From a virus: DNA of 64,000 bases. This document shows positions 1 through 64,000 of this stretch, piece after piece. The stretch's first letter is position 1. Each line of letters opens with the position of its first letter. The position numbers and the translations under genes were made by a program. The stretch is taken from the IMG/VR virus record IMGVR_UViG_3300016472_000923, one strand, 5' to 3'. The notes beneath the pieces were generated by a model, which was given only the letters and a program-made list of their open reading frames with translations, searched no databases and was not told the origin of the DNA.

Positions 1-526
1 TGAAATCGGCGTTCATCTTGCCACCAGCATGCAGGACTTGGATCATCTCATCATACATGCCTTCGATCTCGCCTGCAGCCTCGCTCATCTTTTCACGCAA
101 TCGATCCTGGATGTTGGGCTTGGCTATCACTTCTTCGGCTGTGGCTACCACTTCTTTGATTGCTCTGACTGTTTCTAAGTGCTCGGAGATGGTGTTGTCT
201 AATCGCAATTCTTCATGCTCCAGCAGAACCAGGCCCATGGTGTTCATACGACACAACCAGCCAGTTTGATTAAGCACTGTGGCTTCAGGGACCTTGGCGA
301 ACAATTTGGCATCTCGTGGCCTATCGTGCCGGGTCAGCCAATCGATCACGCACTCTTTGGCTTCTTTCTTGCCATAGTGATAGTTGTACCAAGTGAACGC
401 ACCTATGATGGCTCCTTGCCTGCTTTCGCTTTCGGGCTGGATGCGCCATTCGGGCTCGTTGCCGGTATATTTGGTGTCGGCGCTACGGGGATTCATCGAT
501 TTGGGTGCTTTGACAATAGTAGCCAT
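1..526 (-). CDS. Phage hypothetical protein, truncated by the window edge (MATIVKAPKSMNPRSADTKYTGNEPEW...)
   Basis: Hand translation: the frame is open from ATG at 526 to the window start. GGAGA RBS and a sigma70 promoter lie upstream. Absent from the ORF track because its stop is outside the window. Confidence 0.8.
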   Translation of the reverse strand, partial: MATIVKAPKSMNPRSADTKYTGNEPEWRIQPESESRQGAIIGAFTWYNYHYGKKEAKECVIDWLTRHDRPRDAKLFAKVPEATVLNQTGWLCRMNTMGLVLLEHEELRLDNTISEHLETVRAIKEVVATAEEVIAKPNIQDRLREKMSEAAGEIEGMYDEMIQVLHAGGKMNADF

Positions 527-550
527 GGGTTCTCCACTGTGATATGCGTA

Positions 551-579
551 ATTATAGCAGGTCATTCTTTTCTGGTCAA
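551..579 (-). promoter_or_regulatory. sigma70-type early promoter TTGACC-N17-TATAAT
   Basis: -35 at 579-574 and -10 at 556-551 with 17-nt spacing, upstream of the ATG at 526. Confidence 0.8.
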
Positions 580-587
580 CACACCCA

Positions 588-593
588 TAAATA
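588..593 (+). promoter_or_regulatory. Late promoter (TAAATA, gp55-type)
   Basis: CATAAATA 7 nt before ATG 601; the same motif recurs before most structural genes. Confidence 0.7.
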
Positions 594-600
594 TACTACT

Positions 601-1995
601 ATGCCCAGATTATCCATGTGGCGTCCTAACAAGACGAACGATTACCGCTTTTTCGACCGTACTATTTCGGAGATGTACACCGTGGGTGGGGTGGATATCT
701 ACATCCACAAATACCTTGGCCCAAAAACTGGGGAAGGCGATTCAGTAGAAAGCGGAAACTACGATGCCACCCAGCCCAATTACTCAGTGGAAGATCCGTT
801 GTTCATACAGGATCTCCTGCTGTTGGAAAATCGCGACAGGTCCTATGATGCTGACATCTATCAGATGCGCGGAGTTTTCAATGTAGGTGATATAGACTTT
901 GATCTCACGCAGTTTGGTTTGTTCTTGAACAATGATACCTTGTTCATCACTTTCCATTACAACGATATGATAGACACCATTGGTCGCAAACTCATGAGTG
1001 GTGATGTGCTGGAGATTCCAAACCTCAAAGATCCCAACCCGTTGAACGCTGCCATAGCCAAGGCCCTGCCCAAATATTATGTGATCCAGGACGCTGCCTA
1101 TGCTGGGGAAGGGTTCGCTAGAGAATGGCTGCCGCACACCTGGCGTGTGAAAGCCACGCCCATGGTCAATGCCCAAGAGTATCAAGACATCTTGGACAAA
1201 CCGTTTGAGACCACGAATATCTGGGATCCTATCAACTTCTATCCACAAGGCACCATCGTGCTGTCCGGCGACACATATTATCAAGCCAGGATTGACACAC
1301 CCGTGGGCACAGACATCACCAATACGACCTATTGGCTCGAGATCACTGATCCCACAACTATCGCAGATGTAGATAGCACTCGCAACAAAGACCTACAGAT
1401 CAACGATGCCTTGTTGGCGCAGGCCGAGATCGATGTGCCATTAAGTGGGTATGACACAGTTAAGTTTTATATCTTCCCTACCAACCCCGATGGTACTCCA
1501 GCAGATCCCAATTCAGTGACCATCGACAGCACCAATATTGATGTGGACGCCACAGGAGTCAATGTTGCTGACGCGGCACAGACACCACAGGCCGACGGCT
1601 ATACCATGGGATACTTGACTGGCGACGGCATCGCACCCAATGGTCTACCTGTGACACCAGGCATATCGTTTCCCACTAATCCCCAGCAAGGAGCATATGC
1701 CCTGCGCTTGGATTATTTTCCAAATCGACTGTTCCGTTACGACGGTCGGCGCTGGATCCATATCGAAGATGCGGTGCGCACCGATCTCAGCAATGGGCCG
1801 CTTAACAATACCCTGCGTAGCAGTTTCGTCAACAATACATACACAGTGAGCACAACAGATCTTGGCAACATACCCAGCCGACAGAGCTTGAGTGAGTTGC
1901 TGAAACCTCGTGCCGACAACGGCGATGATGGTGGCTTCAAACCCGCCAACCCAAGACCAGGCACTTATCCTGGACAAAGAAACGACACGGACTAA
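601..1995 (+). CDS. gp14: Neck/head-completion protein (T4 gp14-like) with C-terminal extension
   Basis: IQDLLLLENRDRSYD and FDLTQFGLFL...FITFHYNDM motifs; precedes a gp15-like gene. Start reassigned to ATG 601 (MPRLSMWRP), after the late promoter. Confidence 0.65.
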   Translation: MPRLSMWRPNKTNDYRFFDRTISEMYTVGGVDIYIHKYLGPKTGEGDSVESGNYDATQPNYSVEDPLFIQDLLLLENRDRSYDADIYQMRGVFNVGDIDFDLTQFGLFLNNDTLFITFHYNDMIDTIGRKLMSGDVLEIPNLKDPNPLNAAIAKALPKYYVIQDAAYAGEGFAREWLPHTWRVKATPMVNAQEYQDILDKPFETTNIWDPINFYPQGTIVLSGDTYYQARIDTPVGTDITNTTYWLEITDPTTIADVDSTRNKDLQINDALLAQAEIDVPLSGYDTVKFYIFPTNPDGTPADPNSVTIDSTNIDVDATGVNVADAAQTPQADGYTMGYLTGDGIAPNGLPVTPGISFPTNPQQGAYALRLDYFPNRLFRYDGRRWIHIEDAVRTDLSNGPLNNTLRSSFVNNTYTVSTTDLGNIPSRQSLSELLKPRADNGDDGGFKPANPRPGTYPGQRNDTD

Positions 1996-1998
1996 TCA

Positions 1999-3372
1999 AT
2001 GTCTCAACAATTTTTTTATGATGCCCAAATACGCCGGTTCCTGATACAGTTTGCCAGGATCTTTTCAAACTTTTCGGTAGAATATGGTGGCACCAACCCT
2101 GACACACAGGCCCTGGTGCGTGTGCCCGTGAGATATGGTGATGCCACACGGCAGGCACAGACCATCATACAAGAGAACTCGGCCAGCAACATGCCGTCGA
2201 CGCCGTTGATCACATTTTACATCACGGCCTTGGAATATGCCCGTGACCGGCTGCAAGAACCTTATCATGTCAGCAAGGTACAAGTCCGGCAACGGACCTA
2301 TGACACCAGCACTGATACCTACGAGACCACACAAGGCAATGCTTTCACAGTAGAGCGGCTGATGCCTGTGCCTTATACCTTGACTTTGAACGCGGATTTT
2401 TGGACGAGCAACACCAATCAAAAATTCCAGTTAGTTGAACAGATAGCCACCTTGTTCAACCCCAGCTTGGAGATACAGAGCACTGATAACTATCTGGACT
2501 GGACCAGCCTGTCAGTGGTAGAACTTGAGCGTGTGAATTGGTCTAGCCGTGTCATACCAATGAACGCTGAAAATCCCATAGACATATTCACCATGACGTT
2601 TAAACTGCCGATCTTTATCTCTTCACCGGCCAAGGTCAAGAAATTGGGCGTGGTACAGAAGATCATCATGAGCATGTATGACGAAAACGGCGATGCCAAC
2701 GAAGCCATACTCAACAACGACTTGCTTTTAGGTACCAGACAGAAGTTCACGCCTTACAACTTCCAGGCCTTGCTGATCGGCAACAAAGTACAGGCACTGA
2801 AGTACAGCCAGACTGTACCTGTGCCCAATGACAATACCACGCCACCGCAATCGCCGCCCAGCAACGAATTCTGGCAAGCTGTGGTCGGCATGTACGGAGT
2901 GTTGCGACCGGGCATCAGCCAGATCAGATTTGACAATCAATGGGGCGATGACACACAGGTCATTGGCACAGTAAGCTATGATCCCACCGATGATCGATTC
3001 CTGTTGATCAATATAGACGAAGACACCTTGCCACAAAACACGCTGGATCCTGTGGATGCAGTGATCAATCCCTTGACCGCTGGGCCTGGAGAAGGGCTAC
3101 CTGCAGCAGTGGCAGGCCAACGGTATCTAATACTAGATGACATGGGAGGAGATACCACTGCCTGGGGCAACTTTGCCGGGGCTCGGGCCAATGACATCAT
3201 CCAATATGATGGAGACTTTTGGTTTGTAGCTTTTGAGTCGGCAGACCAGACTACTAATGTAGAATTTGTAACCAATATCACCACCGGCTTGCAATACCGC
3301 TGGACTGGCACTGAATGGGTCAAAAGTTACGAAGGGCTGTATCCTTCGGGAGAATGGAGCCTGGTGTTGTGA
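1999..3372 (+). CDS. gp15: Tail terminator / sheath stabiliser (T4 gp15-like)
   Basis: N-terminal FFYDAQIRRFLIQFARIFSNF, VPVRYG, MPVPYTL, QLVEQIATLFNP motifs typical of gp15. Confidence 0.75.
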   Translation: MSQQFFYDAQIRRFLIQFARIFSNFSVEYGGTNPDTQALVRVPVRYGDATRQAQTIIQENSASNMPSTPLITFYITALEYARDRLQEPYHVSKVQVRQRTYDTSTDTYETTQGNAFTVERLMPVPYTLTLNADFWTSNTNQKFQLVEQIATLFNPSLEIQSTDNYLDWTSLSVVELERVNWSSRVIPMNAENPIDIFTMTFKLPIFISSPAKVKKLGVVQKIIMSMYDENGDANEAILNNDLLLGTRQKFTPYNFQALLIGNKVQALKYSQTVPVPNDNTTPPQSPPSNEFWQAVVGMYGVLRPGISQIRFDNQWGDDTQVIGTVSYDPTDDRFLLINIDEDTLPQNTLDPVDAVINPLTAGPGEGLPAAVAGQRYLILDDMGGDTTAWGNFAGARANDIIQYDGDFWFVAFESADQTTNVEFVTNITTGLQYRWTGTEWVKSYEGLYPSGEWSLVL

Positions 3373-3800
3373 ACGCAGTAGGCGTATGGTTTTACAGCAT
3401 CAGCACCGACCGTTATCTTTATCTCATGCGAGATGATGCCAAGCACCCAGGATCGTGGGGATTGCCCGGAGGCAAAGCCGAGGCTGGCGAAAGCCTGTTG
3501 GTAGCGATGAAACGCGAGTGTGAAGAAGAGATTGGCGGTTTTCCAGATTTCGTCAAACTCATCCCTTTAGAGATGTTTACCAGCGACGATGGTAGATTTA
3601 GATATCACACATTTTTCTGCGGCGTGGATGAGGAATTCATTCCTCGATTGAACCATGAACACCATGGGTATGCCTGGATTGACAGCGACCATTGGCCAAA
3701 ACCCTTGCACCCAGGACTGTGGTCTACTTTAAACTTTGATGCGGTGCAATCTAAAATCAAGTCTATCACCCAAAGCATGCAGGATCAGACATCGCAATAA
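3369..3800 (+). CDS. Nudix hydrolase
   Basis: Nudix box GGKAEAGESLLVAMKRECEEEIG plus LNHEH. Likely GTG start at 3369 overlapping the gp15 stop (GTGA); the track start is 3315. Confidence 0.85.
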   Translation: MNAVGVWFYSISTDRYLYLMRDDAKHPGSWGLPGGKAEAGESLLVAMKRECEEEIGGFPDFVKLIPLEMFTSDDGRFRYHTFFCGVDEEFIPRLNHEHHGYAWIDSDHWPKPLHPGLWSTLNFDAVQSKIKSITQSMQDQTSQ

Positions 3801-4450
3801 CTGATCCAAGATCTGTAGTCTTGGCAGATGACATTGCGCAGTCTACGCCACTCCGGAGGCATGCGGCTTTCTACTCCTACCAAGATGAATAGTGTGGTAT
3901 CATAAGCAGCCATGACCCGTCCAATATCTGCTACAGTGTGGTCGGTCAACCAAGGCGTATCAAGGCTGGCGCCCAATAAAAAGATTTCACGGTGGCCGTC
4001 AAATGCGGGAAGATACACTGCTGTGGCCTGGCTGTCCATCGATGGTGTCATGGGTATGAGATACAGGCGGCCGGGGTAAGTCAGTACAACCCTGGGTGTG
4101 GTATATACCGTGCATCGTTCTTCGTATCCTTGCGCGACCATGGCATCAATTTCAGATCTTTCTTTACCAATCCAAAAATCTAAAATCATGTCTTGCCAGA
4201 TGCGGCCTGTGGCATAGGTCTGTAATCGTTTTTTACCAAGCAAGCCTCCACGATGCCGTTGCAATCTAGCGAAATCAAACAAGCCTCGATCCGCATCGCT
4301 AATTATGACTGCGGCACGACCTGAGATGTGATGATTTTCAATGGGATTAGGAATCCACTCGCGGCTTTGTTGTTTCATACCACCGGACCAGCGTGTTTCT
4401 GTGACTAGAAACTCGCCGCTGTAATCACGGCGATAGCACGGCAATGTCAT
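3785..4450 (-). CDS. Divergent glycosyltransferase-like (DUF115/MptE or GT29-like fold) protein, paralogue of 14121-14705
   Basis: RAAVII, LQTYATG, TAVYLPAFDGHREIFLLG align with AFVLGNG, VYGCNA, IAMALAALDGHRPIYLLGFD of 14121-14705. Confidence 0.5.
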   Translation of the reverse strand: MTLPCYRRDYSGEFLVTETRWSGGMKQQSREWIPNPIENHHISGRAAVIISDADRGLFDFARLQRHRGGLLGKKRLQTYATGRIWQDMILDFWIGKERSEIDAMVAQGYEERCTVYTTPRVVLTYPGRLYLIPMTPSMDSQATAVYLPAFDGHREIFLLGASLDTPWLTDHTVADIGRVMAAYDTTLFILVGVESRMPPEWRRLRNVICQDYRSWISYCDV

Positions 4451-5217
4451 AGTCGTCCTACTAAGACCTCTATGACACCAGGACCATCGCTATCATGATT
4501 TTCCAGGGCTTTGCCGATTATCACCCCCGGTTGATACAGTGGTGCGGGTAGCACACAGGCATGACCTGGCACATTACTGCTGCACAACACATCACCGCGA
4601 TTGACATAGCCCACTACTTGGCAGGGCACACGGCCCAGCAAGGCCACAGTGACCGCGGTAGGAGAATCTTCAGTAGCGTTCATTATCACCGCTGGTGCGG
4701 TGGATACTACACCGGCTATTTTAGTTGACGCTAGGCTTGAAGATTGTGTCACTTCTTGCTGACCACCAATCTCCAGCACTGTACCAGGTTCATAGATCTC
4801 ATCCGCGATGTACCGTTCTGCGATGTCAGCGTATTGTGCAGATGTGGCCTTGGCAAATACAGTGTTGAAATAACCGGTGGCATTGCCAATATTGCCGGTG
4901 CCATTGGCTTGGCTGTTGACTATGCCAGCCGAAGTAAAAGCTGCTATGCCTGATCCGCCCACTGTAATAGCGATACTGCCACCTGAACTCAACACTTTTA
5001 CATTAGAAGTTCCATTGGATATAGAATCGGCGCTCAAAGTACCAATCTCAGCATCAACATAGGCCACAGTAGCGAGATTGCCGCCGCCACCGGCCGTGGT
5101 ACCATCATGCACTCTCAGCGTCCAGTTGGTAGTGTCCACGGTAATCTCGCCCAAAGCACCAGTAAAGGCGTTGTTTTGTGTGGCAGTGCCTCGGCGATAT
5201 TGTACTTGTGTGCTCAT
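4447..5217 (-). CDS. Short fibre protein: Mtd_N-like N-terminus plus C-terminal intramolecular chaperone (peptidase G2/IMC-like)
   Basis: QYRRGT...FTGALGEITVDT...LRVHDGTTAGG at the N-terminus; ATSAQYADIAE...PGTV...GVVST.PA...VALLGRVPC...IIGKAL at the C-terminus. Confidence 0.75.
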   Translation of the reverse strand: MSTQVQYRRGTATQNNAFTGALGEITVDTTNWTLRVHDGTTAGGGGNLATVAYVDAEIGTLSADSISNGTSNVKVLSSGGSIAITVGGSGIAAFTSAGIVNSQANGTGNIGNATGYFNTVFAKATSAQYADIAERYIADEIYEPGTVLEIGGQQEVTQSSSLASTKIAGVVSTAPAVIMNATEDSPTAVTVALLGRVPCQVVGYVNRGDVLCSSNVPGHACVLPAPLYQPGVIIGKALENHDSDGPGVIEVLVGRL

Positions 5218-5243
5218 TTTTTATTCCTTGCTGATATTTATGT

Positions 5244-7643
5244 TTATGCCCCGCGCATCATAGAACCATTGAACCAGGAAATTGTTCCTGTTCCTGCATT
5301 TTGTACAGTTCTATTGGCTCCACTGGTTTGTTGTGCATATATTTCAAAATAATCACCCGTGCCGTTAGCATATACCAAACAACTGATGTTCATGGTCCAG
5401 AAATCGTTGGCAAATGCTGTGCCAGATTGATTCCATGATCTCCGGAATGCTGCACCGTTCTTGTAGACCACGATCATACACTCGCCAGTCCCGGGACCGC
5501 CACCGTCCATACGGATGGCCGAATTGAGTTGATAGTATCCTTCGACTGTGGGAGTGAATGTTGAACTGGCAAAATTACTATTGGTGTCAAAATCTTCTGT
5601 CCCAAATAATACTTTCTGCAGTGACCCGGATGTGATAGTTTGTGCTGTACCCGAACTGGGATAAGCCGAAAATGCTGGCCCATTGACTGCTTGTTTTCCC
5701 GCAACAGATATTGGACCTGTTACACTCAACCCACCAGAGTTAGTCAAGCTCAATATAACACTGCTGTAGGCACTGTCCACAACTTCCAATCCGCCAGTAC
5801 TGGTCAAGCGGAATGTCTTGTTGGGATTGGTAGCTCCGCCGGAAGAGTTTGTGGCTTTTAGGAAGTCTGCGTAGCCTGTGCCGCCTTGGGTGTTGGCTGC
5901 GCTGACTTGGATACCGGAACCTATGGCCGTTGCCGGAGCATAGGCAATGATGGCCTGTCCGCTGCTAATAAGATTTCCAGCCGTTATGTTGCCAGTGGTA
6001 GTGATCACTGCATTAGCGGTCAGTATATTGCCATTGATTGAGTTGACGATAAAGTTATCATTGCTGACAAAACCTTCAATGTAAAAACTACCAAGGTCAT
6101 AACTTTCTGTCACTGCAGCGGTCACGCTGCCTAGGTCTTCGGACACTGTCACTGCTTCGGTGACCAGCCCCATGTCGCCGCCAGTGGCAAAAATACTTTC
6201 ACTGCCTACAGATGATATGGTAATAGTGTTATTGGCAGCATCAGTGGTGATAGCTATGCCCGATCCCTCGGCTAAGGTCAGAGTATCACTAGTGTTATCC
6301 GCGCTGACTGTTGTTTCTCCTGAAACTGCGATGTTACCAAAGGCATTGATTCCCGTAAGTTGGCTACCGTTGCCAAGTATATAGGACCCTGTAACATTGC
6401 CACTGGCTGTAACGGTAGTGGCAGTGACAGCACCATTAGATACTAAATTCCCACCCGACACATTGCCGGTGGCATTTACAGTACCAGCTGTGGATAAATT
6501 GCCAACCGTAGCTGTACCTGTGGCAGTTATGGTAGTGGCAATGACAGTGGAATTGGATATTAGGTTACCACCCGAGATGTTGCCTGTGGCATTGACAGTA
6601 CCTGCTGTACTGACATTACCAAATATACCCGTACCAGTAGTGGTAATGTTAGTAGCAGTGACGGTAGCATTGGATACCAGATTACCACCTGAGATGTTGC
6701 CCGTGGCATTGATAGCACCAGTGGCAGATATATCAGTTGTGTTGACAGTGGTCACTGTCAGCGAAGTACCAGTGATAGTGCCGTTGGATGTCAGATTGCC
6801 ACCCGAAATATTGCCAGTGGCATTGACAGTACCCGATGTGCTGACATTGCCAAATGTGCCTGTACCTGTGGTAGTGATCGTTGTACCGGTTATGGCCGAG
6901 TTGGACACAAGATTGCCACCCGAAATATTGCCAGTGGCATTGACAGTACCCGATGTGCTGACATTGCCAGTGGCACTCACACGTCCTGTGACATCCAGGC
7001 CTGATGTGGAAAAAACTGCTATGTTGCCGGTACCACCTATGCCCACAGTGACATTGCCGCCTGAGCTGACAACATTGACGTTTGATGTACCGTTAGAGAT
7101 ACTGTTGAGGCTGATGCCAGTGACACCGATGGTCACTGTCTTTGATGTGTTGTTGCCGGTGATGGCGATGTTGTCGCCTGCGGTCAGCGTGACTGTTCCG
7201 CCTACAGCATTGGCCAATACTGCAGTTCCATTGGCATAGATATTGCCAAACGCATAGGCAGAGTTCTGTTCAAATACCAGAGCAGTGGTGCCGATGACGA
7301 TAGGATTGTTGGTAGTCAGCTTCCATTGCGTGTCTTTGTACTCATCGCCTTCGGTGACCATGACGATCATGCCGGCCTGGATCTCGCCAGTCTCATTGCC
7401 GTCTGTGGTGCGCACCCAAGTGCCGTTGTTGCCCGCGCCCACGGTCTGCACATAATATAGACCGTTTTGGCTGCCAGTGCTCTGTCCAGCCACCAGCACC
7501 CGATCGTCCGCAACCAAGCTCACACCATCCACAGTGGCCGGGGCCCCACCTGCCAGTGTGATGTTGCTCAGTGTGATCACACGCACCGCTTGCTTGTAGT
7601 CGATGTCGGAGATCTGCTCCGCCCTGATCCGCGTCAATCCCAT
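5244..7643 (-). CDS. Fibre protein with T/G/N-rich beta-helical repeats and a C1q-like C-terminal head
   Basis: DYKQAVR...DRVLV..Q....NGLY N-domain; TGNISGGNL repeats; GPAFSAY...FDTNSNFASSTFTPTVEGYY C1q-like signature. Start probably ATG 7643 (MGLTRI); the track start is 7664. Confidence 0.75.
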   Translation of the reverse strand: MGLTRIRAEQISDIDYKQAVRVITLSNITLAGGAPATVDGVSLVADDRVLVAGQSTGSQNGLYYVQTVGAGNNGTWVRTTDGNETGEIQAGMIVMVTEGDEYKDTQWKLTTNNPIVIGTTALVFEQNSAYAFGNIYANGTAVLANAVGGTVTLTAGDNIAITGNNTSKTVTIGVTGISLNSISNGTSNVNVVSSGGNVTVGIGGTGNIAVFSTSGLDVTGRVSATGNVSTSGTVNATGNISGGNLVSNSAITGTTITTTGTGTFGNVSTSGTVNATGNISGGNLTSNGTITGTSLTVTTVNTTDISATGAINATGNISGGNLVSNATVTATNITTTGTGIFGNVSTAGTVNATGNISGGNLISNSTVIATTITATGTATVGNLSTAGTVNATGNVSGGNLVSNGAVTATTVTASGNVTGSYILGNGSQLTGINAFGNIAVSGETTVSADNTSDTLTLAEGSGIAITTDAANNTITISSVGSESIFATGGDMGLVTEAVTVSEDLGSVTAAVTESYDLGSFYIEGFVSNDNFIVNSINGNILTANAVITTTGNITAGNLISSGQAIIAYAPATAIGSGIQVSAANTQGGTGYADFLKATNSSGGATNPNKTFRLTSTGGLEVVDSAYSSVILSLTNSGGLSVTGPISVAGKQAVNGPAFSAYPSSGTAQTITSGSLQKVLFGTEDFDTNSNFASSTFTPTVEGYYQLNSAIRMDGGGPGTGECMIVVYKNGAAFRRSWNQSGTAFANDFWTMNISCLVYANGTGDYFEIYAQQTSGANRTVQNAGTGTISWFNGSMMRGA
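6400..6970 (-). repeat. Coding tandem repeat, ~117 nt / 39 aa unit
   Basis: 6793-6852 and 6910-6969 are identical 60-nt blocks 117 nt apart; degenerate copies continue to ~6400. Confidence 0.85.
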
Positions 7644-7673
7644 GAGTTCACCATAATCATGCAATATTTAGCC

Positions 7674-7703
7674 AAAAAAATAGGGCACAGCAGTGCCCTA
7701 TTT
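7674..7703 (-). terminator. Rho-independent terminator
   Basis: AAATAGGGCAC-TGCT-GTGCCCTATTTTTTT after the 7718-11437 gene; a TAAATA box follows at 7670-7665. Confidence 0.85.
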
Positions 7704-7717
7704 GCTGCTCCATGAGC

Positions 7718-10700
7718 TTACAGCCTTCCCACTACCACTTCGATCATGCCATCTGCGCCGTCAAAGTCGGCCAGGGCCTTGCCTATGATGGATCCTGTGA
7801 TGGGATCTGTTTCTGCACGGGCACGGCCATCTCCGGTGGCTACCAACATGTCGCCTTTGCGTATGGTCCCTGTGACGCGGGTGGGCACGCGACCTGTCAG
7901 AGCTACTGCCACGACATAGTCTCCAGACAGACCTGCATTCATGATATAGCTGGGATTGGTGGAAACCACGCCTGCGATTCTACGGCATGCATCAGTGCTG
8001 CATGTTGTGACTTCTTTGGCGCCACCAAAACACACCACTGTACCGGGTTCAATGATCGAATCGGCTTCGTACATCTCTGCTAGGTCGGCATATTGGGCCG
8101 AGGTAGCCGTGGCAAATATGGTGTTGAAATACCCAGTTGAGCTACCGATATTTCCAGTTCCATTGGCGTTGCCGTTTAGGAAGTTGCCTGTGAGCACAAA
8201 TGCGTTGCTGCCATCACCTTCGAAAGTCGCCGATCCGCTGGACAGACCGGTCACTGTGGTTGTAGTGGTCAATATACGAGCATCAATCACATCACTGACT
8301 TCAGGTGCTTCGGTGAACACCAAGCTGTTGCCCGACACACTGTAAGCCGTGGTCGGGATCTGCACGATACCGTTGATTGAAACTATGGTGCCTGCCGTGG
8401 TTGAATCTTGGCTCAGCGTGAATGTGTTGGCCACGCCGTTGCCAACAAACGAGTCGGCCACGATCACAGTGAATGTGGTACCAGCTGATGTCCAAGAATC
8501 GTTGTCGTAATACTCCAGACTATCAGTGGTTGTATTGAAACGGAGCATGCCGGTGACGCCGGTACTGGGTCGCTGAGCCGTGTTGCCCACAGCGATCAAC
8601 ACAGATGTGGTGGCTCCCACAGCCAAAGCAGCATTGGCGGTATTGGCGCTGTTGACCAGGGCATTGCCAATGATGGTCTTGCCTACTATGTTGCCTGTGC
8701 CAGAAACTTCAAGATTGCCCAAGGTACCTGTGGTAGTCACGGTCAGCGCACCGTTGCTGTTCAAATTACCACCTGCGATGTTGCCAGTGGCATTGACAGT
8801 GCCTGCTGTAGACAGATTGCCCACAGTAGCTGTGCCTGTGGTTGTCAGTGTAGTACCGGTGATAGTGCTATTAGAATTCAAGTTACCGCCGGTGATATTA
8901 CCAGTGGAGTTGACAGTACCAGTGATTGATGCATTACCCACTGTCATCAAATTAGTTGATTTATCAAATGTAAAGCTTGATGAAGCTCCTAATAAATCGC
9001 CGTCGTTGAACTGTACCTGTGTATTTGCTCCAGCAGCATCAATGTTGCCAGAAATGTTACCAATGAAGTTTGCTGCAGTGACGTTACCGGTGAATACTGC
9101 TCCTGTGCCCGTGACATTGGCCGTGGCATTGATATTGCCACCATTGATGTTGCCTGTGGTACTGATTGTGCCTGATGTTGCACTGATAGCACCAGTTGTT
9201 GTCAACGTGGTACCAGTGATAGCGGCGTTGGATACTATATTGCCACCTGATACATTGCCGGTGGCGTTGACTGTTCCAGTGGTGGAAACATTGCCAAATG
9301 TACCAGTGCCCGTAGTGGTTATAGTAGTACCGGTTATGGTACCATTGCTGTTGAGATTACCACCTGTGATGTTTCCAGTGGCGTTGATTACACCTGAAAT
9401 TGAAGCGTTACCGGCCGACACATTGCCAGTCAATACCAAACTGGTACCAGTGGCAGCGCCAATGTTAGGAGTGACTAAATTAGCACCAGCCTTGACGATG
9501 ATATTACCACCACCATCAAATGCTGTGGTATCATTGTCAACTTTGGCAGAAAAAACCGTTCCTGTCAACAATATACCAGCTGCTGTATTTGCTGTGTATG
9601 TCTGGCTGGAAGAAAACTGGGCAAACTCAATGTTAGAAGTTCCAAAGGTTATGGTCCCAGTGGGAGCGTCAACCACCCAGGCAGATCCTTTGTTGACATT
9701 ACCGGATGTGACGAAGAAGTAGTCATTGTAACTGAGTTGGGTAGTGCTGTTGGCTCCGTACTCATCAGCATCTGTGGTGCGGATGATAGCCGTGGCGTTG
9801 GCCCAGTAGTAAATACCGTTGAGCGCAGCATTGCCTTCGTTCTTGACCAAAATACGAGTATTCGCTGTTTGCACATTGGCATCATCGATTAGATTAAAAG
9901 ACCCAGTGGTTGAGATAGTACCACCAATGCCGTTGGCAGCACCATTGGGCTGTGTATAAGTGATGGTGCCACCTGTGGTAGCAGCAAGAGTAGTAGTGGT
10001 AGCAGCTACCACCGATTGGTGATAGGTAAGTCCGGTTGCGACCATGGTGTCTACATAGACCTTGCTGGCAGCATCTGTATCTTGTGTAGGATAACCAAGA
10101 TTATTGATCCACTGGTTGTTCATCACGATGTTGCCAGATCCATCCCATTGCATTACGCCACTGGCAGAATTTAGGATAAGATCGCCTGATGTAGTGGTCA
10201 CTGTTCCGGTATTCACTATGGCAGCAGTAACATTGCCCGTGGCTGTGACTTGACCTGAGGTGCTTAAATTACCAACCGAAGCGTTGCCTGATGTGGTCAG
10301 TGTGGTGCCAGTGATAGCAGAGTTAGATACTATATTGCCGCCTGATACATTGCCAGTGGCATTTACAGTACCGGTGGTAGATACATTACCAAAAGTACCA
10401 GTACCAGTTGTGGTTATCGTCGTTCCGGTGATAGTCCCGTTGCTGTTGAGATTACCACCTGTAATATTGCCAGTGGCATTGACTGTACCAGTTGTAGATA
10501 AATTACCTACCGTAGCGGTGCCCGTAGTGGTTATAGTAGTACCGGTTATGGTACCATTGCTGTTGAGATTACCACCTGAGATATTACCTGTGGCATTGAC
10601 CGTGCCTGCGGTGGATAAATTTCCAACTGTGGCAGTAGTCGTCACAGTGGCAGATCCATTGGATGTCAAATTGCCGCCTGACACATTACCAGTAGCGTTT

Positions 10701-11437
10701 ACAGTACCTGCTGTAGATAAGTTACCAACAGTAGCTGTGCCTGTGGTTGTCAGTGTAGTACCGGTGATAGCGCTGTTAGAATTTAAGTTACCACCAGTTA
10801 TGTTACCGGTAGCGCTGACCGTTCCAGATGTGGATACATTACCAACCGTGGCCGTGCCTGTGGTTGTCAGTGTGGTGCCAGTGATAGCAGCGTTGGAATT
10901 CAAGTTGCCACCTGTGATGTTGCCAGTAGCATTGATCTGCCCTGTGACAGAAATGTTGCCAATAGAGACATTGGCAACAGTTGTGGTACCAATCACGGTC
11001 AAGTTACCAGCCACATTGGCATCAAAGGTATGGAAGTTGGCGTAACTGGTGACATTCAGTGTAGTGTTGCTGACCACGGTGTTGGTAAACACAGTAGCAA
11101 ATTCATCGTTGGCTTCTATCCAAGCAAAAGCGATATTGTCAGATGAGCCGCGCTCGCCTATGAAACCTATGTCAAATGTGGGGCTGCCAGTCTGATCTTT
11201 GGCTAAAAGCAGCAGAGGATCCTCGATCACAACGTTGTAAGTGTCAATCGTGGTGGTGGTACCTTGCACGTCCAAGTTGCCCTGCACTGTGAGGTTACTG
11301 GCATAGGTGAGGTTGTTGGCTAATTTTCCTGCGGTAACAGAATAATCTTGTACTTTGGTACTGGCATTGATGCCAAGATAGGTATTACCTGCTGAGGAAT
11401 CAGTTACCTGATTGTTTAGAATTCGGGTCAATGCCAT
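7718..11437 (-). CDS. Long fibre protein (1239 aa) with 39-aa repeats and C-terminal IMC chaperone domain
   Basis: Multiple TGNITGGNLNSN repeats, DAASKVYVD fibre motif, GNTAQRP motif, C-terminal ATSAQYADLAE...VALTGRVP; GGAGA RBS. Confidence 0.8.
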   Translation of the reverse strand: MALTRILNNQVTDSSAGNTYLGINASTKVQDYSVTAGKLANNLTYASNLTVQGNLDVQGTTTTIDTYNVVIEDPLLLLAKDQTGSPTFDIGFIGERGSSDNIAFAWIEANDEFATVFTNTVVSNTTLNVTSYANFHTFDANVAGNLTVIGTTTVANVSIGNISVTGQINATGNITGGNLNSNAAITGTTLTTTGTATVGNVSTSGTVSATGNITGGNLNSNSAITGTTLTTTGTATVGNLSTAGTVNATGNVSGGNLTSNGSATVTTTATVGNLSTAGTVNATGNISGGNLNSNGTITGTTITTTGTATVGNLSTTGTVNATGNITGGNLNSNGTITGTTITTTGTGTFGNVSTTGTVNATGNVSGGNIVSNSAITGTTLTTSGNASVGNLSTSGQVTATGNVTAAIVNTGTVTTTSGDLILNSASGVMQWDGSGNIVMNNQWINNLGYPTQDTDAASKVYVDTMVATGLTYHQSVVAATTTTLAATTGGTITYTQPNGAANGIGGTISTTGSFNLIDDANVQTANTRILVKNEGNAALNGIYYWANATAIIRTTDADEYGANSTTQLSYNDYFFVTSGNVNKGSAWVVDAPTGTITFGTSNIEFAQFSSSQTYTANTAAGILLTGTVFSAKVDNDTTAFDGGGNIIVKAGANLVTPNIGAATGTSLVLTGNVSAGNASISGVINATGNITGGNLNSNGTITGTTITTTGTGTFGNVSTTGTVNATGNVSGGNIVSNAAITGTTLTTTGAISATSGTISTTGNINGGNINATANVTGTGAVFTGNVTAANFIGNISGNIDAAGANTQVQFNDGDLLGASSSFTFDKSTNLMTVGNASITGTVNSTGNITGGNLNSNSTITGTTLTTTGTATVGNLSTAGTVNATGNIAGGNLNSNGALTVTTTGTLGNLEVSGTGNIVGKTIIGNALVNSANTANAALAVGATTSVLIAVGNTAQRPSTGVTGMLRFNTTTDSLEYYDNDSWTSAGTTFTVIVADSFVGNGVANTFTLSQDSTTAGTIVSINGIVQIPTTAYSVSGNSLVFTEAPEVSDVIDARILTTTTTVTGLSSGSATFEGDGSNAFVLTGNFLNGNANGTGNIGSSTGYFNTIFATATSAQYADLAEMYEADSIIEPGTVVCFGGAKEVTTCSTDACRRIAGVVSTNPSYIMNAGLSGDYVVAVALTGRVPTRVTGTIRKGDMLVATGDGRARAETDPITGSIIGKALADFDGADGMIEVVVGRL
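10215..10935 (-). repeat. Coding tandem repeat array (about six units of up to 39 aa)
   Basis: Repeated TGN(I/V)(T/S)GGNL..N..ITGTT.TTTGTATVGNLST.GTVNA. Confidence 0.85.
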
Positions 11438-11508
11438 GCTTTTTCTCCGGCCTCAAGGGCTATCAGAGTTATTTACCGTTTCTAAAAAAAACTATTGTAT
11501 GGGTGTAT

Positions 11509-13107
11509 CTAAGTGCTGATGGTAGCACCAAGCGCAACACGCTTCCATGCACCGCTGCTGTACACGGCTAGACAGGCATTACCGCTGTCACCATTGGTCA
11601 CATATATCAGCTGCCCAGCAGCAGTATTTCCCAAAGCATTGGCCTGTGCTACGGAGTAGGAAGGCAGTTGTACGCTTAAGGTAGCAGCAAGATTTCCAAC
11701 ACCAGATTCATCAACGGATATGGCGTTGGTTCCAGCATCATTGGTTATTTCGCTTATAGTAGCCACAGGAGAGATGAATCTCACCGTGACAGTGTCTGCC
11801 ACAGCCGGTGGTTCTGCAAAAGTTATCACATTGCCTGTTACTGTATAAGCCACACCGGGCTGCTGCACCACACCATTGTTGACTACTATGATGCTGTTAG
11901 CGGTAGCAGTTTGTTCCAAAGTAAAAGTGTTGGCTACACTATTACCATCTATGACCTGCGTGGTTATAGACCCAAAGGTGTTACCCACAGATATCCAATC
12001 TGTGCCAGTGTAGACTTCGGTGATTTCTGTAGCTGAATTGAATCGTATAGTACCTGCAGCAGCATTTCCCGGGCGCTGGGCAGTATTGCCCGTGGGCAAA
12101 ACCATGCCAGTGGCAGCATCTATGACCAGTAATCCATTGACCGCAGCGGTGGGCGTGATCGTGATGTTGGCAAAGGTACCGTCAGTGGTGATGGTGGTGT
12201 TGGCAAATACGAGATTTCCAGTGTTTGTGGCGATTTCATCGTCGACATAACCTTTGGTAGCAGCGTCACTGTCGACCACGGGTGTAGCCAACCCATTGAT
12301 ATTGACCGAAGCAAGGATTATGTTGCCGGCACCTAAAATTTGGGTAGATCCAATCACGGCATTGGCCGTGGTCTCAATGTTGCCCGTGGCTGAAATTCCG
12401 TCCTGGAAATATACATAGGCGTTGGCTGCGGAAGACACATTTTCAACCACGAGGTCAGTGAAGTTGCCAGTGTTCGCTGAAACGGTGCCACTGGTGATAT
12501 TTCCGTTGCCCACCGAGCCAACTGTCAATACCACATTGGCTGAATCAAATAGAAGATTGGCACTGGCACCAAAGTCACCATTGTCATTGTATTGTATTTG
12601 CCCCGACGATCCTGCCGGTTGTTGGAAATCAATGGGCGATCCGTTAGCATAAAGATAATTGTCAGACAGGATATTGCCTGCTGAAAGGTTGCCAGTGATG
12701 GTCAGTACTGTGCCATCCCAGGTGAGATCAGAGTCAGTGATAGCATAACTGGCAGCGTTGGCAAACAACACGCCATTGGCAGTAGCGGTGCCAATGCGTA
12801 GATCTGTAACATTGGACAGATTGCCTTGGAATACATTGGCAAACAGAAAGTCTGCGTAACTGCCAGCGCTGCCTATATTGCCGCTGTAAACAGGGAGATA
12901 AGCAGCCACGTTAGCATTGCTGTAAGTGGCGCCTCCGGCCAGTGTGACAAACTGTGTGCCATCAAAATACTCGATGGCAGTGCTGTCACTGTTATATCGT
13001 ATCAGCCCGGATTCAGGAAATTCTGGACGAACCGCGGAATCGCCGCCAGGCAGCACAGCACCGGTGCTGCCACTGGGTATGCGGCGGTTTTTGACGAAAT
13101 TTCCCAA
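11509..13107 (-). CDS. Virion fibre/appendage protein
   Basis: LPGGDSAVRP...GLIRYN, DAATKGYVD, LPTGNTAQRP...GTIRFN motifs and a domain shared with 7718-11437; TTG start. Confidence 0.7.
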   Translation of the reverse strand: MGNFVKNRRIPSGSTGAVLPGGDSAVRPEFPESGLIRYNSDSTAIEYFDGTQFVTLAGGATYSNANVAAYLPVYSGNIGSAGSYADFLFANVFQGNLSNVTDLRIGTATANGVLFANAASYAITDSDLTWDGTVLTITGNLSAGNILSDNYLYANGSPIDFQQPAGSSGQIQYNDNGDFGASANLLFDSANVVLTVGSVGNGNITSGTVSANTGNFTDLVVENVSSAANAYVYFQDGISATGNIETTANAVIGSTQILGAGNIILASVNINGLATPVVDSDAATKGYVDDEIATNTGNLVFANTTITTDGTFANITITPTAAVNGLLVIDAATGMVLPTGNTAQRPGNAAAGTIRFNSATEITEVYTGTDWISVGNTFGSITTQVIDGNSVANTFTLEQTATANSIIVVNNGVVQQPGVAYTVTGNVITFAEPPAVADTVTVRFISPVATISEITNDAGTNAISVDESGVGNLAATLSVQLPSYSVAQANALGNTAAGQLIYVTNGDSGNACLAVYSSGAWKRVALGATIST

Positions 13108-13115
13108 GGACCACC

Positions 13116-13424
13116 TTAGATCGTGGTGTAACTGACTACAGCACCTAGGCTGGCACTGGAGTTGGCCTGCACTGTATCATTGGTGTCAAGCAGCAGTTTT
13201 TCACCAGCTTGGTAAAGTTGATAGGTATCACCGCCGGTGATCAGTATGTTGGCCAGAATAATGGTCTGAGCATTAGCGGAACCGCCCGCGGGCACTGTCC
13301 AAACATTAGCCAGCACGTTTGAACCACTGCTATTGGTCAAAGTCAACCAAGTGATAGCAGTACTGGATGCGCTGACATATATGTTTGCGGTACTGGATGA
13401 AACTGAAGCAGTCGTGATTGACAT
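13116..13424 (-). CDS. Small virion structural protein
   Basis: 102-aa beta-rich ORF with AAGGA RBS inside the fibre operon. Confidence 0.6.
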   Translation of the reverse strand: MSITTASVSSSTANIYVSASSTAITWLTLTNSSGSNVLANVWTVPAGGSANAQTIILANILITGGDTYQLYQAGEKLLLDTNDTVQANSSASLGAVVSYTTI

Positions 13425-13433
13425 TTGTTGTCC

Positions 13434-14120
13434 TTAAAATATGATACCAAAAACTATGGCCTTGCTTTTGCTGACCAACTCGTCCTGGGTGTTGTTGCTG
13501 TCAACGAAGTAAACGCCAGTGCCGCCAGATCCGGCAGCATCAGCATAGACTATGGTATTGCTGGCCACGTTGGCCGGCGTTGACGCCAGGTGGGCCAAGG
13601 TCAAGCGTCCATTGAGTCCCAGCGCATTGCCCACGGTATTGAATGTAAAAGCAGCCGAAGCTCCCAACACCGAGGCATTGTTGAACTGTATTTGGGTGTT
13701 GCTGCCCGCCGGTGTGGCGGTTATGTTAGCACCTTCTACTAGGATGTTGGCATAGCTTCCCGTGGCACCACTGTTGCCAGATGCTGTGTTAGAACTAACC
13801 TGCCAGACGTTAGCATTGCCATTGAACTGTATGGCCGCATAGGTAGGCAACACATTGCCTCCGCCTGTCTGCACAACCAAACCAAGATTTCCATAGCCCA
13901 GTGGGTTTCCCGGTCCAAGATTGTTTTCACCGGCCAAGATGAATGGTGCTGTGGTTTCTAATATCGTGGTATTACTGGCTATCGAAGTTCCTTGCACCAG
14001 CAGGTTGCCATTGACTATGAGATAACCTTCACCCACACCGATGTTGCCCGCGGTAGAACTGTTGAACGGACCAAGATTTATCTGGTAATCACCGCTGAAG
14101 GTTTTCTGAGATGTAGCCAT
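13434..14120 (-). CDS. Virion structural protein
   Basis: PAGSNTQIQFN motif shared with neighbouring fibres; C-terminal ELVSKSKAIVFGIIF; TAAATA at 14143-14138. Confidence 0.65.
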   Translation of the reverse strand: MATSQKTFSGDYQINLGPFNSSTAGNIGVGEGYLIVNGNLLVQGTSIASNTTILETTAPFILAGENNLGPGNPLGYGNLGLVVQTGGGNVLPTYAAIQFNGNANVWQVSSNTASGNSGATGSYANILVEGANITATPAGSNTQIQFNNASVLGASAAFTFNTVGNALGLNGRLTLAHLASTPANVASNTIVYADAAGSGGTGVYFVDSNNTQDELVSKSKAIVFGIIF

Positions 14121-14705
14121 TTAGGATTCCTTTGGCTTATTTAGCGTTTCTTGAAACTGCTTTATCGGCATGCGTTCATAATTATGCAGTCGACCAAATT
14201 CGCCAATTTCCTGGGTGGTGGGCCCGTACACCCGGATGAATTTCTGGTTGTGGAAATCTCGCATGACTTTGGTTGCCTGTTTTATCCAGTTGCCGGTAAA
14301 AGTGGGCTGGCTGCCCAATCGCTTGTAAAACTGCGTGTCAGCGTAGACATTGTTGAATCTGCCGTCCAGACCGGCACCGAGATCAAACCCCAGCAGATAG
14401 ATAGGCCTATGTCCGTCCAAAGCAGCCAATGCCATGGCTATGGGTCCAGAACTGTAACCAAAATAGGCTTTGGGAACTTGATGAGCCCCTGATCCGGGCA
14501 AGGGTCGCCGCGTGTAAAATCGATTGCACTTAGAATAACCCGAATGCTGTATCTCTTCGGCTATGGGACGATCGGTGGCCACCAGGGCCGTGGGGCTGTG
14601 TGTCCTATAAAGTGCATTGCACCCATAGACATCACCAATCTTCATCAGAACATTGACATCGATGGCAGCTCTACTGACACCATTGCCCAGAACAAATGCG
14701 GCCAT
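14121..14705 (-). CDS. Glycosyltransferase-like (DUF115/MptE or GT29-like fold) protein
   Basis: AFVLGNGVSR, VYGCNALYR, LVATD, SSGPIA, IYLLGFD motifs. Confidence 0.6.
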   Translation of the reverse strand: MAAFVLGNGVSRAAIDVNVLMKIGDVYGCNALYRTHSPTALVATDRPIAEEIQHSGYSKCNRFYTRRPLPGSGAHQVPKAYFGYSSGPIAMALAALDGHRPIYLLGFDLGAGLDGRFNNVYADTQFYKRLGSQPTFTGNWIKQATKVMRDFHNQKFIRVYGPTTQEIGEFGRLHNYERMPIKQFQETLNKPKES

Positions 14706-14738
14706 AAAAAATCCTCCCTGTATGTAGCAGGGAGGATT
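14706..14738 (-). terminator. Terminator-like hairpin that also contains the RBS of the next gene
   Basis: AATCCTCCCTG-CTACATA-CAGGGAGGATT-TTTT-ATG. Confidence 0.7.
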
Positions 14739-14758
14739 GGGTTGCCAACAAATTTAGA

Positions 14759-15448
14759 TTACGAGGTATAGTTCTCGACGATGGCCAACACATAGGTATC
14801 GTTGCCCTGTGTTCCAGAGATGATCTCTGTGCCTTCGTCTGTGAAGAAGTTCACCAGATACTTGTTGTTGGACCAGTCGATAGCATACTTGTTGGTCAGC
14901 TTCTTGATCAGGATGTCCGTGGAATCGCCATTGAAGATCGCGATGTTCATGTTGCCTTGTGTCAAAGCTGATGTGGCTTCATTAGCCAGTGTGCAAACAC
15001 CAACTTCAAACGCTGTACCTGTACCCGAACCTGCTGCACCAGCCACAAAGATGTCACCAGCAGCAGGGTTGGCTTTGGAAGCACCACAGGCTGTCCAGTT
15101 GGTTGTGCCTACTGTGTTGATGATGTAGGAACGACCAACCACTAGATCTTCGTCGTTGACCGATGTGGTATCAGCTACCAGATACTGGCGGCTGCCTTTT
15201 TGTGTGATGATGAAACCAGCGGCTTCAGCGGCACCAGGACCACCTGTGGGTAGATATACCTGAACACGCACCACTGGATAGGCTGCTGTGGCGATAGAAC
15301 CACCACCTAGGTTGTTGGCACCACCTACCACGCCGATGAACTGTGAAGTGTTCAGCGTGTCGGGATAGACTGGATTTGTGAGTTCACCGACATTGTTGAA
15401 ACCAATGTCTTTGGTTGTTGTTTTTTTAATCTTGAGAGGACGTCCCAT
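14759..15448 (-). CDS. Virion structural protein (possible head decoration)
   Basis: MGRPLK start, FIITQKGSRQYLV motif, strong AAGGAGAA RBS, own late promoter and terminator, close to the capsid gene. Confidence 0.6.
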   Translation of the reverse strand: MGRPLKIKKTTTKDIGFNNVGELTNPVYPDTLNTSQFIGVVGGANNLGGGSIATAAYPVVRVQVYLPTGGPGAAEAAGFIITQKGSRQYLVADTTSVNDEDLVVGRSYIINTVGTTNWTACGASKANPAAGDIFVAGAAGSGTGTAFEVGVCTLANEATSALTQGNMNIAIFNGDSTDILIKKLTNKYAIDWSNNKYLVNFFTDEGTEIISGTQGNDTYVLAIVENYTS

Positions 15449-15539
15449 TTGTTTTCTCCTTAAAGAAGTCCGATCGGGGTTCTAGCCCGTACGCGGTGGG
15501 GTTTAGGCGCCGCATAAAACGCAGGATCGCGTTGACAAG
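15449..15539 (-). promoter_or_regulatory. Structured 5' leader (three hairpins) after late promoter TAAATA (15545-15540)
   Basis: AACGC/GCGUU, UAUGCGG/CCGCGUA and CGGG/CCCG stems in series before the SD. Confidence 0.5.
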
Positions 15540-15547
15540 TATTTAGT

Positions 15548-16153
15548 CTAGGGTGCCGTTTGCCAGCTCTTGGCGTAGGTATAATTCCAAGTTGGCCTGA
15601 TGATGGTGTTGCTCTGGAATTCTCGATTGGAGTTGTCAGATGAGGCAGTCTCGGTACAGACTACCGTGAACTCATGACTGGTGAAATTGTCTATGGCACC
15701 ACCTGACACATCAGCACCTTGTATGGTATAGGTCACCAGCCCGGATTGATAAGTCAAGAGATAGGGCCCTTGGGCACGGCCGCCTTGATCGGTGGTGGTC
15801 TGGCCGCCATAAGAGATACCTTGTCCGTTGAAACTGTTGGAGTTCTGTTGCCGGATCACTACCCAACGACCTGTCACAGTGATACGACATTGACTGGCAG
15901 GATAAGTGATCATGGTGTCGGGATCAGTGTAGGCTGTCAGTGTGTTACCTATCACAGCGATGGACCAGCCTTGGCCTGATAAGCTCAGGGTACCGCCTGA
16001 TAGTGGACTGGGATGTGTGAGACTGAGTCCAAAGGTAGCCCCATCATTGTAACCGCTTTGGCTGAATCTCCATAGCCCTTGCTCTTGGACTGACAGACCG
16101 TTGCTGGCAGTGAGTTGGGCGGTGCCTGTGTAAGGAGTGATGAAGGTGGGCAT
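15548..16153 (-). CDS. Hypothetical S/T/G-rich protein, probably structural
   Basis: Open frame; start reassigned to ATG 16153 (MPTFITP), 4 nt after TAAATA; the track start is 16168. Confidence 0.6.
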   Translation of the reverse strand: MPTFITPYTGTAQLTASNGLSVQEQGLWRFSQSGYNDGATFGLSLTHPSPLSGGTLSLSGQGWSIAVIGNTLTAYTDPDTMITYPASQCRITVTGRWVVIRQQNSNSFNGQGISYGGQTTTDQGGRAQGPYLLTYQSGLVTYTIQGADVSGGAIDNFTSHEFTVVCTETASSDNSNREFQSNTIIRPTWNYTYAKSWQTAP

Positions 16154-16166
16154 GCAGTATTTAATC

Positions 16167-16196
16167 AAAACAAAACCGCCGTGGAAGGCGGTTTTG
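16167..16196 (-). terminator. Rho-independent terminator
   Basis: CAAAACCGCC-TTCCAC-GGCGGTTTTGTTTT. Confidence 0.8.
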
Positions 16197-16216
16197 GTGA
16201 TCGATTACCGGGCCGA

Positions 16217-16402
16217 TTACTTCTTGGCTTCGGCTTTCTTCTCTTCTTTTTTCACTTCTTTTTTGGCTTCTTTCTTCTCTTCCTTCTTGGCAGGAGCGGC
16301 AGCGGCGGGCTTGGCTTCTTCCTTCTTGGCAGGAGCAGCAGGAGCTTGGGCGAAAGCGGTGACAGCAAACAGGGCAGCAACAGCAGTAACGACTGATTTC
16401 AT
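16217..16402 (-). CDS. Small exported A/K/E/P-rich protein (61 aa, Sec signal peptide)
   Basis: MKSVVTAVAALFAVTAFA signal with AxA cleavage site, then PAKKEE repeats; GGAGA RBS before ATG 16402. Confidence 0.75.
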   Translation of the reverse strand: MKSVVTAVAALFAVTAFAQAPAAPAKKEEAKPAAAAPAKKEEKKEAKKEVKKEEKKAEAKK

Positions 16403-16505
16403 ATGTTTCTCCAATTGGTATATGAGATTGTGGTCGGACCTCCCAACCACAATAGCATTTATGACTTGACGCCGTTAGTGCAAAGATTTGTGTAACAAGA
16501 TCAAC

Positions 16506-16531
16506 AAAAAACCCGCCGAAGCGGGTTTTTT
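16506..16531 (-). terminator. Rho-independent terminator after the major capsid gene
   Basis: AAAAAACCCGC-TTCG-GCGGGTTTTTT (UUCG loop). Confidence 0.9.
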
Positions 16532-16555
16532 GATTTGGTCCAACAAGTTCTCGAT

Positions 16556-17767
16556 TTAGGAGAAGCTTAGGTTCGAAACAGCGATCTCACCAACATAGTC
16601 GCCAGCGTTACCGAAGGACGAAGCTGTGTTTGTAAGCTCGATGTAGCCGTAGCGTGTCATGAAGCTCACGACGGGTTCGAACGTTGTGGGATCCAGAACG
16701 ACACCGGACGACATCAGGGGGATGTAGGGGCAGTAGAACGCAGCAGCGTCAGCCTCAGACGAACCCTTGTAGCCGACCAGCACAGGTGTGGAGTCGCTGG
16801 CATAAGAGTCAACGAACACACGCATTGCGCCGTTCAGTGTACCAACAAACTTGGTGTTGGTGGGAGCTTCGAAAGTACCTTCTGTGGTACGAGCGAAAGC
16901 AGAAGTTGTAGCAGACTGCAGAACAGTCAGCGAAGCAGGCGACACAACAGCCCAGTTACCAGCGCCACGGCGTGTACGCTGAGCGATCAGGTTAGCAACA
17001 CGGTTGATCAGAACGGCCAGAGCGGCGTGCTCGTCACCAACGAATGTAGCAGTACCAGAAACGGTAGCTTGGTTGTATGTGAACTCTGTTTGAGCCAGGC
17101 TGCGCAGCGACAAGAGGATCTCTTGGTCGATTTCAGCTGTGATCTCTTGAGCCAGGGCAGCCATGATCTCGGCTTCAACGTCGATACCATGCATGGCCTG
17201 TGCGTCTTGAGCAGCTTCAAAGGTCCAACGAGCTTGCAGCTTACGGGTTTTGGCTTCAACAGCTTGCTTCAGGATCTGCACGCTGATCTGACGACCACCG
17301 GAACCTTCCAGCGTAGCTGTGTTGGCACCTGTGTAAGTGGTCTGTGTTCCACTAACTGTACCAGAGCTAACTGAGCTTGCTGAAGAGTAAGCAGTAGCGA
17401 TCTTGAAGGGGCTCAGGGCCTCTTCACCAGCAACAGTGGATGTTGCGGCTGCGGATTGGTCTGTCATGGTGTTGGCATATCGCACACGCAGAGTGTGGAT
17501 CTGACCAACGGGACCGGTCATGGGCTGCACACCAACCAGTTCGTTGGCGATGACAGTGGGCATGACCCGTCGAATCACCGGCAGGATCACGCGGTTCAGC
17601 GTGGCGATATTGCCGGAAACTGTGGTACCAGCAGAAGCGTTCTCTTTCAGGTACTTGCGTGTGTTCTCGAGGATCACACCCATGGTGTTGCGACGGCTGC
17701 CTTTGAGGCCTTCCATGAGGGCTTCTTTGGTCTCGTCCCAACGGCTTTCTAATAGTTCTTGTGACAT
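16556..17767 (-). CDS. gp23: Major capsid protein (T4 gp23 family)
   Basis: LVGVQPMTGPVGQI, VEAKTRKLQARWTFEAAQD, EITAEIDQEI, AFYCPYIPL, MTRYG. Confidence 0.97.
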   Translation of the reverse strand: MSQELLESRWDETKEALMEGLKGSRRNTMGVILENTRKYLKENASAGTTVSGNIATLNRVILPVIRRVMPTVIANELVGVQPMTGPVGQIHTLRVRYANTMTDQSAAATSTVAGEEALSPFKIATAYSSASSVSSGTVSGTQTTYTGANTATLEGSGGRQISVQILKQAVEAKTRKLQARWTFEAAQDAQAMHGIDVEAEIMAALAQEITAEIDQEILLSLRSLAQTEFTYNQATVSGTATFVGDEHAALAVLINRVANLIAQRTRRGAGNWAVVSPASLTVLQSATTSAFARTTEGTFEAPTNTKFVGTLNGAMRVFVDSYASDSTPVLVGYKGSSEADAAAFYCPYIPLMSSGVVLDPTTFEPVVSFMTRYGYIELTNTASSFGNAGDYVGEIAVSNLSFS

Positions 17768-17789
17768 CTAAGTCTCCTTTATCTAACTA

Positions 17790-18884
17790 TTACAGTCCTG
17801 CCAGGCGTTTGATGTCGATCACGTTGGAACGAGAGTCTTCATCTTCAACTACCTTGACATTTTTATCACCAGTCACTGCTACATGGCTTTCAGCGATCAC
17901 CTGACGGGCTTTCGTTGTTTTGCCTTCTGCAAGCACAGCTGGTAGATATTTCTCAAAAGCGCCTTTCAGTCGAGCTGTTTGTACGCTTTCCAAGAGATTC
18001 TTCATGACTTCACGCTTCTCTTCGTTGAGAGGAGCCAGCAATTCTTCCATTGTAGCAGTACGCTCATTGGATTCCTTGATCATGCGAATCTCACGCTCTT
18101 TGCTCTCCACGATGACTTTGGCGTCTTCGGCAGAGCGGGTGGCTTCGGCTAGTTGCTGATCTTTTGCCTCAATTTCCTTGCGGAGTTTGCGGACTTCGGC
18201 GTTCTCATTGAGGTGAGTGGCACCAAATTCTGCAGCATAGGCTTCAAAAATCTTGCGACCAAAATTGTTCTCGCGAGCAATCTTGATGTCTTCGTGCAAC
18301 TGGCTGAGTTCAGCCTTGAGATGATGGCTTACAGCCTGGGTCATCTTGGCAGCAGATTCTTTGATAAATCTTGCTTTCAAGTTTTCCAGGGTATCACGGG
18401 CTTCGCGCACCAGACGGACCTTGGTTTCAACAATGTCCTTCTTATCTTGAGCGAATTCCATGATCTCTTCAGCCAGGGCCTTGACAACAAATTTTTCCAA
18501 TTTCTGGAGGCCTTCGTTGTGGCTCCGACGGTCTTTGCGCAGTTCGCCAATTTCTTCAGCAAGTTTAGAAACCATGAAGTCGTTAAACTTCGTGGCTGAT
18601 TCTTTTAACTTGATCTGTCCATTGACTCGATCAGCGGCCACGGCTGCTTTTTCTTCAGCCAGGGCTTGGATCTCTGCTTGCAGACCTTCTGTTACCATCT
18701 TGTCCAGGGCTTCCACCATTACTGTTTTGTCATGCTCATAGCGCTGTGCAAACTCTTCGCGGAGTTCTGCACGCACCTGCTCGCGAGCTTCTGTGAGCTT
18801 GGCTTCCCAAGCTTCAGAGATCTCTTGGCGGGTGTCTTCGTTTATAAGATCGCTATCTAGTAAGGGTTTCAGTGCATCTAACAT
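17790..18884 (-). CDS. gp22: Prohead core scaffolding protein (gp22-like)
   Basis: Coiled-coil E/K-rich protein between the protease and capsid genes. Confidence 0.8.
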   Translation of the reverse strand: MLDALKPLLDSDLINEDTRQEISEAWEAKLTEAREQVRAELREEFAQRYEHDKTVMVEALDKMVTEGLQAEIQALAEEKAAVAADRVNGQIKLKESATKFNDFMVSKLAEEIGELRKDRRSHNEGLQKLEKFVVKALAEEIMEFAQDKKDIVETKVRLVREARDTLENLKARFIKESAAKMTQAVSHHLKAELSQLHEDIKIARENNFGRKIFEAYAAEFGATHLNENAEVRKLRKEIEAKDQQLAEATRSAEDAKVIVESKEREIRMIKESNERTATMEELLAPLNEEKREVMKNLLESVQTARLKGAFEKYLPAVLAEGKTTKARQVIAESHVAVTGDKNVKVVEDEDSRSNVIDIKRLAGL

Positions 18885-18893
18885 GCGTTTCTC

Positions 18894-19520
18894 CTAGATT
18901 TTGAGATCCTTGATGAGGCGTTTGACTTCCTCTTTCAAGTATCTCTGTACTTTGTTGTCCGATCCAGCTTCGCGTGCAATCTCCAGGGCACGATGACCAT
19001 AAGGCATGTTCATCAGACCTTCATAGATAGCTTTGGGATATGCGTTTGGTGCGCTGGGTTGGGCAACAACATCGACAGTGACGATTTCAAAGTCACTGAC
19101 ATGTCCGTTGGCCTCGTTAACGTTTCCGCTACCGCGGCTCGAAACTCCTAGCTTCACACCCGATTCCAGCATGGTTTTGACCAGCTGTCCCATGGGTGTG
19201 GGCAGTATCTTGAGTTTACCAAAACCATTAGGGCCATCCATCCACATTTCTGTGATCATATGGCTCACACGGTCAAGGTTTACTTTTAAGTCATCGGGGT
19301 GATCTACTTCGCCGAGCACTGAGTATCCAGAATTGATCTGCTCGTTCAGTGTTTTCACTGCACGCTCGATCTCATTCACAGGGTACACACGCTCGTTGGC
19401 GTTTTTTACACCGCCTTGGATGCAGATGCCCTTCATGTAGAGATTCTTACCTTCTTCGCTGCCTTCTACTACGATACGGGCAGCGTCGAAAGTAAGATTT
19501 TCTCTGAGGTAAAGAGCCAT
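18894..19520 (-). CDS. gp21: Prohead protease (T4 gp21, peptidase U9)
   Basis: KNANERVYP, LGEVDHP, GVSSRGSG, DVVAQPSAPNAY. Confidence 0.95.
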   Translation of the reverse strand: MALYLRENLTFDAARIVVEGSEEGKNLYMKGICIQGGVKNANERVYPVNEIERAVKTLNEQINSGYSVLGEVDHPDDLKVNLDRVSHMITEMWMDGPNGFGKLKILPTPMGQLVKTMLESGVKLGVSSRGSGNVNEANGHVSDFEIVTVDVVAQPSAPNAYPKAIYEGLMNMPYGHRALEIAREAGSDNKVQRYLKEEVKRLIKDLKI

Positions 19521-19533
19521 TTACCTGCGGTCC

Positions 19534-20349
19534 TTATTGCCCGGGCAGAGGCGATTTGGTGTTGACACCAGTGGCCTGAGCTAGATGCGGTTTGGTAGCG
19601 GGCTTGGGATCCTGCGTGCTTTGAGCAGGAGTATTGCCTACTTTGCCAATGGCATCTTTGGCTGTGGGCGCAGGACGACCTTGTGCTTCGCCGCCTTGAT
19701 CAAGATTGGTGGGCTTGGCTACAGCACCTTTGGCACCCGAGTCAACAGCGTAAACAGCTTTTTTATTGACACCGGCTTCTTCGGTCTTGACTGGAGCAGG
19801 AGCAGCTTTCAAGCTCACAGCTTCCATCATGCCTTCGGTTTCCATTTCATCGTCGACCACTTCTTCGGCATCCATGTCAGGCGTGTCCATGTCCATCTCA
19901 ACTTCGGTTTCCTCTTCGCCGCCTTCACCGCCCATCAGGGCTTCAAACTCGGCCATGAGTTCGTCTAATTTGTCTTCAAGGTCAACCACGCGGTCTTCCA
20001 GTTCAGCGTCGGCCATTTCTTCACCTTCGCCCTCTACTGCCATGCCTTCTTCTTCGACTTCAATGTCGTCAATGAGATCATCGGCTTGATCACCGCCCAT
20101 GGTTTCTTCCATGCCCATGTCGTGCATGCCCTCATCCATCTTGTCTTTCTTGTCATCGTACTCGATGTCTTTGGTGACTTTTTTGCCAGCTTCCTCGGCT
20201 TTTTCATCTTCGTCGTGAGTGGACTCTTCATCCATCATCTCTTCGTAGATCTGGCGGCTTTTCTCCACAACGATGTCGTGGAACAGCTCACGCGCCTTGG
20301 CTGTTTCGTCATTGATCACATATTCGATCAGTTGTTCAAATTTATTCAT
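19534..20349 (-). CDS. Acidic prohead core/internal protein
   Basis: Very D/E/M-rich; occupies the gp67/gp68 position; GGAGG RBS before ATG 20349. Confidence 0.65.
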   Translation of the reverse strand: MNKFEQLIEYVINDETAKARELFHDIVVEKSRQIYEEMMDEESTHDEDEKAEEAGKKVTKDIEYDDKKDKMDEGMHDMGMEETMGGDQADDLIDDIEVEEEGMAVEGEGEEMADAELEDRVVDLEDKLDELMAEFEALMGGEGGEEETEVEMDMDTPDMDAEEVVDDEMETEGMMEAVSLKAAPAPVKTEEAGVNKKAVYAVDSGAKGAVAKPTNLDQGGEAQGRPAPTAKDAIGKVGNTPAQSTQDPKPATKPHLAQATGVNTKSPLPGQ

Positions 20350-20461
20350 GAGACCCTCCAAAGTAATGGCTCTGTGAGATATTTAATATCTACAGATAAA
20401 ACTGGGGGTTTACACGGTAGAAAATAGCAGAAATGACAGATTTTTGACGGTAAGTCAAAAA

Positions 20462-20680
20462 TCACATCATGGGTTGTGCCGGAGGAGCGTACTGTTGTTG
20501 TACTCTCTTGATTTTTTCTCGGAATTCAAATGCACGAACGTCCTGCATCCTGCGCAGTTTGTTGATCTGCCGCAGGGTCAGTTTGGTCTTGCGCAGATCT
20601 CCAAGTTTGGGCTGGCTGTTATCTTGTGCCAGATCTTGATATGGTGTGCGAGCGTCTTCGTAAAGTTCGTTGAATATCAT
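20462..20680 (-). CDS. Small head-module protein (72 aa)
   Basis: DLRKTKLTLRQINKLR basic helix; between the portal and core genes; TAAATA 5 nt upstream. Confidence 0.7.
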   Translation of the reverse strand: MIFNELYEDARTPYQDLAQDNSQPKLGDLRKTKLTLRQINKLRRMQDVRAFEFREKIKRVQQQYAPPAQPMM

Positions 20681-20688
20681 GTTGATAT

Positions 20689-22515
20689 TTATGCTGGTGG
20701 CGGTGTCACGGGCTGGGAGACCACTGCTGCCCCAGGCTGTGATCCGGGTGCCGGAGCTGTGGTCGTGACTTCAGGCGGAGGTTCGGCTGCAGTGAAATTA
20801 GCCAGATCTTGGCCAGCAGCTATATCAGTTTCCATGCCTGCTGGGCTGATGCCCACGCCACGGAGATCCTGACCAGTGGCAGCCGGTGGTTCGGCTTTGG
20901 CACGCTCTTCATGCCAGAGTTTTTCGTTTTCTGCAATCTCATCTTCTGTGAGACCCAGATACCGGGCCAGCAAGAATCGTTTAGAAAGATAGGGTACCTG
21001 TTCCAACGCCGAAAAAGTATTCACACGAGTAGTATCCAACTCGGCTTCTCTATAACTGGCAAAATTCTGTGGCGGGTTGAATGTGATGTTGAACAGGCCA
21101 GCATCAATGTTGAATCCTCGCCAACGGAGGAACATCTTGAACTCGTCATCGAGTTTTTCGATGATCAGGCGCTGCAAACGCTCACAATATTGGTTGAAAC
21201 GATATTCTTGTATGAGAGCTGTGCCTACACGACCGTCGCTCAGTGGTCGATCCGAGTCGTCCGGTCCAGTGGGCAGATAAGAACTAGGCACACGGAGTCC
21301 ACGACACATCTTGTTGTTGAAGTACTTTAAGTCGTCAATCTCGCCAAGATTGGAGCCGCCCGGCAGGACTTCAACAGAGGAGCCGCGGCCATCGGCAGTC
21401 TGGGGGAAAAAGTAATCTTCGTTGATGCTGAGCGGATTGTAGCTGGCATCCATGATGTGATGTCCTTGGCCAGATCCGCCACCGTTGTGGCTGGGTATGC
21501 GCCGTTGATGTATCTCGTTTTTCACCCGCTCAACGAAACTCATGGCCATGTGGCTGGGCATGTTGCCCACATCAATCTTGAACATTCGCCGTTCTGGGGC
21601 CCGGGCTACACGATAAATCAGCACAGAATCTTCCAGCAGTTCTTTCTGTTTGAACACGCGGAATATGACTTCCAATATGCTCTGCCCAAATGGCCAATAG
21701 AAATCCAGGCCTTCGGTTAGACTGAGATGGACTATGTGTTTGGCGTCAATCACTGACTCATTCATGGCCGCTGCAAATCTGCTGAGTCCTGCGCCTTGCG
21801 ATCCAGAATTGGGCAAGGTATAATTGTAAGGTGCGAGATAGGCACCTGACGGCGGGTTCACATTGAAATCTGTGGTAGTTTTGGAGGCTACCGTGAGATT
21901 CTGGAAGTTGGGATTGATGTCGCGGATCACATACTGCTCAGGCCGTTTGCCCTCGCTTTCGTTTACAATCACGCGGGCGACCTTGGTCATATCCACCCAG
22001 TACATCTCAAATGTCTCAGGATCGCGCACGAAAACCTGGTCACCATATTTGATGGTATTGCGGAAGATCTTGAAGATGCGCTGGTCCAACTTGTTTAATT
22101 TCACCCATTGCTGCAGTTGCTTGCGGATGATCTCTACTTCGTTGTCGGTGGGAGTTTCTGTGTATTGGATGGCAAAAGGCACATTTTCGTTGGGCGTGGT
22201 CTGGGTGGAAAACTCTGAAATGATATCCAAACAGGCGTTGATCTCTGAATCCATGTCCATGGCTTCGTACTGATTGTAACGCTCGATGCGATTGGGATGA
22301 CCGATGTAGACTTCGGGCAATCGGCTGGCGTAATTGCGATAAACGATGTCAGCATGCCCGGCCAAAGGGTTGTTGCTGCCTGGGGGCGTGTCACGGCCGT
22401 CGTTGCGTCCGTAGCCCGGTAACCCATCTGAAGCATAGCCACTGAGTGGACTCATCTGTCCAGATGTGTTTGAGACTTTAAAGTATTTTTTCCAACCTTT
22501 TTGTGCTTCAGCCAT
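20689..22515 (-). CDS. gp20: Portal vertex protein (T4 gp20)
   Basis: LLEDSVLIYRVARAPERRMFKIDVGNMP, EDYFFP, LPGGSNLGEIDDLKYF, LRVPSS. Confidence 0.96.
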   Translation of the reverse strand: MAEAQKGWKKYFKVSNTSGQMSPLSGYASDGLPGYGRNDGRDTPPGSNNPLAGHADIVYRNYASRLPEVYIGHPNRIERYNQYEAMDMDSEINACLDIISEFSTQTTPNENVPFAIQYTETPTDNEVEIIRKQLQQWVKLNKLDQRIFKIFRNTIKYGDQVFVRDPETFEMYWVDMTKVARVIVNESEGKRPEQYVIRDINPNFQNLTVASKTTTDFNVNPPSGAYLAPYNYTLPNSGSQGAGLSRFAAAMNESVIDAKHIVHLSLTEGLDFYWPFGQSILEVIFRVFKQKELLEDSVLIYRVARAPERRMFKIDVGNMPSHMAMSFVERVKNEIHQRRIPSHNGGGSGQGHHIMDASYNPLSINEDYFFPQTADGRGSSVEVLPGGSNLGEIDDLKYFNNKMCRGLRVPSSYLPTGPDDSDRPLSDGRVGTALIQEYRFNQYCERLQRLIIEKLDDEFKMFLRWRGFNIDAGLFNITFNPPQNFASYREAELDTTRVNTFSALEQVPYLSKRFLLARYLGLTEDEIAENEKLWHEERAKAEPPAATGQDLRGVGISPAGMETDIAAGQDLANFTAAEPPPEVTTTAPAPGSQPGAAVVSQPVTPPPA

Positions 22516-22542
22516 GGGATATCCTCTATGGGATATTTACCG

Positions 22543-24735
22543 CTAATTGTTAGTTGCCTGGAGGATCTTGTTGCTGATCGAGTTTTGGTCGCGCATGGCC
22601 GCCACTAGACTTTCCAACGCAGAAAGTTGAGCACCCATCATGCTCAACTGTTCTCCCATGTTGTCAGTGAAGCCCGGAATATTCACCGGTATAGTCTTGC
22701 CGTCGGGCAAAGGAACCACGGCTTCAGTTCCGTGCAATGTAGCAGCATAACCTGATTTTGGACCAGCTGCTATGCCGCCGTCTTTCATGTATATGTGCGG
22801 TGGATCGTTGAATGCTCGGCCTGACTTGAATCCATGTTTGTCCAATAGACCTTGCGAGATGAGATAATCAGCTTGGCTGGTCTGGATGTCTAAAGCGCGA
22901 CCTTGTTGATGCAGACTACGGCCCGGAGCTGCTCGCGGATTGTTGCCCGAATTGACATTGGCTTGTTCTTCTGGCGAACGGAAAGCCGAATTTATCTGCA
23001 GCTTGTCTCCGGTCATGGACTTGTATTCCATGGCCATGTTCATGAATGCTGCTTTGACAGCAGGTTCCAACTTGTCAAAGTGTTCTCTGCTGCCGGTGTT
23101 GGTACCAAACTTTATCACATCTTCGGGCCTGGCCTGCCCAGCGGCTCCTGCGCCTTCAGCTCCAGGGCCACCACCTATCTGATAGCCCAGATAGCCCAGA
23201 TAGCCTCCCACTGCACCACCAATGGCTGTGCCTAATCCTGGAACGAATGATCCCAAGGCAGCACCTGCAGCAGCACCTGCTGCGGTAGAGGCCAAGCTGC
23301 CACCCATGGTACCTCGCCCACCTTTGCCGTAGCCCCCAGGTGCTGCACCCGAGGGTGCTGTGCCCGCAGGTGGTTTGATTCCCAATTCTTTGCTGATTTC
23401 CGCAGTGGCTTTGTTGAGCACACCGGTGAACGCATTCACAGCAGTAGAAGCAGCTGGCAGGGCCTGGAAAGCCATGTTGTTGAGATTGCGACCCATCTGC
23501 TCAAGAGATTTCTGCGCATCTACGGTCTTGTTGGTAAGATCGTCGGTGCCAGCCTGGGCTTCTTTCTGTGCCCGGGCCACTTTGATCGCGTTGTCTTCTA
23601 TGGTGGCTCTGGCAAAATCGCTGGCTTCGTTGTATTTGATGAATGTACCTGTGCCATCGCCCACGGCCTGGGCATATGTCCTTTGCACTTCAAGATTGTT
23701 GCGTATGGCCTGTTGCAGTTGTCGTGTGGCTTCGCCCTGATCAATCTGTCCGGCCTTCATGCGCTCGATGATGTTGGTTGCTTCGCCTCCGGTACTCTGG
23801 AACAGTTTGATCGCAGCTTCACTTTGGGTAAAGCCCGATGTAATATCTCTCACACCCTGTGCCATTTCGTTCAGACCTGCTCCGGCCAAGCGGCTCTGAA
23901 AGTCCAACAGAGCCTTGGCTGTTTTTTCGTCTAGGGTGTCCAAGGTAGCCCGGAACCGACCTTCGCTTAAGGCAGCATCCTGCTGTTTCTGCAGGGCTTC
24001 ACGACTGGTACCTGTGAGCCTGGCCAGTTGATCCAGTTCGTCTGCGTATTGTTTGCTGCCCTGGATCAGTTGTTGTTGTGTTTTGTTTTGGGCATAACCC
24101 AGCCGAGTCTGTTGTGTGATGTAGCCGGCTGTGGTCTCGCCGATCTCGTCAGCGGTAAATCCAATCCTGCGCAGCTGATCACCAAGGTCGCTGTCAATGA
24201 TGCCACCCACGATGCGGCTGAAATCTTCTGCACCAGATCCCACACTGCCACTGAATCGTGCCAGGGCCTGGGCATTGCTAGATACTGTGCGTTGGAATCC
24301 CTGCAGAGTCTGCCCAGATCTCAGGAACTGTTCTCTCAGTCCAGACATGCCTTGGGCTGTGAGTCCACCAATCTTGCTGACTTCCTGGAAGGCCGTGGTG
24401 GCTTCTTGTAGCTGCCCGATGAGGAATTTGCTGCCCTCGGCTACCAGTTTCAGCGCACCAGCTACAGCGTTACCGGCATAGGGTATGGCCTTGGCCATTT
24501 CTCCCAGCGCTCCAGTCACACCGTCGATGATGGGATTGAGTTGTTTGAAGTCCGTGGCGCCTTCGGCTAGATTCTTGGCGAATCCGCCCATGGTCTTGCT
24601 GAGATCCAGTCCGGCTTTTTTGAGACTCTCGCCGAATTCCGAAGTCCCGCGACCCAACTTGCGCAGTTCCTGATCAGTGAGATCTGCACCGGTACGCAGT
24701 TTTTCAAATAGTTGTTCTAGTTCTCGTTCGTCCAT
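22543..24735 (-). CDS. Tape-measure-like protein with glycine-zipper segment and C-terminal M15 (VanY-like) peptidase
   Basis: Long helical A/Q-rich body; GAAAGAALGSFVPGLGTAIGGAVGG; INSAFRS..EQ...SLHQQGRALDI...DPPH zinc peptidase motifs; LHGTEAVVPLP tail. Confidence 0.75.
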   Translation of the reverse strand: MDERELEQLFEKLRTGADLTDQELRKLGRGTSEFGESLKKAGLDLSKTMGGFAKNLAEGATDFKQLNPIIDGVTGALGEMAKAIPYAGNAVAGALKLVAEGSKFLIGQLQEATTAFQEVSKIGGLTAQGMSGLREQFLRSGQTLQGFQRTVSSNAQALARFSGSVGSGAEDFSRIVGGIIDSDLGDQLRRIGFTADEIGETTAGYITQQTRLGYAQNKTQQQLIQGSKQYADELDQLARLTGTSREALQKQQDAALSEGRFRATLDTLDEKTAKALLDFQSRLAGAGLNEMAQGVRDITSGFTQSEAAIKLFQSTGGEATNIIERMKAGQIDQGEATRQLQQAIRNNLEVQRTYAQAVGDGTGTFIKYNEASDFARATIEDNAIKVARAQKEAQAGTDDLTNKTVDAQKSLEQMGRNLNNMAFQALPAASTAVNAFTGVLNKATAEISKELGIKPPAGTAPSGAAPGGYGKGGRGTMGGSLASTAAGAAAGAALGSFVPGLGTAIGGAVGGYLGYLGYQIGGGPGAEGAGAAGQARPEDVIKFGTNTGSREHFDKLEPAVKAAFMNMAMEYKSMTGDKLQINSAFRSPEEQANVNSGNNPRAAPGRSLHQQGRALDIQTSQADYLISQGLLDKHGFKSGRAFNDPPHIYMKDGGIAAGPKSGYAATLHGTEAVVPLPDGKTIPVNIPGFTDNMGEQLSMMGAQLSALESLVAAMRDQNSISNKILQATNN

Positions 24736-24762
24736 GCTTTTTGATCAGTGCAAATCCTGGCC

Positions 24763-24785
24763 TATAAGTAAGTTATCTATTTATA
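24763..24785. promoter_or_regulatory. Paired late promoters for the divergent genes
   Basis: TATAAGTA (+, 24763-24770) and a perfect T4 consensus TATAAATA (-, 24785-24778). Confidence 0.65.
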
Positions 24786-24795
24786 TGGTGAAAAA

Positions 24796-25638
24796 ATGTC
24801 AAACAATCCCAACCCACTGAGCCAATTTTTCCGGCAGCCGGCCATCTATATCCGCTTGCCCAGCGCAGGTCGCAACTGGCCCGCTGGGTCCATCGACATG
24901 CCTGCCAACGGTGAAATACCTGTTTATCCCATGACAGCCATGGACGAGATCACTTACCGCACCCCTGATGCCCTGTTCAACGGCGAGGCCGTGACTTCTG
25001 TGGTGCAGAGTTGTGTGCCCAACATCCGCGACGCATGGAGCATCCCGGCCTGCGATCTTGACACCCTGCTGGTTTCGATCCGCATAGCCAGTTACGGCAA
25101 TAGCATGGACATTGACACAACTTGTCCTGCTTGCCAATCTGAAAGCCAGTATGGACTAGATCTACGATCAGTGATTGACAAGATCCGAGCCGATGACTAC
25201 ACCAAACCGTTGACCGTGGGTGATCTAACCATCTACTTGCGACCGTTGAATTACAAAGAAGTCACAGCCAACAGCATCCTGCAGTTTGAACAACAAAAAA
25301 CCGTGCAAGTGCTGTCTGATGCCAACACCCCCGACGAAAACAAAGTGCAACAGATCAATCGCATGATGAGATCCATGATGGAGGCCACAGTCAATGTGCT
25401 TAGCCAAAGCATCAGAGAGATACGCACGCCCACAGCCGTGGTCCAAGAACCCAGCCAGATTCTGGAATTCATGCAAAAATGTGATCGTGCCATGTTCAAT
25501 CAGATACGAGATCGAGTGATACAGATGCGGCAAGTCAGCGAGATACAACCATTGAAGATGCGTTGTATGAGTTGCCAACATGAATACGAGCAAGCATTCA
25601 CCTTGGACAATGCTCGTTTTTTCGTATCAGACTCCTGA
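24796..25638 (+). CDS. Baseplate hub assembly / tail assembly chaperone (gp26-like)
   Basis: IRLPSAG, PMTAMDEI, DLDTLLVSIRIASYG, CPAC and CMSC pairs, C-terminal FF. Confidence 0.7.
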   Translation: MSNNPNPLSQFFRQPAIYIRLPSAGRNWPAGSIDMPANGEIPVYPMTAMDEITYRTPDALFNGEAVTSVVQSCVPNIRDAWSIPACDLDTLLVSIRIASYGNSMDIDTTCPACQSESQYGLDLRSVIDKIRADDYTKPLTVGDLTIYLRPLNYKEVTANSILQFEQQKTVQVLSDANTPDENKVQQINRMMRSMMEATVNVLSQSIREIRTPTAVVQEPSQILEFMQKCDRAMFNQIRDRVIQMRQVSEIQPLKMRCMSCQHEYEQAFTLDNARFFVSDS

Positions 25639-25658
25639 TTTCCAACGAGCAACAGATC

Positions 25659-25853
25659 GTGGCCATGGTAGATGGCATGGATCAGGAGTCAAAAGAAATT
25701 CGCCGTGAAGCATTGAAATTTGTTTGGTACATGCGTGGCGGTTTGACTTACACCGAAGCCATGAATCTCAGCCACGGAGAACGAGAAATCGTTTCCGGAA
25801 TCATCAAAGAAAATCTTGAGACCACGAAGAAAAGCGGATTGCCTTTCTTCTAA
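25659..25853 (+). CDS. Small gp51-position protein; probably the C-terminal part of a -1 frameshift product
   Basis: WYMRGGLTYTEAMNLS..ER; the frame is open from 25584, through the slippery site; no clear RBS. Confidence 0.7.
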   Translation: MAMVDGMDQESKEIRREALKFVWYMRGGLTYTEAMNLSHGEREIVSGIIKENLETTKKSGLPFF

Positions 25854-26299
25854 GAGACTTGCTGCGCAAGTCTGTTGATTTCGCTTTGCTCATCAACTAG
25901 TGTTAACTCTGAGCGAAGCGAAAGATTCGTCATCATCCAGATAAAGCGGTCACACTTAGCCCGTTGCCGGGCTAAGAAAAATGTGCATCATCCGAGTATC
26001 ACAGTCACACAGCGTTAGAGCTACGGAACCAACTTGTTCCACGCAGGCGGTTGTCCGGTACCTGCTCACTCCGTCTTATCACAACGGCAACACACAGACC
26101 GTACGCTATCACGATCCACATGCCTGAGGTTTTTCTCCTCTCTTTTTGCCTTTTATCCTTTTCCAACAACCAAATCACAGGCCTTACAAGTGATCATCAT
26201 CCCGGGGGGTAGTGGTTGAGTGCCCACGGGTGCGGTGGGTCTTCCGTCACTGTGAACCGTGGTTCCAGATCTAGGGCGCACGAGTTTGGCCTGCGCTAG
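25854..26299 (-). ncRNA. Putative large structured non-coding RNA of unknown family
   Basis: Longest non-coding gap in the window; about nine hand-identified stems, GNRA and YNMG tetraloops, and a G-U-rich helix that forms only on the minus strand. Confidence 0.65.
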
Positions 26300-26736
26300 C
26301 CTTGACTACCTAGTTTGCCTTTGATGTGTGAGCCATGTACTCGAACCTGTATGTGACCATTGTAGTATTCGTCTGATTCCAGTACCTTGCGGGCGAATTG
26401 TTCACGAGCCTCTATATAACTGCATTCAGCCTTGCTTCGGCAGTAATACAATATCTCGCGTGTGAAATTCTCTGTGCCTAACTGCTTGACTTCTTTGTTC
26501 AACTCGTCGTTGCTGCCGTAGTATTCTTGCCAATCGCTGTCGATCTTGCTGCGTATCTTTTTTTTCTTTTTGGTGCCGTTTTTGAGTTTGACTGTTCGAT
26601 ATGTTGTTTTGCGGAACTTGCTGAGTTTCTTGCCTATGTATTTCTTGCCTGATATCTTATTCGTGATGAGATACACGAAGCCCACATACTCTTCGGGTAT
26701 TTCGGTGATCTCTTGTGATTCGAACAGCCATGTCAT
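26296..26736 (-). CDS. Minimal GIY-YIG family endonuclease (Seg-like catalytic domain only)
   Basis: GFVYLITN...KKYIGKK, YYGS, FTREIL, conserved Glu helix SYIEAREQ, YYN. Confidence 0.8.
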   Translation of the reverse strand: MTWLFESQEITEIPEEYVGFVYLITNKISGKKYIGKKLSKFRKTTYRTVKLKNGTKKKKKIRSKIDSDWQEYYGSNDELNKEVKQLGTENFTREILYYCRSKAECSYIEAREQFARKVLESDEYYNGHIQVRVHGSHIKGKLGSQG

Positions 26737-26746
26737 TCATTGATAG

Positions 26747-28510
26747 TTATGCCAAATCTATGTCAGTATTATAAGAAGTAAATCCACCTTCTTTGACCAC
26801 ACGCAGGATGTTTTCCACCCGTCCAGCCAATTCGTCTCTGTGCGACACAAGCCAAATGCTCTTGTTGCGCTCGCGACTCATCTTCTTAAGTAACGCAAGA
26901 CTGTTTTCCACGCCTTGTGTGTCCATGCCCGAATCCACCAACTCGTCGATGAACAGCACATTGATCGGAGAATACAGACTTTCCCAAACATCTCGGAATG
27001 CCCACGACATTGACAGTATCAGTCTATTGCGTTCGCCGCGGCTGAGATTGTCAAAATCAAGATCTCGGCCCAGCTCTGTGATCTCTACTGTGAGATCATT
27101 TTGGAAGATGACCTGATGAGGTAGTCCGATCCTATCCAGATAGTGTGTGAGGCGGTTGTTGAGATAAGAAAGATTCTGCTCGATGATCTTCTTGCGGATG
27201 AAAGAATCTTTATTGGTCAATAGTTTCAACAAGAAATCTTGATGTTCTTGCAACCGAGTGAGTTCGTTCAAGGTGTCATAAGAAACGACCTGTAGAGCCT
27301 GAGATTGCATGTCTAAAATTTGCTCGCCATAGGGATCGATCTCAGCTGACCTGTTGGTGAGATCACGACGCAACCCGTCGAGGCTGTTACGATGATTCAA
27401 TGCTTGCTCGATGTCGTCATAGAACACTGTGGGCGCTGTGCCCAACTCACCGACACTGGCGATGGTGTCCAGATGCTCTTGACGCTGTGTGTCATTGGTC
27501 AGCATCTGTAGAGCTGCTTCCTGCAAGCTGTCTTGTTTGGCTTTTTTGATTTCGTCTTGTTTGTGATCATGCAGATCCTGGCCACAGGCATAGCACCGAT
27601 GATCGTCGAGGGCAGCGATCTCCCGTTTCAGCTTGTCCACGGTCTTCTGCAGTTTTTCGTCATCGGCGTCAATCTGCCGTATCCAGCGCCGGGCTTCGTC
27701 GATCTGCTTGCGGCGTTGATGGTATGTTTCCAGATCGCGATGTGCCTGTATCTCTGCTTCGATGTTGATATTGGCCAGACCTGCGATGGCAGTTTCCAAC
27801 TGATCGCAGTCTTCGGTCTGTTTTTTCAACCATAGAGTCTGGCGTTTTTTTAGACTTTCGATCTGCTCTTCGATTCTTTTATTCGCTTCTTGCACCGCGC
27901 GGATGCGCATTTCTTCCTGACCAATGGCATCTTTGGTTTCTCGGTTTATTTCTTTGACTCGCTCTGCTCGTTCGCTCAGCAAGGTGATGCCCAGCAGTTG
28001 CTCGATCATCAATCGTTGGTCGTTGGCCTTCATGGCCAAAAACGGCTCGGTATAAGTGTTCAAAGCCAATACATGCTTGAACATGTCGTGTGTCATGCCC
28101 AAGGCCGACTCTATTGCGTCTTGCGTTTCGCGGCTATCGCCCTGGCTGTCATCTTCGGCAGCTTGTTCTTGATTGTTGACATAGAATTTAAGCACATTGG
28201 GCTTTCTACCCCGTTCTATTCTGTAATCGCGTCCGTTGATAGAGAACTCTAAGCTGACCAACATGGCTTTGCCATTGGTCTTGTTGACTAGGTTGTCACG
28301 GCGGATGTTGGTTAGAGCTTGGCCATACAAGGCATAGGAAAGAGCGTTGATGATGGTGGTCTTGCCTGTGCCGTTCCTTGAACCATCGCCGCCGAGATCT
28401 AGATTTTCTCCCAGGACCAAAGTGAGGTCCTTGCGATCAAAATTAATGGCCTGTGTGGCATTGCCCACCGACATGAAGTTTTTGACTGTGAGATCTTTGA
28501 TTTGTATCAT
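26747..28510 (-). CDS. gp46: Recombination endonuclease ATPase subunit (gp46, Rad50/SbcC-like)
   Basis: KNFMSVGN, Walker A NGTGKTT, CYAC zinc hook, signature LSRGE, Walker B LFIDE, VSH. Confidence 0.95.
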   Translation of the reverse strand: MIQIKDLTVKNFMSVGNATQAINFDRKDLTLVLGENLDLGGDGSRNGTGKTTIINALSYALYGQALTNIRRDNLVNKTNGKAMLVSLEFSINGRDYRIERGRKPNVLKFYVNNQEQAAEDDSQGDSRETQDAIESALGMTHDMFKHVLALNTYTEPFLAMKANDQRLMIEQLLGITLLSERAERVKEINRETKDAIGQEEMRIRAVQEANKRIEEQIESLKKRQTLWLKKQTEDCDQLETAIAGLANINIEAEIQAHRDLETYHQRRKQIDEARRWIRQIDADDEKLQKTVDKLKREIAALDDHRCYACGQDLHDHKQDEIKKAKQDSLQEAALQMLTNDTQRQEHLDTIASVGELGTAPTVFYDDIEQALNHRNSLDGLRRDLTNRSAEIDPYGEQILDMQSQALQVVSYDTLNELTRLQEHQDFLLKLLTNKDSFIRKKIIEQNLSYLNNRLTHYLDRIGLPHQVIFQNDLTVEITELGRDLDFDNLSRGERNRLILSMSWAFRDVWESLYSPINVLFIDELVDSGMDTQGVENSLALLKKMSRERNKSIWLVSHRDELAGRVENILRVVKEGGFTSYNTDIDLA

Positions 28511-28639
28511 TTCGAGTCTTTGTATCCTGAGAGTTTTTTTCCAAATGATGCGCTTTGATATTTGTCAAGCGCATGAATCCCGTGGATGCTATCTTTCGAT
28601 ATAATTGCGTGATTGTTTTTATTCATCTATTGTAACACA

Positions 28640-30148
28640 TCATGCTACGATTTTGCAATCTTGGTACCTGGCAAGTTCTGGGACATAATCTACCAGATGC
28701 ACACCACGAGAATGATCTAGTCGAACATTGAATTGGAAAAATTCAGATAGATCCTGCGGAATATATCGGGTCTGGAAATAGTTTAGATATCCATCGATGC
28801 TGCTGGCAAACAAAGGATCATTGTGATAACAATCTGTTTGTTGTACTTGCAGCAATGATTCTATCGCCAAGTCTTGGTCAGGAAAAAGATATGGCGAGAA
28901 ATTTTCCGCCATGTTACAATGCACCAATGTGTTTGAAAAATTCTTATCTATAAACTGATACAAGTGGTGCAAATGCGCTATGTTGTAGATACTAACCGTG
29001 GTATTGACATGTACCTTGTGACCGCGAGAGCGCAGTATCTTCCAGTTGTCGATGATATCTTGCCAGGCACTGGGCCATCTGATATAATGATTGAGACGAT
29101 CATACCCGTCAATACTGAACACGAAGTGCAAATTTTGGAAGTGTGGCAATAAAGACAACAGTTTTCCGTTAAAATTTGTACCATTGGTGTTGACCAATAT
29201 TTCGATATGGGTCTTGTTTTGTTCTATACACTGCTGCAAAAATGCATAGAATTCTTTCATCACCGTGGGTTCACCACCTGCTACATAGACCTTGAACGCG
29301 TGGTCTAAATCCACGATGTCAAAACCGGTTTTGTGTTTTTGTCTTGTAATCCGGGTCTTGGGAATTATGCCGATCTGACGGTATTCTCTTTCGATGAGAT
29401 GGCTGTTTTCTGCATTGCAAGTCCGGCATTGCAAATTACATTTGTTACTGGCTCGCACTTCATAGTAGGCTGGTTTTTCTAGCTTGGCAAGATCGTCGAG
29501 ATCGTTTATACCCAGACGATGGGCCCATTCCACTGTTTCCTGCTGTCTTGCACTAATGATACCTTGGCTTTCTAACCTATAGCAGGCCGAACAATGTTCT
29601 GGTATCATCTCGCCTGCTAACATTTTCTCTCGTATGACCTGATATCCGGGATCGTTACGGAAATCTTTGAAGTCCTGTAGTTTGGTCACGGGCTGCAAGG
29701 ATCTACAACACACAGTGGTATGATCGTAGTTGACTAACAGTTCGACAAAAGGAAAAATACAGAAGCTCTTGTTCGATTCTACCAAAGCCGAGAAAAAAAC
29801 AAAGGTCTGTCGCATGGCCTCATCGATGAAACGCACCGGAGCAACAGTCCTGGTCACGGCCTGTATTGTGCGAAAAAATCCATCAGGATGGCTCCATTGT
29901 TCCATGGGTTGATCTAGAACAACAACCTCGTCAAACTCATCCATCAGTCGTACCAGTCTACCAAATTCCATGTCATAGATGCTGCTGTGATAATATCCGG
30001 GCACAGCATAGGATGATTGAACTGCCGGCTGTTCTAATTCAGAAATAAGACCATGGCACACTGAGCCCTCGTGTCTGCTCAAAAGCCTTGTGCGAATATC
30101 TGTATCTTCGGTATTATTCCCCAAGCACAGTATTTTTTTTGACATCAT
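28640..30148 (-). CDS. Radical SAM protein with twitch/SPASM-like Cys cluster and unknown N-terminal domain
   Basis: CNLQCRTC (CxxxCxxC), GGEP, TNGT, SIDG..YIR; FCIFPF...CC...CSAC upstream. Confidence 0.9.
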   Translation of the reverse strand: MMSKKILCLGNNTEDTDIRTRLLSRHEGSVCHGLISELEQPAVQSSYAVPGYYHSSIYDMEFGRLVRLMDEFDEVVVLDQPMEQWSHPDGFFRTIQAVTRTVAPVRFIDEAMRQTFVFFSALVESNKSFCIFPFVELLVNYDHTTVCCRSLQPVTKLQDFKDFRNDPGYQVIREKMLAGEMIPEHCSACYRLESQGIISARQQETVEWAHRLGINDLDDLAKLEKPAYYEVRASNKCNLQCRTCNAENSHLIEREYRQIGIIPKTRITRQKHKTGFDIVDLDHAFKVYVAGGEPTVMKEFYAFLQQCIEQNKTHIEILVNTNGTNFNGKLLSLLPHFQNLHFVFSIDGYDRLNHYIRWPSAWQDIIDNWKILRSRGHKVHVNTTVSIYNIAHLHHLYQFIDKNFSNTLVHCNMAENFSPYLFPDQDLAIESLLQVQQTDCYHNDPLFASSIDGYLNYFQTRYIPQDLSEFFQFNVRLDHSRGVHLVDYVPELARYQDCKIVA

Positions 30149-31161
30149 AGTGTGTTGTAAATCTGTAACAATAATTTGGGATCGTAAAACTCGCTTTCAA
30201 TCCGGGTGATCTGATCCACCACGATTTGATCCACACTTTCAAATTTCACATCTCCGGGATTCATGTCCTCTTCTAACACAGATCTCTTGTTGGGTATCAA
30301 TGCCATCTCTCTCAGCCCGTGCTTGGTGATGAAAGTTTCTTTGATGTAGTTGGCTTCTTCGTAACTGATCTCGATGTCCAACTGAACCCGCACATGCATA
30401 TTTGGCTTCAATATCCGCTCGGCATTGTCTATCACATGGCTGAGATCCCAGACATTGTACAAGGGTTGATCCGGCCAAGCATGATATTCAGGGTCCTTGC
30501 CCCATTCCAGGATCATCATACCTCGATGGCCATCGCCGGCATCGGCGAAATTGTGTGGGAACGCATTGCCAATATAGTTGATGTTACGCTTGTTCTGTCG
30601 AAGATGGAAATGTCCAGAGAACACCTGATCATAGTGACCAAAGTGCTCTACAGCGATTTCCCCGTGGTCGGGCATTTCTACCATGGCGTTCATTTTGAAG
30701 TGTGGCAACTCAAAATGACCAAACATGTATCGGGCATTCATTTTGGCGATCTTTTTGTGATCGTCGCCCACCAACCAAGGTGCGATTATGACATCACCTT
30801 CTTCAAACCAATCATTACAGATATGGATGTTGGGTATGTGTCGAGCCCATTCTGTGGAATAGATATCACGCCGGTCTCTATAGTAAAGATCGTGATTGCC
30901 GGGAATGAAATAGAATCGATCAAATGCAGCGCTCAACTTCTCCAAGGCCCTGAGGCTGTACTGTAAAGTCTGCATGTTGATTGACGCCCGATGGTGGCTC
31001 CAGTCGCCCAGGAACATTCCGGTTTCGCAGCCATGTGCTTTGGCAGTGGCAATGAACCAGTCCACAAATCGCTCGCAGTCCTGATTGTGGAGCAGACTGT
31101 TTGACTTCAGTCCAAAATGGATGTCGGTAAACACCGCGGTCTTGCGGAATAGATTAGTCAT
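30145..31161 (-). CDS. gp47: Recombination endonuclease nuclease subunit (gp47, Mre11/SbcD-like)
   Basis: DIHFG, LGD, GNHD, GHFE, SGHFH metallophosphoesterase motifs. Confidence 0.95.
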   Translation of the reverse strand: MTNLFRKTAVFTDIHFGLKSNSLLHNQDCERFVDWFIATAKAHGCETGMFLGDWSHHRASINMQTLQYSLRALEKLSAAFDRFYFIPGNHDLYYRDRRDIYSTEWARHIPNIHICNDWFEEGDVIIAPWLVGDDHKKIAKMNARYMFGHFELPHFKMNAMVEMPDHGEIAVEHFGHYDQVFSGHFHLRQNKRNINYIGNAFPHNFADAGDGHRGMMILEWGKDPEYHAWPDQPLYNVWDLSHVIDNAERILKPNMHVRVQLDIEISYEEANYIKETFITKHGLREMALIPNKRSVLEEDMNPGDVKFESVDQIVVDQITRIESEFYDPKLLLQIYNTL

Positions 31162-31167
31162 TTGACG

Positions 31168-31196
31168 AGTATACTATTCTGCAGAAGAAATCGCAA
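31168..31196 (-). promoter_or_regulatory. sigma70-type promoter TTGCGA-N17-TATACT for gp47
   Basis: The -10 box ends 6 nt before the gp47 ATG; no SD is visible. Confidence 0.5.
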
Positions 31197-32067
31197 CCGC
31201 TGATGCCGCGGCTGTGGTCCCGGACTGCGAATACTGGCGTGTCCATGACGGATTCAGTCCATTCATCTCCAGGATGTCATCCCGGATGTTCTGCATCTTT
31301 TTTTCGATGTTGAGCACTCGAGTAAAGGAGTTAGTGATGGCTGCTGTGTAGTAGGCGAAAGGATTCTGCGATTTGGATTCATCAAACTGCAGTCCGATCT
31401 GGCTGAGCTGTAGCAGGGCCTGACCGCGCATTTCTTCGTTGTAAGTGTATCCGCGCCAGTTGCTTCTCGTGGCATAGCGTTCGCACAGTTTCATGAACAT
31501 CTGTGCCAATTTGCGAGTCATGTTGCCGTGATCGCGATTGTATTCTCCGGTGTCCACATCGCCCAGCCAGTGGCTTTTGCCCACGATGTAAGGTACCTTG
31601 TGGTCGGTCACTCGGTAGTGGAAAAAGGGTGGGAAATTCACACGCACATGTGCTGTATCCAACACCGGTTCGTCGATGAGGTCCGCCAAAGGATCCTCAG
31701 GCGGCAGTTCTTCAAACCCCAAGATATCTTCGATCTTTTTCTTTTTAGTCTGGGACTTGGGAATCTTTTTGGGCGCCTTGGGTATGTGTTCCCATGTCAT
31801 CACACGGAACACTAGATCAGTGTTGGCTATCTTTTTTTCATTGACTTCTTGTCCGGTTTCTCGGGTCAACCTTGCGGCCCGGTTGCGTCGTGCTTCGGCT
31901 ATGGTGCGCTGGTTGATCTTGCTGGCGCTGCTCAGGATTATGTCATACTGATGATCGTTTTTAGGATCACGGAATGCGCAGTAGGTGTTCTTGCTGAGAT
32001 GTATTTCTTTGAGTAAGTCGCGGTTGTTAAGGTAGTTTACCTTGGGCGTGGGAGCGATGATAGACAA
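31174..32067 (-). CDS. gp55: Late-transcription sigma factor (gp55-like)
   Basis: NYLNNRDLL, NWRGYTYNEEM, FDESKSQNPFAYYT...NSF; adjacent to gp47; TTG start with AGGAGA RBS. Confidence 0.85.
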   Translation of the reverse strand: MSIIAPTPKVNYLNNRDLLKEIHLSKNTYCAFRDPKNDHQYDIILSSASKINQRTIAEARRNRAARLTRETGQEVNEKKIANTDLVFRVMTWEHIPKAPKKIPKSQTKKKKIEDILGFEELPPEDPLADLIDEPVLDTAHVRVNFPPFFHYRVTDHKVPYIVGKSHWLGDVDTGEYNRDHGNMTRKLAQMFMKLCERYATRSNWRGYTYNEEMRGQALLQLSQIGLQFDESKSQNPFAYYTAAITNSFTRVLNIEKKMQNIRDDILEMNGLNPSWTRQYSQSGTTAAASAVAISSAE

Positions 32068-32087
32068 CTGTGTTTCTCCTTAGGATC

Positions 32088-32123
32088 TATTTATTGTACA
32101 GGATTTGACACAGATGTCAAATC
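32088..32123 (-). promoter_or_regulatory. Composite gp55 promoter: TTGACA-N16-TACAAT, overlapping TAAATA, and a 9-bp palindrome
   Basis: -35 at 32120-32115, -10 at 32098-32093, TAAATA at 32093-32088, GATTTGACA-N4-TGTCAAATC at 32102-32123. Confidence 0.65.
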
Positions 32124-32187
32124 TTTGACTCCATAAAAATAGCCGTTTTTGATCTCGGTAAATACTGCGATAGGATCCTGATCACAC

Positions 32188-35100
32188 ATGCCACAGATAC
32201 AAATCAACGGAGAATTGCGAGAAGTCAGCCAGGCCGAATATGATGCCTTGACCCAGAATGGTCAGGCTTCTACTCCTGCTGCAGGTTCTTACGAACAATA
32301 TGCTGCTGCCAGGGCCAAAGAACAGGCCGTCAACAAGCTGGCCGCTGGAGACGCCGCGGTAGGCGAAACCACCAATGTCAGCCCGGAATTCCGTCAAGAA
32401 CTCACCAACATCAGGACCAGCGCTGATTCGGCAGCCGGCAGCAACAAAGATGCCTATGCGCAGCGATATGCACAAGAAGAGCAAGACCTTTACGCCAATG
32501 CGCCTTCCAGCAGAGCTGCGCTAGAGGCAGAGTTATCTGCGCCAGCGCCAACCACACAGCCTGGTGCAGTGGGCGTGGGCGTGCCTTATCAGCAAGGCAC
32601 CGATGCACAGGTGGTCGGTACACTAAACACAGCCAATCCCATACCCAATCAACCCACCGGATCGATAGTGAGCTCACCTGTGCGAGGACTCACAGATGGC
32701 GGCATCACTTCGGGTGCACCGGCCGTGGGTGCTGAGTCTGCGCCCAGTTATCCTACCGAAGATCCTCAAATCCCCCCACCGTCCACTGAAGGTGCCGGAC
32801 CGTTTACACCACCACCACCGCCTGATGCTGCTTTCTTGCAAGCCCAGGTGGCCCAAGAACAACGGTGGCAGCAGGCCGCTGCTGCCAACCCTGAAGGCAT
32901 ACAGGACAACGGATCAGTTAAAACAGTCAATGATGCTGGAGTCGCTACCACTATCAATCGCGACGGATCCTACGAAATCAGCGATGCCAACGGAACATTC
33001 CGTTATGATGCTGCCGGACAAGAAACATCCTATACTTCGCCCACCATTAACGGTTTCTCAGTGACCACAACCCCCGACGGTGTTCAGTACACCAATTACA
33101 CCCAAGGGCCACTGACCACTTCGACCATAACCAAAGATGGCGAGCCCATCAGCACCACTGTATCATATGATACAGGTGTCACCAGATTGACCTCTATAGA
33201 AACCGCAGGCGGCCAGCCTGTCGGTATCGTTGATGTTGCTCAAGGCGGCGGCGTGACAGAAAGATTGGTAGTCAATGCCAACGGCGAGATCGTCAGCCAA
33301 GAACAGATAATACAAACAAGCAAGCAAGTGGCTTCTGAAGCCGAGCTCCAGGCCATCGCTGAAAATCAAAAACTGCGCGAAGATCTCATCGCAGCCAAGC
33401 AACAAGTAGATGCTGGCACGCCGCTCAGTGCAGAACAGACAGCAGCATTGGAACAGCAGGCTGAAGCAGCTAGAGAAGCCGATGCTGATCTGGCCGCTGC
33501 TGAACAAGCCGTGGCCGAAGCTGATCCCACAGTGGTGCCTGCCGGAGAAGATCCACAGGTTGATACTTTTGTTGATCCTAATGAAGATCCTTTGCCCAGC
33601 CTTGACACAGTAGAGCTGGCGCCTGAAGCAGTTGACACAGCCGCTGATCCCGAAGTGGCAGCAGCTGAAGCTGCCCAGACACCCGAAGAAGTTCCCTTGA
33701 CCGAAGTCGACACAGGTCCGGCGCCGTTGACCGACGAAGAGATCGCAGAGTATCAGGCACAGACCGCTGTGGATCCTGGTGAAACAGGAGCCAGATTCCA
33801 GGAACCTTTTGTCAGCGATGAAGCCGCAGCAGCCGAAGCAGTCTACTTTGAAGAAAATCCCGAAGAGATAAGGGCAGTGATCGATGCACCAGAACCGCCT
33901 GAAATAGAATCTACCAGCGAAGAGGTCGAACTCTCCCTGGAAGAAATTGAACAACAAGTGGCCGAAACTGAAGCCGATACCGAACTCACAGCTGAACAAG
34001 AGGCCGCTGATCCCGAGATAGCACCACAGGATGATTTTGCGGTACCAGACAGCGAGATCGATCGTGGAGATGACCTTGTGGTCACAGACACCGGCGGCGT
34101 TCCGACCCAAACTTTGGCAGAATTCGTTGGTGAGGACACTGGCGGAGTGCCCACAGAGTCACTGGCCAACATCGACGGCGACACAGGATTCGTGCCATTA
34201 GATGATCCGCAGTTTGGTACATTTGCCGGAGACACCGGTGGTGTACCCACGCAGTCGCTGATAGATATCGATGGCGACACTGGTTTTGTGCCCCAGGACG
34301 ATCCGCAGTTTGGTACCTTTCAAGAACAAATCGAGGAACAGCAAGATCTTTTTGGTGATCAAGACAGCGATCTCACTGTCACAGATACCGGTGGTGTCCC
34401 AACCCAGACTCTAGCAGATTTCACCGGCGAAGACACCGGTGGTGTGCCCACGCAGACACTGGCTAATCTCACAGTCACGGACACCGGCGGAGTACCCACA
34501 CAGTCCTTGGCTGACATCGACGGTGACACTGGTTTTGTGCCGACGTCGGACATACGCATCAATCCTGACGAAGTATCTGATACCGGTGGAGTGCCCACAC
34601 AGACTCTGGCCGATCTGCAGACTGACCCTGGACTGCTGCCGGACCAAGTCGCGGCCCAGCAAGCAGCCCAACAGCAGGCCACGCTAGATCGTGCGCGCCA
34701 GCAGGCTATCTTGCAACAGCAAAGGAAACAGGCCAACGACGGAGATTGGCGGGTCAAGTTGCGCCTGGCGCCCGGAGCACAGTATCTCTATCGTGCTGCA
34801 CAGCCCGGAATCCTGCAACCCTTGGCCGTGACCGATGGTGTGGTATTCCCCTATACTCCCCAAGTCACTACGGCCTACAAGGCTACCTACAGTGCCTATG
34901 ATCTCACACACTCAAACTATCGCGGATATTTCTATCAAGGCAGCCAAGTAGACGACATACAGATCAACGCCAAGTTCACCGCGCAAGACAGCAACGAAGC
35001 CAACTATCTCCTGGCCGTGATACACTTTTTCCGATCAATAACCAAGATGTTTTACGGCAATGATCCACAGCGTGGTGCACCTCCTCCCTTGGTGTTTCTG

Positions 35101-35499
35101 CAGGGATTTGGTGAATATCAGTTCAATCTTGCACCGTGTGTTGTAGCGCAATTTAACTATGTGCTCCCCGACAACGTCGACTACATACGAGCAGGAAGTC
35201 CCAACATCAATGGAACCAATTTGTTGCAAAGACGCACTAGGCAAGACCTGCCTACCAATTCTTTTTCGTCGGCCTGGGGTCGCATACAAAGTGTGCTGGG
35301 AGCGCAAGGCATCAAGAAAGGTGCCGTGCCTTCGCCACCCCCACCCCCTACCTTGGGTACCAACAGGCCAACCTATGTGCCCACGACCATGGATATCAAC
35401 ATTATCTTGCATCCCATCCAGAGTCGCAGCCAGGTTTCAAAACAGTTCAGTCTGCAACAATATGCCAGCGGAGATCTGCTTAAAGGAGGATTCTGGTAA
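32188..35499 (+). CDS. Baseplate tail-tube initiator (gp48/gp54-like fold) with ~850-aa acidic N-terminal extension
   Basis: C-terminal DWRVKL...VFPYTP...THSNY...FTAQ...FFRSITKMFYG...PPP domain; first gene of the baseplate operon; TAAATA at 32159-32164. Confidence 0.65.
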   Translation: MPQIQINGELREVSQAEYDALTQNGQASTPAAGSYEQYAAARAKEQAVNKLAAGDAAVGETTNVSPEFRQELTNIRTSADSAAGSNKDAYAQRYAQEEQDLYANAPSSRAALEAELSAPAPTTQPGAVGVGVPYQQGTDAQVVGTLNTANPIPNQPTGSIVSSPVRGLTDGGITSGAPAVGAESAPSYPTEDPQIPPPSTEGAGPFTPPPPPDAAFLQAQVAQEQRWQQAAAANPEGIQDNGSVKTVNDAGVATTINRDGSYEISDANGTFRYDAAGQETSYTSPTINGFSVTTTPDGVQYTNYTQGPLTTSTITKDGEPISTTVSYDTGVTRLTSIETAGGQPVGIVDVAQGGGVTERLVVNANGEIVSQEQIIQTSKQVASEAELQAIAENQKLREDLIAAKQQVDAGTPLSAEQTAALEQQAEAAREADADLAAAEQAVAEADPTVVPAGEDPQVDTFVDPNEDPLPSLDTVELAPEAVDTAADPEVAAAEAAQTPEEVPLTEVDTGPAPLTDEEIAEYQAQTAVDPGETGARFQEPFVSDEAAAAEAVYFEENPEEIRAVIDAPEPPEIESTSEEVELSLEEIEQQVAETEADTELTAEQEAADPEIAPQDDFAVPDSEIDRGDDLVVTDTGGVPTQTLAEFVGEDTGGVPTESLANIDGDTGFVPLDDPQFGTFAGDTGGVPTQSLIDIDGDTGFVPQDDPQFGTFQEQIEEQQDLFGDQDSDLTVTDTGGVPTQTLADFTGEDTGGVPTQTLANLTVTDTGGVPTQSLADIDGDTGFVPTSDIRINPDEVSDTGGVPTQTLADLQTDPGLLPDQVAAQQAAQQQATLDRARQQAILQQQRKQANDGDWRVKLRLAPGAQYLYRAAQPGILQPLAVTDGVVFPYTPQVTTAYKATYSAYDLTHSNYRGYFYQGSQVDDIQINAKFTAQDSNEANYLLAVIHFFRSITKMFYGNDPQRGAPPPLVFLQGFGEYQFNLAPCVVAQFNYVLPDNVDYIRAGSPNINGTNLLQRRTRQDLPTNSFSSAWGRIQSVLGAQGIKKGAVPSPPPPPTLGTNRPTYVPTTMDINIILHPIQSRSQVSKQFSLQQYASGDLLKGGFW
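34088..34620 (+). repeat. Coding repeat DTG(G/F)VP, 10 copies
   Basis: Seven DTGGVPT(Q/E)(T/S)L and three DTGFVP units, mostly 15-18 aa apart. Confidence 0.9.
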
Positions 35500-35798
35500 T
35501 GGCCGTCTATAATTCAACTAGCCCGTATTTTGATACCACTTACAGTCAGTTTTACTTGGATGTCATGACCAATAGACCCATTCCCAAAGAAACGGATGAT
35601 CAGATATTGAAACTGACGGAGGTATATCAGTACCGACCTGACATGCTGGCCTATGACCTCTACGATCTGCCAGAACTTTGGTGGGTGTTTTATCAGAGGA
35701 ATCCCAACACTCTCACAGCACCGCCTTGGGATTTTGTTGCTGGCACTGAGATCTATCTGCCCAAGATAACCACCCTTCGCGCTGTGTTGGGATTCTAA
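35499..35798 (+). CDS. Baseplate wedge protein (gp53/LysM-like)
   Basis: YRPDMLAYDLY..PELWWVF...N...IYLP. Confidence 0.75.
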   Translation: MAVYNSTSPYFDTTYSQFYLDVMTNRPIPKETDDQILKLTEVYQYRPDMLAYDLYDLPELWWVFYQRNPNTLTAPPWDFVAGTEIYLPKITTLRAVLGF

Positions 35799-35801
35799 CC
35801 A

Positions 35802-37337
35802 ATGGCCAGCCTAGCAGCACTACAAGCCCAAAGAGGCAAACTGATCGAGCAGATATCGCAGAGCGAGGCTGCCAAACAAAGAGCCGAGAGTTCAGCAGCT
35901 CGATATCAGCGTATTGCTCAATCCTCCACGAACCCAAAAGTCCGTAACGAATACGAAAGCCTAGCAGATGAGGCCCTGGGCGAAGCTCAACTCCAAGCAG
36001 CCAAGATCACTCGCTTGAACGGAGAACTGCAACAAGTTGACACTCAGATAGCCCAGGTACAGAGCCAACAAGGGGCACAGGTCAGTTCTGGTCAAGTTGT
36101 CAAACAAGCGCAGACAGCCCGAGACGACGGTGCCAGCGCTGTCAGTCCTCCGCCACCGGTGTTGGTCAATGAAAATGGTCGCGTATCACCAGCGCAAGAT
36201 CGTCCAGCTACCAATGCACAAAAACCCACAGCAGGCACACCAGGGGCAGTAGATACCGGCACTAATGCTGCCACGCGTCGCCAGGCAGTCACACAGAGCA
36301 CTCCTCCTGTCACTGCCACCCCTGGTGGTGCTAGACCATCCACTGGGTCACCATCACCGGCACCCACACCTACTCAGCAACGAGGAGCCGCCGCTGGCAG
36401 TGATGATTCCGGTGCCACACCGGTCAGGGTGCGACTCAACAACCTGTTTGGCGGTCTAAACAATCGCATCACTCCTCAAGAAAATGTGTTGGACCAGTAT
36501 GCCAGTTATACCTACAACATCGCGGTTTACCTAATGAGCCCCGCACAGTACAAGACCTTGATCCGCAGCAAGAAAAGGACGGTGTCGGGCTATCAATTGC
36601 TGTTCATGAGCGGCGGTGCTGGTCCCTCAGGATCGGTGGTGCCTGCCAATCAGATCACTGCAGAAGATCCTGTGCTGGCAGCGCAAGAAAGGATCGCCAA
36701 TCTTGGGCGCAATGAGTTTTTCAGCCTTGACTACTACATCGATGATGTGCAAGTCAAAAGCCTTATCCCTGGCAAAGCCACAGGTGGCGCACACAATGTC
36801 ACAGAGTTAAAGTTCAAGGTCATCGAACCCTATGGTTTGACCTTCTTGGATAACCTCTTTGCTGCTACCCAACAATATATCATTGTGTCGGGTGGTGATG
36901 TCAACAAAAATTACGCAGCTCAGAATTACCTCATGGTCATCCGTTTCTATGGATATGACGATCAAGGCAACTTAGTGCAGGCCAGTCGCAGCGGACAAGA
37001 CGCTGCCGGCACTGATGTCAATGCTGTAGTGGAAAAATTCATACCTTTCCAGTTCACCGGCATCAAGTTCCGCATAGCCAACAAGGTGGTAGAATATGAT
37101 TGTTCTGCTGTGTGTCCGCAGTATAATGTCAACACCGGTGCCAGCCGTGGCGTGATACCCTACAATATCGAATTACAGAGCCAGACACTGAAAGATCTCT
37201 TGACCGGCACCCCCAAATTTGCTGCCAACAACAGCGAAGGAAGAGTGGTGGGAACCACAGCGCAGCCTGCTGCTGGAGCACGAACCCCGACCAACACCCA
37301 AGGTCTGGGCATGCTGTCTGATGTGCAGGGAGCCTAG
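35802..37337 (+). CDS. Baseplate hub protein (gp27-like), N-terminal part
   Basis: NVLDQYASYTY, YYIDD, FKVIEPYGLTFLD, IRFYGYD; between the gp53-like and gp5-like genes. Confidence 0.55.
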   Translation: MASLAALQAQRGKLIEQISQSEAAKQRAESSAARYQRIAQSSTNPKVRNEYESLADEALGEAQLQAAKITRLNGELQQVDTQIAQVQSQQGAQVSSGQVVKQAQTARDDGASAVSPPPPVLVNENGRVSPAQDRPATNAQKPTAGTPGAVDTGTNAATRRQAVTQSTPPVTATPGGARPSTGSPSPAPTPTQQRGAAAGSDDSGATPVRVRLNNLFGGLNNRITPQENVLDQYASYTYNIAVYLMSPAQYKTLIRSKKRTVSGYQLLFMSGGAGPSGSVVPANQITAEDPVLAAQERIANLGRNEFFSLDYYIDDVQVKSLIPGKATGGAHNVTELKFKVIEPYGLTFLDNLFAATQQYIIVSGGDVNKNYAAQNYLMVIRFYGYDDQGNLVQASRSGQDAAGTDVNAVVEKFIPFQFTGIKFRIANKVVEYDCSAVCPQYNVNTGASRGVIPYNIELQSQTLKDLLTGTPKFAANNSEGRVVGTTAQPAAGARTPTNTQGLGMLSDVQGA

Positions 37338-37339
37338 TC

Positions 37340-39163
37340 ATGACCGGCAGCCTATTTGATCTTCAACTTGGCGGAACCGGCGCCGGTGATGGAGCAGCCA
37401 TCGCGGTAGGTAACCAACCGGCTGCCAACGCGGGCAAAACAGGTGCCAAGACAGCACAGGCTCCAGCCCCCAGCAAGGCCGATGCGGCCCGGAACAAGAC
37501 TTTGGTATCTGGATTGGTCGATGCCTTGAATAAATTTCAAGCCGAGATATCGGGCCCGGAAAAAGACAAGCCTCAACTCTATCCTGACACCTATAATATA
37601 ATCATAGTAGACGAAGTACTCCAGCAGGCCAAAGTAGTTCCTCCTGGCCAGACCAATCTCAAACAGACGCCAATGACGCAGGCCCAGACTGCCAACCAAC
37701 AGAAGAACCCTGCCACACAAAAGGTCGACAACAATGCCAAGACCACCAAGGTCATAGCGGGTACCAGCATCGTGCAGTTTTTGGATCAGTTGGTTCGCAC
37801 CAGCACCTACATCTATGATCAGCAGATAGCCATCTATGATGCCAAGACCAAAGAGCTCAAGCCCAACGGCACACCCGCAGAAACCGTGGGTTGGTACAGG
37901 ATCGGCTTAGAAGCCACACCGCAGTTGGACAAGTTTGATACCAAGCGCAACGACTATGCCTATGACATCACCTATCAGCTCAACATCTACGCTGTCAGCG
38001 ATGTCAAAAGTGACTTCTTTCCCAGTCCCAAATTCCGCGGCACACAGAAAAAATACAACTACTGGTTCACCGGTGAAAACACACAGGTTCTGGATTTCAG
38101 TCAGGATTTCAACTATCTCTACTACATCGTCAGCAACGGCCCACGGCAACCTCGTACTACCACCAGTGATTTCCGAGAAGTAGAAAAAAGATACTACCAG
38201 GTCAACAGTCCGCAGAGCAGCCAGGGGCAAGACGACGACAAGGTCAACGAGCCCAGTGCTAATGCTGCTGACTATCTCTACAGCCCAGGCGATCAAAGCC
38301 GTGTCAAGCTCAAGATCATAGGTGATCCAGCTTGGATCTTCCAAGGCGAGACTTGGTCAGGTGTACAGGGATTGAAATTCAACTACGGACCGTTCTTGCC
38401 TGACGGAACCATCAATTATGAGGGACAAGAAATATTGTTTGAGTTGGCATGGAACAAGCCCGCGGATTACGATCTCGAAACAGGTATAGCGGATCCCACT
38501 ACCAAAAATTTCAAAAAAACAGCAACCTCTGCTGGTGAAGCCCGACAGAGTTATGTTTACAAGGCCATAGAGTGTACCAGCACTTTCAGCCGCGGCAAGT
38601 TTGAACAGGATCTCAATGGCGTGTTGATGATCTATCCCATACCCCAGACCACTGCCCGCGCCGAAGCCAATGCAACTCCTACTGTGCAGACATCAAGATC
38701 AACCACTGCGCCCACAACCGCCAAAAAGGTAGCAGCTCGTCCCAATGCTCCAGCGCCCAGTGGCATACGGGCAGACACAGCGGATCTCGCTGTCACCGAC
38801 ACCATGTCCGCAGAAGGATTTGGTGGTGTGGTTGGAACCAGCCCAGCTCCTACACCGCCCACCAGCGGTGGTCAGGCCGTGGGGCCAGCAGCCGGCACAG
38901 CAGCCAGTCAGCAAGTAGCAACGACCAGCGGACAAATAGCCACAGGCACAGCCCAAGGTCAACCGGTGTCGGTGCCTGTGAGGACGACTTCTGGATCTAC
39001 AATCAATGTGACCGATCAAGGAGAGATCAGCGATCTGTATGTAAATGACAAGATCAGTCGTGCCGAATACGAGCGGTCACTGGCCAGATTAGAACTAAAT
39101 CAAGCGCGGGCAAACTCACCAGTGACGAATAAACCCAATCAGAAGATAGCTAGAGCAACATAA
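37340..39163 (+). CDS. Baseplate hub protein (gp27-like), C-terminal part
   Basis: KKYNYWFTGEN, LKIIGDPAWI, STFSRGKFEQDL resemble the end of hub/VgrG-type proteins; GGAG RBS. Confidence 0.55.
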   Translation: MTGSLFDLQLGGTGAGDGAAIAVGNQPAANAGKTGAKTAQAPAPSKADAARNKTLVSGLVDALNKFQAEISGPEKDKPQLYPDTYNIIIVDEVLQQAKVVPPGQTNLKQTPMTQAQTANQQKNPATQKVDNNAKTTKVIAGTSIVQFLDQLVRTSTYIYDQQIAIYDAKTKELKPNGTPAETVGWYRIGLEATPQLDKFDTKRNDYAYDITYQLNIYAVSDVKSDFFPSPKFRGTQKKYNYWFTGENTQVLDFSQDFNYLYYIVSNGPRQPRTTTSDFREVEKRYYQVNSPQSSQGQDDDKVNEPSANAADYLYSPGDQSRVKLKIIGDPAWIFQGETWSGVQGLKFNYGPFLPDGTINYEGQEILFELAWNKPADYDLETGIADPTTKNFKKTATSAGEARQSYVYKAIECTSTFSRGKFEQDLNGVLMIYPIPQTTARAEANATPTVQTSRSTTAPTTAKKVAARPNAPAPSGIRADTADLAVTDTMSAEGFGGVVGTSPAPTPPTSGGQAVGPAAGTAASQQVATTSGQIATGTAQGQPVSVPVRTTSGSTINVTDQGEISDLYVNDKISRAEYERSLARLELNQARANSPVTNKPNQKIARAT

Positions 39164-39164
39164 A

Positions 39165-41675
39165 ATGCCCGAGAATATAAACCGAACCAAAGGCCGCTCG
39201 GCCGGATACAAGTTTGATCGAGGCGGAACACCCACAGAGTCAGGTCCAGTCATTGGCATCGTGAAAAACAATGTAGATCCCACACGAGCCGGAAGATTGC
39301 AAGTCTATGTAGAGCAATTTGGTGGCGAGGACGAGTCAGATGAAAGCCTGTGGCGAACGGTCAACTACATCCCGCCTTTTTATGGTGTTACCGCCGGAGG
39401 TGGTGCCAACGGAGAGACGCCCGGCACATTTACAGGCAATCAGCAAAGCTATGGCATGTGGTTCACTCCTCCCGATCTAGGCACCCAGGTCATATGTTTC
39501 TTCGTGGCCGGCGATCCTAACCAAGGATACTACATTGGGTGTGTACCAGATCAAGGCATCAATCATATGTTGCCTGCCATTGGTGCCAGCCGGCGTTTCC
39601 AGCTGCAAAACGGCCCTCAGGACAGTTATTTCGCAGGCGCCAGCCAACTTCCCGTCACAGAGATCAATGTCGATAACGAAGAGATTTCCGAAGATCCTAG
39701 ATTTTTTGACAAAGTCAAACCTGTGCATAGCTATCTTGCCGGCATAATGATGCAGCAAGGACTGATAAGAGATACAGTGCGCGGCCCTATCACATCAAAT
39801 GCCCAGCGTGAGTCGCCATCTTCGGTATTTGGTATCTCCACACCTGGCCAGGCCATATATCAAGGTGGCCTCAATGAACGAGACATCAAAGGGCAATTGG
39901 AACGCGGGCTGCTCAAACCACAGGACGTGCAGGTCATAGCGCGGCGTGGCGGACATACTTTGGTCATGGACGATGGAGATCTAGAAGGTCGTGATAACCT
40001 GGTCCGCATCCGTACCAGCAAAGGCCATCAGATCACCATGAGCGATGATGGTGACTGTTTCTACATCATACATGCCAATGGTCAGACTTGGCTGGAATTT
40101 GGCAAACAAGGTACCGTGGATGTGTTCAGCACCAACTCTGTGAACATACGCACACAGGGTACTATCAACCTTCATGCTGACAAAGACATCAACATGTATG
40201 CTGGCGGCAGTTTCAATGTGAAAACTCCAGTGATGAAATTAGAAGCTGAGGCCAGCCTAGATATAATTGGCACAGGTAAGATGACACTTTACAGCAAGAA
40301 CCTCATCGGCATCAAGAGTGATGGCAGCCTGAATCTCAAAAATTCGTCTGCAGGATCTTGGGACGGTGGCAGCTCACTCAACCTCAAAGCAGGCTGTATC
40401 AATCTTAACAGTGGTGGCGGAGCTCCAGTAGACACTCCTACCAATCTTAAAGATCTCAATCTTGTGGATACCAAATTCGTGCAAGGTACCGGTTGGACAG
40501 CACAACCCGGAACGCTGAAAACAATAGTGACTCGGGCTCCTACTCACGAGCCCTATCCTTATCATAACCAAGGTGTCAATGCGACCACTACCTTAGGTAC
40601 CACACCTGCACAGGATCTCACAGACAAGACAGCCAATGCTCTGGCCAGCACCGCTGCTGTTCCTGTGACCAATGGCATCGACACTGCTGCCTATCTTGAA
40701 CAGCCGCCGGCTGAAATATCAGTGGGATCACTGGACACCAATCAGGTTACAGGACTCATGGCCCAGACAGCAGCCGATGTGGGCCAAGCCGCGGATGTGG
40801 TCAGCTTGGATAAAGGCATAGGCAAATACGGACTGACACCAACTCAACTGGAATCATCGGGATTTTTGAAACCCGGTACAGTGCAGACCTATCTCCAAGA
40901 CCCGGCACAGTTGGAATCAGTGCTGAGTTCACCGTCGGTATGGACTGGCAAAGGCGATGTAGTTGGTCTGAATAATCTGCTGGGCGATGTCAATCTCCAG
41001 AGCCTTACACAGAACGAGATACTGAGCAGCAGCCTCCAAGGTCTGCAGGCAGCAGGCATCGTCACTGGACAGGAAGCACCACAGCAGTTGGCCGCTTTTG
41101 TACAAAGCGCCAGCCGGTTTGGTGTCGACAATGCTGTGGCTTGGGTACAAGGAGTAGCACCACCCGATGTGGCAGCCAGCATAGGTTCGGTGGCGAAAAA
41201 TGCCCAGTACGCAGTGAATTTCGTTGACGATAAAGCCAGTTCAGTGGTCACCGGACTGAATCTAGGTGGCTTTTCTAGCACAGTTGAGCGTGGCGAAGTG
41301 GATCAAGCCCTGGCTGAAGTCATCGGTGATGACAAGATACCCACACCCAACTATGACACTGGTCTATATACATCTACGCCCACTTCAGATCTTACCTATG
41401 ATGAAACTGAAGACGAGCAAGTGCAGGAAGAGATAGATGCCGAGCGAGAAGCACGCGGACTAGCGCCATTGACCGATCCAGCCACGGGCACTGTGACTAC
41501 CCGTGTGAGCGAAGTGGCAGATCCCCGTAGCCAGACCATAATACGACTGCGCAACGAAATATCAGATCTTGAACAGATCATAGCCGGGCGCACTCGCCGT
41601 GGTCAGGACACCACTGTACAATATGTTGAACTGGCCCGACTGCAAGCACAGTTGAACACCTTGCAAAACGGGTAA
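39165..41675 (+). CDS. gp5: Baseplate central spike (gp5/VgrG-like)
   Basis: OB-fold GIVKNNVDPTRAGRLQV, PPDLGTQV; beta-helix RTSKGHQITMSD; PTHEP. Confidence 0.8.
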   Translation: MPENINRTKGRSAGYKFDRGGTPTESGPVIGIVKNNVDPTRAGRLQVYVEQFGGEDESDESLWRTVNYIPPFYGVTAGGGANGETPGTFTGNQQSYGMWFTPPDLGTQVICFFVAGDPNQGYYIGCVPDQGINHMLPAIGASRRFQLQNGPQDSYFAGASQLPVTEINVDNEEISEDPRFFDKVKPVHSYLAGIMMQQGLIRDTVRGPITSNAQRESPSSVFGISTPGQAIYQGGLNERDIKGQLERGLLKPQDVQVIARRGGHTLVMDDGDLEGRDNLVRIRTSKGHQITMSDDGDCFYIIHANGQTWLEFGKQGTVDVFSTNSVNIRTQGTINLHADKDINMYAGGSFNVKTPVMKLEAEASLDIIGTGKMTLYSKNLIGIKSDGSLNLKNSSAGSWDGGSSLNLKAGCINLNSGGGAPVDTPTNLKDLNLVDTKFVQGTGWTAQPGTLKTIVTRAPTHEPYPYHNQGVNATTTLGTTPAQDLTDKTANALASTAAVPVTNGIDTAAYLEQPPAEISVGSLDTNQVTGLMAQTAADVGQAADVVSLDKGIGKYGLTPTQLESSGFLKPGTVQTYLQDPAQLESVLSSPSVWTGKGDVVGLNNLLGDVNLQSLTQNEILSSSLQGLQAAGIVTGQEAPQQLAAFVQSASRFGVDNAVAWVQGVAPPDVAASIGSVAKNAQYAVNFVDDKASSVVTGLNLGGFSSTVERGEVDQALAEVIGDDKIPTPNYDTGLYTSTPTSDLTYDETEDEQVQEEIDAEREARGLAPLTDPATGTVTTRVSEVADPRSQTIIRLRNEISDLEQIIAGRTRRGQDTTVQYVELARLQAQLNTLQNG

Positions 41676-41683
41676 ATACCTAC

Positions 41684-42058
41684 ATGCCCACATTTATTGG
41701 ATTCAATACCATCAACCAATATAAAAAATTCACTCTCGTGGATTTTGAATTGATCAAACGCGATTTGGCCAATGCATTTAACATACAGCAGGGCACCTTG
41801 CCTGGTCGTCCGGGTTACGGTACTATCATGTGGAGTTATGTATTTGAAAATCAAACTCCCGAAACCGAGCGTGCTATCTTGGCCGAATGCCAGAGAGTGG
41901 CCGGCGGAGATCCCAGGATATACCTAGTCAGCGCCAACAGTTATCCCCAAGACAACGGCATATTGATAGAACTAGAAATACAAGTGGTAGCCACTACCAC
42001 GGCCGAGCGCTTGGCGATATTCTTTGACCAAGAAACACGCCGCGCCAGCTTCGTGTAA
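41684..42058 (+). CDS. gp25: Baseplate wedge / sheath initiator (gp25-like)
   Basis: DFELIKRDL.N.F....G..PGRPGYG..MW..VFE, DPRI. Confidence 0.85.
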   Translation: MPTFIGFNTINQYKKFTLVDFELIKRDLANAFNIQQGTLPGRPGYGTIMWSYVFENQTPETERAILAECQRVAGGDPRIYLVSANSYPQDNGILIELEIQVVATTTAERLAIFFDQETRRASFV

Positions 42059-42106
42059 AACTACCCAGTTTTTGTCAGCCATAAATACAAGACTTAGTGA
42101 GTGACC

Positions 42107-45100
42107 ATGGCCAAGACTGCACGACAAACCGCGATATTTGGAGTAGAAGACTGGAAGAGACTGTATCAGACCTTCCGTGAAGCTGACTTCCAAAGCTACG
42201 ACTTTGAAACACTTCGCAAAAGTTTCGTTGATTATCTCCGTGTGTACTACCCAGAGACATTCAATGATTACATAGAAAGTTCGGAATTTATCGCGCTGTT
42301 GGACGTCATGGCCTTCATGGGACAGGCCCTGGCCTTCCGCAACGACCTCAATGCCCGTGAAAATTTTCTAGACACTGCTGAACGACGCGATTCAGTGGTT
42401 CGTCTGGCCAACTTGGTCAGCTACACTCCCAAGCGTAACGAAGCTGCCCAGGGTTTCCTAAAAGTTTTTTCCGTGTCGACCACAGAGAATGTCATCGACT
42501 ACAACGGCATCAATCTAGCCAATATCACCGTGGATTGGAACGACCCTACCAACCCAGACTGGCTGGAACAGTTCACGCAGATCATCAATGCTGCTCTGGT
42601 AGACAGCCAAAAGTTTGGTCGTCCGGGCAATGAACAAAATATCCTGGGTGTGCGTACTTCTGAATATGCCATCAACTTGGTGCCAGGTTTCCTACCTGTG
42701 CTGCCCTACACATCCACAGTAGACGGCATCAACATGCCGTTTGAAGCCGTGAGTTCGACCTCCGAGGGGCGTGACTACATCTACGAACCTGCTCCTAGGC
42801 CTTCTGGCGTGTTTAATATCCTCTATCGCAATGATCAACTGGGATTTGGATCCGACAACACCGGATTCTTTTTCCTATTCAAGCAAGGTGTGCTACAGAA
42901 TCAAGATTTCAACTTGGCCGAAGCACTGACCAATCGCACGGTCAATATCAACATCGAAGGATGTAACGATCAGGACCATTGGTTGTACAAACTGGATGAT
43001 CTTGGCAGCATCGCCGATGAGTGGGATTATGTGGAAAGCATCTATGCTGGTGCAGTGGAACAACTACCCCCGGATCAACGCCAGCTCTACAGCATCACCA
43101 GCAGGGCCAATGATCAGATCACCTTGACCTTTGGTGATGGCGTGTTCGCAGAGATACCCGTGGGCACATTCCGCGCTTATGTGCGGGCAAGCAACGGACT
43201 GGAATACATCATCAATCCCGAAGAGATGCAGGCTGTAAATCTGCAGATCAGTTATGTCAGTCGCTTTGGCCGCTTGGAGACCTTGACCTTGGTTTGCGGT
43301 ATCACTGAACCTGTGAGCAATGCGCAAGCTCGCGAAACCATCGAAGAGATCAAACAGCGTGCTCCGGCTCGCTACTACACACAGAATCGCATGGTCAACG
43401 GCGAAGATTACAACAACTTCCCGTTTACCAAATACAACAGCATCATCAAATCCAAAGCCGTGGCTAGGTCTGCAGTGGGCACCAGCAGATATATCGATCT
43501 CACTGATGTTACAGGAAAGTATTCTTCAACCAATATCTTCGCATCAGATGGACTGATCTACAGAGAAAACCAACTGCCAACTTTTGACTTTGATTGGGTA
43601 AACCGCAATGAGATCGTGGATGTGATCAACAACAGTGTCGAACCATTGTTGCCCAGCCGTGGGTTCATACAGTTCTACTATGATCCCACAAACTTTCCCC
43701 GGGTGAGCTTTACGGTATTTCAACAAGCATGGTTCCAAAGCACACGCCTGGTCAATGAAACCACGGGCTATTTTTACATCAACACTCCAGCACAACCTCA
43801 GCCCATCGGCAGCTACACATCAGGTGCCAACAAATATATCACACAGGCCGCCTTGATACAGTTCGTTCCGCCCACTGGGTATTACTTTGATGCCAATAAT
43901 AGACTGGTAGCTGGGGTACCTACGCGGGCCGATGAGAAGCTGTCAATCTGGGCCACTGTCACAGCCGTAGTCCTGGATGGAACCAACAACGGATTGGGTA
44001 ATTTCACGGATGGAACAGGTCCGGTGACCATAAACAATTTTGTTCCCACAGGAGCTTTGGTCAACCAGGTCATACCCAAATTCGTCACGGATCTTCCATC
44101 GGCCTTGGAACAAAGCATGATACAGCAGATTGAACTGTACAGAGATTTTGGACTGGGCTATGATTATCTTGGCACAGTCACCGGCACGGCCGGCACATGG
44201 TATCTCATAACCAGCACCAACTTGGCCAAAGATGCTGCATTCAGCCTGACCAATGCAGGCAACACCACAGGTGCAGGACTAGATGCATCCTGGTTGATCC
44301 AGTTCGTCACAGACGGCGTGAGCTACACTGTGACCAACCGGCAACTGGATTATCTTTGGGCATCGGTGATACAAACTAGATTCTTCTATGATGGCAGCCA
44401 GGAAGTCTATGACAGCCGTACTGGATTGACCATCACGGATTATATCCGGGCGTTGAAAACCAATAGTCGTCCTGACAGCAATGAGCCTTTGGCTGGCGAT
44501 GTGCTCATGGACATCATAGCTCAACCAGTGGAAAGTGATGGATATGTCAATGATTACCAGGTAGTGGTCAGTTACAGCGACAGCGATGGTGACGGAGTAG
44601 CCGACGATCCTGATTTCTTTGATACCTTGGTCGCGCCCACTGTCAATGCCTCGCAGAAAAAAGTATTCTTAGAACTGCTTACTGATACAGATGGACTGGA
44701 GAGATATCTTCCAGTTGAAGAGGGCCGCATCAATACCAGTTATGCTACCCTTGATGAAGTCGAGCTGGTCAAAGCACAGTTTGTCAATGGTCAACTGTTT
44801 TACACCACCACCAGTGGAAATTTCTATGAACTGGTAGTGGGCACGGTAAATGGAACCATACAGCGTACCTTGGTTGAACAAACAGACTTTATCAGCCGCA
44901 CTGGTCGCCAGGGGCTTTATTTCCAATATCGCCACAATAGTCCATTGACCAATGTGATAGATCCGGGTGCAACCAACATCATTGACCTTTATATCGTCAC
45001 GCAAGAATATTATACTCAGTACCAAAATTACATCAAAGATACAACTGGTACAGTGCCAGAACCGGCCATCCCCACCATAGCACAATTGACCACGGCCTAC

Positions 45101-45586
45101 AGCGGACTCAATGATTATAAGATGATATCTGACAACGTGGTCTTGAATTCTGTGTTGTTCAAGCCCTTGTTTGGTGCCAAGGCCGCGCCTGAATTGCGTG
45201 GCGTGATCAAGGTAGTTCGGGCTCCCAACACCACTGCTTCTGTGAGCGAAATCAAGAGCCAGGTAGTGGCCAACATGAATGATTATTTCAGCATTGACAA
45301 ATGGGACTTTGGTGACACATTCTTCATGAGCGAATTGTCTGCTTTCTTACATGAGCGTATTGGATCAATCATTTCTTCAGTGGTGTTAGTGCCACTCAAC
45401 CCTCTCAAGACATTTGGTGATCTTTATGAAATCCGTTCAGCCCCAAATGAAATTTTCGTCAACGCAGTCACAGTGGCCGATGTTGAAGTCATCGATGCAC
45501 TGACACAGAGTGAATTGCGCACAACTACACCAGTGTCGGGTCTCTACCCAACTGAAAATTCTCTCAGCCAGACAGGTGAATACTGA
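42107..45586 (+). CDS. gp6: Baseplate wedge subunit (gp6-like)
   Basis: DFETLR, FNDYIESS, ENFLDTAERRDSV..LA....Y.P, FGDG, ETIEEIKQRAP..Y.TQNRMV..EDY; start ATG 42107 (track start 42101). Confidence 0.88.
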   Translation: MAKTARQTAIFGVEDWKRLYQTFREADFQSYDFETLRKSFVDYLRVYYPETFNDYIESSEFIALLDVMAFMGQALAFRNDLNARENFLDTAERRDSVVRLANLVSYTPKRNEAAQGFLKVFSVSTTENVIDYNGINLANITVDWNDPTNPDWLEQFTQIINAALVDSQKFGRPGNEQNILGVRTSEYAINLVPGFLPVLPYTSTVDGINMPFEAVSSTSEGRDYIYEPAPRPSGVFNILYRNDQLGFGSDNTGFFFLFKQGVLQNQDFNLAEALTNRTVNINIEGCNDQDHWLYKLDDLGSIADEWDYVESIYAGAVEQLPPDQRQLYSITSRANDQITLTFGDGVFAEIPVGTFRAYVRASNGLEYIINPEEMQAVNLQISYVSRFGRLETLTLVCGITEPVSNAQARETIEEIKQRAPARYYTQNRMVNGEDYNNFPFTKYNSIIKSKAVARSAVGTSRYIDLTDVTGKYSSTNIFASDGLIYRENQLPTFDFDWVNRNEIVDVINNSVEPLLPSRGFIQFYYDPTNFPRVSFTVFQQAWFQSTRLVNETTGYFYINTPAQPQPIGSYTSGANKYITQAALIQFVPPTGYYFDANNRLVAGVPTRADEKLSIWATVTAVVLDGTNNGLGNFTDGTGPVTINNFVPTGALVNQVIPKFVTDLPSALEQSMIQQIELYRDFGLGYDYLGTVTGTAGTWYLITSTNLAKDAAFSLTNAGNTTGAGLDASWLIQFVTDGVSYTVTNRQLDYLWASVIQTRFFYDGSQEVYDSRTGLTITDYIRALKTNSRPDSNEPLAGDVLMDIIAQPVESDGYVNDYQVVVSYSDSDGDGVADDPDFFDTLVAPTVNASQKKVFLELLTDTDGLERYLPVEEGRINTSYATLDEVELVKAQFVNGQLFYTTTSGNFYELVVGTVNGTIQRTLVEQTDFISRTGRQGLYFQYRHNSPLTNVIDPGATNIIDLYIVTQEYYTQYQNYIKDTTGTVPEPAIPTIAQLTTAYSGLNDYKMISDNVVLNSVLFKPLFGAKAAPELRGVIKVVRAPNTTASVSEIKSQVVANMNDYFSIDKWDFGDTFFMSELSAFLHERIGSIISSVVLVPLNPLKTFGDLYEIRSAPNEIFVNAVTVADVEVIDALTQSELRTTTPVSGLYPTENSLSQTGEY

Positions 45587-48500
45587 TGGTACAACGCCGC
45601 ACAGTTGATCTACTTCCGGAAATATTTCGCACCGAAACCAATCGCCAGTTCCTAGCCGCAACACTAGATCAACTGACCGCAGAACCAAATCTCAAACGAA
45701 CCCAAGGTTATGTGGGACGCCGGGTCGGCCCGGGTGTGAACCCTGCAGACAATTATGTCACAGAACCCACGGCCACACGCCAGGATTACCAGCTTGAACC
45801 GGCTGTGACTTTCTTTGAGCCCGAAACCAACCGAGCAGTGGATGCCATCACTTATCCGGGCATGATTGATGCGTTGAATTTGCTGGGCGCTGATACCCAA
45901 CGGCAAGATCGCTTGTGGCAGAGCCAGTACTATACCTGGGACCCATTTTGCGATCTAGACAAATTTGTGAACTACAGCCAGTATTATTGGCTGCCCGCTG
46001 GACCCGATTCAGTGGATATATTCACTGGCACAGTGCCTTTGACGGATGCATGGGAAGTCACCCGTGGCCAGTCTGCTTATACTTTCAGCGATGTACCTGG
46101 TCAAAATCCCACGCTGACCTTGGTGCGCGGCGGCAACTACACATTCACAGTCAATCAAACTGGCACACCTTTCTATATACAAGCAGCGCCGGGAATATCC
46201 GGACTCATGCCCGGGACCAACAATATCAGTAGCAGGACTGTGTTGGGTGTTATCAACAACGGCGAAGACAATGGCACAGTGACTTTTGATGTGCCGTTGA
46301 AAGACGCCCAAAGTTTTTACACCAACATGCCATTTATCGGACAAGCCGCAGGTAAACCTGCTGGTACAGTGGACCTTGTCACCGATCTCAAGTTTGATCA
46401 GATCAACAATGTTTATCTCAATTCATTCCTGGCCGCCAATCCCTCGGGCATAGACGGGGTGCGCGGACTAGATGGGTTGACTGTGGCTTTCTTGAACAGC
46501 GAACCCGATGCTGAATCCGGTGGATGGTTGCGAACCACACAGTTTGATCCTACGACCCAGATGACTTTTACTGTGCCAACTGGCACACGGTCCGGAGAGA
46601 TCTCTGTAGTCAGTGCCACTGTTGACACTCTTAACGATACAGCTACTTTTTATTTTGCTGCGATCTCAGGCAGTGCACCGTTCACGCCCGGCTGCCAGAT
46701 ACAGACCACTGGTGCCAGCCCATCATCTTACAATGGCACATGGACCGTGCTGTCTTGCACAGTGGATTCTGTGACAGTAGATGCTGTTGGCCTTATCACC
46801 ACTGCCTGGACATCGGGTGGATCGTTGCAAGGACTCGGCCGATTCCAAAATCTAACAACCACGACCCCAGGAGCAGGAGTGGGCGCATTGTTGACCGTGG
46901 ATTTGCCTCCGGGATCAGGATCTTATTCAGATCTAGGCACGACCATCTCGGTCGCTGCTGCAGGATCAGGATATGCTGTGGGCGACATCATCGTTATCTC
47001 CGGCAGCCAACTTGGAGGTACATCACCGGCCAATGACCTATCATTGATAGTGACAGCGGTCAGTGAAAATGGACAGATTGGCAGTTTTGACACACAGACT
47101 TATGATCAGACCTCTGTGTTGCCAGTGGCCGATCGGTACAGCGTCTGGCTGATACAATATCAATACGACAACGACGGTAATGCCATCCTTAATCTCACTT
47201 CGGTATTGGCTGTGTCACAGCTGACCAAGTTCCGTGTGCTGTTTGGCGATCAATATGCCAACACCGCTTGGTACAAAAACGCATCAGGATATTTTGAACA
47301 GATTCCGTTGCTCACAGCCAGTCTGGATACCCTTTATTACCAAGATGCGACCAATCCTTTGTTGTTTGGCAAACTGCAGCTGGTCGACCAAGCTGATTTC
47401 ACTCCCATCAACATCGACGACATCATTGGTGCAAAAAATTATACCAGCCCCAATGGGGTGATCTTTACCAATGGACTGAAGATTCAATTCCGGGGAACCA
47501 CCAATCCCAGTAACTATAGCAATCTTGAATATTACATCGAAGGTGTAGGCAGCGGACCTGGTGTTGATGCCAGGGTGGGCTTCATCGACGGAGAAGCGTA
47601 TTTTGGGCCTTGGCATTATTATCTAGGTCAAAAACTCACAGGATCGGTACATAGCGATACTACATTCCAGCAGTACATCTACGACACTGTTGCTGAAAGT
47701 CTGTCCAATCAAGGAGCAGGATATCCTGAGGGCGCTCCGTTGCCTAATGAACCACAGTTGGGAGCGACCATTGGCAACGGTATAAAACTGCTGCCGGTCA
47801 CTGATTTCGTCACTCCTGAAACTTACACAGTCAGCGCCACGATACCGTTTGACAGCCTGCCCTACGATGTGGGCAATTATGATAGCACGCTGAACGCTCC
47901 GGTTGTGCCCGATTATCTCACAGTCAACCGGGCCAGCCGAGATCTCAACGCTTGGACACGCAGCAATCGCTGGTTCCACAGAGATGTCATACAGGCCACT
48001 GCTGACTACAATGGCCAGATCGCAGTGTTTGACAATGCTGCCAGGGCTAAGAGACCCGTGATTGAATTCCGGGCTAACATGAGATTATGGAACACTGGCA
48101 CCCAAGGCAAGCAGCCGGTCAACATCATAGATTTTACGCAACTCAATGCGCTGTTGAATGTCAACGGCAGCACTTTTTATGCTACCGATGGATACCCATT
48201 GGTCGACGGCTCCACGATAATCTTTGCTGCTGATCAAGATCCGGATGTACGCAACCGTGTGTATCTCGTGAGATTCATTGACCCCGACGGTGTTAGTACC
48301 ACGGCCCCCATCATTGATCTGATTCCCTTGCCGTTTGGCCAGGCCCTGGTAGATCAGAATGTTGTCATACTCAGCGGCAACACCCTGCAAGGCAAATCCT
48401 ATAGATTTGATGGAACGGATTGGGTATCGGCCCAGCAAAAAACCAGCGTCAATCAAGCACCACTGTGGGATGTATTTGATAGTCTGGGGCGCAGCCTGGG

Positions 48501-51500
48501 CGATAGAGATGCCTATCCATCTACCACATTTGAAGGAACAAAGTTATTTGGGTACGCTTTGGGCGGAACCAGCCAGACCGATGAGGTGTTGGGCTTTGCT
48601 CTCAAGTATCTCAACATCAACAATGTGGGCGATATAGTATTTGACAACTATTTTTACAATGATACTTTCTTGTATGTGCAGAACAATGTCAGCACTACAG
48701 AAAATATAAGTGCAGGCACAGCCAGACAGTACATCGATCGCACCCTGTTTTCTGATCTCATTGGTTGGCAAACAGCAGCACAAGAAAATCGCAGCCGCCA
48801 GATTTTCCGATTCGTGTTTGACGGCACACCATTGATCCTGGATGTACCCATAGATCAGGAGTCGGTGTTCGCTCCCTTGCAGATATTCCAAGGCACAGAG
48901 TTTATAGATCCCACGCAGTACAGTGTTACTTTGCCGGGAGATGGTAGCACCGTGATTACCTTGACGGATTCTCCGATCATCGGTGAGATCATCGAAGTAC
49001 AGGCCATCAGCGATGTTGCGTCCGCTGTGGCGTTTTACCAAGTTCCTTTGAATCTGGAAAATAACCCTCTCAACGAGGACAGCTCCTCTTTTACTCTGGG
49101 AACCATCCGCACTCATTATCAAGGTATCGGACAGAATCTGCGTACCATCCAAGGGCCCATTGACGGTGCCAACAACACTCGTGACCTTGGAGACATCCTG
49201 ATCTATGGCGACAACATCGTCCAGCACAGTTCACCTTTGACGCTAGCGGGTAGTTTCCTGCGCCGGCGGCAGTATGAAGCCGCAGCCGCCATCCAGTTCA
49301 ATAGCAACGAGTATCAGAAATTCAAAGCCAGACTCATCTCATTGGCAACCAACGGTGACTATGTCAATAACACACCCACACAGGTGCTAGATACAGTTTT
49401 AGATGAGATATCATCTACCCGTACTGACATCAGTCCCTTCTACTGGTCGGATATGTTACCGCATGGTGGCAACTACATCACGACGACTTACACCTATTCA
49501 GTCATATCCACACCAACATTTCCTACTCAGCTGACATATAATTTTACTCAAAGCAATTATCAAGCATTGAGCGTTTATCTCAATGGCACGCTGCTACAGC
49601 GTGGCATCGATTACACTGTGGCCGAAGACGCAGCCAATTTCACCATCACGGCCACATTGGCCGTGGGCGATATCATAGTTGTTAGAGAATATTCCACAAC
49701 TTATGGCAGTTATGTTCCTAACACGCCAACAAAGATGGGCCTTTACGGTGCCTATCGACCAGAGATATATCTCGACGAGACCTATGTCACTCCCACACTG
49801 TGTATCCGTGGGCACGATGGGTCAGTCACTGTGGCCTATGGCGACTATAGAGATGATGTCTTGCTGGAATTTGAAAATCGTATCTATAACAATCTCAAGA
49901 TCGTGACACCTGTGCCGTTGACTGTAGACGAAGTTGTACCTGGCCAATTCCGCGAGACTGAATATTCACTACAAGAAATCAATACCATATTGGCTCCTGA
50001 TTTCCTCAGTTGGATTGGCTGGAACAAACTCAACTATACCGAGCAGACTTATCTCGGCGACAACGGCTTTACCTGGAACTACAGCCAAAGTGCTAACAAG
50101 CTGTCGGGAGAACCACTACTGGGCGCTTGGCGCGGCATCTACAACTATTTCTATGACACCATCTATCCCAATACCAGACCTTGGGAGATGTTGGGATTCA
50201 GCGAAGAGCCCACATGGTGGCAAGATTACTATGGTCCAGCACCTTACACCTCAGGCAACACAGTGCTGTGGCAGGATCTCGCCCAAGGACTGGTACGAGA
50301 TCCCAATGGTGAGTATGTCCTGCCTCAATATGTGAGACCAGAACTTTTATCTGTTATTCCCAGTGATACCGAAGGTGCGCTGATTCCACCTATAGATTCT
50401 ACTGTAGGAAACTATGACCAGACATCGTTCCGTCGTAGTTGGACCTTTGGCGATGATGGCCCTGTTGAAAGCTCCTGGCGCACTTCATCGGCCTGGCCGT
50501 TCGCAGTCATGCGACTGCTGATGTTGACCAAACCTGCTAAATTCTTCAGTTTGTTTGCAGATAGAGACCGGTATGTGTTTGATCAGACTTTGGATCAATA
50601 TCTATGGAATCAACGCTACAGACTTAACTCTTCGGATCTTGGCCCTCTCTATGGAGATGGAACCAGCAGAGCCAGCTACATCAACTGGGTCATAGATTAC
50701 AACCGACAGTTGGGAGTCAACAGCACCGATGTACTCACCGACTTCTTGGCCAACACCGATGTACGCCTGGCCTGGCGTGTGGCTGGATTTACAGACAAGC
50801 GTTTGATGAAGATCTATACTGAGAGATCCACACCCAACAGCCAGAACGCCAGTCTGCTGCTGCCGGACGAAAGCTACCAGATCCTGTTGTACAAAAATCA
50901 GCCTTTCCAACAAACGGCCTATAGTTCTATCATAGTACAGACCACTACAGATGGTTGGCAGGTCTTTGGTTACAGTGCATTCGCTCCTTATTTCCAAATC
51001 CTCACCAGCATACCCAACGGAAATACTTTCTTGGTCGAAGCCGGCGGCGCATCGGCCAGGATCGCCTTGGATCACAGTGATCAAGTGGTGCAGGTACCTT
51101 ATGGATATACTTTTACCAATCGTACAGCGGTATGCGATTTCATCTACAGTTATGGATTGTTCCTTTCGCAACAGGGATTTGTCGTCAACACCCAAGAAAA
51201 TGGTTACATCATGGATTGGGTACAGATGTGCCAGGAATTCTTGTATTGGTCCAATCAAGGCTGGGCACCGAATTCTATAATCAATCTCAACCCTGGCGCT
51301 GTAAAAATATCAGTCACGAGCCCTGGCGCAGTGGTGGATAGCCTAGTAGATCTAAGGCCGGAAAATCTCGTACTCAATCAAAATCGCCAACCGTTGCCTA
51401 GCAGCGAACTCGTGATCGAACGGTTGGACAACACATTTGTTGCACAGACATTGAGCTCCAACACTATCAACTATCTCAATGTCAACTTGACCGCATATGA

Positions 51501-54500
51501 ACATCTAGTGGTCTTGGACAACGTGTCTATATTCGCTGACTTGATCTATCAACCTGTCACTGGCGCACGACAGAGCAGGGTTCTGGTGTCGGGCTACATT
51601 TCAGGTGATTGGAACGGCACAGTCAATGCTCCTGGATTCGTCCTCAATCAAAGTGGTAGTATCATTGAATGGGTGCCCAATCAGAAATATACCAAAGGAC
51701 AGATCGTAAAATTCAAGAACGAATATTGGGCTGCATCCACAATCATAGAACCATCTCAAGAATTTGATTACACCTTGTGGCTCAAGAGCGATTTTGACGA
51801 GATCATGCAAGGACTCCTGCCCAACGCTGCCAACGCCAGTGATCAGTTGGCCCAGGCATACTCAGTGTTCTCTGCCAACCTAGAATCCGAAGTGGATCTT
51901 TTCAGCTATGGACTCATTGGGTTCCGGCCTAGAGAATACATGCAGGCCCTTAATATCAGTGATGTCAGCCAGGTACAATTGTACCAGCAATTCCTCGGCA
52001 GTAAAGGCACACTGAGATCGGCAGAAATATTCAGCTATGCTGACCTAGGCAAAGAAACAGCGCAGTACGATATCTATGAGTATTGGGCCATCAACCGGGC
52101 AGAATATGGCGCCACTGCCAACAGAAATTATATCGAACTAAGGCTTAAACAGCAGAACCTTTTGTCAGATCCATCCTTGATACAGGTAATTGATCCTGCC
52201 CAGACCAGCGAAGCAGATGAAACTGTGCTGATCAGTGAAATCTGGAAGTCCAGCGACGTCATAACATCGCCCGATTATCTGCCTACCACGCTGATATCAG
52301 CTGCAGATGCTGTGTTCCCAACTGCAGGTTATGTCAATCTAGATGATGTTGATTTTTCTGTCATGGAGTTGCGTAATGCCACGCCGGCAGAACTGTCAAT
52401 TACTGGCAGCGGTGACACAGTCTGGGTGGCCAAAGTCAACAACTACGACTGGAGTGTTTATAGGATCCAGTCGTTGGTTCCTGTTGTCGTGGCTGTATCT
52501 GATAACCTTGATGGTCAATCATTGGTACAGTTCAATCAAAATCATGGCTTAGTGGCCGGTGACTGGTTGATCATCCGCGAATTCAATGATACGGTCAACG
52601 GCGCCTATAGAATAACGAGTGTGCCATCGTTATCCACTGTGCTGATCAATCTTTTGATCACAGGACAGCAGACTACTATCACAGGCACTGGCATAGCTTA
52701 CACATTGCAGACTGCAAGGGTGGCCCAGGCATCTGATGTAGCCAGTCTACCTTATGCCAACATATTGACAGCGGGCAATCGTGCCTGGGTCGACGATGAT
52801 GGTACTGGACATTGGGAAGTTTTGGAAAAGACCGATGTTTTCTCTCTCAACGACCAAACGCAGTTCAGTCCCGAAACACCTCTTGCCAATGATCGGTATG
52901 GAACCAGTTTGACACAAGGATTTTACAATCTGGCAGCCATGGTTGGTGCACCCGGCTATTTGGTCGCCGGTGACGACAGCGCACTGAAACCGGCTGGAGG
53001 TGTGTATCTTTATACCAAGGCCTCAGCCACTGCTGGGTTTGAATTTAATTACATCCAAATACTCACCACGCCCGACACAGCAGGTTACGGTTCCAGCATG
53101 GACATGGGCGATCAGACTTGGGCAGTGATCGGAGCGCCAGGCAGCGATGCCGAACGGGGCTATGCAGCAGTGATCTATAATCCGCCTACGAGTACAGCTT
53201 TCACACAGACACAATTGTTACTGGGAGCTCCTGAGGATCGATTTGCCACCAGCTTATCTGTCACAAACAATGAAAGATGGATCTATGTGGGCGCCCCCGG
53301 CAACGATCGTGTGTATGCTTATGCACGCATCGATGTTGAATCTCAATCTGTGAGATATGTAACCACTGGATTGACAGCCACATTCAACTACAGTAATAAT
53401 ATCGTAGTAGACGAATCATCTGCAGCAGATCAATTGGTAGTCCTGCTCAACGATCAAGAGTTAGTGCCAGGAGTTGATTATATCACTGGTGTTGGATCTG
53501 TGTTGCTGACCTCCACTCCTGTGGTTGGACAAACTTTGGTGATATCTCGTCGCGCCAACGTCACATATATTGGTGATGGCAGCACCACTACTTTTTCTGT
53601 TGACAACATTTACACCCTTGCCGATCTGGTCAATCAGCCTGAAGCAGTAACGGTGTTCGTAAATGATGTGCTGCAGCGGCTAGACATAGATTATGTCATC
53701 ACAGGTGCTGGCGAAGTTGATTTCATGGTCGCACCCACGCTGGGATCTCCCATCAGGCTCTTGTCGGGTACATATTTCCGTCGAGTACATACCATACAAG
53801 GGACCACCTTGAGCTCACCAGCACAATCGGGCTCGGAATTTGGTCGTTCTGTGGCTACCACTACCAATGGTCGATCGGCCATCATTGGTTGCCCCTATCA
53901 AGATGTCACTGTTGACGGTGATACTTTTGTCGATGCCGGCCAGGTATTCATCGTCAATCGCTCAGTGCAAAATCTTCAAGTCACTGATGCATCGACACAG
54001 ACTTATGCTTCAGTTAGAGATTTAAGCGCGACCAATGCTCCTATCTCTGTGCAAGTCAATGGAACATATCTTGTAGAGGACAACGGTTATAATCTCGCAC
54101 CGCAATATTCGGTGAACTATGCTGCAAATACCGTGACCATCGATGGTATTGATCTCTCGGTAGGTGATGTGATAACCATAGAATCCAACAACTTTGATCT
54201 CGTGCAGGTGATCTCATCTGACAGTCCATCCACCGGCGCGCAGTTTGGCTGGGACGTCGATCAGTGCATCAATAATTGCAGCGTGTACATCGGTGCCCCT
54301 CAAGACAGCACTATATTGCCCAAGGCCGGCCGAGTGGAATTTTGGCAGAACAGTGCCCGGGTGTTTGGTACTATCACTAGCCCAGTGGCCGGGGAAATAT
54401 CATTGACTGCTGATCAATACATCAGCATCAATGGTTATTTGGTACAACTATCTGACCCTCCCAATCACGACAGCAATGCCACATATATCGCTGGAGACAT

Positions 54501-57500
54501 TGTAGCGTCCGGCAGCAACCTGTTTATCGCACAGAGCTCAGTGCCCTCTGGCACAGCCATTACCGAAACAGCTTACTGGCGACCAATCAACTGGAGCAAG
54601 GTCTTATCTCAGGACATAATCGATGCTGCTGTGCCCAATGCCACAGCCTCTGTGACCGCCGATCTTGATTTCATTGGAGATGCGACTACCAAGCAATTCA
54701 CCATTGGTTCCTTGTATGACAGCACCGACACTCCATTGGTCTATGTCAATAATGTAAAGAAAACTGTCAACGTCGATTACACAATAGACACGGTGGAAGG
54801 CACATTGGATTTTGTCACTGCTCCTGCCAGTGATGCAGTGATCACAGTGATTGGCAGTCAGTTGGTAGTATCAGTGATCAACGCAGCGGCAGCACCCGCA
54901 GGTAACAAGTTAGAGATAGTGCCTGGCAGTTCAGCAGATGGAACCACTGCTGGAACCCTGTTCCAGGATTTGGAATTTGATACCAATGATTATGTCGCTA
55001 TACAAACCATCACCAGTCCTTTACCACAGGACTATGCTTACTTTGGTTACAGTGTGTTTATCAGCGACCGAACAACAGATCTGGTGGTAGGAGCGCCCAA
55101 TGCATCAGTAATACAGCCCACCACCTTTGACGACAATACCACAGTGTTTGATGCTCAGAGCACTACATTCTTCAACAGCATCAGCAACAGCGGCGTGGTT
55201 TATACTTTTGATTACCTTTCATCGTCCACAAACACACAGGCCAATCCTGGACAATTTGCGTTTGGTCAACAGATCTATGATCAAAATATTGACAGCGGCG
55301 ACGAGTTTGGCGCCGCATTGAATTATACCACTGGTGTGCTGCTGGTGGGATCTCCTGGTACCGATGTCAACGGAGAAACCAATGCCGGTGACATCCACGA
55401 GTTCAACAATGTATCTCAACTTCCTGCTTGGACAGTGATCCGTCGTCAGACCCCAGTGGTAGACATCGATCTCATGAATACCATATTCATCTATGATCGG
55501 ATAACCAACGCTCCCAAACAATACTTTGATTTCTTTGATCCTTTACAAGGCAAACTCTTGGGTGTAGTCCGCCAAAATATTGATTATATTGGTGCGGTGG
55601 ATCCTGCGGCCTACAATGTAGGATCATTGAACAATTACGGTCAGCGATGGGCACAAGATCGTGTGGGACAGATGTGGTGGGACACTAACAACTGTCGTTT
55701 CATCGATCCCAATCAAGACGACATAGTATATGCCAGCCGTCGCTGGGGACAGTTGTTCCCCGGCAGCACAGTGGATGTCTATCAGTGGACAGCAAACAAT
55801 GTGCCACCAGCCCAGTACACAGGATCTGGCACAGTCAAGGATGTCAATAGTTATAGCGTGACCAGTGCTATCAATGAGCAAGGGTTATTTGAAACCACTT
55901 ATTACTATTGGGTCCGCAGTGTGCGCCAGGTCAACAGGGCCGCAAGAAAGACCCTCAGTGCCGAGACAGTGGCTCGCTATATCGAAAATCCCAAAGCCTC
56001 GGGCATATCGTATCTCGCTCCTATCAATGCCAGCACCGTGGCCATATACAATGGCTTACCATATATCCAGGCCGAAGATACCATACTGCACATAGAGTAC
56101 GACCAAGAACTCAATGACGATGCAGTGCATACAGAGTTTGCGCTGATACCCCAAGATCGAGCCGACGGATTCTTGGACGCACAACTTTACAGGAAATGGC
56201 AAGACAGTTTCTGTGGTGTTGATTCGACTGGCAATCCGGTACCTAACCCCTTGGCACCCATCAGCCAAAAATATGGCACGGCATTCCGACCACGGCAGAG
56301 CATGTTCGTCAACAGGTTCCTGGCCCTGGAAAACTATCTCACGCAAGCGAATTCCGTAATGGCCGCGCTGCCGATAGCTGAAATTAGAGAATTTCCGTTG
56401 CTGTTCAGCGAAGAACCAATACCACCCGCTGGATCAGGCGCGTGGGATGCTCAGGTAGCCAATTACACAGAGCTCACATATCAGAATCTAGATCAGGTAC
56501 CTCTGGGATATCTGTATCTAGTGGATATTGATTCCAACAACGATGATCTTTGGACCATATATGAAGTCACACAAGGCTTGACGCCCGGCAGCAGAGAACT
56601 CGCATTGGTCAGGGTCCAAAATTACAATACTCGGTTGTATTGGGATTACATCGATTGGTATGCCGAAGGATTCAGCGCTCTTGACACTGTGTCTGTTGAA
56701 GTGGCTAACTATGCAGATCTCGCATCTCTAAGTGTGTCTTCGGGTACGCTTGTCAAGGTCACTAACAATAATCGCGGCAAATACGAAATCTATCAATATG
56801 ATGGCAGCATCTGGATACGGGTAGCACTGGAAGATGGAACCATAGCCATTAACCCTGAAATCTGGGATTACGGCATAGGGCGCTTTGGGTTTGATGTTGA
56901 AGTGTTTGATGCGCAATACTTTGACCAGGAGCCAGTGATAGAAACTCGCAAGATCATCCAAGCTTTGAATGAAGAGATCTTCATCGATGATCTAGCCATA
57001 GAACGCAATCGCTTGCTGATTTTGATGTTTAACTACATCCTGGTCGAGCAAGAAGCTCCATTATGGTTGACCAAGACTTCCTTGGTCGATGTCGATCACA
57101 AAGTTCGTGAACTGCTGCCCTTCCAGATATATCGTGCTGATAACCAAGATTTCGTATTGAATTACATCCAAGAGGTCAAACCTTATCACACGCAGATAAG
57201 AGAATTCAATCTCATATATCAGGGCAGCGATGTATTCCAAGGCACTGTGACAGATTTTGATGTGCCTGCCTATTGGAATACCGCCGAGGGCATGTTCATC
57301 AGTCCTGTGCTAGATGACAATGCCAACGTGCCTTTGAGCACCACATCCAGTGTGCCCAGTTCCGATCCTATATGGCAGACTTTGCCTTGGAGCCAATGGT
57401 TCCAAAATTATCTGCTGACCTTTGAAAGCATCACTGTGATCGATGGAGGCAGCGGGTATACAGACCCACCAGAAGTCATCATCGGAGAAGCATGGCAACC

Positions 57501-60500
57501 GTCTACTACCTATGCACAAGGTCAACAGTTTTACTACGATGGTAGACTGTACACAGTGCAACAACCCGGAGTGACCGGTATTGTCGCCCCGACCTTCTCC
57601 TCTGGCACAAGGCTCAACGGCACGGCTCTGCTGGCCTATGCTGGCGAGCAAGCACAAGCTACTGCCATCGTGAGTTCCGCAGGTGTAGTGCTCAGCATCA
57701 CACTGACCAATGCTGGATCCGGATATCTAACTACTCCCATGATCGTCCTGTCAGGAGGAAACGGTACTGGTGCCAGGGCTACTGCAGTCTTGGCAAATCC
57801 GTTGGTAAGAGGGTTGACAACCACGATCAAGTACGATCGTTACCAATATTCATCTGATATCACTGATTGGACAGCCAATGTCAGTTACAGCCAAGGCACT
57901 CAGGTCCGGTATGCTGGAGAGGTTTGGGAAGCTGATGCCACTGTGTCATCTGCAGCATTTGATCCCGACGATTGGACAGTGGTGCCAGCCGGGGACCTCA
58001 GTGGCGTAGATCGCACACAAGGTTACTACGATCCATCAGTGAACATGCCTGGCCGAGATTTGGCCTTGCTGATGACCGGCATTGACTATCCGGGTGTGCA
58101 AGTAGATGCGCCTGACTTTGATGCCAATGCAGGATTTGATGTGGGTAATTTTGATATCTACCCATTCGACAATCTCATACTGGGCCCGGAGGGCCTGCCC
58201 ACATATGATCCATCCATACTGGATGCCATCTATGAAAGTTCGTTCACAGATATCTACCTTGGTACGAGAGTCACTGACATCAATGTAGATGGTGGACAAT
58301 TCGTTGATACCTACAGCAGCCATGCGCCAGAAGAACTCATACCAGGTGCTATATTTGATACCTTGGATCTAAGAGTTTACACAACACCCGGTGCCGACTG
58401 GACTGGAGATGGTCATGGATTCCCATTGTATGTGATCACTGCCCCATATGATGGATCTCCCATTTCGTGGTCCGGCCTATTAGACAACCCATTTGTGGTC
58501 TTAGTCTACAATGAAAGTACAGGACAGCGGCTTATCGAAGGCGAAAATTATACCGTAGATTGGGTTAATTTTACTATCACAGTCACACAAGGAATTACCT
58601 TGGGTAATTTTTTAACAGTCAAGGTATTTGGCCTGGGCGGAGGCAATCAGATTTTCGTAACCAATGTCGTGGGCGATGACACAGATTCATACACCATTGA
58701 CATCGATTACAACCTCATCAACAGCATGGTGATATTTCAGGACGGTGTGGAGACAGCTGATTACACTTACGCGCCACGCTACGAAACCTCCGGTGTGACC
58801 ACTGGCATTAGTTCAGTTTCCGGTCAGGTACTGGCAGTGACCAGCACAGTGGGTATAGTAGAAGGCAGCTTGGTCGGCAACCCCGGCTATACTTCGGGTC
58901 AGACAGTGACTTCTATAGTGGATTCGACCAGCGTGGTTACCAGTGCTGGACCGGACTCTGCACCTTCGGGTCAGGTCACATTCCGTCCCTATACCTATAC
59001 TACTCAGATTGAGTTTGGATCAGAGATTCCAGCGACTTCTCGCCTGTCTATATCGGCTTTGGGCAGTGGCGATCCGACCACCAACAGTTGGAGCACCCCG
59101 GTGGTTACCAACTACACTGCTGCCAGTGGATTGACATTCCCGTTGACGGTAGCACAGACACAGGGTACCAATCCTGTGAACTTGATCGTGGATGTAAATG
59201 GACTGAGAGCCAGGCCGGCCGAAGGCGTGCAATATATCAGCGATGGCAGCACTGTCACATACACTTTGCCTTTGCGCGGAGGATACCTCACTGGCGGCTT
59301 TAATCTGGGTAACGTGGTCACTGGCAATGTATCGGTCTACATCGATAATGATCCTTTGCCCAATACTGACTGGGTACTGGATGCCTATGTGGCTAACAGT
59401 GAAACACGCAGTATCACACTGGATTCGGCCGCTGGCAACGACAGCGTGATCTTGATCAGCGTGGATTACGCTGCTGATTATGTTGTGAATGGCAACAATC
59501 TCATATGGAAGACTTCTGATCCCAATGTGGTCGGTCCCAGTATTTCTGTGGTTCCAAGCATAGGGGATACTGTCAGCATAACAACTTTCAATGACACTGC
59601 GGAGCAAAACTTGTTGACGCAAGTTTTCCAAGGTCCTACCACAGAAGGAGTTTTTGTAGGCGAAGGATTCGATTTTGGAACTGCCAACTCCTCTCCGGGC
59701 AGTTACGACTATGCTGGAATCTACAGCACCACTGGTTCAAACGTCATCGTGGGCGCAGATAGACTGTGTGATGGTATCGTTTACACGATCATCAACTCTG
59801 GCAATACAAACTTTACCTTGTATGGCGCAGCGTCAAATGCAGCATTGACAGTGTTCACTGCCAACGTCACTGCCAATGGCAATGTGGCTATTTTTGGTAC
59901 AGGCACAGTCAGCACCTTGGCCTACGAGCGATCTGCAGCCAGCGATGCAAACAATGGACAGCCAGACAGTTTTGACTTCGCTAACGTGGTGCCTGTTGAA
60001 ACCAATCGATTTGACATAGGACAGACCATCACCGACGACGGTCGATTGACTGTCACCCTGGATTCCTATTACCTTACCCCGGGACAAGACTTTGTCACAG
60101 AGGGCAGCAACTTGGTAATTTTAGGCCCAGTGATCTCTTCGGCCATGGTGTTATCTGTGACCAGCATGACCAATACTGCTATACCGGGCTCGGAAGCCTT
60201 CCGTATATTCCAAGACATGCGGGGTCAGCAGCTGTCATACCGTATCACTGCAGAAACCAGCACTGCGCTCGCTGCCGATCTGTCTGCTGTCGGGGACGTG
60301 ATCTATGTAGAAAACGCCAGCCACCTGAGCGAACCTAATCTGGAGTTGGGCCTGCTAGGCCAGATTACGATAAATGGAGAACGCATCCTTTACAGGCAAC
60401 GAGACACAGTGGCCAACACTGTCAGCGGCCTCCGTCGTGGTACTTCTGGCACAGGCGCAGCTGATCATTCAGCAGGCACACCTGTGTATGACATTGGCAT

Positions 60501-60846
60501 AGGCAATTTGTTGCCTGCTGAATATCAAGATCGATATGTCATAGCCAACGAATTGGCCAATGGCACGCAGACAGTTTTCGTGGCCGATGATATTTCGATC
60601 GTGGGAATTGACAGCACAGAACTCATTGAAGCTGTACGGGTCTTTGTGGGAGGAATCTTGCAAACTACCGGTTACACAGTGACCGGCGCCGATCCAGTCA
60701 CTGTGCAGTTCGCCACAGCGCCTACGCAAGGATATCAGGTCAGCATACAGGTATTGCAAGGTCAGAGCTGGTATGCAGCACAGGGCGATGGAATACCGTT
60801 GCAGGACCAGCAAACCCGGGCAGCAAGGTTTATCAGGGGTGATTGA
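45586..60846 (+). CDS. Giant (5086 aa) baseplate wedge/appendage protein (gp7 position)
   Basis: Uninterrupted ORF after gp6; LLPEIFRT N-terminus, YIQEVKPYHT, FG-GAP-like repeats, V.(L/V)NG/ND...DY modules, W.....Y..G carbohydrate-binding-like modules. Confidence 0.75.
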   Translation: MVQRRTVDLLPEIFRTETNRQFLAATLDQLTAEPNLKRTQGYVGRRVGPGVNPADNYVTEPTATRQDYQLEPAVTFFEPETNRAVDAITYPGMIDALNLLGADTQRQDRLWQSQYYTWDPFCDLDKFVNYSQYYWLPAGPDSVDIFTGTVPLTDAWEVTRGQSAYTFSDVPGQNPTLTLVRGGNYTFTVNQTGTPFYIQAAPGISGLMPGTNNISSRTVLGVINNGEDNGTVTFDVPLKDAQSFYTNMPFIGQAAGKPAGTVDLVTDLKFDQINNVYLNSFLAANPSGIDGVRGLDGLTVAFLNSEPDAESGGWLRTTQFDPTTQMTFTVPTGTRSGEISVVSATVDTLNDTATFYFAAISGSAPFTPGCQIQTTGASPSSYNGTWTVLSCTVDSVTVDAVGLITTAWTSGGSLQGLGRFQNLTTTTPGAGVGALLTVDLPPGSGSYSDLGTTISVAAAGSGYAVGDIIVISGSQLGGTSPANDLSLIVTAVSENGQIGSFDTQTYDQTSVLPVADRYSVWLIQYQYDNDGNAILNLTSVLAVSQLTKFRVLFGDQYANTAWYKNASGYFEQIPLLTASLDTLYYQDATNPLLFGKLQLVDQADFTPINIDDIIGAKNYTSPNGVIFTNGLKIQFRGTTNPSNYSNLEYYIEGVGSGPGVDARVGFIDGEAYFGPWHYYLGQKLTGSVHSDTTFQQYIYDTVAESLSNQGAGYPEGAPLPNEPQLGATIGNGIKLLPVTDFVTPETYTVSATIPFDSLPYDVGNYDSTLNAPVVPDYLTVNRASRDLNAWTRSNRWFHRDVIQATADYNGQIAVFDNAARAKRPVIEFRANMRLWNTGTQGKQPVNIIDFTQLNALLNVNGSTFYATDGYPLVDGSTIIFAADQDPDVRNRVYLVRFIDPDGVSTTAPIIDLIPLPFGQALVDQNVVILSGNTLQGKSYRFDGTDWVSAQQKTSVNQAPLWDVFDSLGRSLGDRDAYPSTTFEGTKLFGYALGGTSQTDEVLGFALKYLNINNVGDIVFDNYFYNDTFLYVQNNVSTTENISAGTARQYIDRTLFSDLIGWQTAAQENRSRQIFRFVFDGTPLILDVPIDQESVFAPLQIFQGTEFIDPTQYSVTLPGDGSTVITLTDSPIIGEIIEVQAISDVASAVAFYQVPLNLENNPLNEDSSSFTLGTIRTHYQGIGQNLRTIQGPIDGANNTRDLGDILIYGDNIVQHSSPLTLAGSFLRRRQYEAAAAIQFNSNEYQKFKARLISLATNGDYVNNTPTQVLDTVLDEISSTRTDISPFYWSDMLPHGGNYITTTYTYSVISTPTFPTQLTYNFTQSNYQALSVYLNGTLLQRGIDYTVAEDAANFTITATLAVGDIIVVREYSTTYGSYVPNTPTKMGLYGAYRPEIYLDETYVTPTLCIRGHDGSVTVAYGDYRDDVLLEFENRIYNNLKIVTPVPLTVDEVVPGQFRETEYSLQEINTILAPDFLSWIGWNKLNYTEQTYLGDNGFTWNYSQSANKLSGEPLLGAWRGIYNYFYDTIYPNTRPWEMLGFSEEPTWWQDYYGPAPYTSGNTVLWQDLAQGLVRDPNGEYVLPQYVRPELLSVIPSDTEGALIPPIDSTVGNYDQTSFRRSWTFGDDGPVESSWRTSSAWPFAVMRLLMLTKPAKFFSLFADRDRYVFDQTLDQYLWNQRYRLNSSDLGPLYGDGTSRASYINWVIDYNRQLGVNSTDVLTDFLANTDVRLAWRVAGFTDKRLMKIYTERSTPNSQNASLLLPDESYQILLYKNQPFQQTAYSSIIVQTTTDGWQVFGYSAFAPYFQILTSIPNGNTFLVEAGGASARIALDHSDQVVQVPYGYTFTNRTAVCDFIYSYGLFLSQQGFVVNTQENGYIMDWVQMCQEFLYWSNQGWAPNSIINLNPGAVKISVTSPGAVVDSLVDLRPENLVLNQNRQPLPSSELVIERLDNTFVAQTLSSNTINYLNVNLTAYEHLVVLDNVSIFADLIYQPVTGARQSRVLVSGYISGDWNGTVNAPGFVLNQSGSIIEWVPNQKYTKGQIVKFKNEYWAASTIIEPSQEFDYTLWLKSDFDEIMQGLLPNAANASDQLAQAYSVFSANLESEVDLFSYGLIGFRPREYMQALNISDVSQVQLYQQFLGSKGTLRSAEIFSYADLGKETAQYDIYEYWAINRAEYGATANRNYIELRLKQQNLLSDPSLIQVIDPAQTSEADETVLISEIWKSSDVITSPDYLPTTLISAADAVFPTAGYVNLDDVDFSVMELRNATPAELSITGSGDTVWVAKVNNYDWSVYRIQSLVPVVVAVSDNLDGQSLVQFNQNHGLVAGDWLIIREFNDTVNGAYRITSVPSLSTVLINLLITGQQTTITGTGIAYTLQTARVAQASDVASLPYANILTAGNRAWVDDDGTGHWEVLEKTDVFSLNDQTQFSPETPLANDRYGTSLTQGFYNLAAMVGAPGYLVAGDDSALKPAGGVYLYTKASATAGFEFNYIQILTTPDTAGYGSSMDMGDQTWAVIGAPGSDAERGYAAVIYNPPTSTAFTQTQLLLGAPEDRFATSLSVTNNERWIYVGAPGNDRVYAYARIDVESQSVRYVTTGLTATFNYSNNIVVDESSAADQLVVLLNDQELVPGVDYITGVGSVLLTSTPVVGQTLVISRRANVTYIGDGSTTTFSVDNIYTLADLVNQPEAVTVFVNDVLQRLDIDYVITGAGEVDFMVAPTLGSPIRLLSGTYFRRVHTIQGTTLSSPAQSGSEFGRSVATTTNGRSAIIGCPYQDVTVDGDTFVDAGQVFIVNRSVQNLQVTDASTQTYASVRDLSATNAPISVQVNGTYLVEDNGYNLAPQYSVNYAANTVTIDGIDLSVGDVITIESNNFDLVQVISSDSPSTGAQFGWDVDQCINNCSVYIGAPQDSTILPKAGRVEFWQNSARVFGTITSPVAGEISLTADQYISINGYLVQLSDPPNHDSNATYIAGDIVASGSNLFIAQSSVPSGTAITETAYWRPINWSKVLSQDIIDAAVPNATASVTADLDFIGDATTKQFTIGSLYDSTDTPLVYVNNVKKTVNVDYTIDTVEGTLDFVTAPASDAVITVIGSQLVVSVINAAAAPAGNKLEIVPGSSADGTTAGTLFQDLEFDTNDYVAIQTITSPLPQDYAYFGYSVFISDRTTDLVVGAPNASVIQPTTFDDNTTVFDAQSTTFFNSISNSGVVYTFDYLSSSTNTQANPGQFAFGQQIYDQNIDSGDEFGAALNYTTGVLLVGSPGTDVNGETNAGDIHEFNNVSQLPAWTVIRRQTPVVDIDLMNTIFIYDRITNAPKQYFDFFDPLQGKLLGVVRQNIDYIGAVDPAAYNVGSLNNYGQRWAQDRVGQMWWDTNNCRFIDPNQDDIVYASRRWGQLFPGSTVDVYQWTANNVPPAQYTGSGTVKDVNSYSVTSAINEQGLFETTYYYWVRSVRQVNRAARKTLSAETVARYIENPKASGISYLAPINASTVAIYNGLPYIQAEDTILHIEYDQELNDDAVHTEFALIPQDRADGFLDAQLYRKWQDSFCGVDSTGNPVPNPLAPISQKYGTAFRPRQSMFVNRFLALENYLTQANSVMAALPIAEIREFPLLFSEEPIPPAGSGAWDAQVANYTELTYQNLDQVPLGYLYLVDIDSNNDDLWTIYEVTQGLTPGSRELALVRVQNYNTRLYWDYIDWYAEGFSALDTVSVEVANYADLASLSVSSGTLVKVTNNNRGKYEIYQYDGSIWIRVALEDGTIAINPEIWDYGIGRFGFDVEVFDAQYFDQEPVIETRKIIQALNEEIFIDDLAIERNRLLILMFNYILVEQEAPLWLTKTSLVDVDHKVRELLPFQIYRADNQDFVLNYIQEVKPYHTQIREFNLIYQGSDVFQGTVTDFDVPAYWNTAEGMFISPVLDDNANVPLSTTSSVPSSDPIWQTLPWSQWFQNYLLTFESITVIDGGSGYTDPPEVIIGEAWQPSTTYAQGQQFYYDGRLYTVQQPGVTGIVAPTFSSGTRLNGTALLAYAGEQAQATAIVSSAGVVLSITLTNAGSGYLTTPMIVLSGGNGTGARATAVLANPLVRGLTTTIKYDRYQYSSDITDWTANVSYSQGTQVRYAGEVWEADATVSSAAFDPDDWTVVPAGDLSGVDRTQGYYDPSVNMPGRDLALLMTGIDYPGVQVDAPDFDANAGFDVGNFDIYPFDNLILGPEGLPTYDPSILDAIYESSFTDIYLGTRVTDINVDGGQFVDTYSSHAPEELIPGAIFDTLDLRVYTTPGADWTGDGHGFPLYVITAPYDGSPISWSGLLDNPFVVLVYNESTGQRLIEGENYTVDWVNFTITVTQGITLGNFLTVKVFGLGGGNQIFVTNVVGDDTDSYTIDIDYNLINSMVIFQDGVETADYTYAPRYETSGVTTGISSVSGQVLAVTSTVGIVEGSLVGNPGYTSGQTVTSIVDSTSVVTSAGPDSAPSGQVTFRPYTYTTQIEFGSEIPATSRLSISALGSGDPTTNSWSTPVVTNYTAASGLTFPLTVAQTQGTNPVNLIVDVNGLRARPAEGVQYISDGSTVTYTLPLRGGYLTGGFNLGNVVTGNVSVYIDNDPLPNTDWVLDAYVANSETRSITLDSAAGNDSVILISVDYAADYVVNGNNLIWKTSDPNVVGPSISVVPSIGDTVSITTFNDTAEQNLLTQVFQGPTTEGVFVGEGFDFGTANSSPGSYDYAGIYSTTGSNVIVGADRLCDGIVYTIINSGNTNFTLYGAASNAALTVFTANVTANGNVAIFGTGTVSTLAYERSAASDANNGQPDSFDFANVVPVETNRFDIGQTITDDGRLTVTLDSYYLTPGQDFVTEGSNLVILGPVISSAMVLSVTSMTNTAIPGSEAFRIFQDMRGQQLSYRITAETSTALAADLSAVGDVIYVENASHLSEPNLELGLLGQITINGERILYRQRDTVANTVSGLRRGTSGTGAADHSAGTPVYDIGIGNLLPAEYQDRYVIANELANGTQTVFVADDISIVGIDSTELIEAVRVFVGGILQTTGYTVTGADPVTVQFATAPTQGYQVSIQVLQGQSWYAAQGDGIPLQDQQTRAARFIRGD

Positions 60847-60865
60847 TCAAGGTAAATATAGCATC

Positions 60866-61018
60866 ATGGTAGACACGAATTTAAACAAAGAACAGAGATT
60901 AGAGCAACATATCAAGGTGCCGGCTACTCCCAATGAATCTGGGCGGTTAGAAGTACAGGATCATGTTCGTATCTTTGACCCCAATACCAAAGAAACCCTG
61001 CTGGAGAAAAGAGCATGA
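60866..61018 (+). CDS. 50-aa protein resembling the N-terminus of the next gene
   Basis: ATG 7 nt after TAAATA (60853-60858); VRIFDPNTKETLLEKR; ATGA overlap with the next gene. Confidence 0.6.
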   Translation: MVDTNLNKEQRLEQHIKVPATPNESGRLEVQDHVRIFDPNTKETLLEKRA

Positions 61019-61635
61019 TGACCATTGGCCCGGCCCGCATCGAGGGGTTCCTCAAAATTTTTGATCCTAACACACAAGAAGTACTGGTTGAAAAGAAAAA
61101 TGCCATCCATTATGAAAATATGAGTATCGCACTGGCGCAGAGCTTGGCAGAATATTTTGTGGCCGGTCAGCAAGTGGGGTATATTTACAGCATGGCATTT
61201 GGCAATGGTGGATCTGCAGTGGATCCCACTGGAGTGATAACTTATTTGCCGCCCAATACCACGGGACAAAATGCAGATCTTTACAACGAGACATACAGCA
61301 AAGTGGTCAACCAAAATTCTGCTGCTAACACAGATCCCAGCCGCAACAAGATGACTGTGCTGCACACTTCCGGCACGGTCTACACTGATATTTTGGTTTC
61401 ATGTTTGCTGGACTACGGAGAACCAGCAGGGCAGCAGGCATTCGATAACAGCACCAATTTCAATGGAGAATTTGTGTTTGACGAACTGGGATTGAAATCC
61501 TGGGAAGGTGCCAGCGATGATCTCATGCTGATCACTCATGTGATCTTCCATCCGGTGCAGAAAAGTTTAAACCGCCAGATACAGATAGATTACACTGTGC
61601 GGATACAAACACTGACTAATTTGAGTGCTGCATAA
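61015..61635 (+). CDS. Baseplate/fibre-attachment protein (gp8 position)
   Basis: NAIHYENMS, MAFGNGG, FDELGL, THVIFHPVQKS..R.I.I.YT. Confidence 0.6.
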   Translation: MMTIGPARIEGFLKIFDPNTQEVLVEKKNAIHYENMSIALAQSLAEYFVAGQQVGYIYSMAFGNGGSAVDPTGVITYLPPNTTGQNADLYNETYSKVVNQNSAANTDPSRNKMTVLHTSGTVYTDILVSCLLDYGEPAGQQAFDNSTNFNGEFVFDELGLKSWEGASDDLMLITHVIFHPVQKSLNRQIQIDYTVRIQTLTNLSAA

Positions 61636-61686
61636 ATATGGGTAGATTAATCAGCCATAAATACAAACAGGACGGAGTAAACTAAC

Positions 61687-62919
61687 ATGGCATATACCAT
61701 TACACTGACAGATGGCACCATATTTGCTACCATAGCAGATGGTACTATCAATACCTCATCCAGCATGACGCTGGTAGGTAAGAACTACGCCGGCTACGGC
61801 CAGTTCCTCGACACCAACTACATTCGCTTGTTGGAAAATAGCAGCAATGCCACAGCACCCAGCGCACCGTTGACTGGCCAGCTATGGTGGAATACCACCA
61901 GCGATGTCATGCAGGTGTACACCGGAACAGCTTGGAAGACAATTTCATCTGCCACTGCTTCAGCATCAGCCCCCACCAACAATGTCACAGGTGACCTTTG
62001 GTGGGATACAACCAACCAACAGCTCAACGCATGGAACGGCTCAAACTTCGTCCTGGTCGGTCCTGCTTCAGGTGGCAATGCTGGTACCACAGGCGCCATC
62101 GCTATCACCACAGACAACGGTGCAGGCAGCCCACGCTACATCACAGGCTTATACTCGGCCAACGTTCTTGTGGCAACAGTCAGTCAATATACCACAGCTT
62201 TCAGCCCCAGCACTCCTCCTTCGGGCGCAGGTGCAGGTTTTGCCACAATCAATCCTGGCGTGCAACTCAGCAGCACCGTCACTGGTGCTGTGCTCACAGG
62301 CACTTCGACTGATTCGAACTCTTTGGGTACATATGCTGCCGGCCAGTATCTACGCCTGACCAACACCAACGAACAAGTTACCAACGGTAACGTGGCTGTG
62401 GGTAGCGGAAGTTACACTGGTGCGATCCTCAAAGTATACAACATCGAGAATCTCGGTAGCAACGGCGCTGGCAACATCGGTACAGCCAGTAGCTATTTCA
62501 ATCGTGTGTTCGCCACATCGTCTTCGGCACTGTATGCTGACGTGGCTGAGAGATTTGCTGCAGATGAAATCATGCAACCGGGCACAGTGGTAGAACTGGG
62601 CGGCTCAGCTGAAATCACTCGTGCTCGCACAGAATTGAGCGAAGAAGTATTTGGTGTAGTGAGCACTCGTGCTGCCTATCTCATGAATGCCGGGGCAGGC
62701 GAAGATCACACACACCCTCCCATCGCGATGACTGGACGAGTTCCAGTTTTAGTGATTGGTTCAGTGAAAAAAGGCGATCGCCTGGTTTCAGCCGGCGAAG
62801 GACTTGCTAGAGCCGCCAGGGTTGGAGAAGCGACAGCTTTTAACACCATTGGTCGATCTTTGCAAGACAAACACAGCACTGAGCACGGCATGGTAGAGGC
62901 TATAGTAACAATCAAATAG
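61687..62919 (+). CDS. Baseplate-attached fibre with C-terminal IMC chaperone domain
   Basis: LVGKNYAGYG...LLEN...PLTGQLWW, GDLWWD; C-terminal ALYADVAE...PGTVV...IAMTGRVPV. Confidence 0.7.
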   Translation: MAYTITLTDGTIFATIADGTINTSSSMTLVGKNYAGYGQFLDTNYIRLLENSSNATAPSAPLTGQLWWNTTSDVMQVYTGTAWKTISSATASASAPTNNVTGDLWWDTTNQQLNAWNGSNFVLVGPASGGNAGTTGAIAITTDNGAGSPRYITGLYSANVLVATVSQYTTAFSPSTPPSGAGAGFATINPGVQLSSTVTGAVLTGTSTDSNSLGTYAAGQYLRLTNTNEQVTNGNVAVGSGSYTGAILKVYNIENLGSNGAGNIGTASSYFNRVFATSSSALYADVAERFAADEIMQPGTVVELGGSAEITRARTELSEEVFGVVSTRAAYLMNAGAGEDHTHPPIAMTGRVPVLVIGSVKKGDRLVSAGEGLARAARVGEATAFNTIGRSLQDKHSTEHGMVEAIVTIK

Positions 62920-62927
62920 GATCTGAC

Positions 62928-63941
62928 ATGACTTATACAGCAGGATCAACAATATTAGCCGATGATTACAACTCGTTTGTCAATAACGGTGTAGGCGGCA
63001 ATTCCAATATAGACATCAATGAGGTTTGGAATCTCAGTGCAACAGTGGGATATGGTCAGACTGCTCTGTCGACCGTTACTGGTGGATCTACTCAGACCAT
63101 CACTGCCACACAGTGGGCCAGCCTGGTTAATACCTTGGCTAACATTGGTGCGCACCAAGGAACCACGCTGACTAGCCGTACCGCGCCTGTAGCTGGTAAT
63201 ACCATAACGATTCTTGCCAATCTTGCCACAGATATCACCAGCTGCCGCAACAATGCTGCCAACGCTGCCTCGCAGGGCACGGAATACGGAATATTTTCCG
63301 GTACTACCAGCAAGACCACTGCCACTGGTTCGGGCACCACGGCTTGGACTATCACTTTTACCCACACTGTGACTTTTGCCAACAACACTGCCTTCCGGAA
63401 TTTCTTCAATGCTGGCGGTACCGTGAAATGGCAGACCAACAAGTCGTCTACAGGTACCGAAGCCGACGATGAGTGGAACGACTTGGCCAGCAACTTGTCT
63501 GGTAACATCATCATCAGCCGCGGTGAAGGCAACAGTTACATCAGTGGTGTCAACTACACTGGAACATACCTCACCGGCAACGGCTCCCCGGCATTCGCCA
63601 TATCACCTACCATCGGTGCATTCAATCTCACAACCACACCCACGACCACGTATCAACACTACGCTGATACTCCTCCATATACCAGCCAATTCATCCAATT
63701 GCAAGCCAGTGTGGACAGCAACAGTTCCCCCACGGTGATCACCCTGTCAACTGTGTGGTCGGATCCGGGCGGTTCCAGTGCAGGATCCACGGATGCTATC
63801 ACCGGTGGTACAGCTACAACATCGCCCAGCACAACAATCACCGGTACTGCACCCACGACGCTGGTCACATATACCCCGCCCGAAACTACATATCTCGTCA
63901 ACACCTGGGGTACACCTACTATTGCTGCTTCGGTGGCATAG
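62928..63941 (+). CDS. Virion structural protein (T/S/G-rich)
   Basis: MTY..G..I.A.DYN start, GYGQT, FFNAGG; last gene of the late operon. Confidence 0.6.
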   Translation: MTYTAGSTILADDYNSFVNNGVGGNSNIDINEVWNLSATVGYGQTALSTVTGGSTQTITATQWASLVNTLANIGAHQGTTLTSRTAPVAGNTITILANLATDITSCRNNAANAASQGTEYGIFSGTTSKTTATGSGTTAWTITFTHTVTFANNTAFRNFFNAGGTVKWQTNKSSTGTEADDEWNDLASNLSGNIIISRGEGNSYISGVNYTGTYLTGNGSPAFAISPTIGAFNLTTTPTTTYQHYADTPPYTSQFIQLQASVDSNSSPTVITLSTVWSDPGGSSAGSTDAITGGTATTSPSTTITGTAPTTLVTYTPPETTYLVNTWGTPTIAASVA

Positions 63942-63969
63942 TTATTGATTTGGTAAAAAAGAAGTAAAT

Positions 63970-63997
63970 TCTAGGGCCTAGCGCCCTAGACTTTTTT
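63970..63997 (+). terminator. Rho-independent terminator
   Basis: TCTAGGGC-CTAGC-GCCCTAGA-CTTTTTT. Confidence 0.8.
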
Positions 63998-64000
63998 GTA

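What the first reader, a model, noticed from the sequence alone, without database searches (positions are those of the whole stretch)
25854..26749. Minimal GIY-YIG nuclease followed by a ~440-nt structured RNA: candidate nuclease-ncRNA system
Seen: the 146-aa GIY-YIG ORF is a catalytic domain with a basic insertion (KTTYRTVKLKNGTKKKKKIRSK) and no C-terminal DNA-binding domain. From its UAG stop onward the same strand folds into a series of stems. These are CUAG-CGCA/UGCG-CUAG (26299-26271), GAAC-CACG-GUUC, CCCAC/GUGGG, a CAACCA/UGGUUG multiloop, GAGG/CCUC, GCAGG/CCUGC, GGAAC/GUUCC and a 9-bp GCAA-capped stem. There is also a 13-bp GCAUGUGGAUCGU/ACGGUCUGUGUGU helix with six G-U pairs, which would be A-C mismatches on the plus strand and so indicate the minus strand. 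Two long-range pairings are possible: loop AUAGCGU with ACGCUGU, and CGCAGGCC with GGCCUGUG. A TAACTA late-promoter variant (26749-26744) overlaps the gp46 stop. Known: Seg and I-TevI enzymes get specificity from appended DNA-binding domains, while IscB and TnpB use an adjacent ncRNA. Inference: protein and RNA may form an RNP, possibly RNA-guided, or the RNA may be an independent ribozyme or scaffold. I do not recognise it as a group I/II intron, RNase P or tmRNA.
Basis: partly seen in the sequence, partly recalled or inferred. Interest (0 to 1): 0.88.

Follow-up and report, generated by a model that had tools for sequence, protein, structure and literature searches.

The report
Twin-box phage RNA behind nuclease gene
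The gene-free 440 bases behind a small nuclease gene of this uncultured giant T4-like phage encode a real, multiply knotted non-coding RNA; its first third is the catalogued but unexplained Polynucleobacter-1 motif, the nuclease looks like a neighbour and not a partner, and the RNA carries one short sequence twice that always changes in step.

Summary
Window 26311-25855 (minus strand) is a conserved RNA of about 455 nt. On 50 relatives, 76 base pairs in 16 helices, three of them pseudoknots, are 93% paired (32-42% in slid controls), and 58 pairs show compensatory changes. G-U excess over A-C fixes the strand.

It is not unknown. Bases 26301-26164 match Rfam RF01718 (Polynucleobacter-1, 108 bits). 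Weinberg 2010 already noted its position behind a gene like P-SSM2 PSSM2_218, which I show belongs to this GIY-YIG family.

The nuclease-RNA partnership is not supported. Hundreds of phages carry the protein, and five I checked have no such RNA or no room for it. The RNA family also occurs behind a PD-(D/E)XK nuclease or a methyltransferase in the same locus. It also occurs on integrase islands with no GIY-YIG gene. No protein column tracks the RNA.

New here:
- a variant with a different 5' half;
- an invariant knotted core (GGUACCGGACAACCGCC);
- two 7-8-nt boxes flanking a hairpin that stay identical through at least 40 inferred changes, with no complementary partner in the RNA.

Function remains unknown. 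Best reading: an autonomous RNA gene of mobile elements. This scan has reported the same RNA family on other genomes (236 notes, at least 147 genomes).

The parts
26296..26736 (-). 146-aa stand-alone GIY-YIG nuclease gene (SegE_GIY-YIG, phrog_447, PSSM2_218 family). It is the upstream neighbour of the RNA. Its last four codons overlap the 5' strand of pseudoknot 1.
   Evidence: Pfam E 1.9e-32; PHROG 447 E 4e-37; invariant Y22, Y33, R93, E109, N126 in alignment A2; P-SSM2 homologue is PSSM2_218.
25855..26311 (-). Full-length structured non-coding RNA, about 455 nt, type A of the extended Polynucleobacter-1 family.
   Evidence: nhmmer finds it in 72 of 80 GIY-selected IMG/VR loci and in about 115 of 119 loci selected by a 17-mer. 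76 pairs are 93.3% paired against 76.1% in shuffles and 32-42% in slid controls.
26164..26301 (-). 5' domain, Rfam RF01718 Polynucleobacter-1 RNA.
   Evidence: cmscan 108.3 bits (gathering score 37), E 6e-24, model positions 1-141 of 141.
26229..26309 (-). Pseudoknot 1: 26309-26307 pairs with the hairpin loop 26231-26229. It lies outside the Rfam model.
   Evidence: Profile columns 4/83: GC 36, AU 30, GU 12, UA 11, 99% paired. Helix 1 has 3 of 3 pairs with compensatory changes.
26091..26121 (-). Long G-U-rich hairpin. Its loop UAGCG (26108-26104) forms pseudoknot 2 with 26014-26010.
   Evidence: 11 of 11 stem pairs and 5 of 5 pseudoknot pairs show compensatory changes (helices 9 and 10).
26045..26085 (-). 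Knotted core. GUUGU (26085-26081) pairs with ACAAC (26054-26050) inside the nearly invariant GGUACCGGACAACCGCC (26062-26046). This is closed by helices 26071-26068 with 26021-26018 and 26063-26060 with 26048-26045.
   Evidence: Invariant columns in A1 and A3. Columns 232/262 UA 109, CG 13; columns 244/280 GC 72, CG 35, UA 7, AU 7. Helices 11-13.
25986..25996 (-). Box 1 (CUCGGAUGAUG).
   Evidence: Mirrored with box 2: variable positions are identical in 122/122, 122/122 and 121/122 unique sequences.
25955..25976 (-). Hairpin between the boxes (CUUAGCCCG-GCAA-CGGGCUAAG).
   Evidence: 8 pairs, 94% paired (helix 14). Replaced by a different hairpin (UUCACCG/CGGUGAA) in type B.
25931..25941 (-). 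Box 2 (UCUGGAUGAUG).
   Evidence: As for box 1. Parsimony needs at least 22, 7 and 13 changes at the three variable positions, and singleton changes are mirrored too.
25855..25920 (-). Tail: a GCGAAAGC-type mini-hairpin region, then a terminal hairpin (25873-25855) that abuts the stop of the convergent 64-aa gene. Probably a two-way terminator.
   Evidence: Helices 15-16 have 8 of 8 compensatory pairs. A terminator-like site on the + strand lies at 25855-25873. Columns 407/414 and 408/413 covary.

Best explanation
The gap is a gene for a large, multiply pseudoknotted non-coding RNA. It is a full-length member of the orphan Polynucleobacter-1 family, of which Rfam models only the first 141 nt.

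In this giant T4-like freshwater phage the RNA is read from the minus strand, at the 3' end of the gp46/GIY-YIG operon. It starts in the last codons of the nuclease gene and ends at a hairpin shared with the convergent baseplate genes.

It is an autonomous RNA gene of mobile elements: giant phages, integrase-bearing islands, and perhaps other phages whose homology is not shown. The GIY-YIG gene merely occupies the variable slot upstream. That slot also accepts a PD-(D/E)XK nuclease, a methyltransferase-like gene or radical-SAM genes, as expected for free-standing homing-type cassettes landing beside a conserved gene.

The working parts are an invariant knotted core and two identical single-stranded 7-8-nt boxes on either side of a hairpin. 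I infer that one sequence-reading partner reads both boxes. That partner could be a nucleic acid in trans or two equivalent sites of one complex.

Shown: the existence, strand, extent and fold of the RNA; its independence from the nuclease; the mirrored boxes. Inferred: co-transcription, release as a stable RNA, and the common reader.
For: Rfam hit at 108 bits. Conservation across the whole 440 nt in about 190 IMG/VR loci, while the flanking baseplate protein is only 30-60% identical.

Covariation: 93.3% of cells paired, 58 of 76 pairs compensatory, score 0.468 against 0.06-0.10 for slid controls, 0 of 500 shuffles as high. G-U 8.5% against A-C 1.3%. No conserved ORF.

Independence from GIY-YIG:
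- cultured phages with the protein lack the RNA;
- L400 and L381 keep the RNA behind a PD-(D/E)XK gene;
- L015-type loci have a 268-aa methyltransferase-like gene between the two;
- type C, 62 loci, 10 of 10 tested with RF01718, lies on integrase islands with a divergent DUF6641 gene;
- only 5 of 81 AGCGAAA-box loci have GIY-YIG upstream;
- no protein column tracks the boxes.

Mirrored boxes. Weinberg 2010 supplement (PMC2864571).
Against: Transcription, processing and RNA ends are therefore inferred.

Within the type A/B clade the RNA follows GIY-YIG in nearly every locus. Three unrelated nucleases (GIY-YIG, PD-(D/E)XK, UvdE) are found directly upstream in different lineages, so a looser link to nucleases is not excluded.

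No reader of the boxes was found in cis, in the fetched loci or in the 64-kb window.

Homology of the type E loci (UvdE and ligase context) rests only on the box module and a resemblance of the core seen by eye. My core model does not detect them.
Confidence: 0.6

Rival explanations
1. Nuclease-RNA ribonucleoprotein. The GIY-YIG protein lacks a DNA-binding domain and uses the adjacent RNA as guide, scaffold or regulator.
For: Strict adjacency in nearly all type A, B and D loci. The protein is a bare catalytic domain. The RNA begins inside the last codons of the ORF. Other nucleases (PD-(D/E)XK, UvdE) sit upstream in other lineages.
Against: The protein family is far wider than the RNA. The RNA occurs without the protein. 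A methyltransferase-like gene can separate them. There is no co-evolution between protein columns and boxes: normalised MI 0.23-0.45 against controls 0.16-0.31. The variable boxes come in two identical copies, unlike a guide matched to one target.
Confidence: 0.08
2. Self-processing ribozyme. The knotted body cuts, or cuts and rejoins, at both boxes and releases the 52-nt box-hairpin unit. The two sites must be identical because one active site reads both.
For: Mirrored boxes with at least 40 inferred co-changes and mirrored singletons. An invariant pseudoknotted core typical of catalytic or ligand-binding RNAs. The boxes remain mirrored across subtypes that have different box sequences.
Against: No internal guide covaries with the boxes. 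No Rfam ribozyme family matches. No read-end data are available.
Confidence: 0.1
3. Purely cis-acting 3' element: an mRNA stabiliser, exonuclease block or insulator at the point where early and late transcription converge.
For: Position at the operon end facing convergent late genes. A terminal hairpin that serves the + strand as a terminator.
Against: Sixteen covarying helices, three pseudoknots and invariant single-stranded bases are far more than such a role needs. Type C has a divergent upstream gene and a same-strand downstream gene, so it is not convergent. One type E locus starts after a terminator.
Confidence: 0.1
4. Replication-origin transcript (R-loop primer). This was proposed in earlier notes of this scan for sister loci.
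For: T4 uses R-loop origins (established knowledge). The tail holds GCGAAAGC-type mini-hairpins. Neighbours are recombination and repair genes.
Against: Compensatory changes preserve RNA-RNA helices, not an RNA-DNA hybrid. There is no GC-skew feature here. The claimed look-alikes in cultured giant phages were not found in PA5oct, PBECO4 or 121Q with my model, profiles or twin-box scan.
Confidence: 0.06

Closest known systems
Polynucleobacter-1 RNA motif (Rfam RF01718; Weinberg et al. 2010, PMC2864571)
   Same: Bases 26301-26164 match the whole model at 108 bits. The position behind a PSSM2_218-like gene is the same. The 2010 raw alignment already holds a 'tail' with extra helices and a 7-bp pseudoknot for sequences of this type.
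   Different: Rfam models 141 nt; the RNA here is about 455 nt. In 2010 it was not found in any phage genome, whereas here it lies in T4-like giant-phage contigs. The upstream gene was not then recognised as a GIY-YIG nuclease. The mirrored boxes, the second core pseudoknot, pseudoknot 1 and a variant with another 5' half are not in the Rfam model, the Weinberg 2010 text and alignment parts I read, or my two literature searches.
GOLLD and ROOL large RNAs of phages and prophages
   Same: Large, ornate RNAs of unknown function, supported by covariation and carried by phages and other mobile elements (general knowledge; bioRxiv 10.1101/2024.12.08.627333 was listed but not read).
   Different: No sequence or model match. 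This RNA is smaller. Twin identical boxes are not a known feature of those RNAs.
OMEGA systems (IscB or TnpB with omega RNA)
   Same: A nuclease gene next to a large structured RNA on a mobile element.
   Different: The nuclease fold differs (GIY-YIG, not RuvC/HNH). The RNA occurs without the nuclease and the nuclease without the RNA. No guide segment at an element end was seen (not searched for specifically).
T4 Seg-type free-standing GIY-YIG homing endonucleases (SegE)
   Same: The Pfam SegE_GIY-YIG domain covers the whole protein. The gene sits in a variable slot between conserved genes and is found at different loci in different phages.
   Different: 146 aa with no C-terminal DNA-binding domain. 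Nearly fixed in this clade, and more conserved (67-85%) than the flanking baseplate genes.

Membership tests
Rfam RF01718 Polynucleobacter-1 RNA | Covariance-model score above the curated gathering score over the full model | tested here: met
   108.3 bits against 37, model 1-141 of 141, E 6e-24.
Rfam RF01718 Polynucleobacter-1 RNA | Consensus helices kept through compensatory changes | tested here: met
   Helices 2, 5, 6 and 7 are 96-100% paired and 17 of their 22 pairs are compensatory. The P2 hairpin is weaker (helices 3-4, 83% and 35% paired).
Rfam RF01718 Polynucleobacter-1 RNA | Location downstream of a GOS11034 / PSSM2_218-like gene (Weinberg 2010 supplement) | tested here: met
   The window's GIY-YIG protein has a single homologue in P-SSM2, PSSM2_218 (E 1.8e-16).
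GIY-YIG nuclease superfamily (Pfam PF19835 SegE_GIY-YIG) | Profile match above cut-off, plus conserved GIY and YIG tyrosines, Arg, Glu and Asn | tested here: met
   112.5 bits against 25. Y22, Y33, R93, E109 and N126 are invariant in A2. Their catalytic roles are inferred by analogy, not assayed.
Seg / I-TevI-type homing endonucleases | Appended C-terminal DNA-binding domain | tested here: not met
   The protein is 146 aa and the catalytic-domain profile covers residues 3-129.
RNA-guided nuclease systems (IscB/TnpB-omega RNA type) | Obligate co-occurrence of the nuclease and its RNA | tested here: not met
   The RNA occurs without GIY-YIG and GIY-YIG without the RNA.
Group I / group II introns, RNase P, tmRNA, known ribozymes | Match to the family covariance model | tested here: not met
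   cmscan of 25000-27500 at E up to 10 gave only RF01718. ARAGORN found no tRNA or tmRNA.

The most novel reading that the evidence does not exclude
The two always-identical boxes are the business end of a new kind of RNA device. One possibility is twin processing or ligation sites of a ribozyme that releases a 52-nt hairpin RNA. Another is two copies of an 'address' read by base pairing by one trans-acting nucleic acid. A third is a parallel-stranded homo-base-paired duplex, the one direct box-to-box contact I can see that would demand identity position by position. Any of these would be a mechanism without a described precedent in phage RNAs.
Probability: 0.15. Interest if true: 0.85.

Novelty: new member of a known kind. 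Interest (0 to 1): 0.55.

Why it matters
Polynucleobacter-1 has been an orphan Rfam entry since 2010, modelled only in part, and my literature search found no paper on it other than the 2010 one.

This locus and its relatives show three things. The real unit is a multi-pseudoknot RNA of about 450 nt, carried by uncultured giant T4-like phages and by integrative islands. It is independent of the neighbouring nuclease. It contains a pair of boxes whose identity is maintained through dozens of changes.

That last signature is not ordinary base-pair covariation, and it gives a sharp experimental handle: change one box, then change both. If a reader of the boxes or a processing reaction is found, it would explain a widespread RNA of mobile elements in freshwater and marine samples.

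Tried and rejected
- Cultured hosts of the RNA: blastn of types A, D and E against 50,697 phage records gave nothing. In Melnitz, phiN3, S-SRM01 and ACP17, Rfam found no RF01718 beside the homologous gene.
- A lead from earlier notes, look-alikes in cultured giant phages, was not reproduced. PA5oct: locus scan, profile and model R1. PBECO4 and 121Q: model R1. Whole PBECO4: twin-box regex and two nhmmer profiles.
- Bacterial genomes: the 17-mer gave 71 hits, about the number expected by chance. Only 2 were real, both on phage-like contigs in MAG bins.
- A partner for the boxes was not found. No covarying column exists. No consistent reverse-complement 7-mer occurs in the loci. The only segment able to pair with every variant is the G/U-rich columns 141-148, and such pairing would not force identity. 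GGATGATG in the window occurs at the chance rate and never as a complement on the RNA strand.
- Antiparallel box1:box2 pairing, worked out by hand, does not explain the identity.
- CsrA-type GGA sites, C/D boxes and coding readings are rejected, because half the sequences have AGAU in place of GGAU and indels are not multiples of three.
- Protein structure relatives: no PDB sequence or profile hit.
- Core model R1 does not reach type E, and Rfam does not either.
- GC skew shows nothing at the locus.
Full report
**What is there.** The window carries T4-like genes around the finding. A Rad50-like gp46 lies at 26747-28510(-). A 146-aa ORF lies at 26296-26736(-). Then comes a 442-nt gap. Facing it are a 64-aa ORF at 25659-25853(+) and a T4 baseplate-family gene at 24796-25638(+). 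The 146-aa protein matches Pfam SegE_GIY-YIG over the whole profile (E 1.9e-32) and PHROG 447 (E 4e-37), a family often mislabelled 'NAD synthetase'. The nearest cultured relative of gp46 is the Pseudomonas giant phage PA5oct at 49% identity. Related IMG/VR contigs reach 345 kb, so this is an uncultured giant T4-like phage lineage.

**The RNA is partly known.** cmscan places Rfam RF01718 (Polynucleobacter-1 RNA) at 26301-26164(-) with 108.3 bits (gathering score 37) over the complete model. No other family matches the gap, even at E up to 10. The supplement of Weinberg et al. [quoted passage not shown] I searched the P-SSM2 record with the window's protein. Its only homologue is PSSM2_218 (E 1.8e-16, 42% identity). 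The 2010 raw alignment also holds a 'tail' subfamily, with further helices and a 7-bp pseudoknot beyond the part Rfam models.

**The RNA is much larger than the Rfam entry, and it is real.** A protein-based search of IMG/VR gave 80 loci with a GIY-YIG protein 67-85% identical. nhmmer with the window's gap found the whole of about 440 nt conserved directly behind the gene in 72 of them. In the same loci the baseplate protein is only 30-60% identical. A scan that ignored the protein, using the invariant 17-mer GGTACCGGACAACCGCC, gave at least 119 further stretches. About 115 of them hold the full RNA in the same locus.

On a 50-sequence alignment (A1) I tested a structure of 76 pairs in 16 helices, three of them pseudoknots. 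93.3% of cells are paired, against 76.1% in shuffles (0 of 500 as high) and 32-42% when partners are slid by 1-3 columns. 58 pairs have changes on both sides. The covariation score is 0.468 against 0.06-0.10 for the slid controls. G-U pairs (8.5%) far outnumber A-C (1.3%), which fixes the minus strand. Lengths of 122 unique homologues (423-542 nt, median 453) fall evenly over the three classes mod 3, and no ORF is conserved. The second proposed long-range pairing involves invariant bases and cannot be judged.

**Anatomy in window coordinates.**
- Pseudoknot 1 pairs 26309-26307, inside the last codons of the nuclease gene, with 26231-26229.
- The Rfam domain runs from 26301 to 26164.
- An A-rich linker follows.
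- A small hairpin pairs 26138-26135 with 26130-26127.
- A long hairpin spans 26121-26091. Its loop (26108-26104) pairs with 26014-26010 to form pseudoknot 2.
- In the knotted core, GUUGU (26085-26081) pairs with ACAAC (26054-26050) inside the near-invariant GGUACCGGACAACCGCC.
- Box 1 lies at 25996-25986, a GCAA-capped hairpin at 25976-25955, and box 2 at 25941-25931.
- The tail ends in a hairpin (25873-25855) that also scores as a + strand terminator for the convergent genes.

**The mirrored boxes.** A mutual-information scan of 122 unique sequences gave ordinary Watson-Crick covariation for the helices. It also gave three top-ranked column pairs that are never complementary and always identical. 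These are profile columns 305/357 (GG 64, AA 58), 309/361 (GG 66, AA 56) and 311/363 (UU 82, AA 32, GG 7, one exception). They lie 52 nt apart in CUC-RGAURAN and UCU-RGAURAN.

On a tree built from the other columns, parsimony needs at least 22, 7 and 13 changes at these positions. Two singleton substitutions (GAAUGAU and GCAUAAU) are also present in both boxes. The pattern holds in other subtypes with other box sequences:
- CAGAUCAAG / UAGAUCAAG in type B;
- AGCGAAA in types C, D and E, including the Polynucleobacter genome copy in the 2010 alignment.
There, the base after the box is identical in 52 of 75 distinct sequences, against 25.8 expected.

I found no partner. No column covaries with the boxes. 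No consistent complementary 7-mer occurs in the fetched loci or in the 64-kb window. Only a G/U-rich segment could pair with every variant, and that would not force identity. This remains unexplained.

**Is the nuclease a partner?** The evidence says neighbour.
(i) The protein family occurs in more than 500 cultured phage records. Four checked loci (Melnitz, phiN3, S-SRM01, ACP17) have no RF01718, and in P-SSM2 the next gene abuts.
(ii) Within the same T4-like locus a 268-aa methyltransferase-like gene can sit between nuclease and RNA (L015 and others). In L400 and L381 the GIY-YIG gene is absent, and the RNA follows a PD-(D/E)XK endonuclease gene (PF24608, E 2.6e-26) after a radical-SAM/SPASM gene.
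(iii) A metagenome scan for the AGCGAAA twin-box module gave at least 120 stretches. Of 81 with enough upstream sequence, only 5 have GIY-YIG upstream.
(iv) The largest cluster (62 loci, type C) carries the RF01718 domain in 10 of 10 tested. It lies between a divergent DUF6641 gene and a small tyrosine recombinase, with a second integrase nearby. That is an integrative island, as in the Polynucleobacter chromosome.
(v) A further cluster (type E) lies behind a UvdE gene or an unknown gene, near DNA and RNA ligase genes. Its homology rests on the box module only, since neither Rfam nor my core model detects it.
(vi) No column of the GIY-YIG alignment tracks the box states.

The upstream slot thus looks like a landing site for free-standing cassettes beside a conserved RNA gene. 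The recurrence of nucleases there is compatible with homing-type genes, but I did not test homing.

**Modularity.** Eleven loci (type B) keep the core and twin-box module behind the same nuclease gene, but they replace the Rfam domain with a different, mutually conserved 5' half of about 240 nt. Type D has yet another 5' region. The core plus twin boxes is the constant part; the catalogued 5' domain is not.

**Verdict.** The ribonucleoprotein reading is not supported. The remaining value lies in the full architecture and the mirrored boxes.

Earlier notes of this scan describe the same family on many other genomes. I reached the twin-box and island findings from my own data. I could not reproduce their claim of relatives in cultured giant phages. 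Their replication-primer idea has no support here.

Noticed in passing
window 15446-15534 (-): A second orphan Rfam motif, freshwater-2 RNA (RF02980), at 66.7 bits against a gathering score of 49.9.
   Followed up: no
L011, L012, L034, L036, L042, L047, L056, L058, L069, L075, L083 (about 190-240 nt after the GIY-YIG stop): Type B RNAs. The Rfam 5' domain is replaced by a different 5' half, conserved among these loci, while the core and twin boxes are kept.
   Followed up: partly
L358:2341-5765, L293:3093-5775 and about 60 similar metagenome loci: Type C RNAs lie on integrative islands. A DUF6641 gene is divergent upstream, a 197-aa tyrosine recombinase lies 0.6-2 kb downstream, and a second integrase lies beyond it.
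   Followed up: partly
L400:1325-1846 (+): A phage PD-(D/E)XK endonuclease gene (PF24608) takes the place of the GIY-YIG gene directly upstream of the RNA in an otherwise syntenic T4-like locus.
   Followed up: partly
L015:3432-4238 (+), and about 800-nt insertions in L005, L069, L091, L096, L120, L122, L146, L162: Only in L015 was the insertion between the nuclease gene and the RNA examined; there it is a 268-aa methyltransferase-like ORF with a weak Pfam match. The other insertions are of similar size and were not examined.
   Followed up: partly
NC_006883.2:176711-177148 and many records: Members of this GIY-YIG family (phrog_447, PSSM2_218) are widely annotated as 'NAD synthetase', which looks like a propagated annotation error.
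   Followed up: partly
window 24796-25853 (+): A first-stage note proposes a -1 frameshift joining the baseplate-family gene to the 64-aa ORF. The two ORFs are adjacent in nearly all relatives. I did not test the frameshift.
   Followed up: no
window 28640-30148 (-): A 502-aa radical-SAM protein gene lies upstream of gp46. Radical-SAM genes recur in the variable slot between gp46 and the nuclease gene in relatives.
   Followed up: no

Follow-up and report, generated by a model that had tools for sequence, protein, structure and literature searches.

What purpose might be served by a pair of short units that share their flanking words, enclose different inserts of equal length and lie in a gene-free gap of a phage genome? 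In the window considered here (the whole 64-kb stretch of DNA that was analysed), the initial annotation had read, on the minus strand, a first unit (GUGUGAC 26010-26004, UGUGAUACUC 26003-25994, GGAUGAUG 25993-25986), a hairpin (CUUAGCCCG-GCAA-CGGGCUAAG, 25976-25955) and a second unit (GUGUGAC 25955-25949, CGCUUUAUCU 25948-25939, GGAUGAUG 25938-25931). When the minus strand is re-read, all of these letters and coordinates prove correct, as does the presence of AUGAUGA in two of the three GGAUGAUG copies. What had been made of them was that the two 10-nt inserts (N10-1 and N10-2) might be guide segments, or that the units might be two symmetric, K-turn-like binding sites.

The twin units are a real feature of a phage RNA that has been catalogued in part. 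The composite GTGTGAC-N10-GGATGATG has exactly two matches in the 64 kb, both at the module, without mismatches and 55 nt apart, where some 1e-4 exact matches would be expected by chance (our own arithmetic, for 15 fixed bases and 128 kb, both strands); the single words GGATGATG and GTGTGAC show no enrichment in the window. The repeat also recurs in relatives, the two-unit architecture being parsed in 158 of 160 profile-matched loci. The third GGAUGAUG reported at 26202-26195 exists as well, inside a match to the Rfam Polynucleobacter-1 model (model positions 'GGAcGaagauc'), and was considered as a third unit. This was rejected, the element being GGACGAUGA or GGAUGAAGA in relatives regardless of the variant carried by the twin copies; because its state is independent of theirs, it lies outside the repeat system.

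Genomic setting and homologues of the module

The window covers the structural-gene region of a T4-like myophage. According to Pfam, it encodes a gp15-like sheath stabiliser, the gp23 capsid protein, a prohead protease and gp25-like and gp5-like baseplate parts; further products are the gp20 portal, a baseplate hub protein and Rad50-like and Mre11-like (gp46/gp47-type) proteins. The module sits in a 440-nt gap without genes. Upstream of it lies a gene for a 146-aa GIY-YIG (SegE-type) nuclease (26296-26736, minus strand; Pfam PF19835, E = 1.9e-32, with the domain at residues 3-129), which is treated here as a neighbour and not as a part of the RNA, and on the other side of the gap are two convergent plus-strand genes, ending at 25853. 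The GIY-YIG gene starts 10 nt past the stop of the Rad50-like gene and no promoter-like site was found between it and the gap; the RNA is probably transcribed by read-through from these two upstream genes. There is no tRNA gene in the 64-kb window.

When IMG/VR was scanned with the GTGTGAC-N10 composite, mostly single matches were returned, together with one locus that has both units (L011). This relative is 91 % identical across the entire gap; most of what differs is compensated within base pairs, one of them a U-G pair that can form on the minus strand only. A conserved core word fetched 10 viral and 5 metagenomic loci, and a protein search with the GIY-YIG product, which matched at least 580 relatives of the gene, added 160 further loci. 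About 160 homologous loci were collected in this way, yielding 121 unique modules; a profile of the module matched 106 and later 160 loci. Since these uncultured contigs were fetched via conserved DNA words or GIY-YIG similarity, the sample describes one family and is no unbiased census. Among cultured phages, blastn against 50,697 records gave no match to the region, and a core-word scan of bacterial and archaeal genomes gave eight chance matches in Streptomyces and one contig with the phage module. The latter (L079, CAZCDW010000003.1; 56.7 kb) has both the GIY-YIG gene and the full module. Its label is that of an uncultured Bifidobacterium MAG, into which a phage contig was probably binned.

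A conserved RNA of about 447 nt

Judged from how its homologues vary, the module lies within the 3' half of a single conserved and structured non-coding RNA, ~447 nt in length (26301-25855, minus strand), that occurs in freshwater T4-like phages. Its predicted order is the Rfam domain, two small hairpins, a core pseudoknot, a variable hairpin, the two-unit module, an H-type pseudoknot and a terminal hairpin, which makes it, by comparative prediction, a large and multiply knotted RNA; it is seen in at least 160 uncultured T4-like phage contigs.

The 5' domain (26164-26301, minus strand, 138 nt) is Polynucleobacter-1 (RF01718), for which cmscan matches the full model (1-141) at 108.3 bits (gathering score 37). 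The domain shares bases with the stop codon of the GIY-YIG gene, and the third GGAUGAUG lies inside it. The same model scores 78-118 bits in all ten viral homologues scanned, with the same 3' half following in each, and in every one of the 10 IMG/VR homologues checked it precedes the conserved core by ~90 nt. The end of the model (26164) falls ~154 nt before unit 1, leaving the module bases 26010-25931 outside it, and in the homologous loci checked the 3' extension with the module is always attached to the motif.

The two small hairpins that follow (26098-26140, minus strand; GAGG/CCUC at 26140-26126 and AUCGU/ACGGU at 26115-26098) are supported by compensatory changes in L011, where the first becomes GGGG/CCCC and the second AUCUGU/ACAGAU. 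A 38-codon ORF in this part (26121-26005), whose stop lies within GUGUGAC, was considered as a small protein gene and rejected, its ATG being lost in L011 and the changes there being those of compensating pairs.

The core (26043-26085, minus strand) probably folds as a pseudoknot in which GUUGU (26085-26081) pairs with ACAAC (26054-26050), crossed by the pairing of GCAGG (26065-26061) with CCUGC (26047-26043). We infer this fold from compensations read across homologues: the first helix occurs as GUUGU/ACAAC, GUCGU/AUGAC, GUCAU/AUGAC and GUUGU/AUAAC, and the second changes from GCAGG/CCUGC to GUAGG/CCUAC in L071. The variable hairpin GGAAC-AAGUUG-GUUCC (26025-26040, minus strand) has its stem changed from GGAAC/GUUCC to AGAAC/GUUCU in L011 and is much longer in some relatives, with insertions of 40-60 nt in L053 and L058.

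Beyond the module, the 3' H-type pseudoknot (25874-25920, minus strand) is borne out by tests of cognate against shuffled partners for both of its helices. S1 joins CGCUUCGCUC (25920-25911) to GAGCAAAGCG (25891-25882; z = -2.4, 7 of 1000 shuffles as good) and is a perfect 11-bp helix with compensating changes in L056, and S2 joins GUUGAU (25897-25892) to AUCAAC (25879-25874; z = -21). The terminal hairpin, AGACUUG-CGCAG-CAAGUCU (25855-25873, minus strand), keeps its stem while changing its sequence in L011, L054 and L055 and is likely to be the 3' end of the RNA; in a terminator scan it also scores as a plus-strand terminator for the convergent gene.

Anatomy of the two units

Unit 1 opens with a D-like word, GUGUGAC (26004-26010, minus strand), located by reading the window and by pattern search; its conserved core is GUGAC, and in relatives it is GUGUGAC, AUGUGAC, AAGUGAC or AAAUGAC, rarely with GUGGC or GUGAU. 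Then comes N10-1 (25994-26003), which on the basis of helix testing and column entropy divides into UGUG (26003-26000), the 5' strand of a stem termed H1, an unpaired AU and the tail ACUC (25997-25994). Next stands the first of two 7-mers that we call the twin boxes, GGAUGAU (25987-25993, general form NNAUNAN), recognised by its identity to the second. The unit closes with a G, with CACA (25985-25982) as the 3' strand of H1 and with a linker of five U (together 25977-25986), as read from a comparison of strands among homologues.

H1, a stem between GAC with the beginning of N10-1 and the bases that follow box 1, is established by comparing cognate with non-cognate duplexes (z = -8.5, none of 2000 shuffles being as good). 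Of 84 unique sequences, 73 form an H1 of 4 bp or more, and the 11-14-nt loop of the stem presents ACUC together with box 1. Its strands change from UGUG/CACA in the window to CUGC/GCAG in L011, GACAU/AUGUC in L054, GUGACUU/AAGUCAU in L055 and UUAGC/GCUAA in L084. Because the register of H1 shifts between clades, a register-free test was used, and for the same reason RNAalifold run on the MAFFT alignment sees the central hairpin only.

That central hairpin (25955-25976, minus strand; 9 bp with a GCAA loop) is supported by RNAalifold, which finds 7 pairs in 89 unique sequences, 4 of them changed on both sides (columns 66-82, for example, hold UA 39, AU 16, CG 14, GU 12 and GC 6), and by the cognate test (z = -13), in which it served as the positive control for H1. 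The GNRA loop noted by the initial annotation is present in the window and is not kept elsewhere, relatives having GCCG, GCUA, UGUGC, UUAAC and others. As an intrinsic terminator the hairpin was rejected: the U-run stands 5' of it on the minus strand, the plus strand has an A-run after it, and the terminator scan gave no match.

Unit 2 starts where the hairpin ends, the first G of its D-like word GUGUGAC (25949-25955, minus strand) being the last base of the hairpin. From the alignment of modules, N10-2 (25939-25948) consists of a variable part, CGCUUU (25948-25943), and the tail AUCU (25942-25939). Twin box 2, again GGAUGAU (25932-25938) and defined by its identity to box 1, has the central hairpin on one side and the 3' pseudoknot on the other, in sequence that appears to be single-stranded; the base right after the box is G in the window and A in most relatives. 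In many relatives (e.g. L013, L028 and L086) CUGNAUACUCG stands 3-12 nt after box 2, where the window has ACGAAUCUUUCG; it matches the 'CUG..ACUCG' of unit 1, as if it were part of a third unit that lacks a box.

Do the inserts vary while their flanks stay fixed, as guides would? Only in part. The first six bases vary, with 53 distinct versions in N10-1 and 47 in N10-2 among the 121 unique modules. The last four do not: in 78 unique unit pairs CUC of N10-1 and UCU of N10-2 (positions -3 to -1 relative to the box) have zero entropy and the A that precedes each is near-invariant. The box flank, in turn, itself varies between phages. That ACUC and AUCU are both fixed and unit-specific suggests that each unit also has a fixed structural contact of its own. 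For the variable six bases of N10-2, a duplex test found no cis partner among the bases after box 2, the H1 linker, N10-1 and the upstream sequence; against the whole RNA in 24-column blocks the best z was about -2.5, near the last hairpin of the 5' domain, and single-column covariation gave nothing. A short single-stranded recognition role is possible for this stretch. Pairing between N10-1 and N10-2 looked attractive in L054, L057 and L071 (GUUCA/UGAAC, GAUGC/GCAUC) and was rejected as unsupported overall (z = 0.2).

Two boxes that change as one

With the parse anchored on neighbouring features only, so that the 7-mers themselves were left unconstrained, box 1 equals box 2 in 120 of 121 unique modules (88 of 89 in an earlier set), and the single exception differs at the last position. 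This identity is not that of an invariant word. Ten variants occur (GGAUGAU, GGAUAAU, AGAUAAU, GGAUGAA, AGAUGAA, AGAUGAU, AGAUGAG, GAAUGAU, GCAUAAU and AGAUCAA), in which A3, U4 and A6 never vary, and at the four variable positions the copies agree in 100, 100, 100 and 99 % of modules, compared with 53, 95, 51 and 60 % when copies are shuffled. Identity between the units is raised also at position -5 (62 vs 26 %), at -6 and at +8. Ten variants imply at least nine changes, each of them made in both copies; a tree of the GIY-YIG gene together with the 5' domain calls for no fewer than 27 changes of box state, a count that recombination between the module and the tree sequence may have inflated.

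For each variable box column, moreover, the best mutual-information partner is its twin column (0.94, 0.18, 1.04 and 0.84 bits, the next best reaching 0.13-0.57), and no other column of the 447-nt RNA covaries with the boxes. In the rest of the RNA and in flanks of up to several kb, neither copies nor complements of the box that a locus carries are enriched, and the 64-kb window holds no complementary, extended or palindromic box sites beyond chance.

Several other accounts of the word were tried and set aside. Base composition does not explain the identity: loci with GGAUGAU have a G+C of 0.45 as compared with ~0.39 in the others, and the ranges overlap widely. A self-complementary dimerisation site formed by AUCU and RGAU was rejected, the GAAU and GCAU variants being uncompensated. 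K-turns, CsrA sites, Hfq ARN repeats and -10 promoter elements all have base requirements of their own, and each of these readings was rejected because it needs bases that are variable here. 

A codon display like that of T-box RNAs, in which a specifier codon with a purine after it stands in a loop, next to a platform for the tRNA elbow and a UGGN element for the tRNA 3' end, was considered as well. The AU-N-A part of the box, in which N is G, A or C, would fit a codon followed by a purine; a codon leaves the identity at positions 1, 2 and 7 unexplained.

What might read the boxes?

The account towards which we lean, with somewhat better than even confidence, is that the twin-box module offers two equivalent recognition sites to one shared trans-acting reader, within a phage RNA of ~447 nt. 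The working parts would be the two 7-mers NNAUNAN (here GGAUGAU) rather than the N10 inserts. Unit 1 would present ACUC and its box in the loop of H1, unit 2 would present AUCU and the same box in a stretch without detectable partner just before the 3' pseudoknot, and the same word would thereby be displayed twice to a single reader, perhaps two protein subunits, perhaps two copies or sites of a complementary nucleic acid. A change in one box would be tolerated only together with the identical change in the other, because both are offered to the same reader. That identity, rather than complementarity, has been kept through repeated change, and that no partner is found in cis, is best explained by such a shared factor, whose existence and nature we infer from this pattern. 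Counting against this account are the lack of complementary or palindromic sites in the 64-kb window, the finding that no residue of the GIY-YIG protein follows the state of the boxes, and the fixed tails ACUC and AUCU, which hint at a separate structural contact in each unit. Of the two symmetric binding sites that had been suggested at the outset, the idea thus survives for the 7-mer box; the K-turn form and a role for N10 in it are not supported.

It is also conceivable, if unlikely, that the boxes with flanks of up to ~16 nt form a bivalent base-pairing device that evolves together with its target. The RNA would then bind the same nucleic acid twice, as two copies or at two identical sites; candidates are small RNAs of host or phage, tRNA loops and symmetric DNA sites recognised in both arms. 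It might act as a scaffold or sponge, or it might direct the small nucleases and recombinases that adjoin it, as their targeting subunit. If true, a new class of programmable phage RNAs would be at hand.

What is the significance of such an arrangement? Only the first third of the RNA is catalogued, and no function has been assigned since 2010. It is rare for a short word to change repeatedly and yet to stay the same at two places; such a pattern implies that something reads the word twice, and it turns an orphan motif into a testable problem. Were the reader a nucleic acid, the RNA would be a new kind of sequence-programmable phage RNA; were it a dimeric protein, it would form part of a new RNA-protein particle of T4-like phages.

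Could the boxes instead serve the architecture of the RNA only, as tertiary-contact or local motifs that are alike through an old internal duplication? Both units are built from a D-like word, a spacer, AYYY and a box, a common plan that suggests duplication; the A, U and A at box positions 3, 4 and 6 are invariant, and ACUC and AUCU are fixed and specific to their units. Independent motifs would, however, be expected to diverge at their free positions, and four such positions have stayed identical in 120 of 121 modules through at least nine variant changes, with no other column of the RNA covarying. We consider a purely intramolecular role improbable.

A smaller chance still is given to the possibility that the boxes and their flanks (up to ~16 nt) guide the adjacent minimal GIY-YIG nuclease to a DNA or RNA target by base-pairing. 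The joint change of the boxes is what pairing with a common target would produce, the 146-aa protein consists of the GIY-YIG domain only, and of 33 informative loci retrieved by DNA pattern alone, independently of its gene, 32 have a homologue of that gene immediately upstream of the RNA. In L056, a 209-kb contig, the gene in the same place encodes a different small nuclease, of the PD-(D/E)XK type (3776-4294, plus strand; PF24608, E = 2.4e-25). This last observation cuts both ways. Homing-type nucleases are known to settle beside conserved genes, and here small nucleases of two unrelated folds occupy one slot beside the RNA, while in L032 (1350-2183, plus strand) and L033 the GIY-YIG gene and the RNA are separated by an inserted 277-aa ORF without a Pfam match, which enlarges the gap to ~1140 nt. 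Two folds and an inserted ORF fit homing nucleases next to a conserved gene better than a functional RNA-nuclease pair, and settlement of this kind is the simpler account of the neighbourhood. Furthermore, no GIY-YIG residue was found to track the state of the boxes, no target-like site was found in the flanks or in the window, and a 7-nt word is short for targeting.

Only marginally less probable is an origin of the identity at the DNA level, by templated misalignment or short-patch conversion between quasi-repeats 55 bp apart and without any shared reader. The repeats are direct, close and alike at 10 or more of 16 positions, and templated mutation at quasi-repeats has a precedent in phage T4. 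Against this, the three bases 5' of the box (CUC vs UCU) and the base 3' of it (G vs A) stay different in almost all relatives, so that a conversion tract would have to span exactly the 7-mer, with almost no flanking homology.

It is very unlikely that the repeats act in the double-stranded gene itself, as operators or nuclease-recognition sites: they are direct, at a fixed spacing and beside nuclease genes, but their surroundings evolve as RNA helices with strand-specific G-U pairs, and box 1 is placed precisely in the loop of H1. Least credible is the initial proposal of dual programmable guides, with the N10 inserts set between fixed boxes in the style of box C/D, TIGR or IS110 RNAs, since, even though the first 6 nt of each insert vary beside conserved flanks and those of N10-2 lack a cis partner, the last 4 nt of each are (near-)invariant, the variable part of N10-1 is paired in cis, as a strand of H1 (which largely refutes the idea for that insert), the best complement to either unit within the 64-kb window (14/20) is at the level of shuffled queries (mean 14.1), Pfam finds no Nop-domain, fibrillarin, L7Ae, IS110 or reverse-transcriptase gene among the 37 window ORFs, and RF01718 is the sole Rfam match in the region at E values up to 10.

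Comparison with known RNA systems

The Polynucleobacter-1 motif was described from fresh water as a candidate cis-regulatory RNA with no assigned function (Weinberg et al. 2010, PMC2864571); in the searchable literature it is mentioned only there, as a table entry that covers the 5' motif. The present RNA shares with it the first 138 nt (108 bits, above the gathering score of 37) and the freshwater setting, whereas its core pseudoknot, twin-box module and 3' pseudoknot are absent from Rfam. Nor is it a 5' leader, because it stands at the 3' end of an operon and faces a convergent gene.

With box C/D sRNAs the module has in common two short inserts between short conserved words and, in the window, the AUGAUGA sequence. 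The analogy fails in other respects. The word order is reversed, D-like, N10, C-like, instead of C, guide, D' ... C', guide, D. The module has no CUGA, and the tandem G-A pairs of a K-turn are not possible throughout, the GA step being missing from the boxes GGAUAAU, AGAUAAU, GCAUAAU and AGAUCAA, i.e. from 58 of the 121 unique modules. A box C/D guide, finally, is an unpaired stretch of 10-12 nt, whereas N10-1 pairs in cis and has 4 of its 10 nt invariant. The initial annotation rightly saw neither a CUGA box D nor a Nop-domain gene in the window, and Pfam scans of its 37 ORFs (E up to 1e-3 or 1e-2) found no gene for L7Ae, a Nop5/Nop domain, fibrillarin or Tas, i.e. no partner protein.

IS110 bridge RNAs and TIGR-Tas resemble the locus in that a structured RNA with paired short variable segments lies beside a small DNA-acting enzyme; in both comparisons the difference is that the variable segments of the module are partly paired in cis. 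TIGR arrays, moreover, are tandem series of many repeat-spacer units, whereas the module has exactly two units in the window and in relatives. In place of an IS110 recombinase, the module has a GIY-YIG neighbour (PD-(D/E)XK in L056), and no target or donor match was found in its flanks.

The nearest functional analogy may lie with the decoy and multi-seed sRNAs of bacteria, which repeat one motif in their loops, such as the GGA loops of CsrB and RsmZ or the C-rich loops of RsaE and RNAIII. There, as would be the case here, a short word is shown repeatedly, in a hairpin loop and a single-stranded stretch, a display suited to a dimeric protein or to a common complement. The module differs in having two copies only, within a knotted RNA of 447 nt, and in that its word changes between phages, always in both copies. 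A decoy for CsrA or RsmA in particular requires an invariant GGA, in contrast to the AGAU-, GAAU- and GCAU-type boxes found in 40 of the 121 unique modules.

Other features of the window and its relatives

A second catalogued RNA, the Rfam freshwater-2 motif (RF02980), occurs in the window at 15446-15534 (minus strand; 66.7 bits, gathering score 49.9), between two minus-strand ORFs of the capsid-side module, and the motif is present in L058 too. A gene for a 502-aa radical-SAM protein (28640-30148, minus strand) lies between the Rad50-like and Mre11-like genes, and in L056 another radical-SAM gene stands directly downstream of the RNA. Directly after the baseplate genes follows an ORF of 5086 codons (45586-60846, plus strand), the first 3000 residues of which have no Pfam match at E values up to 1e-3. 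At 4447-5217 (minus strand), beside large ORFs of tail-fibre size, a 256-aa protein is encoded that begins with an Mtd_N domain (major tropism determinant; PF18454, E = 1e-12).
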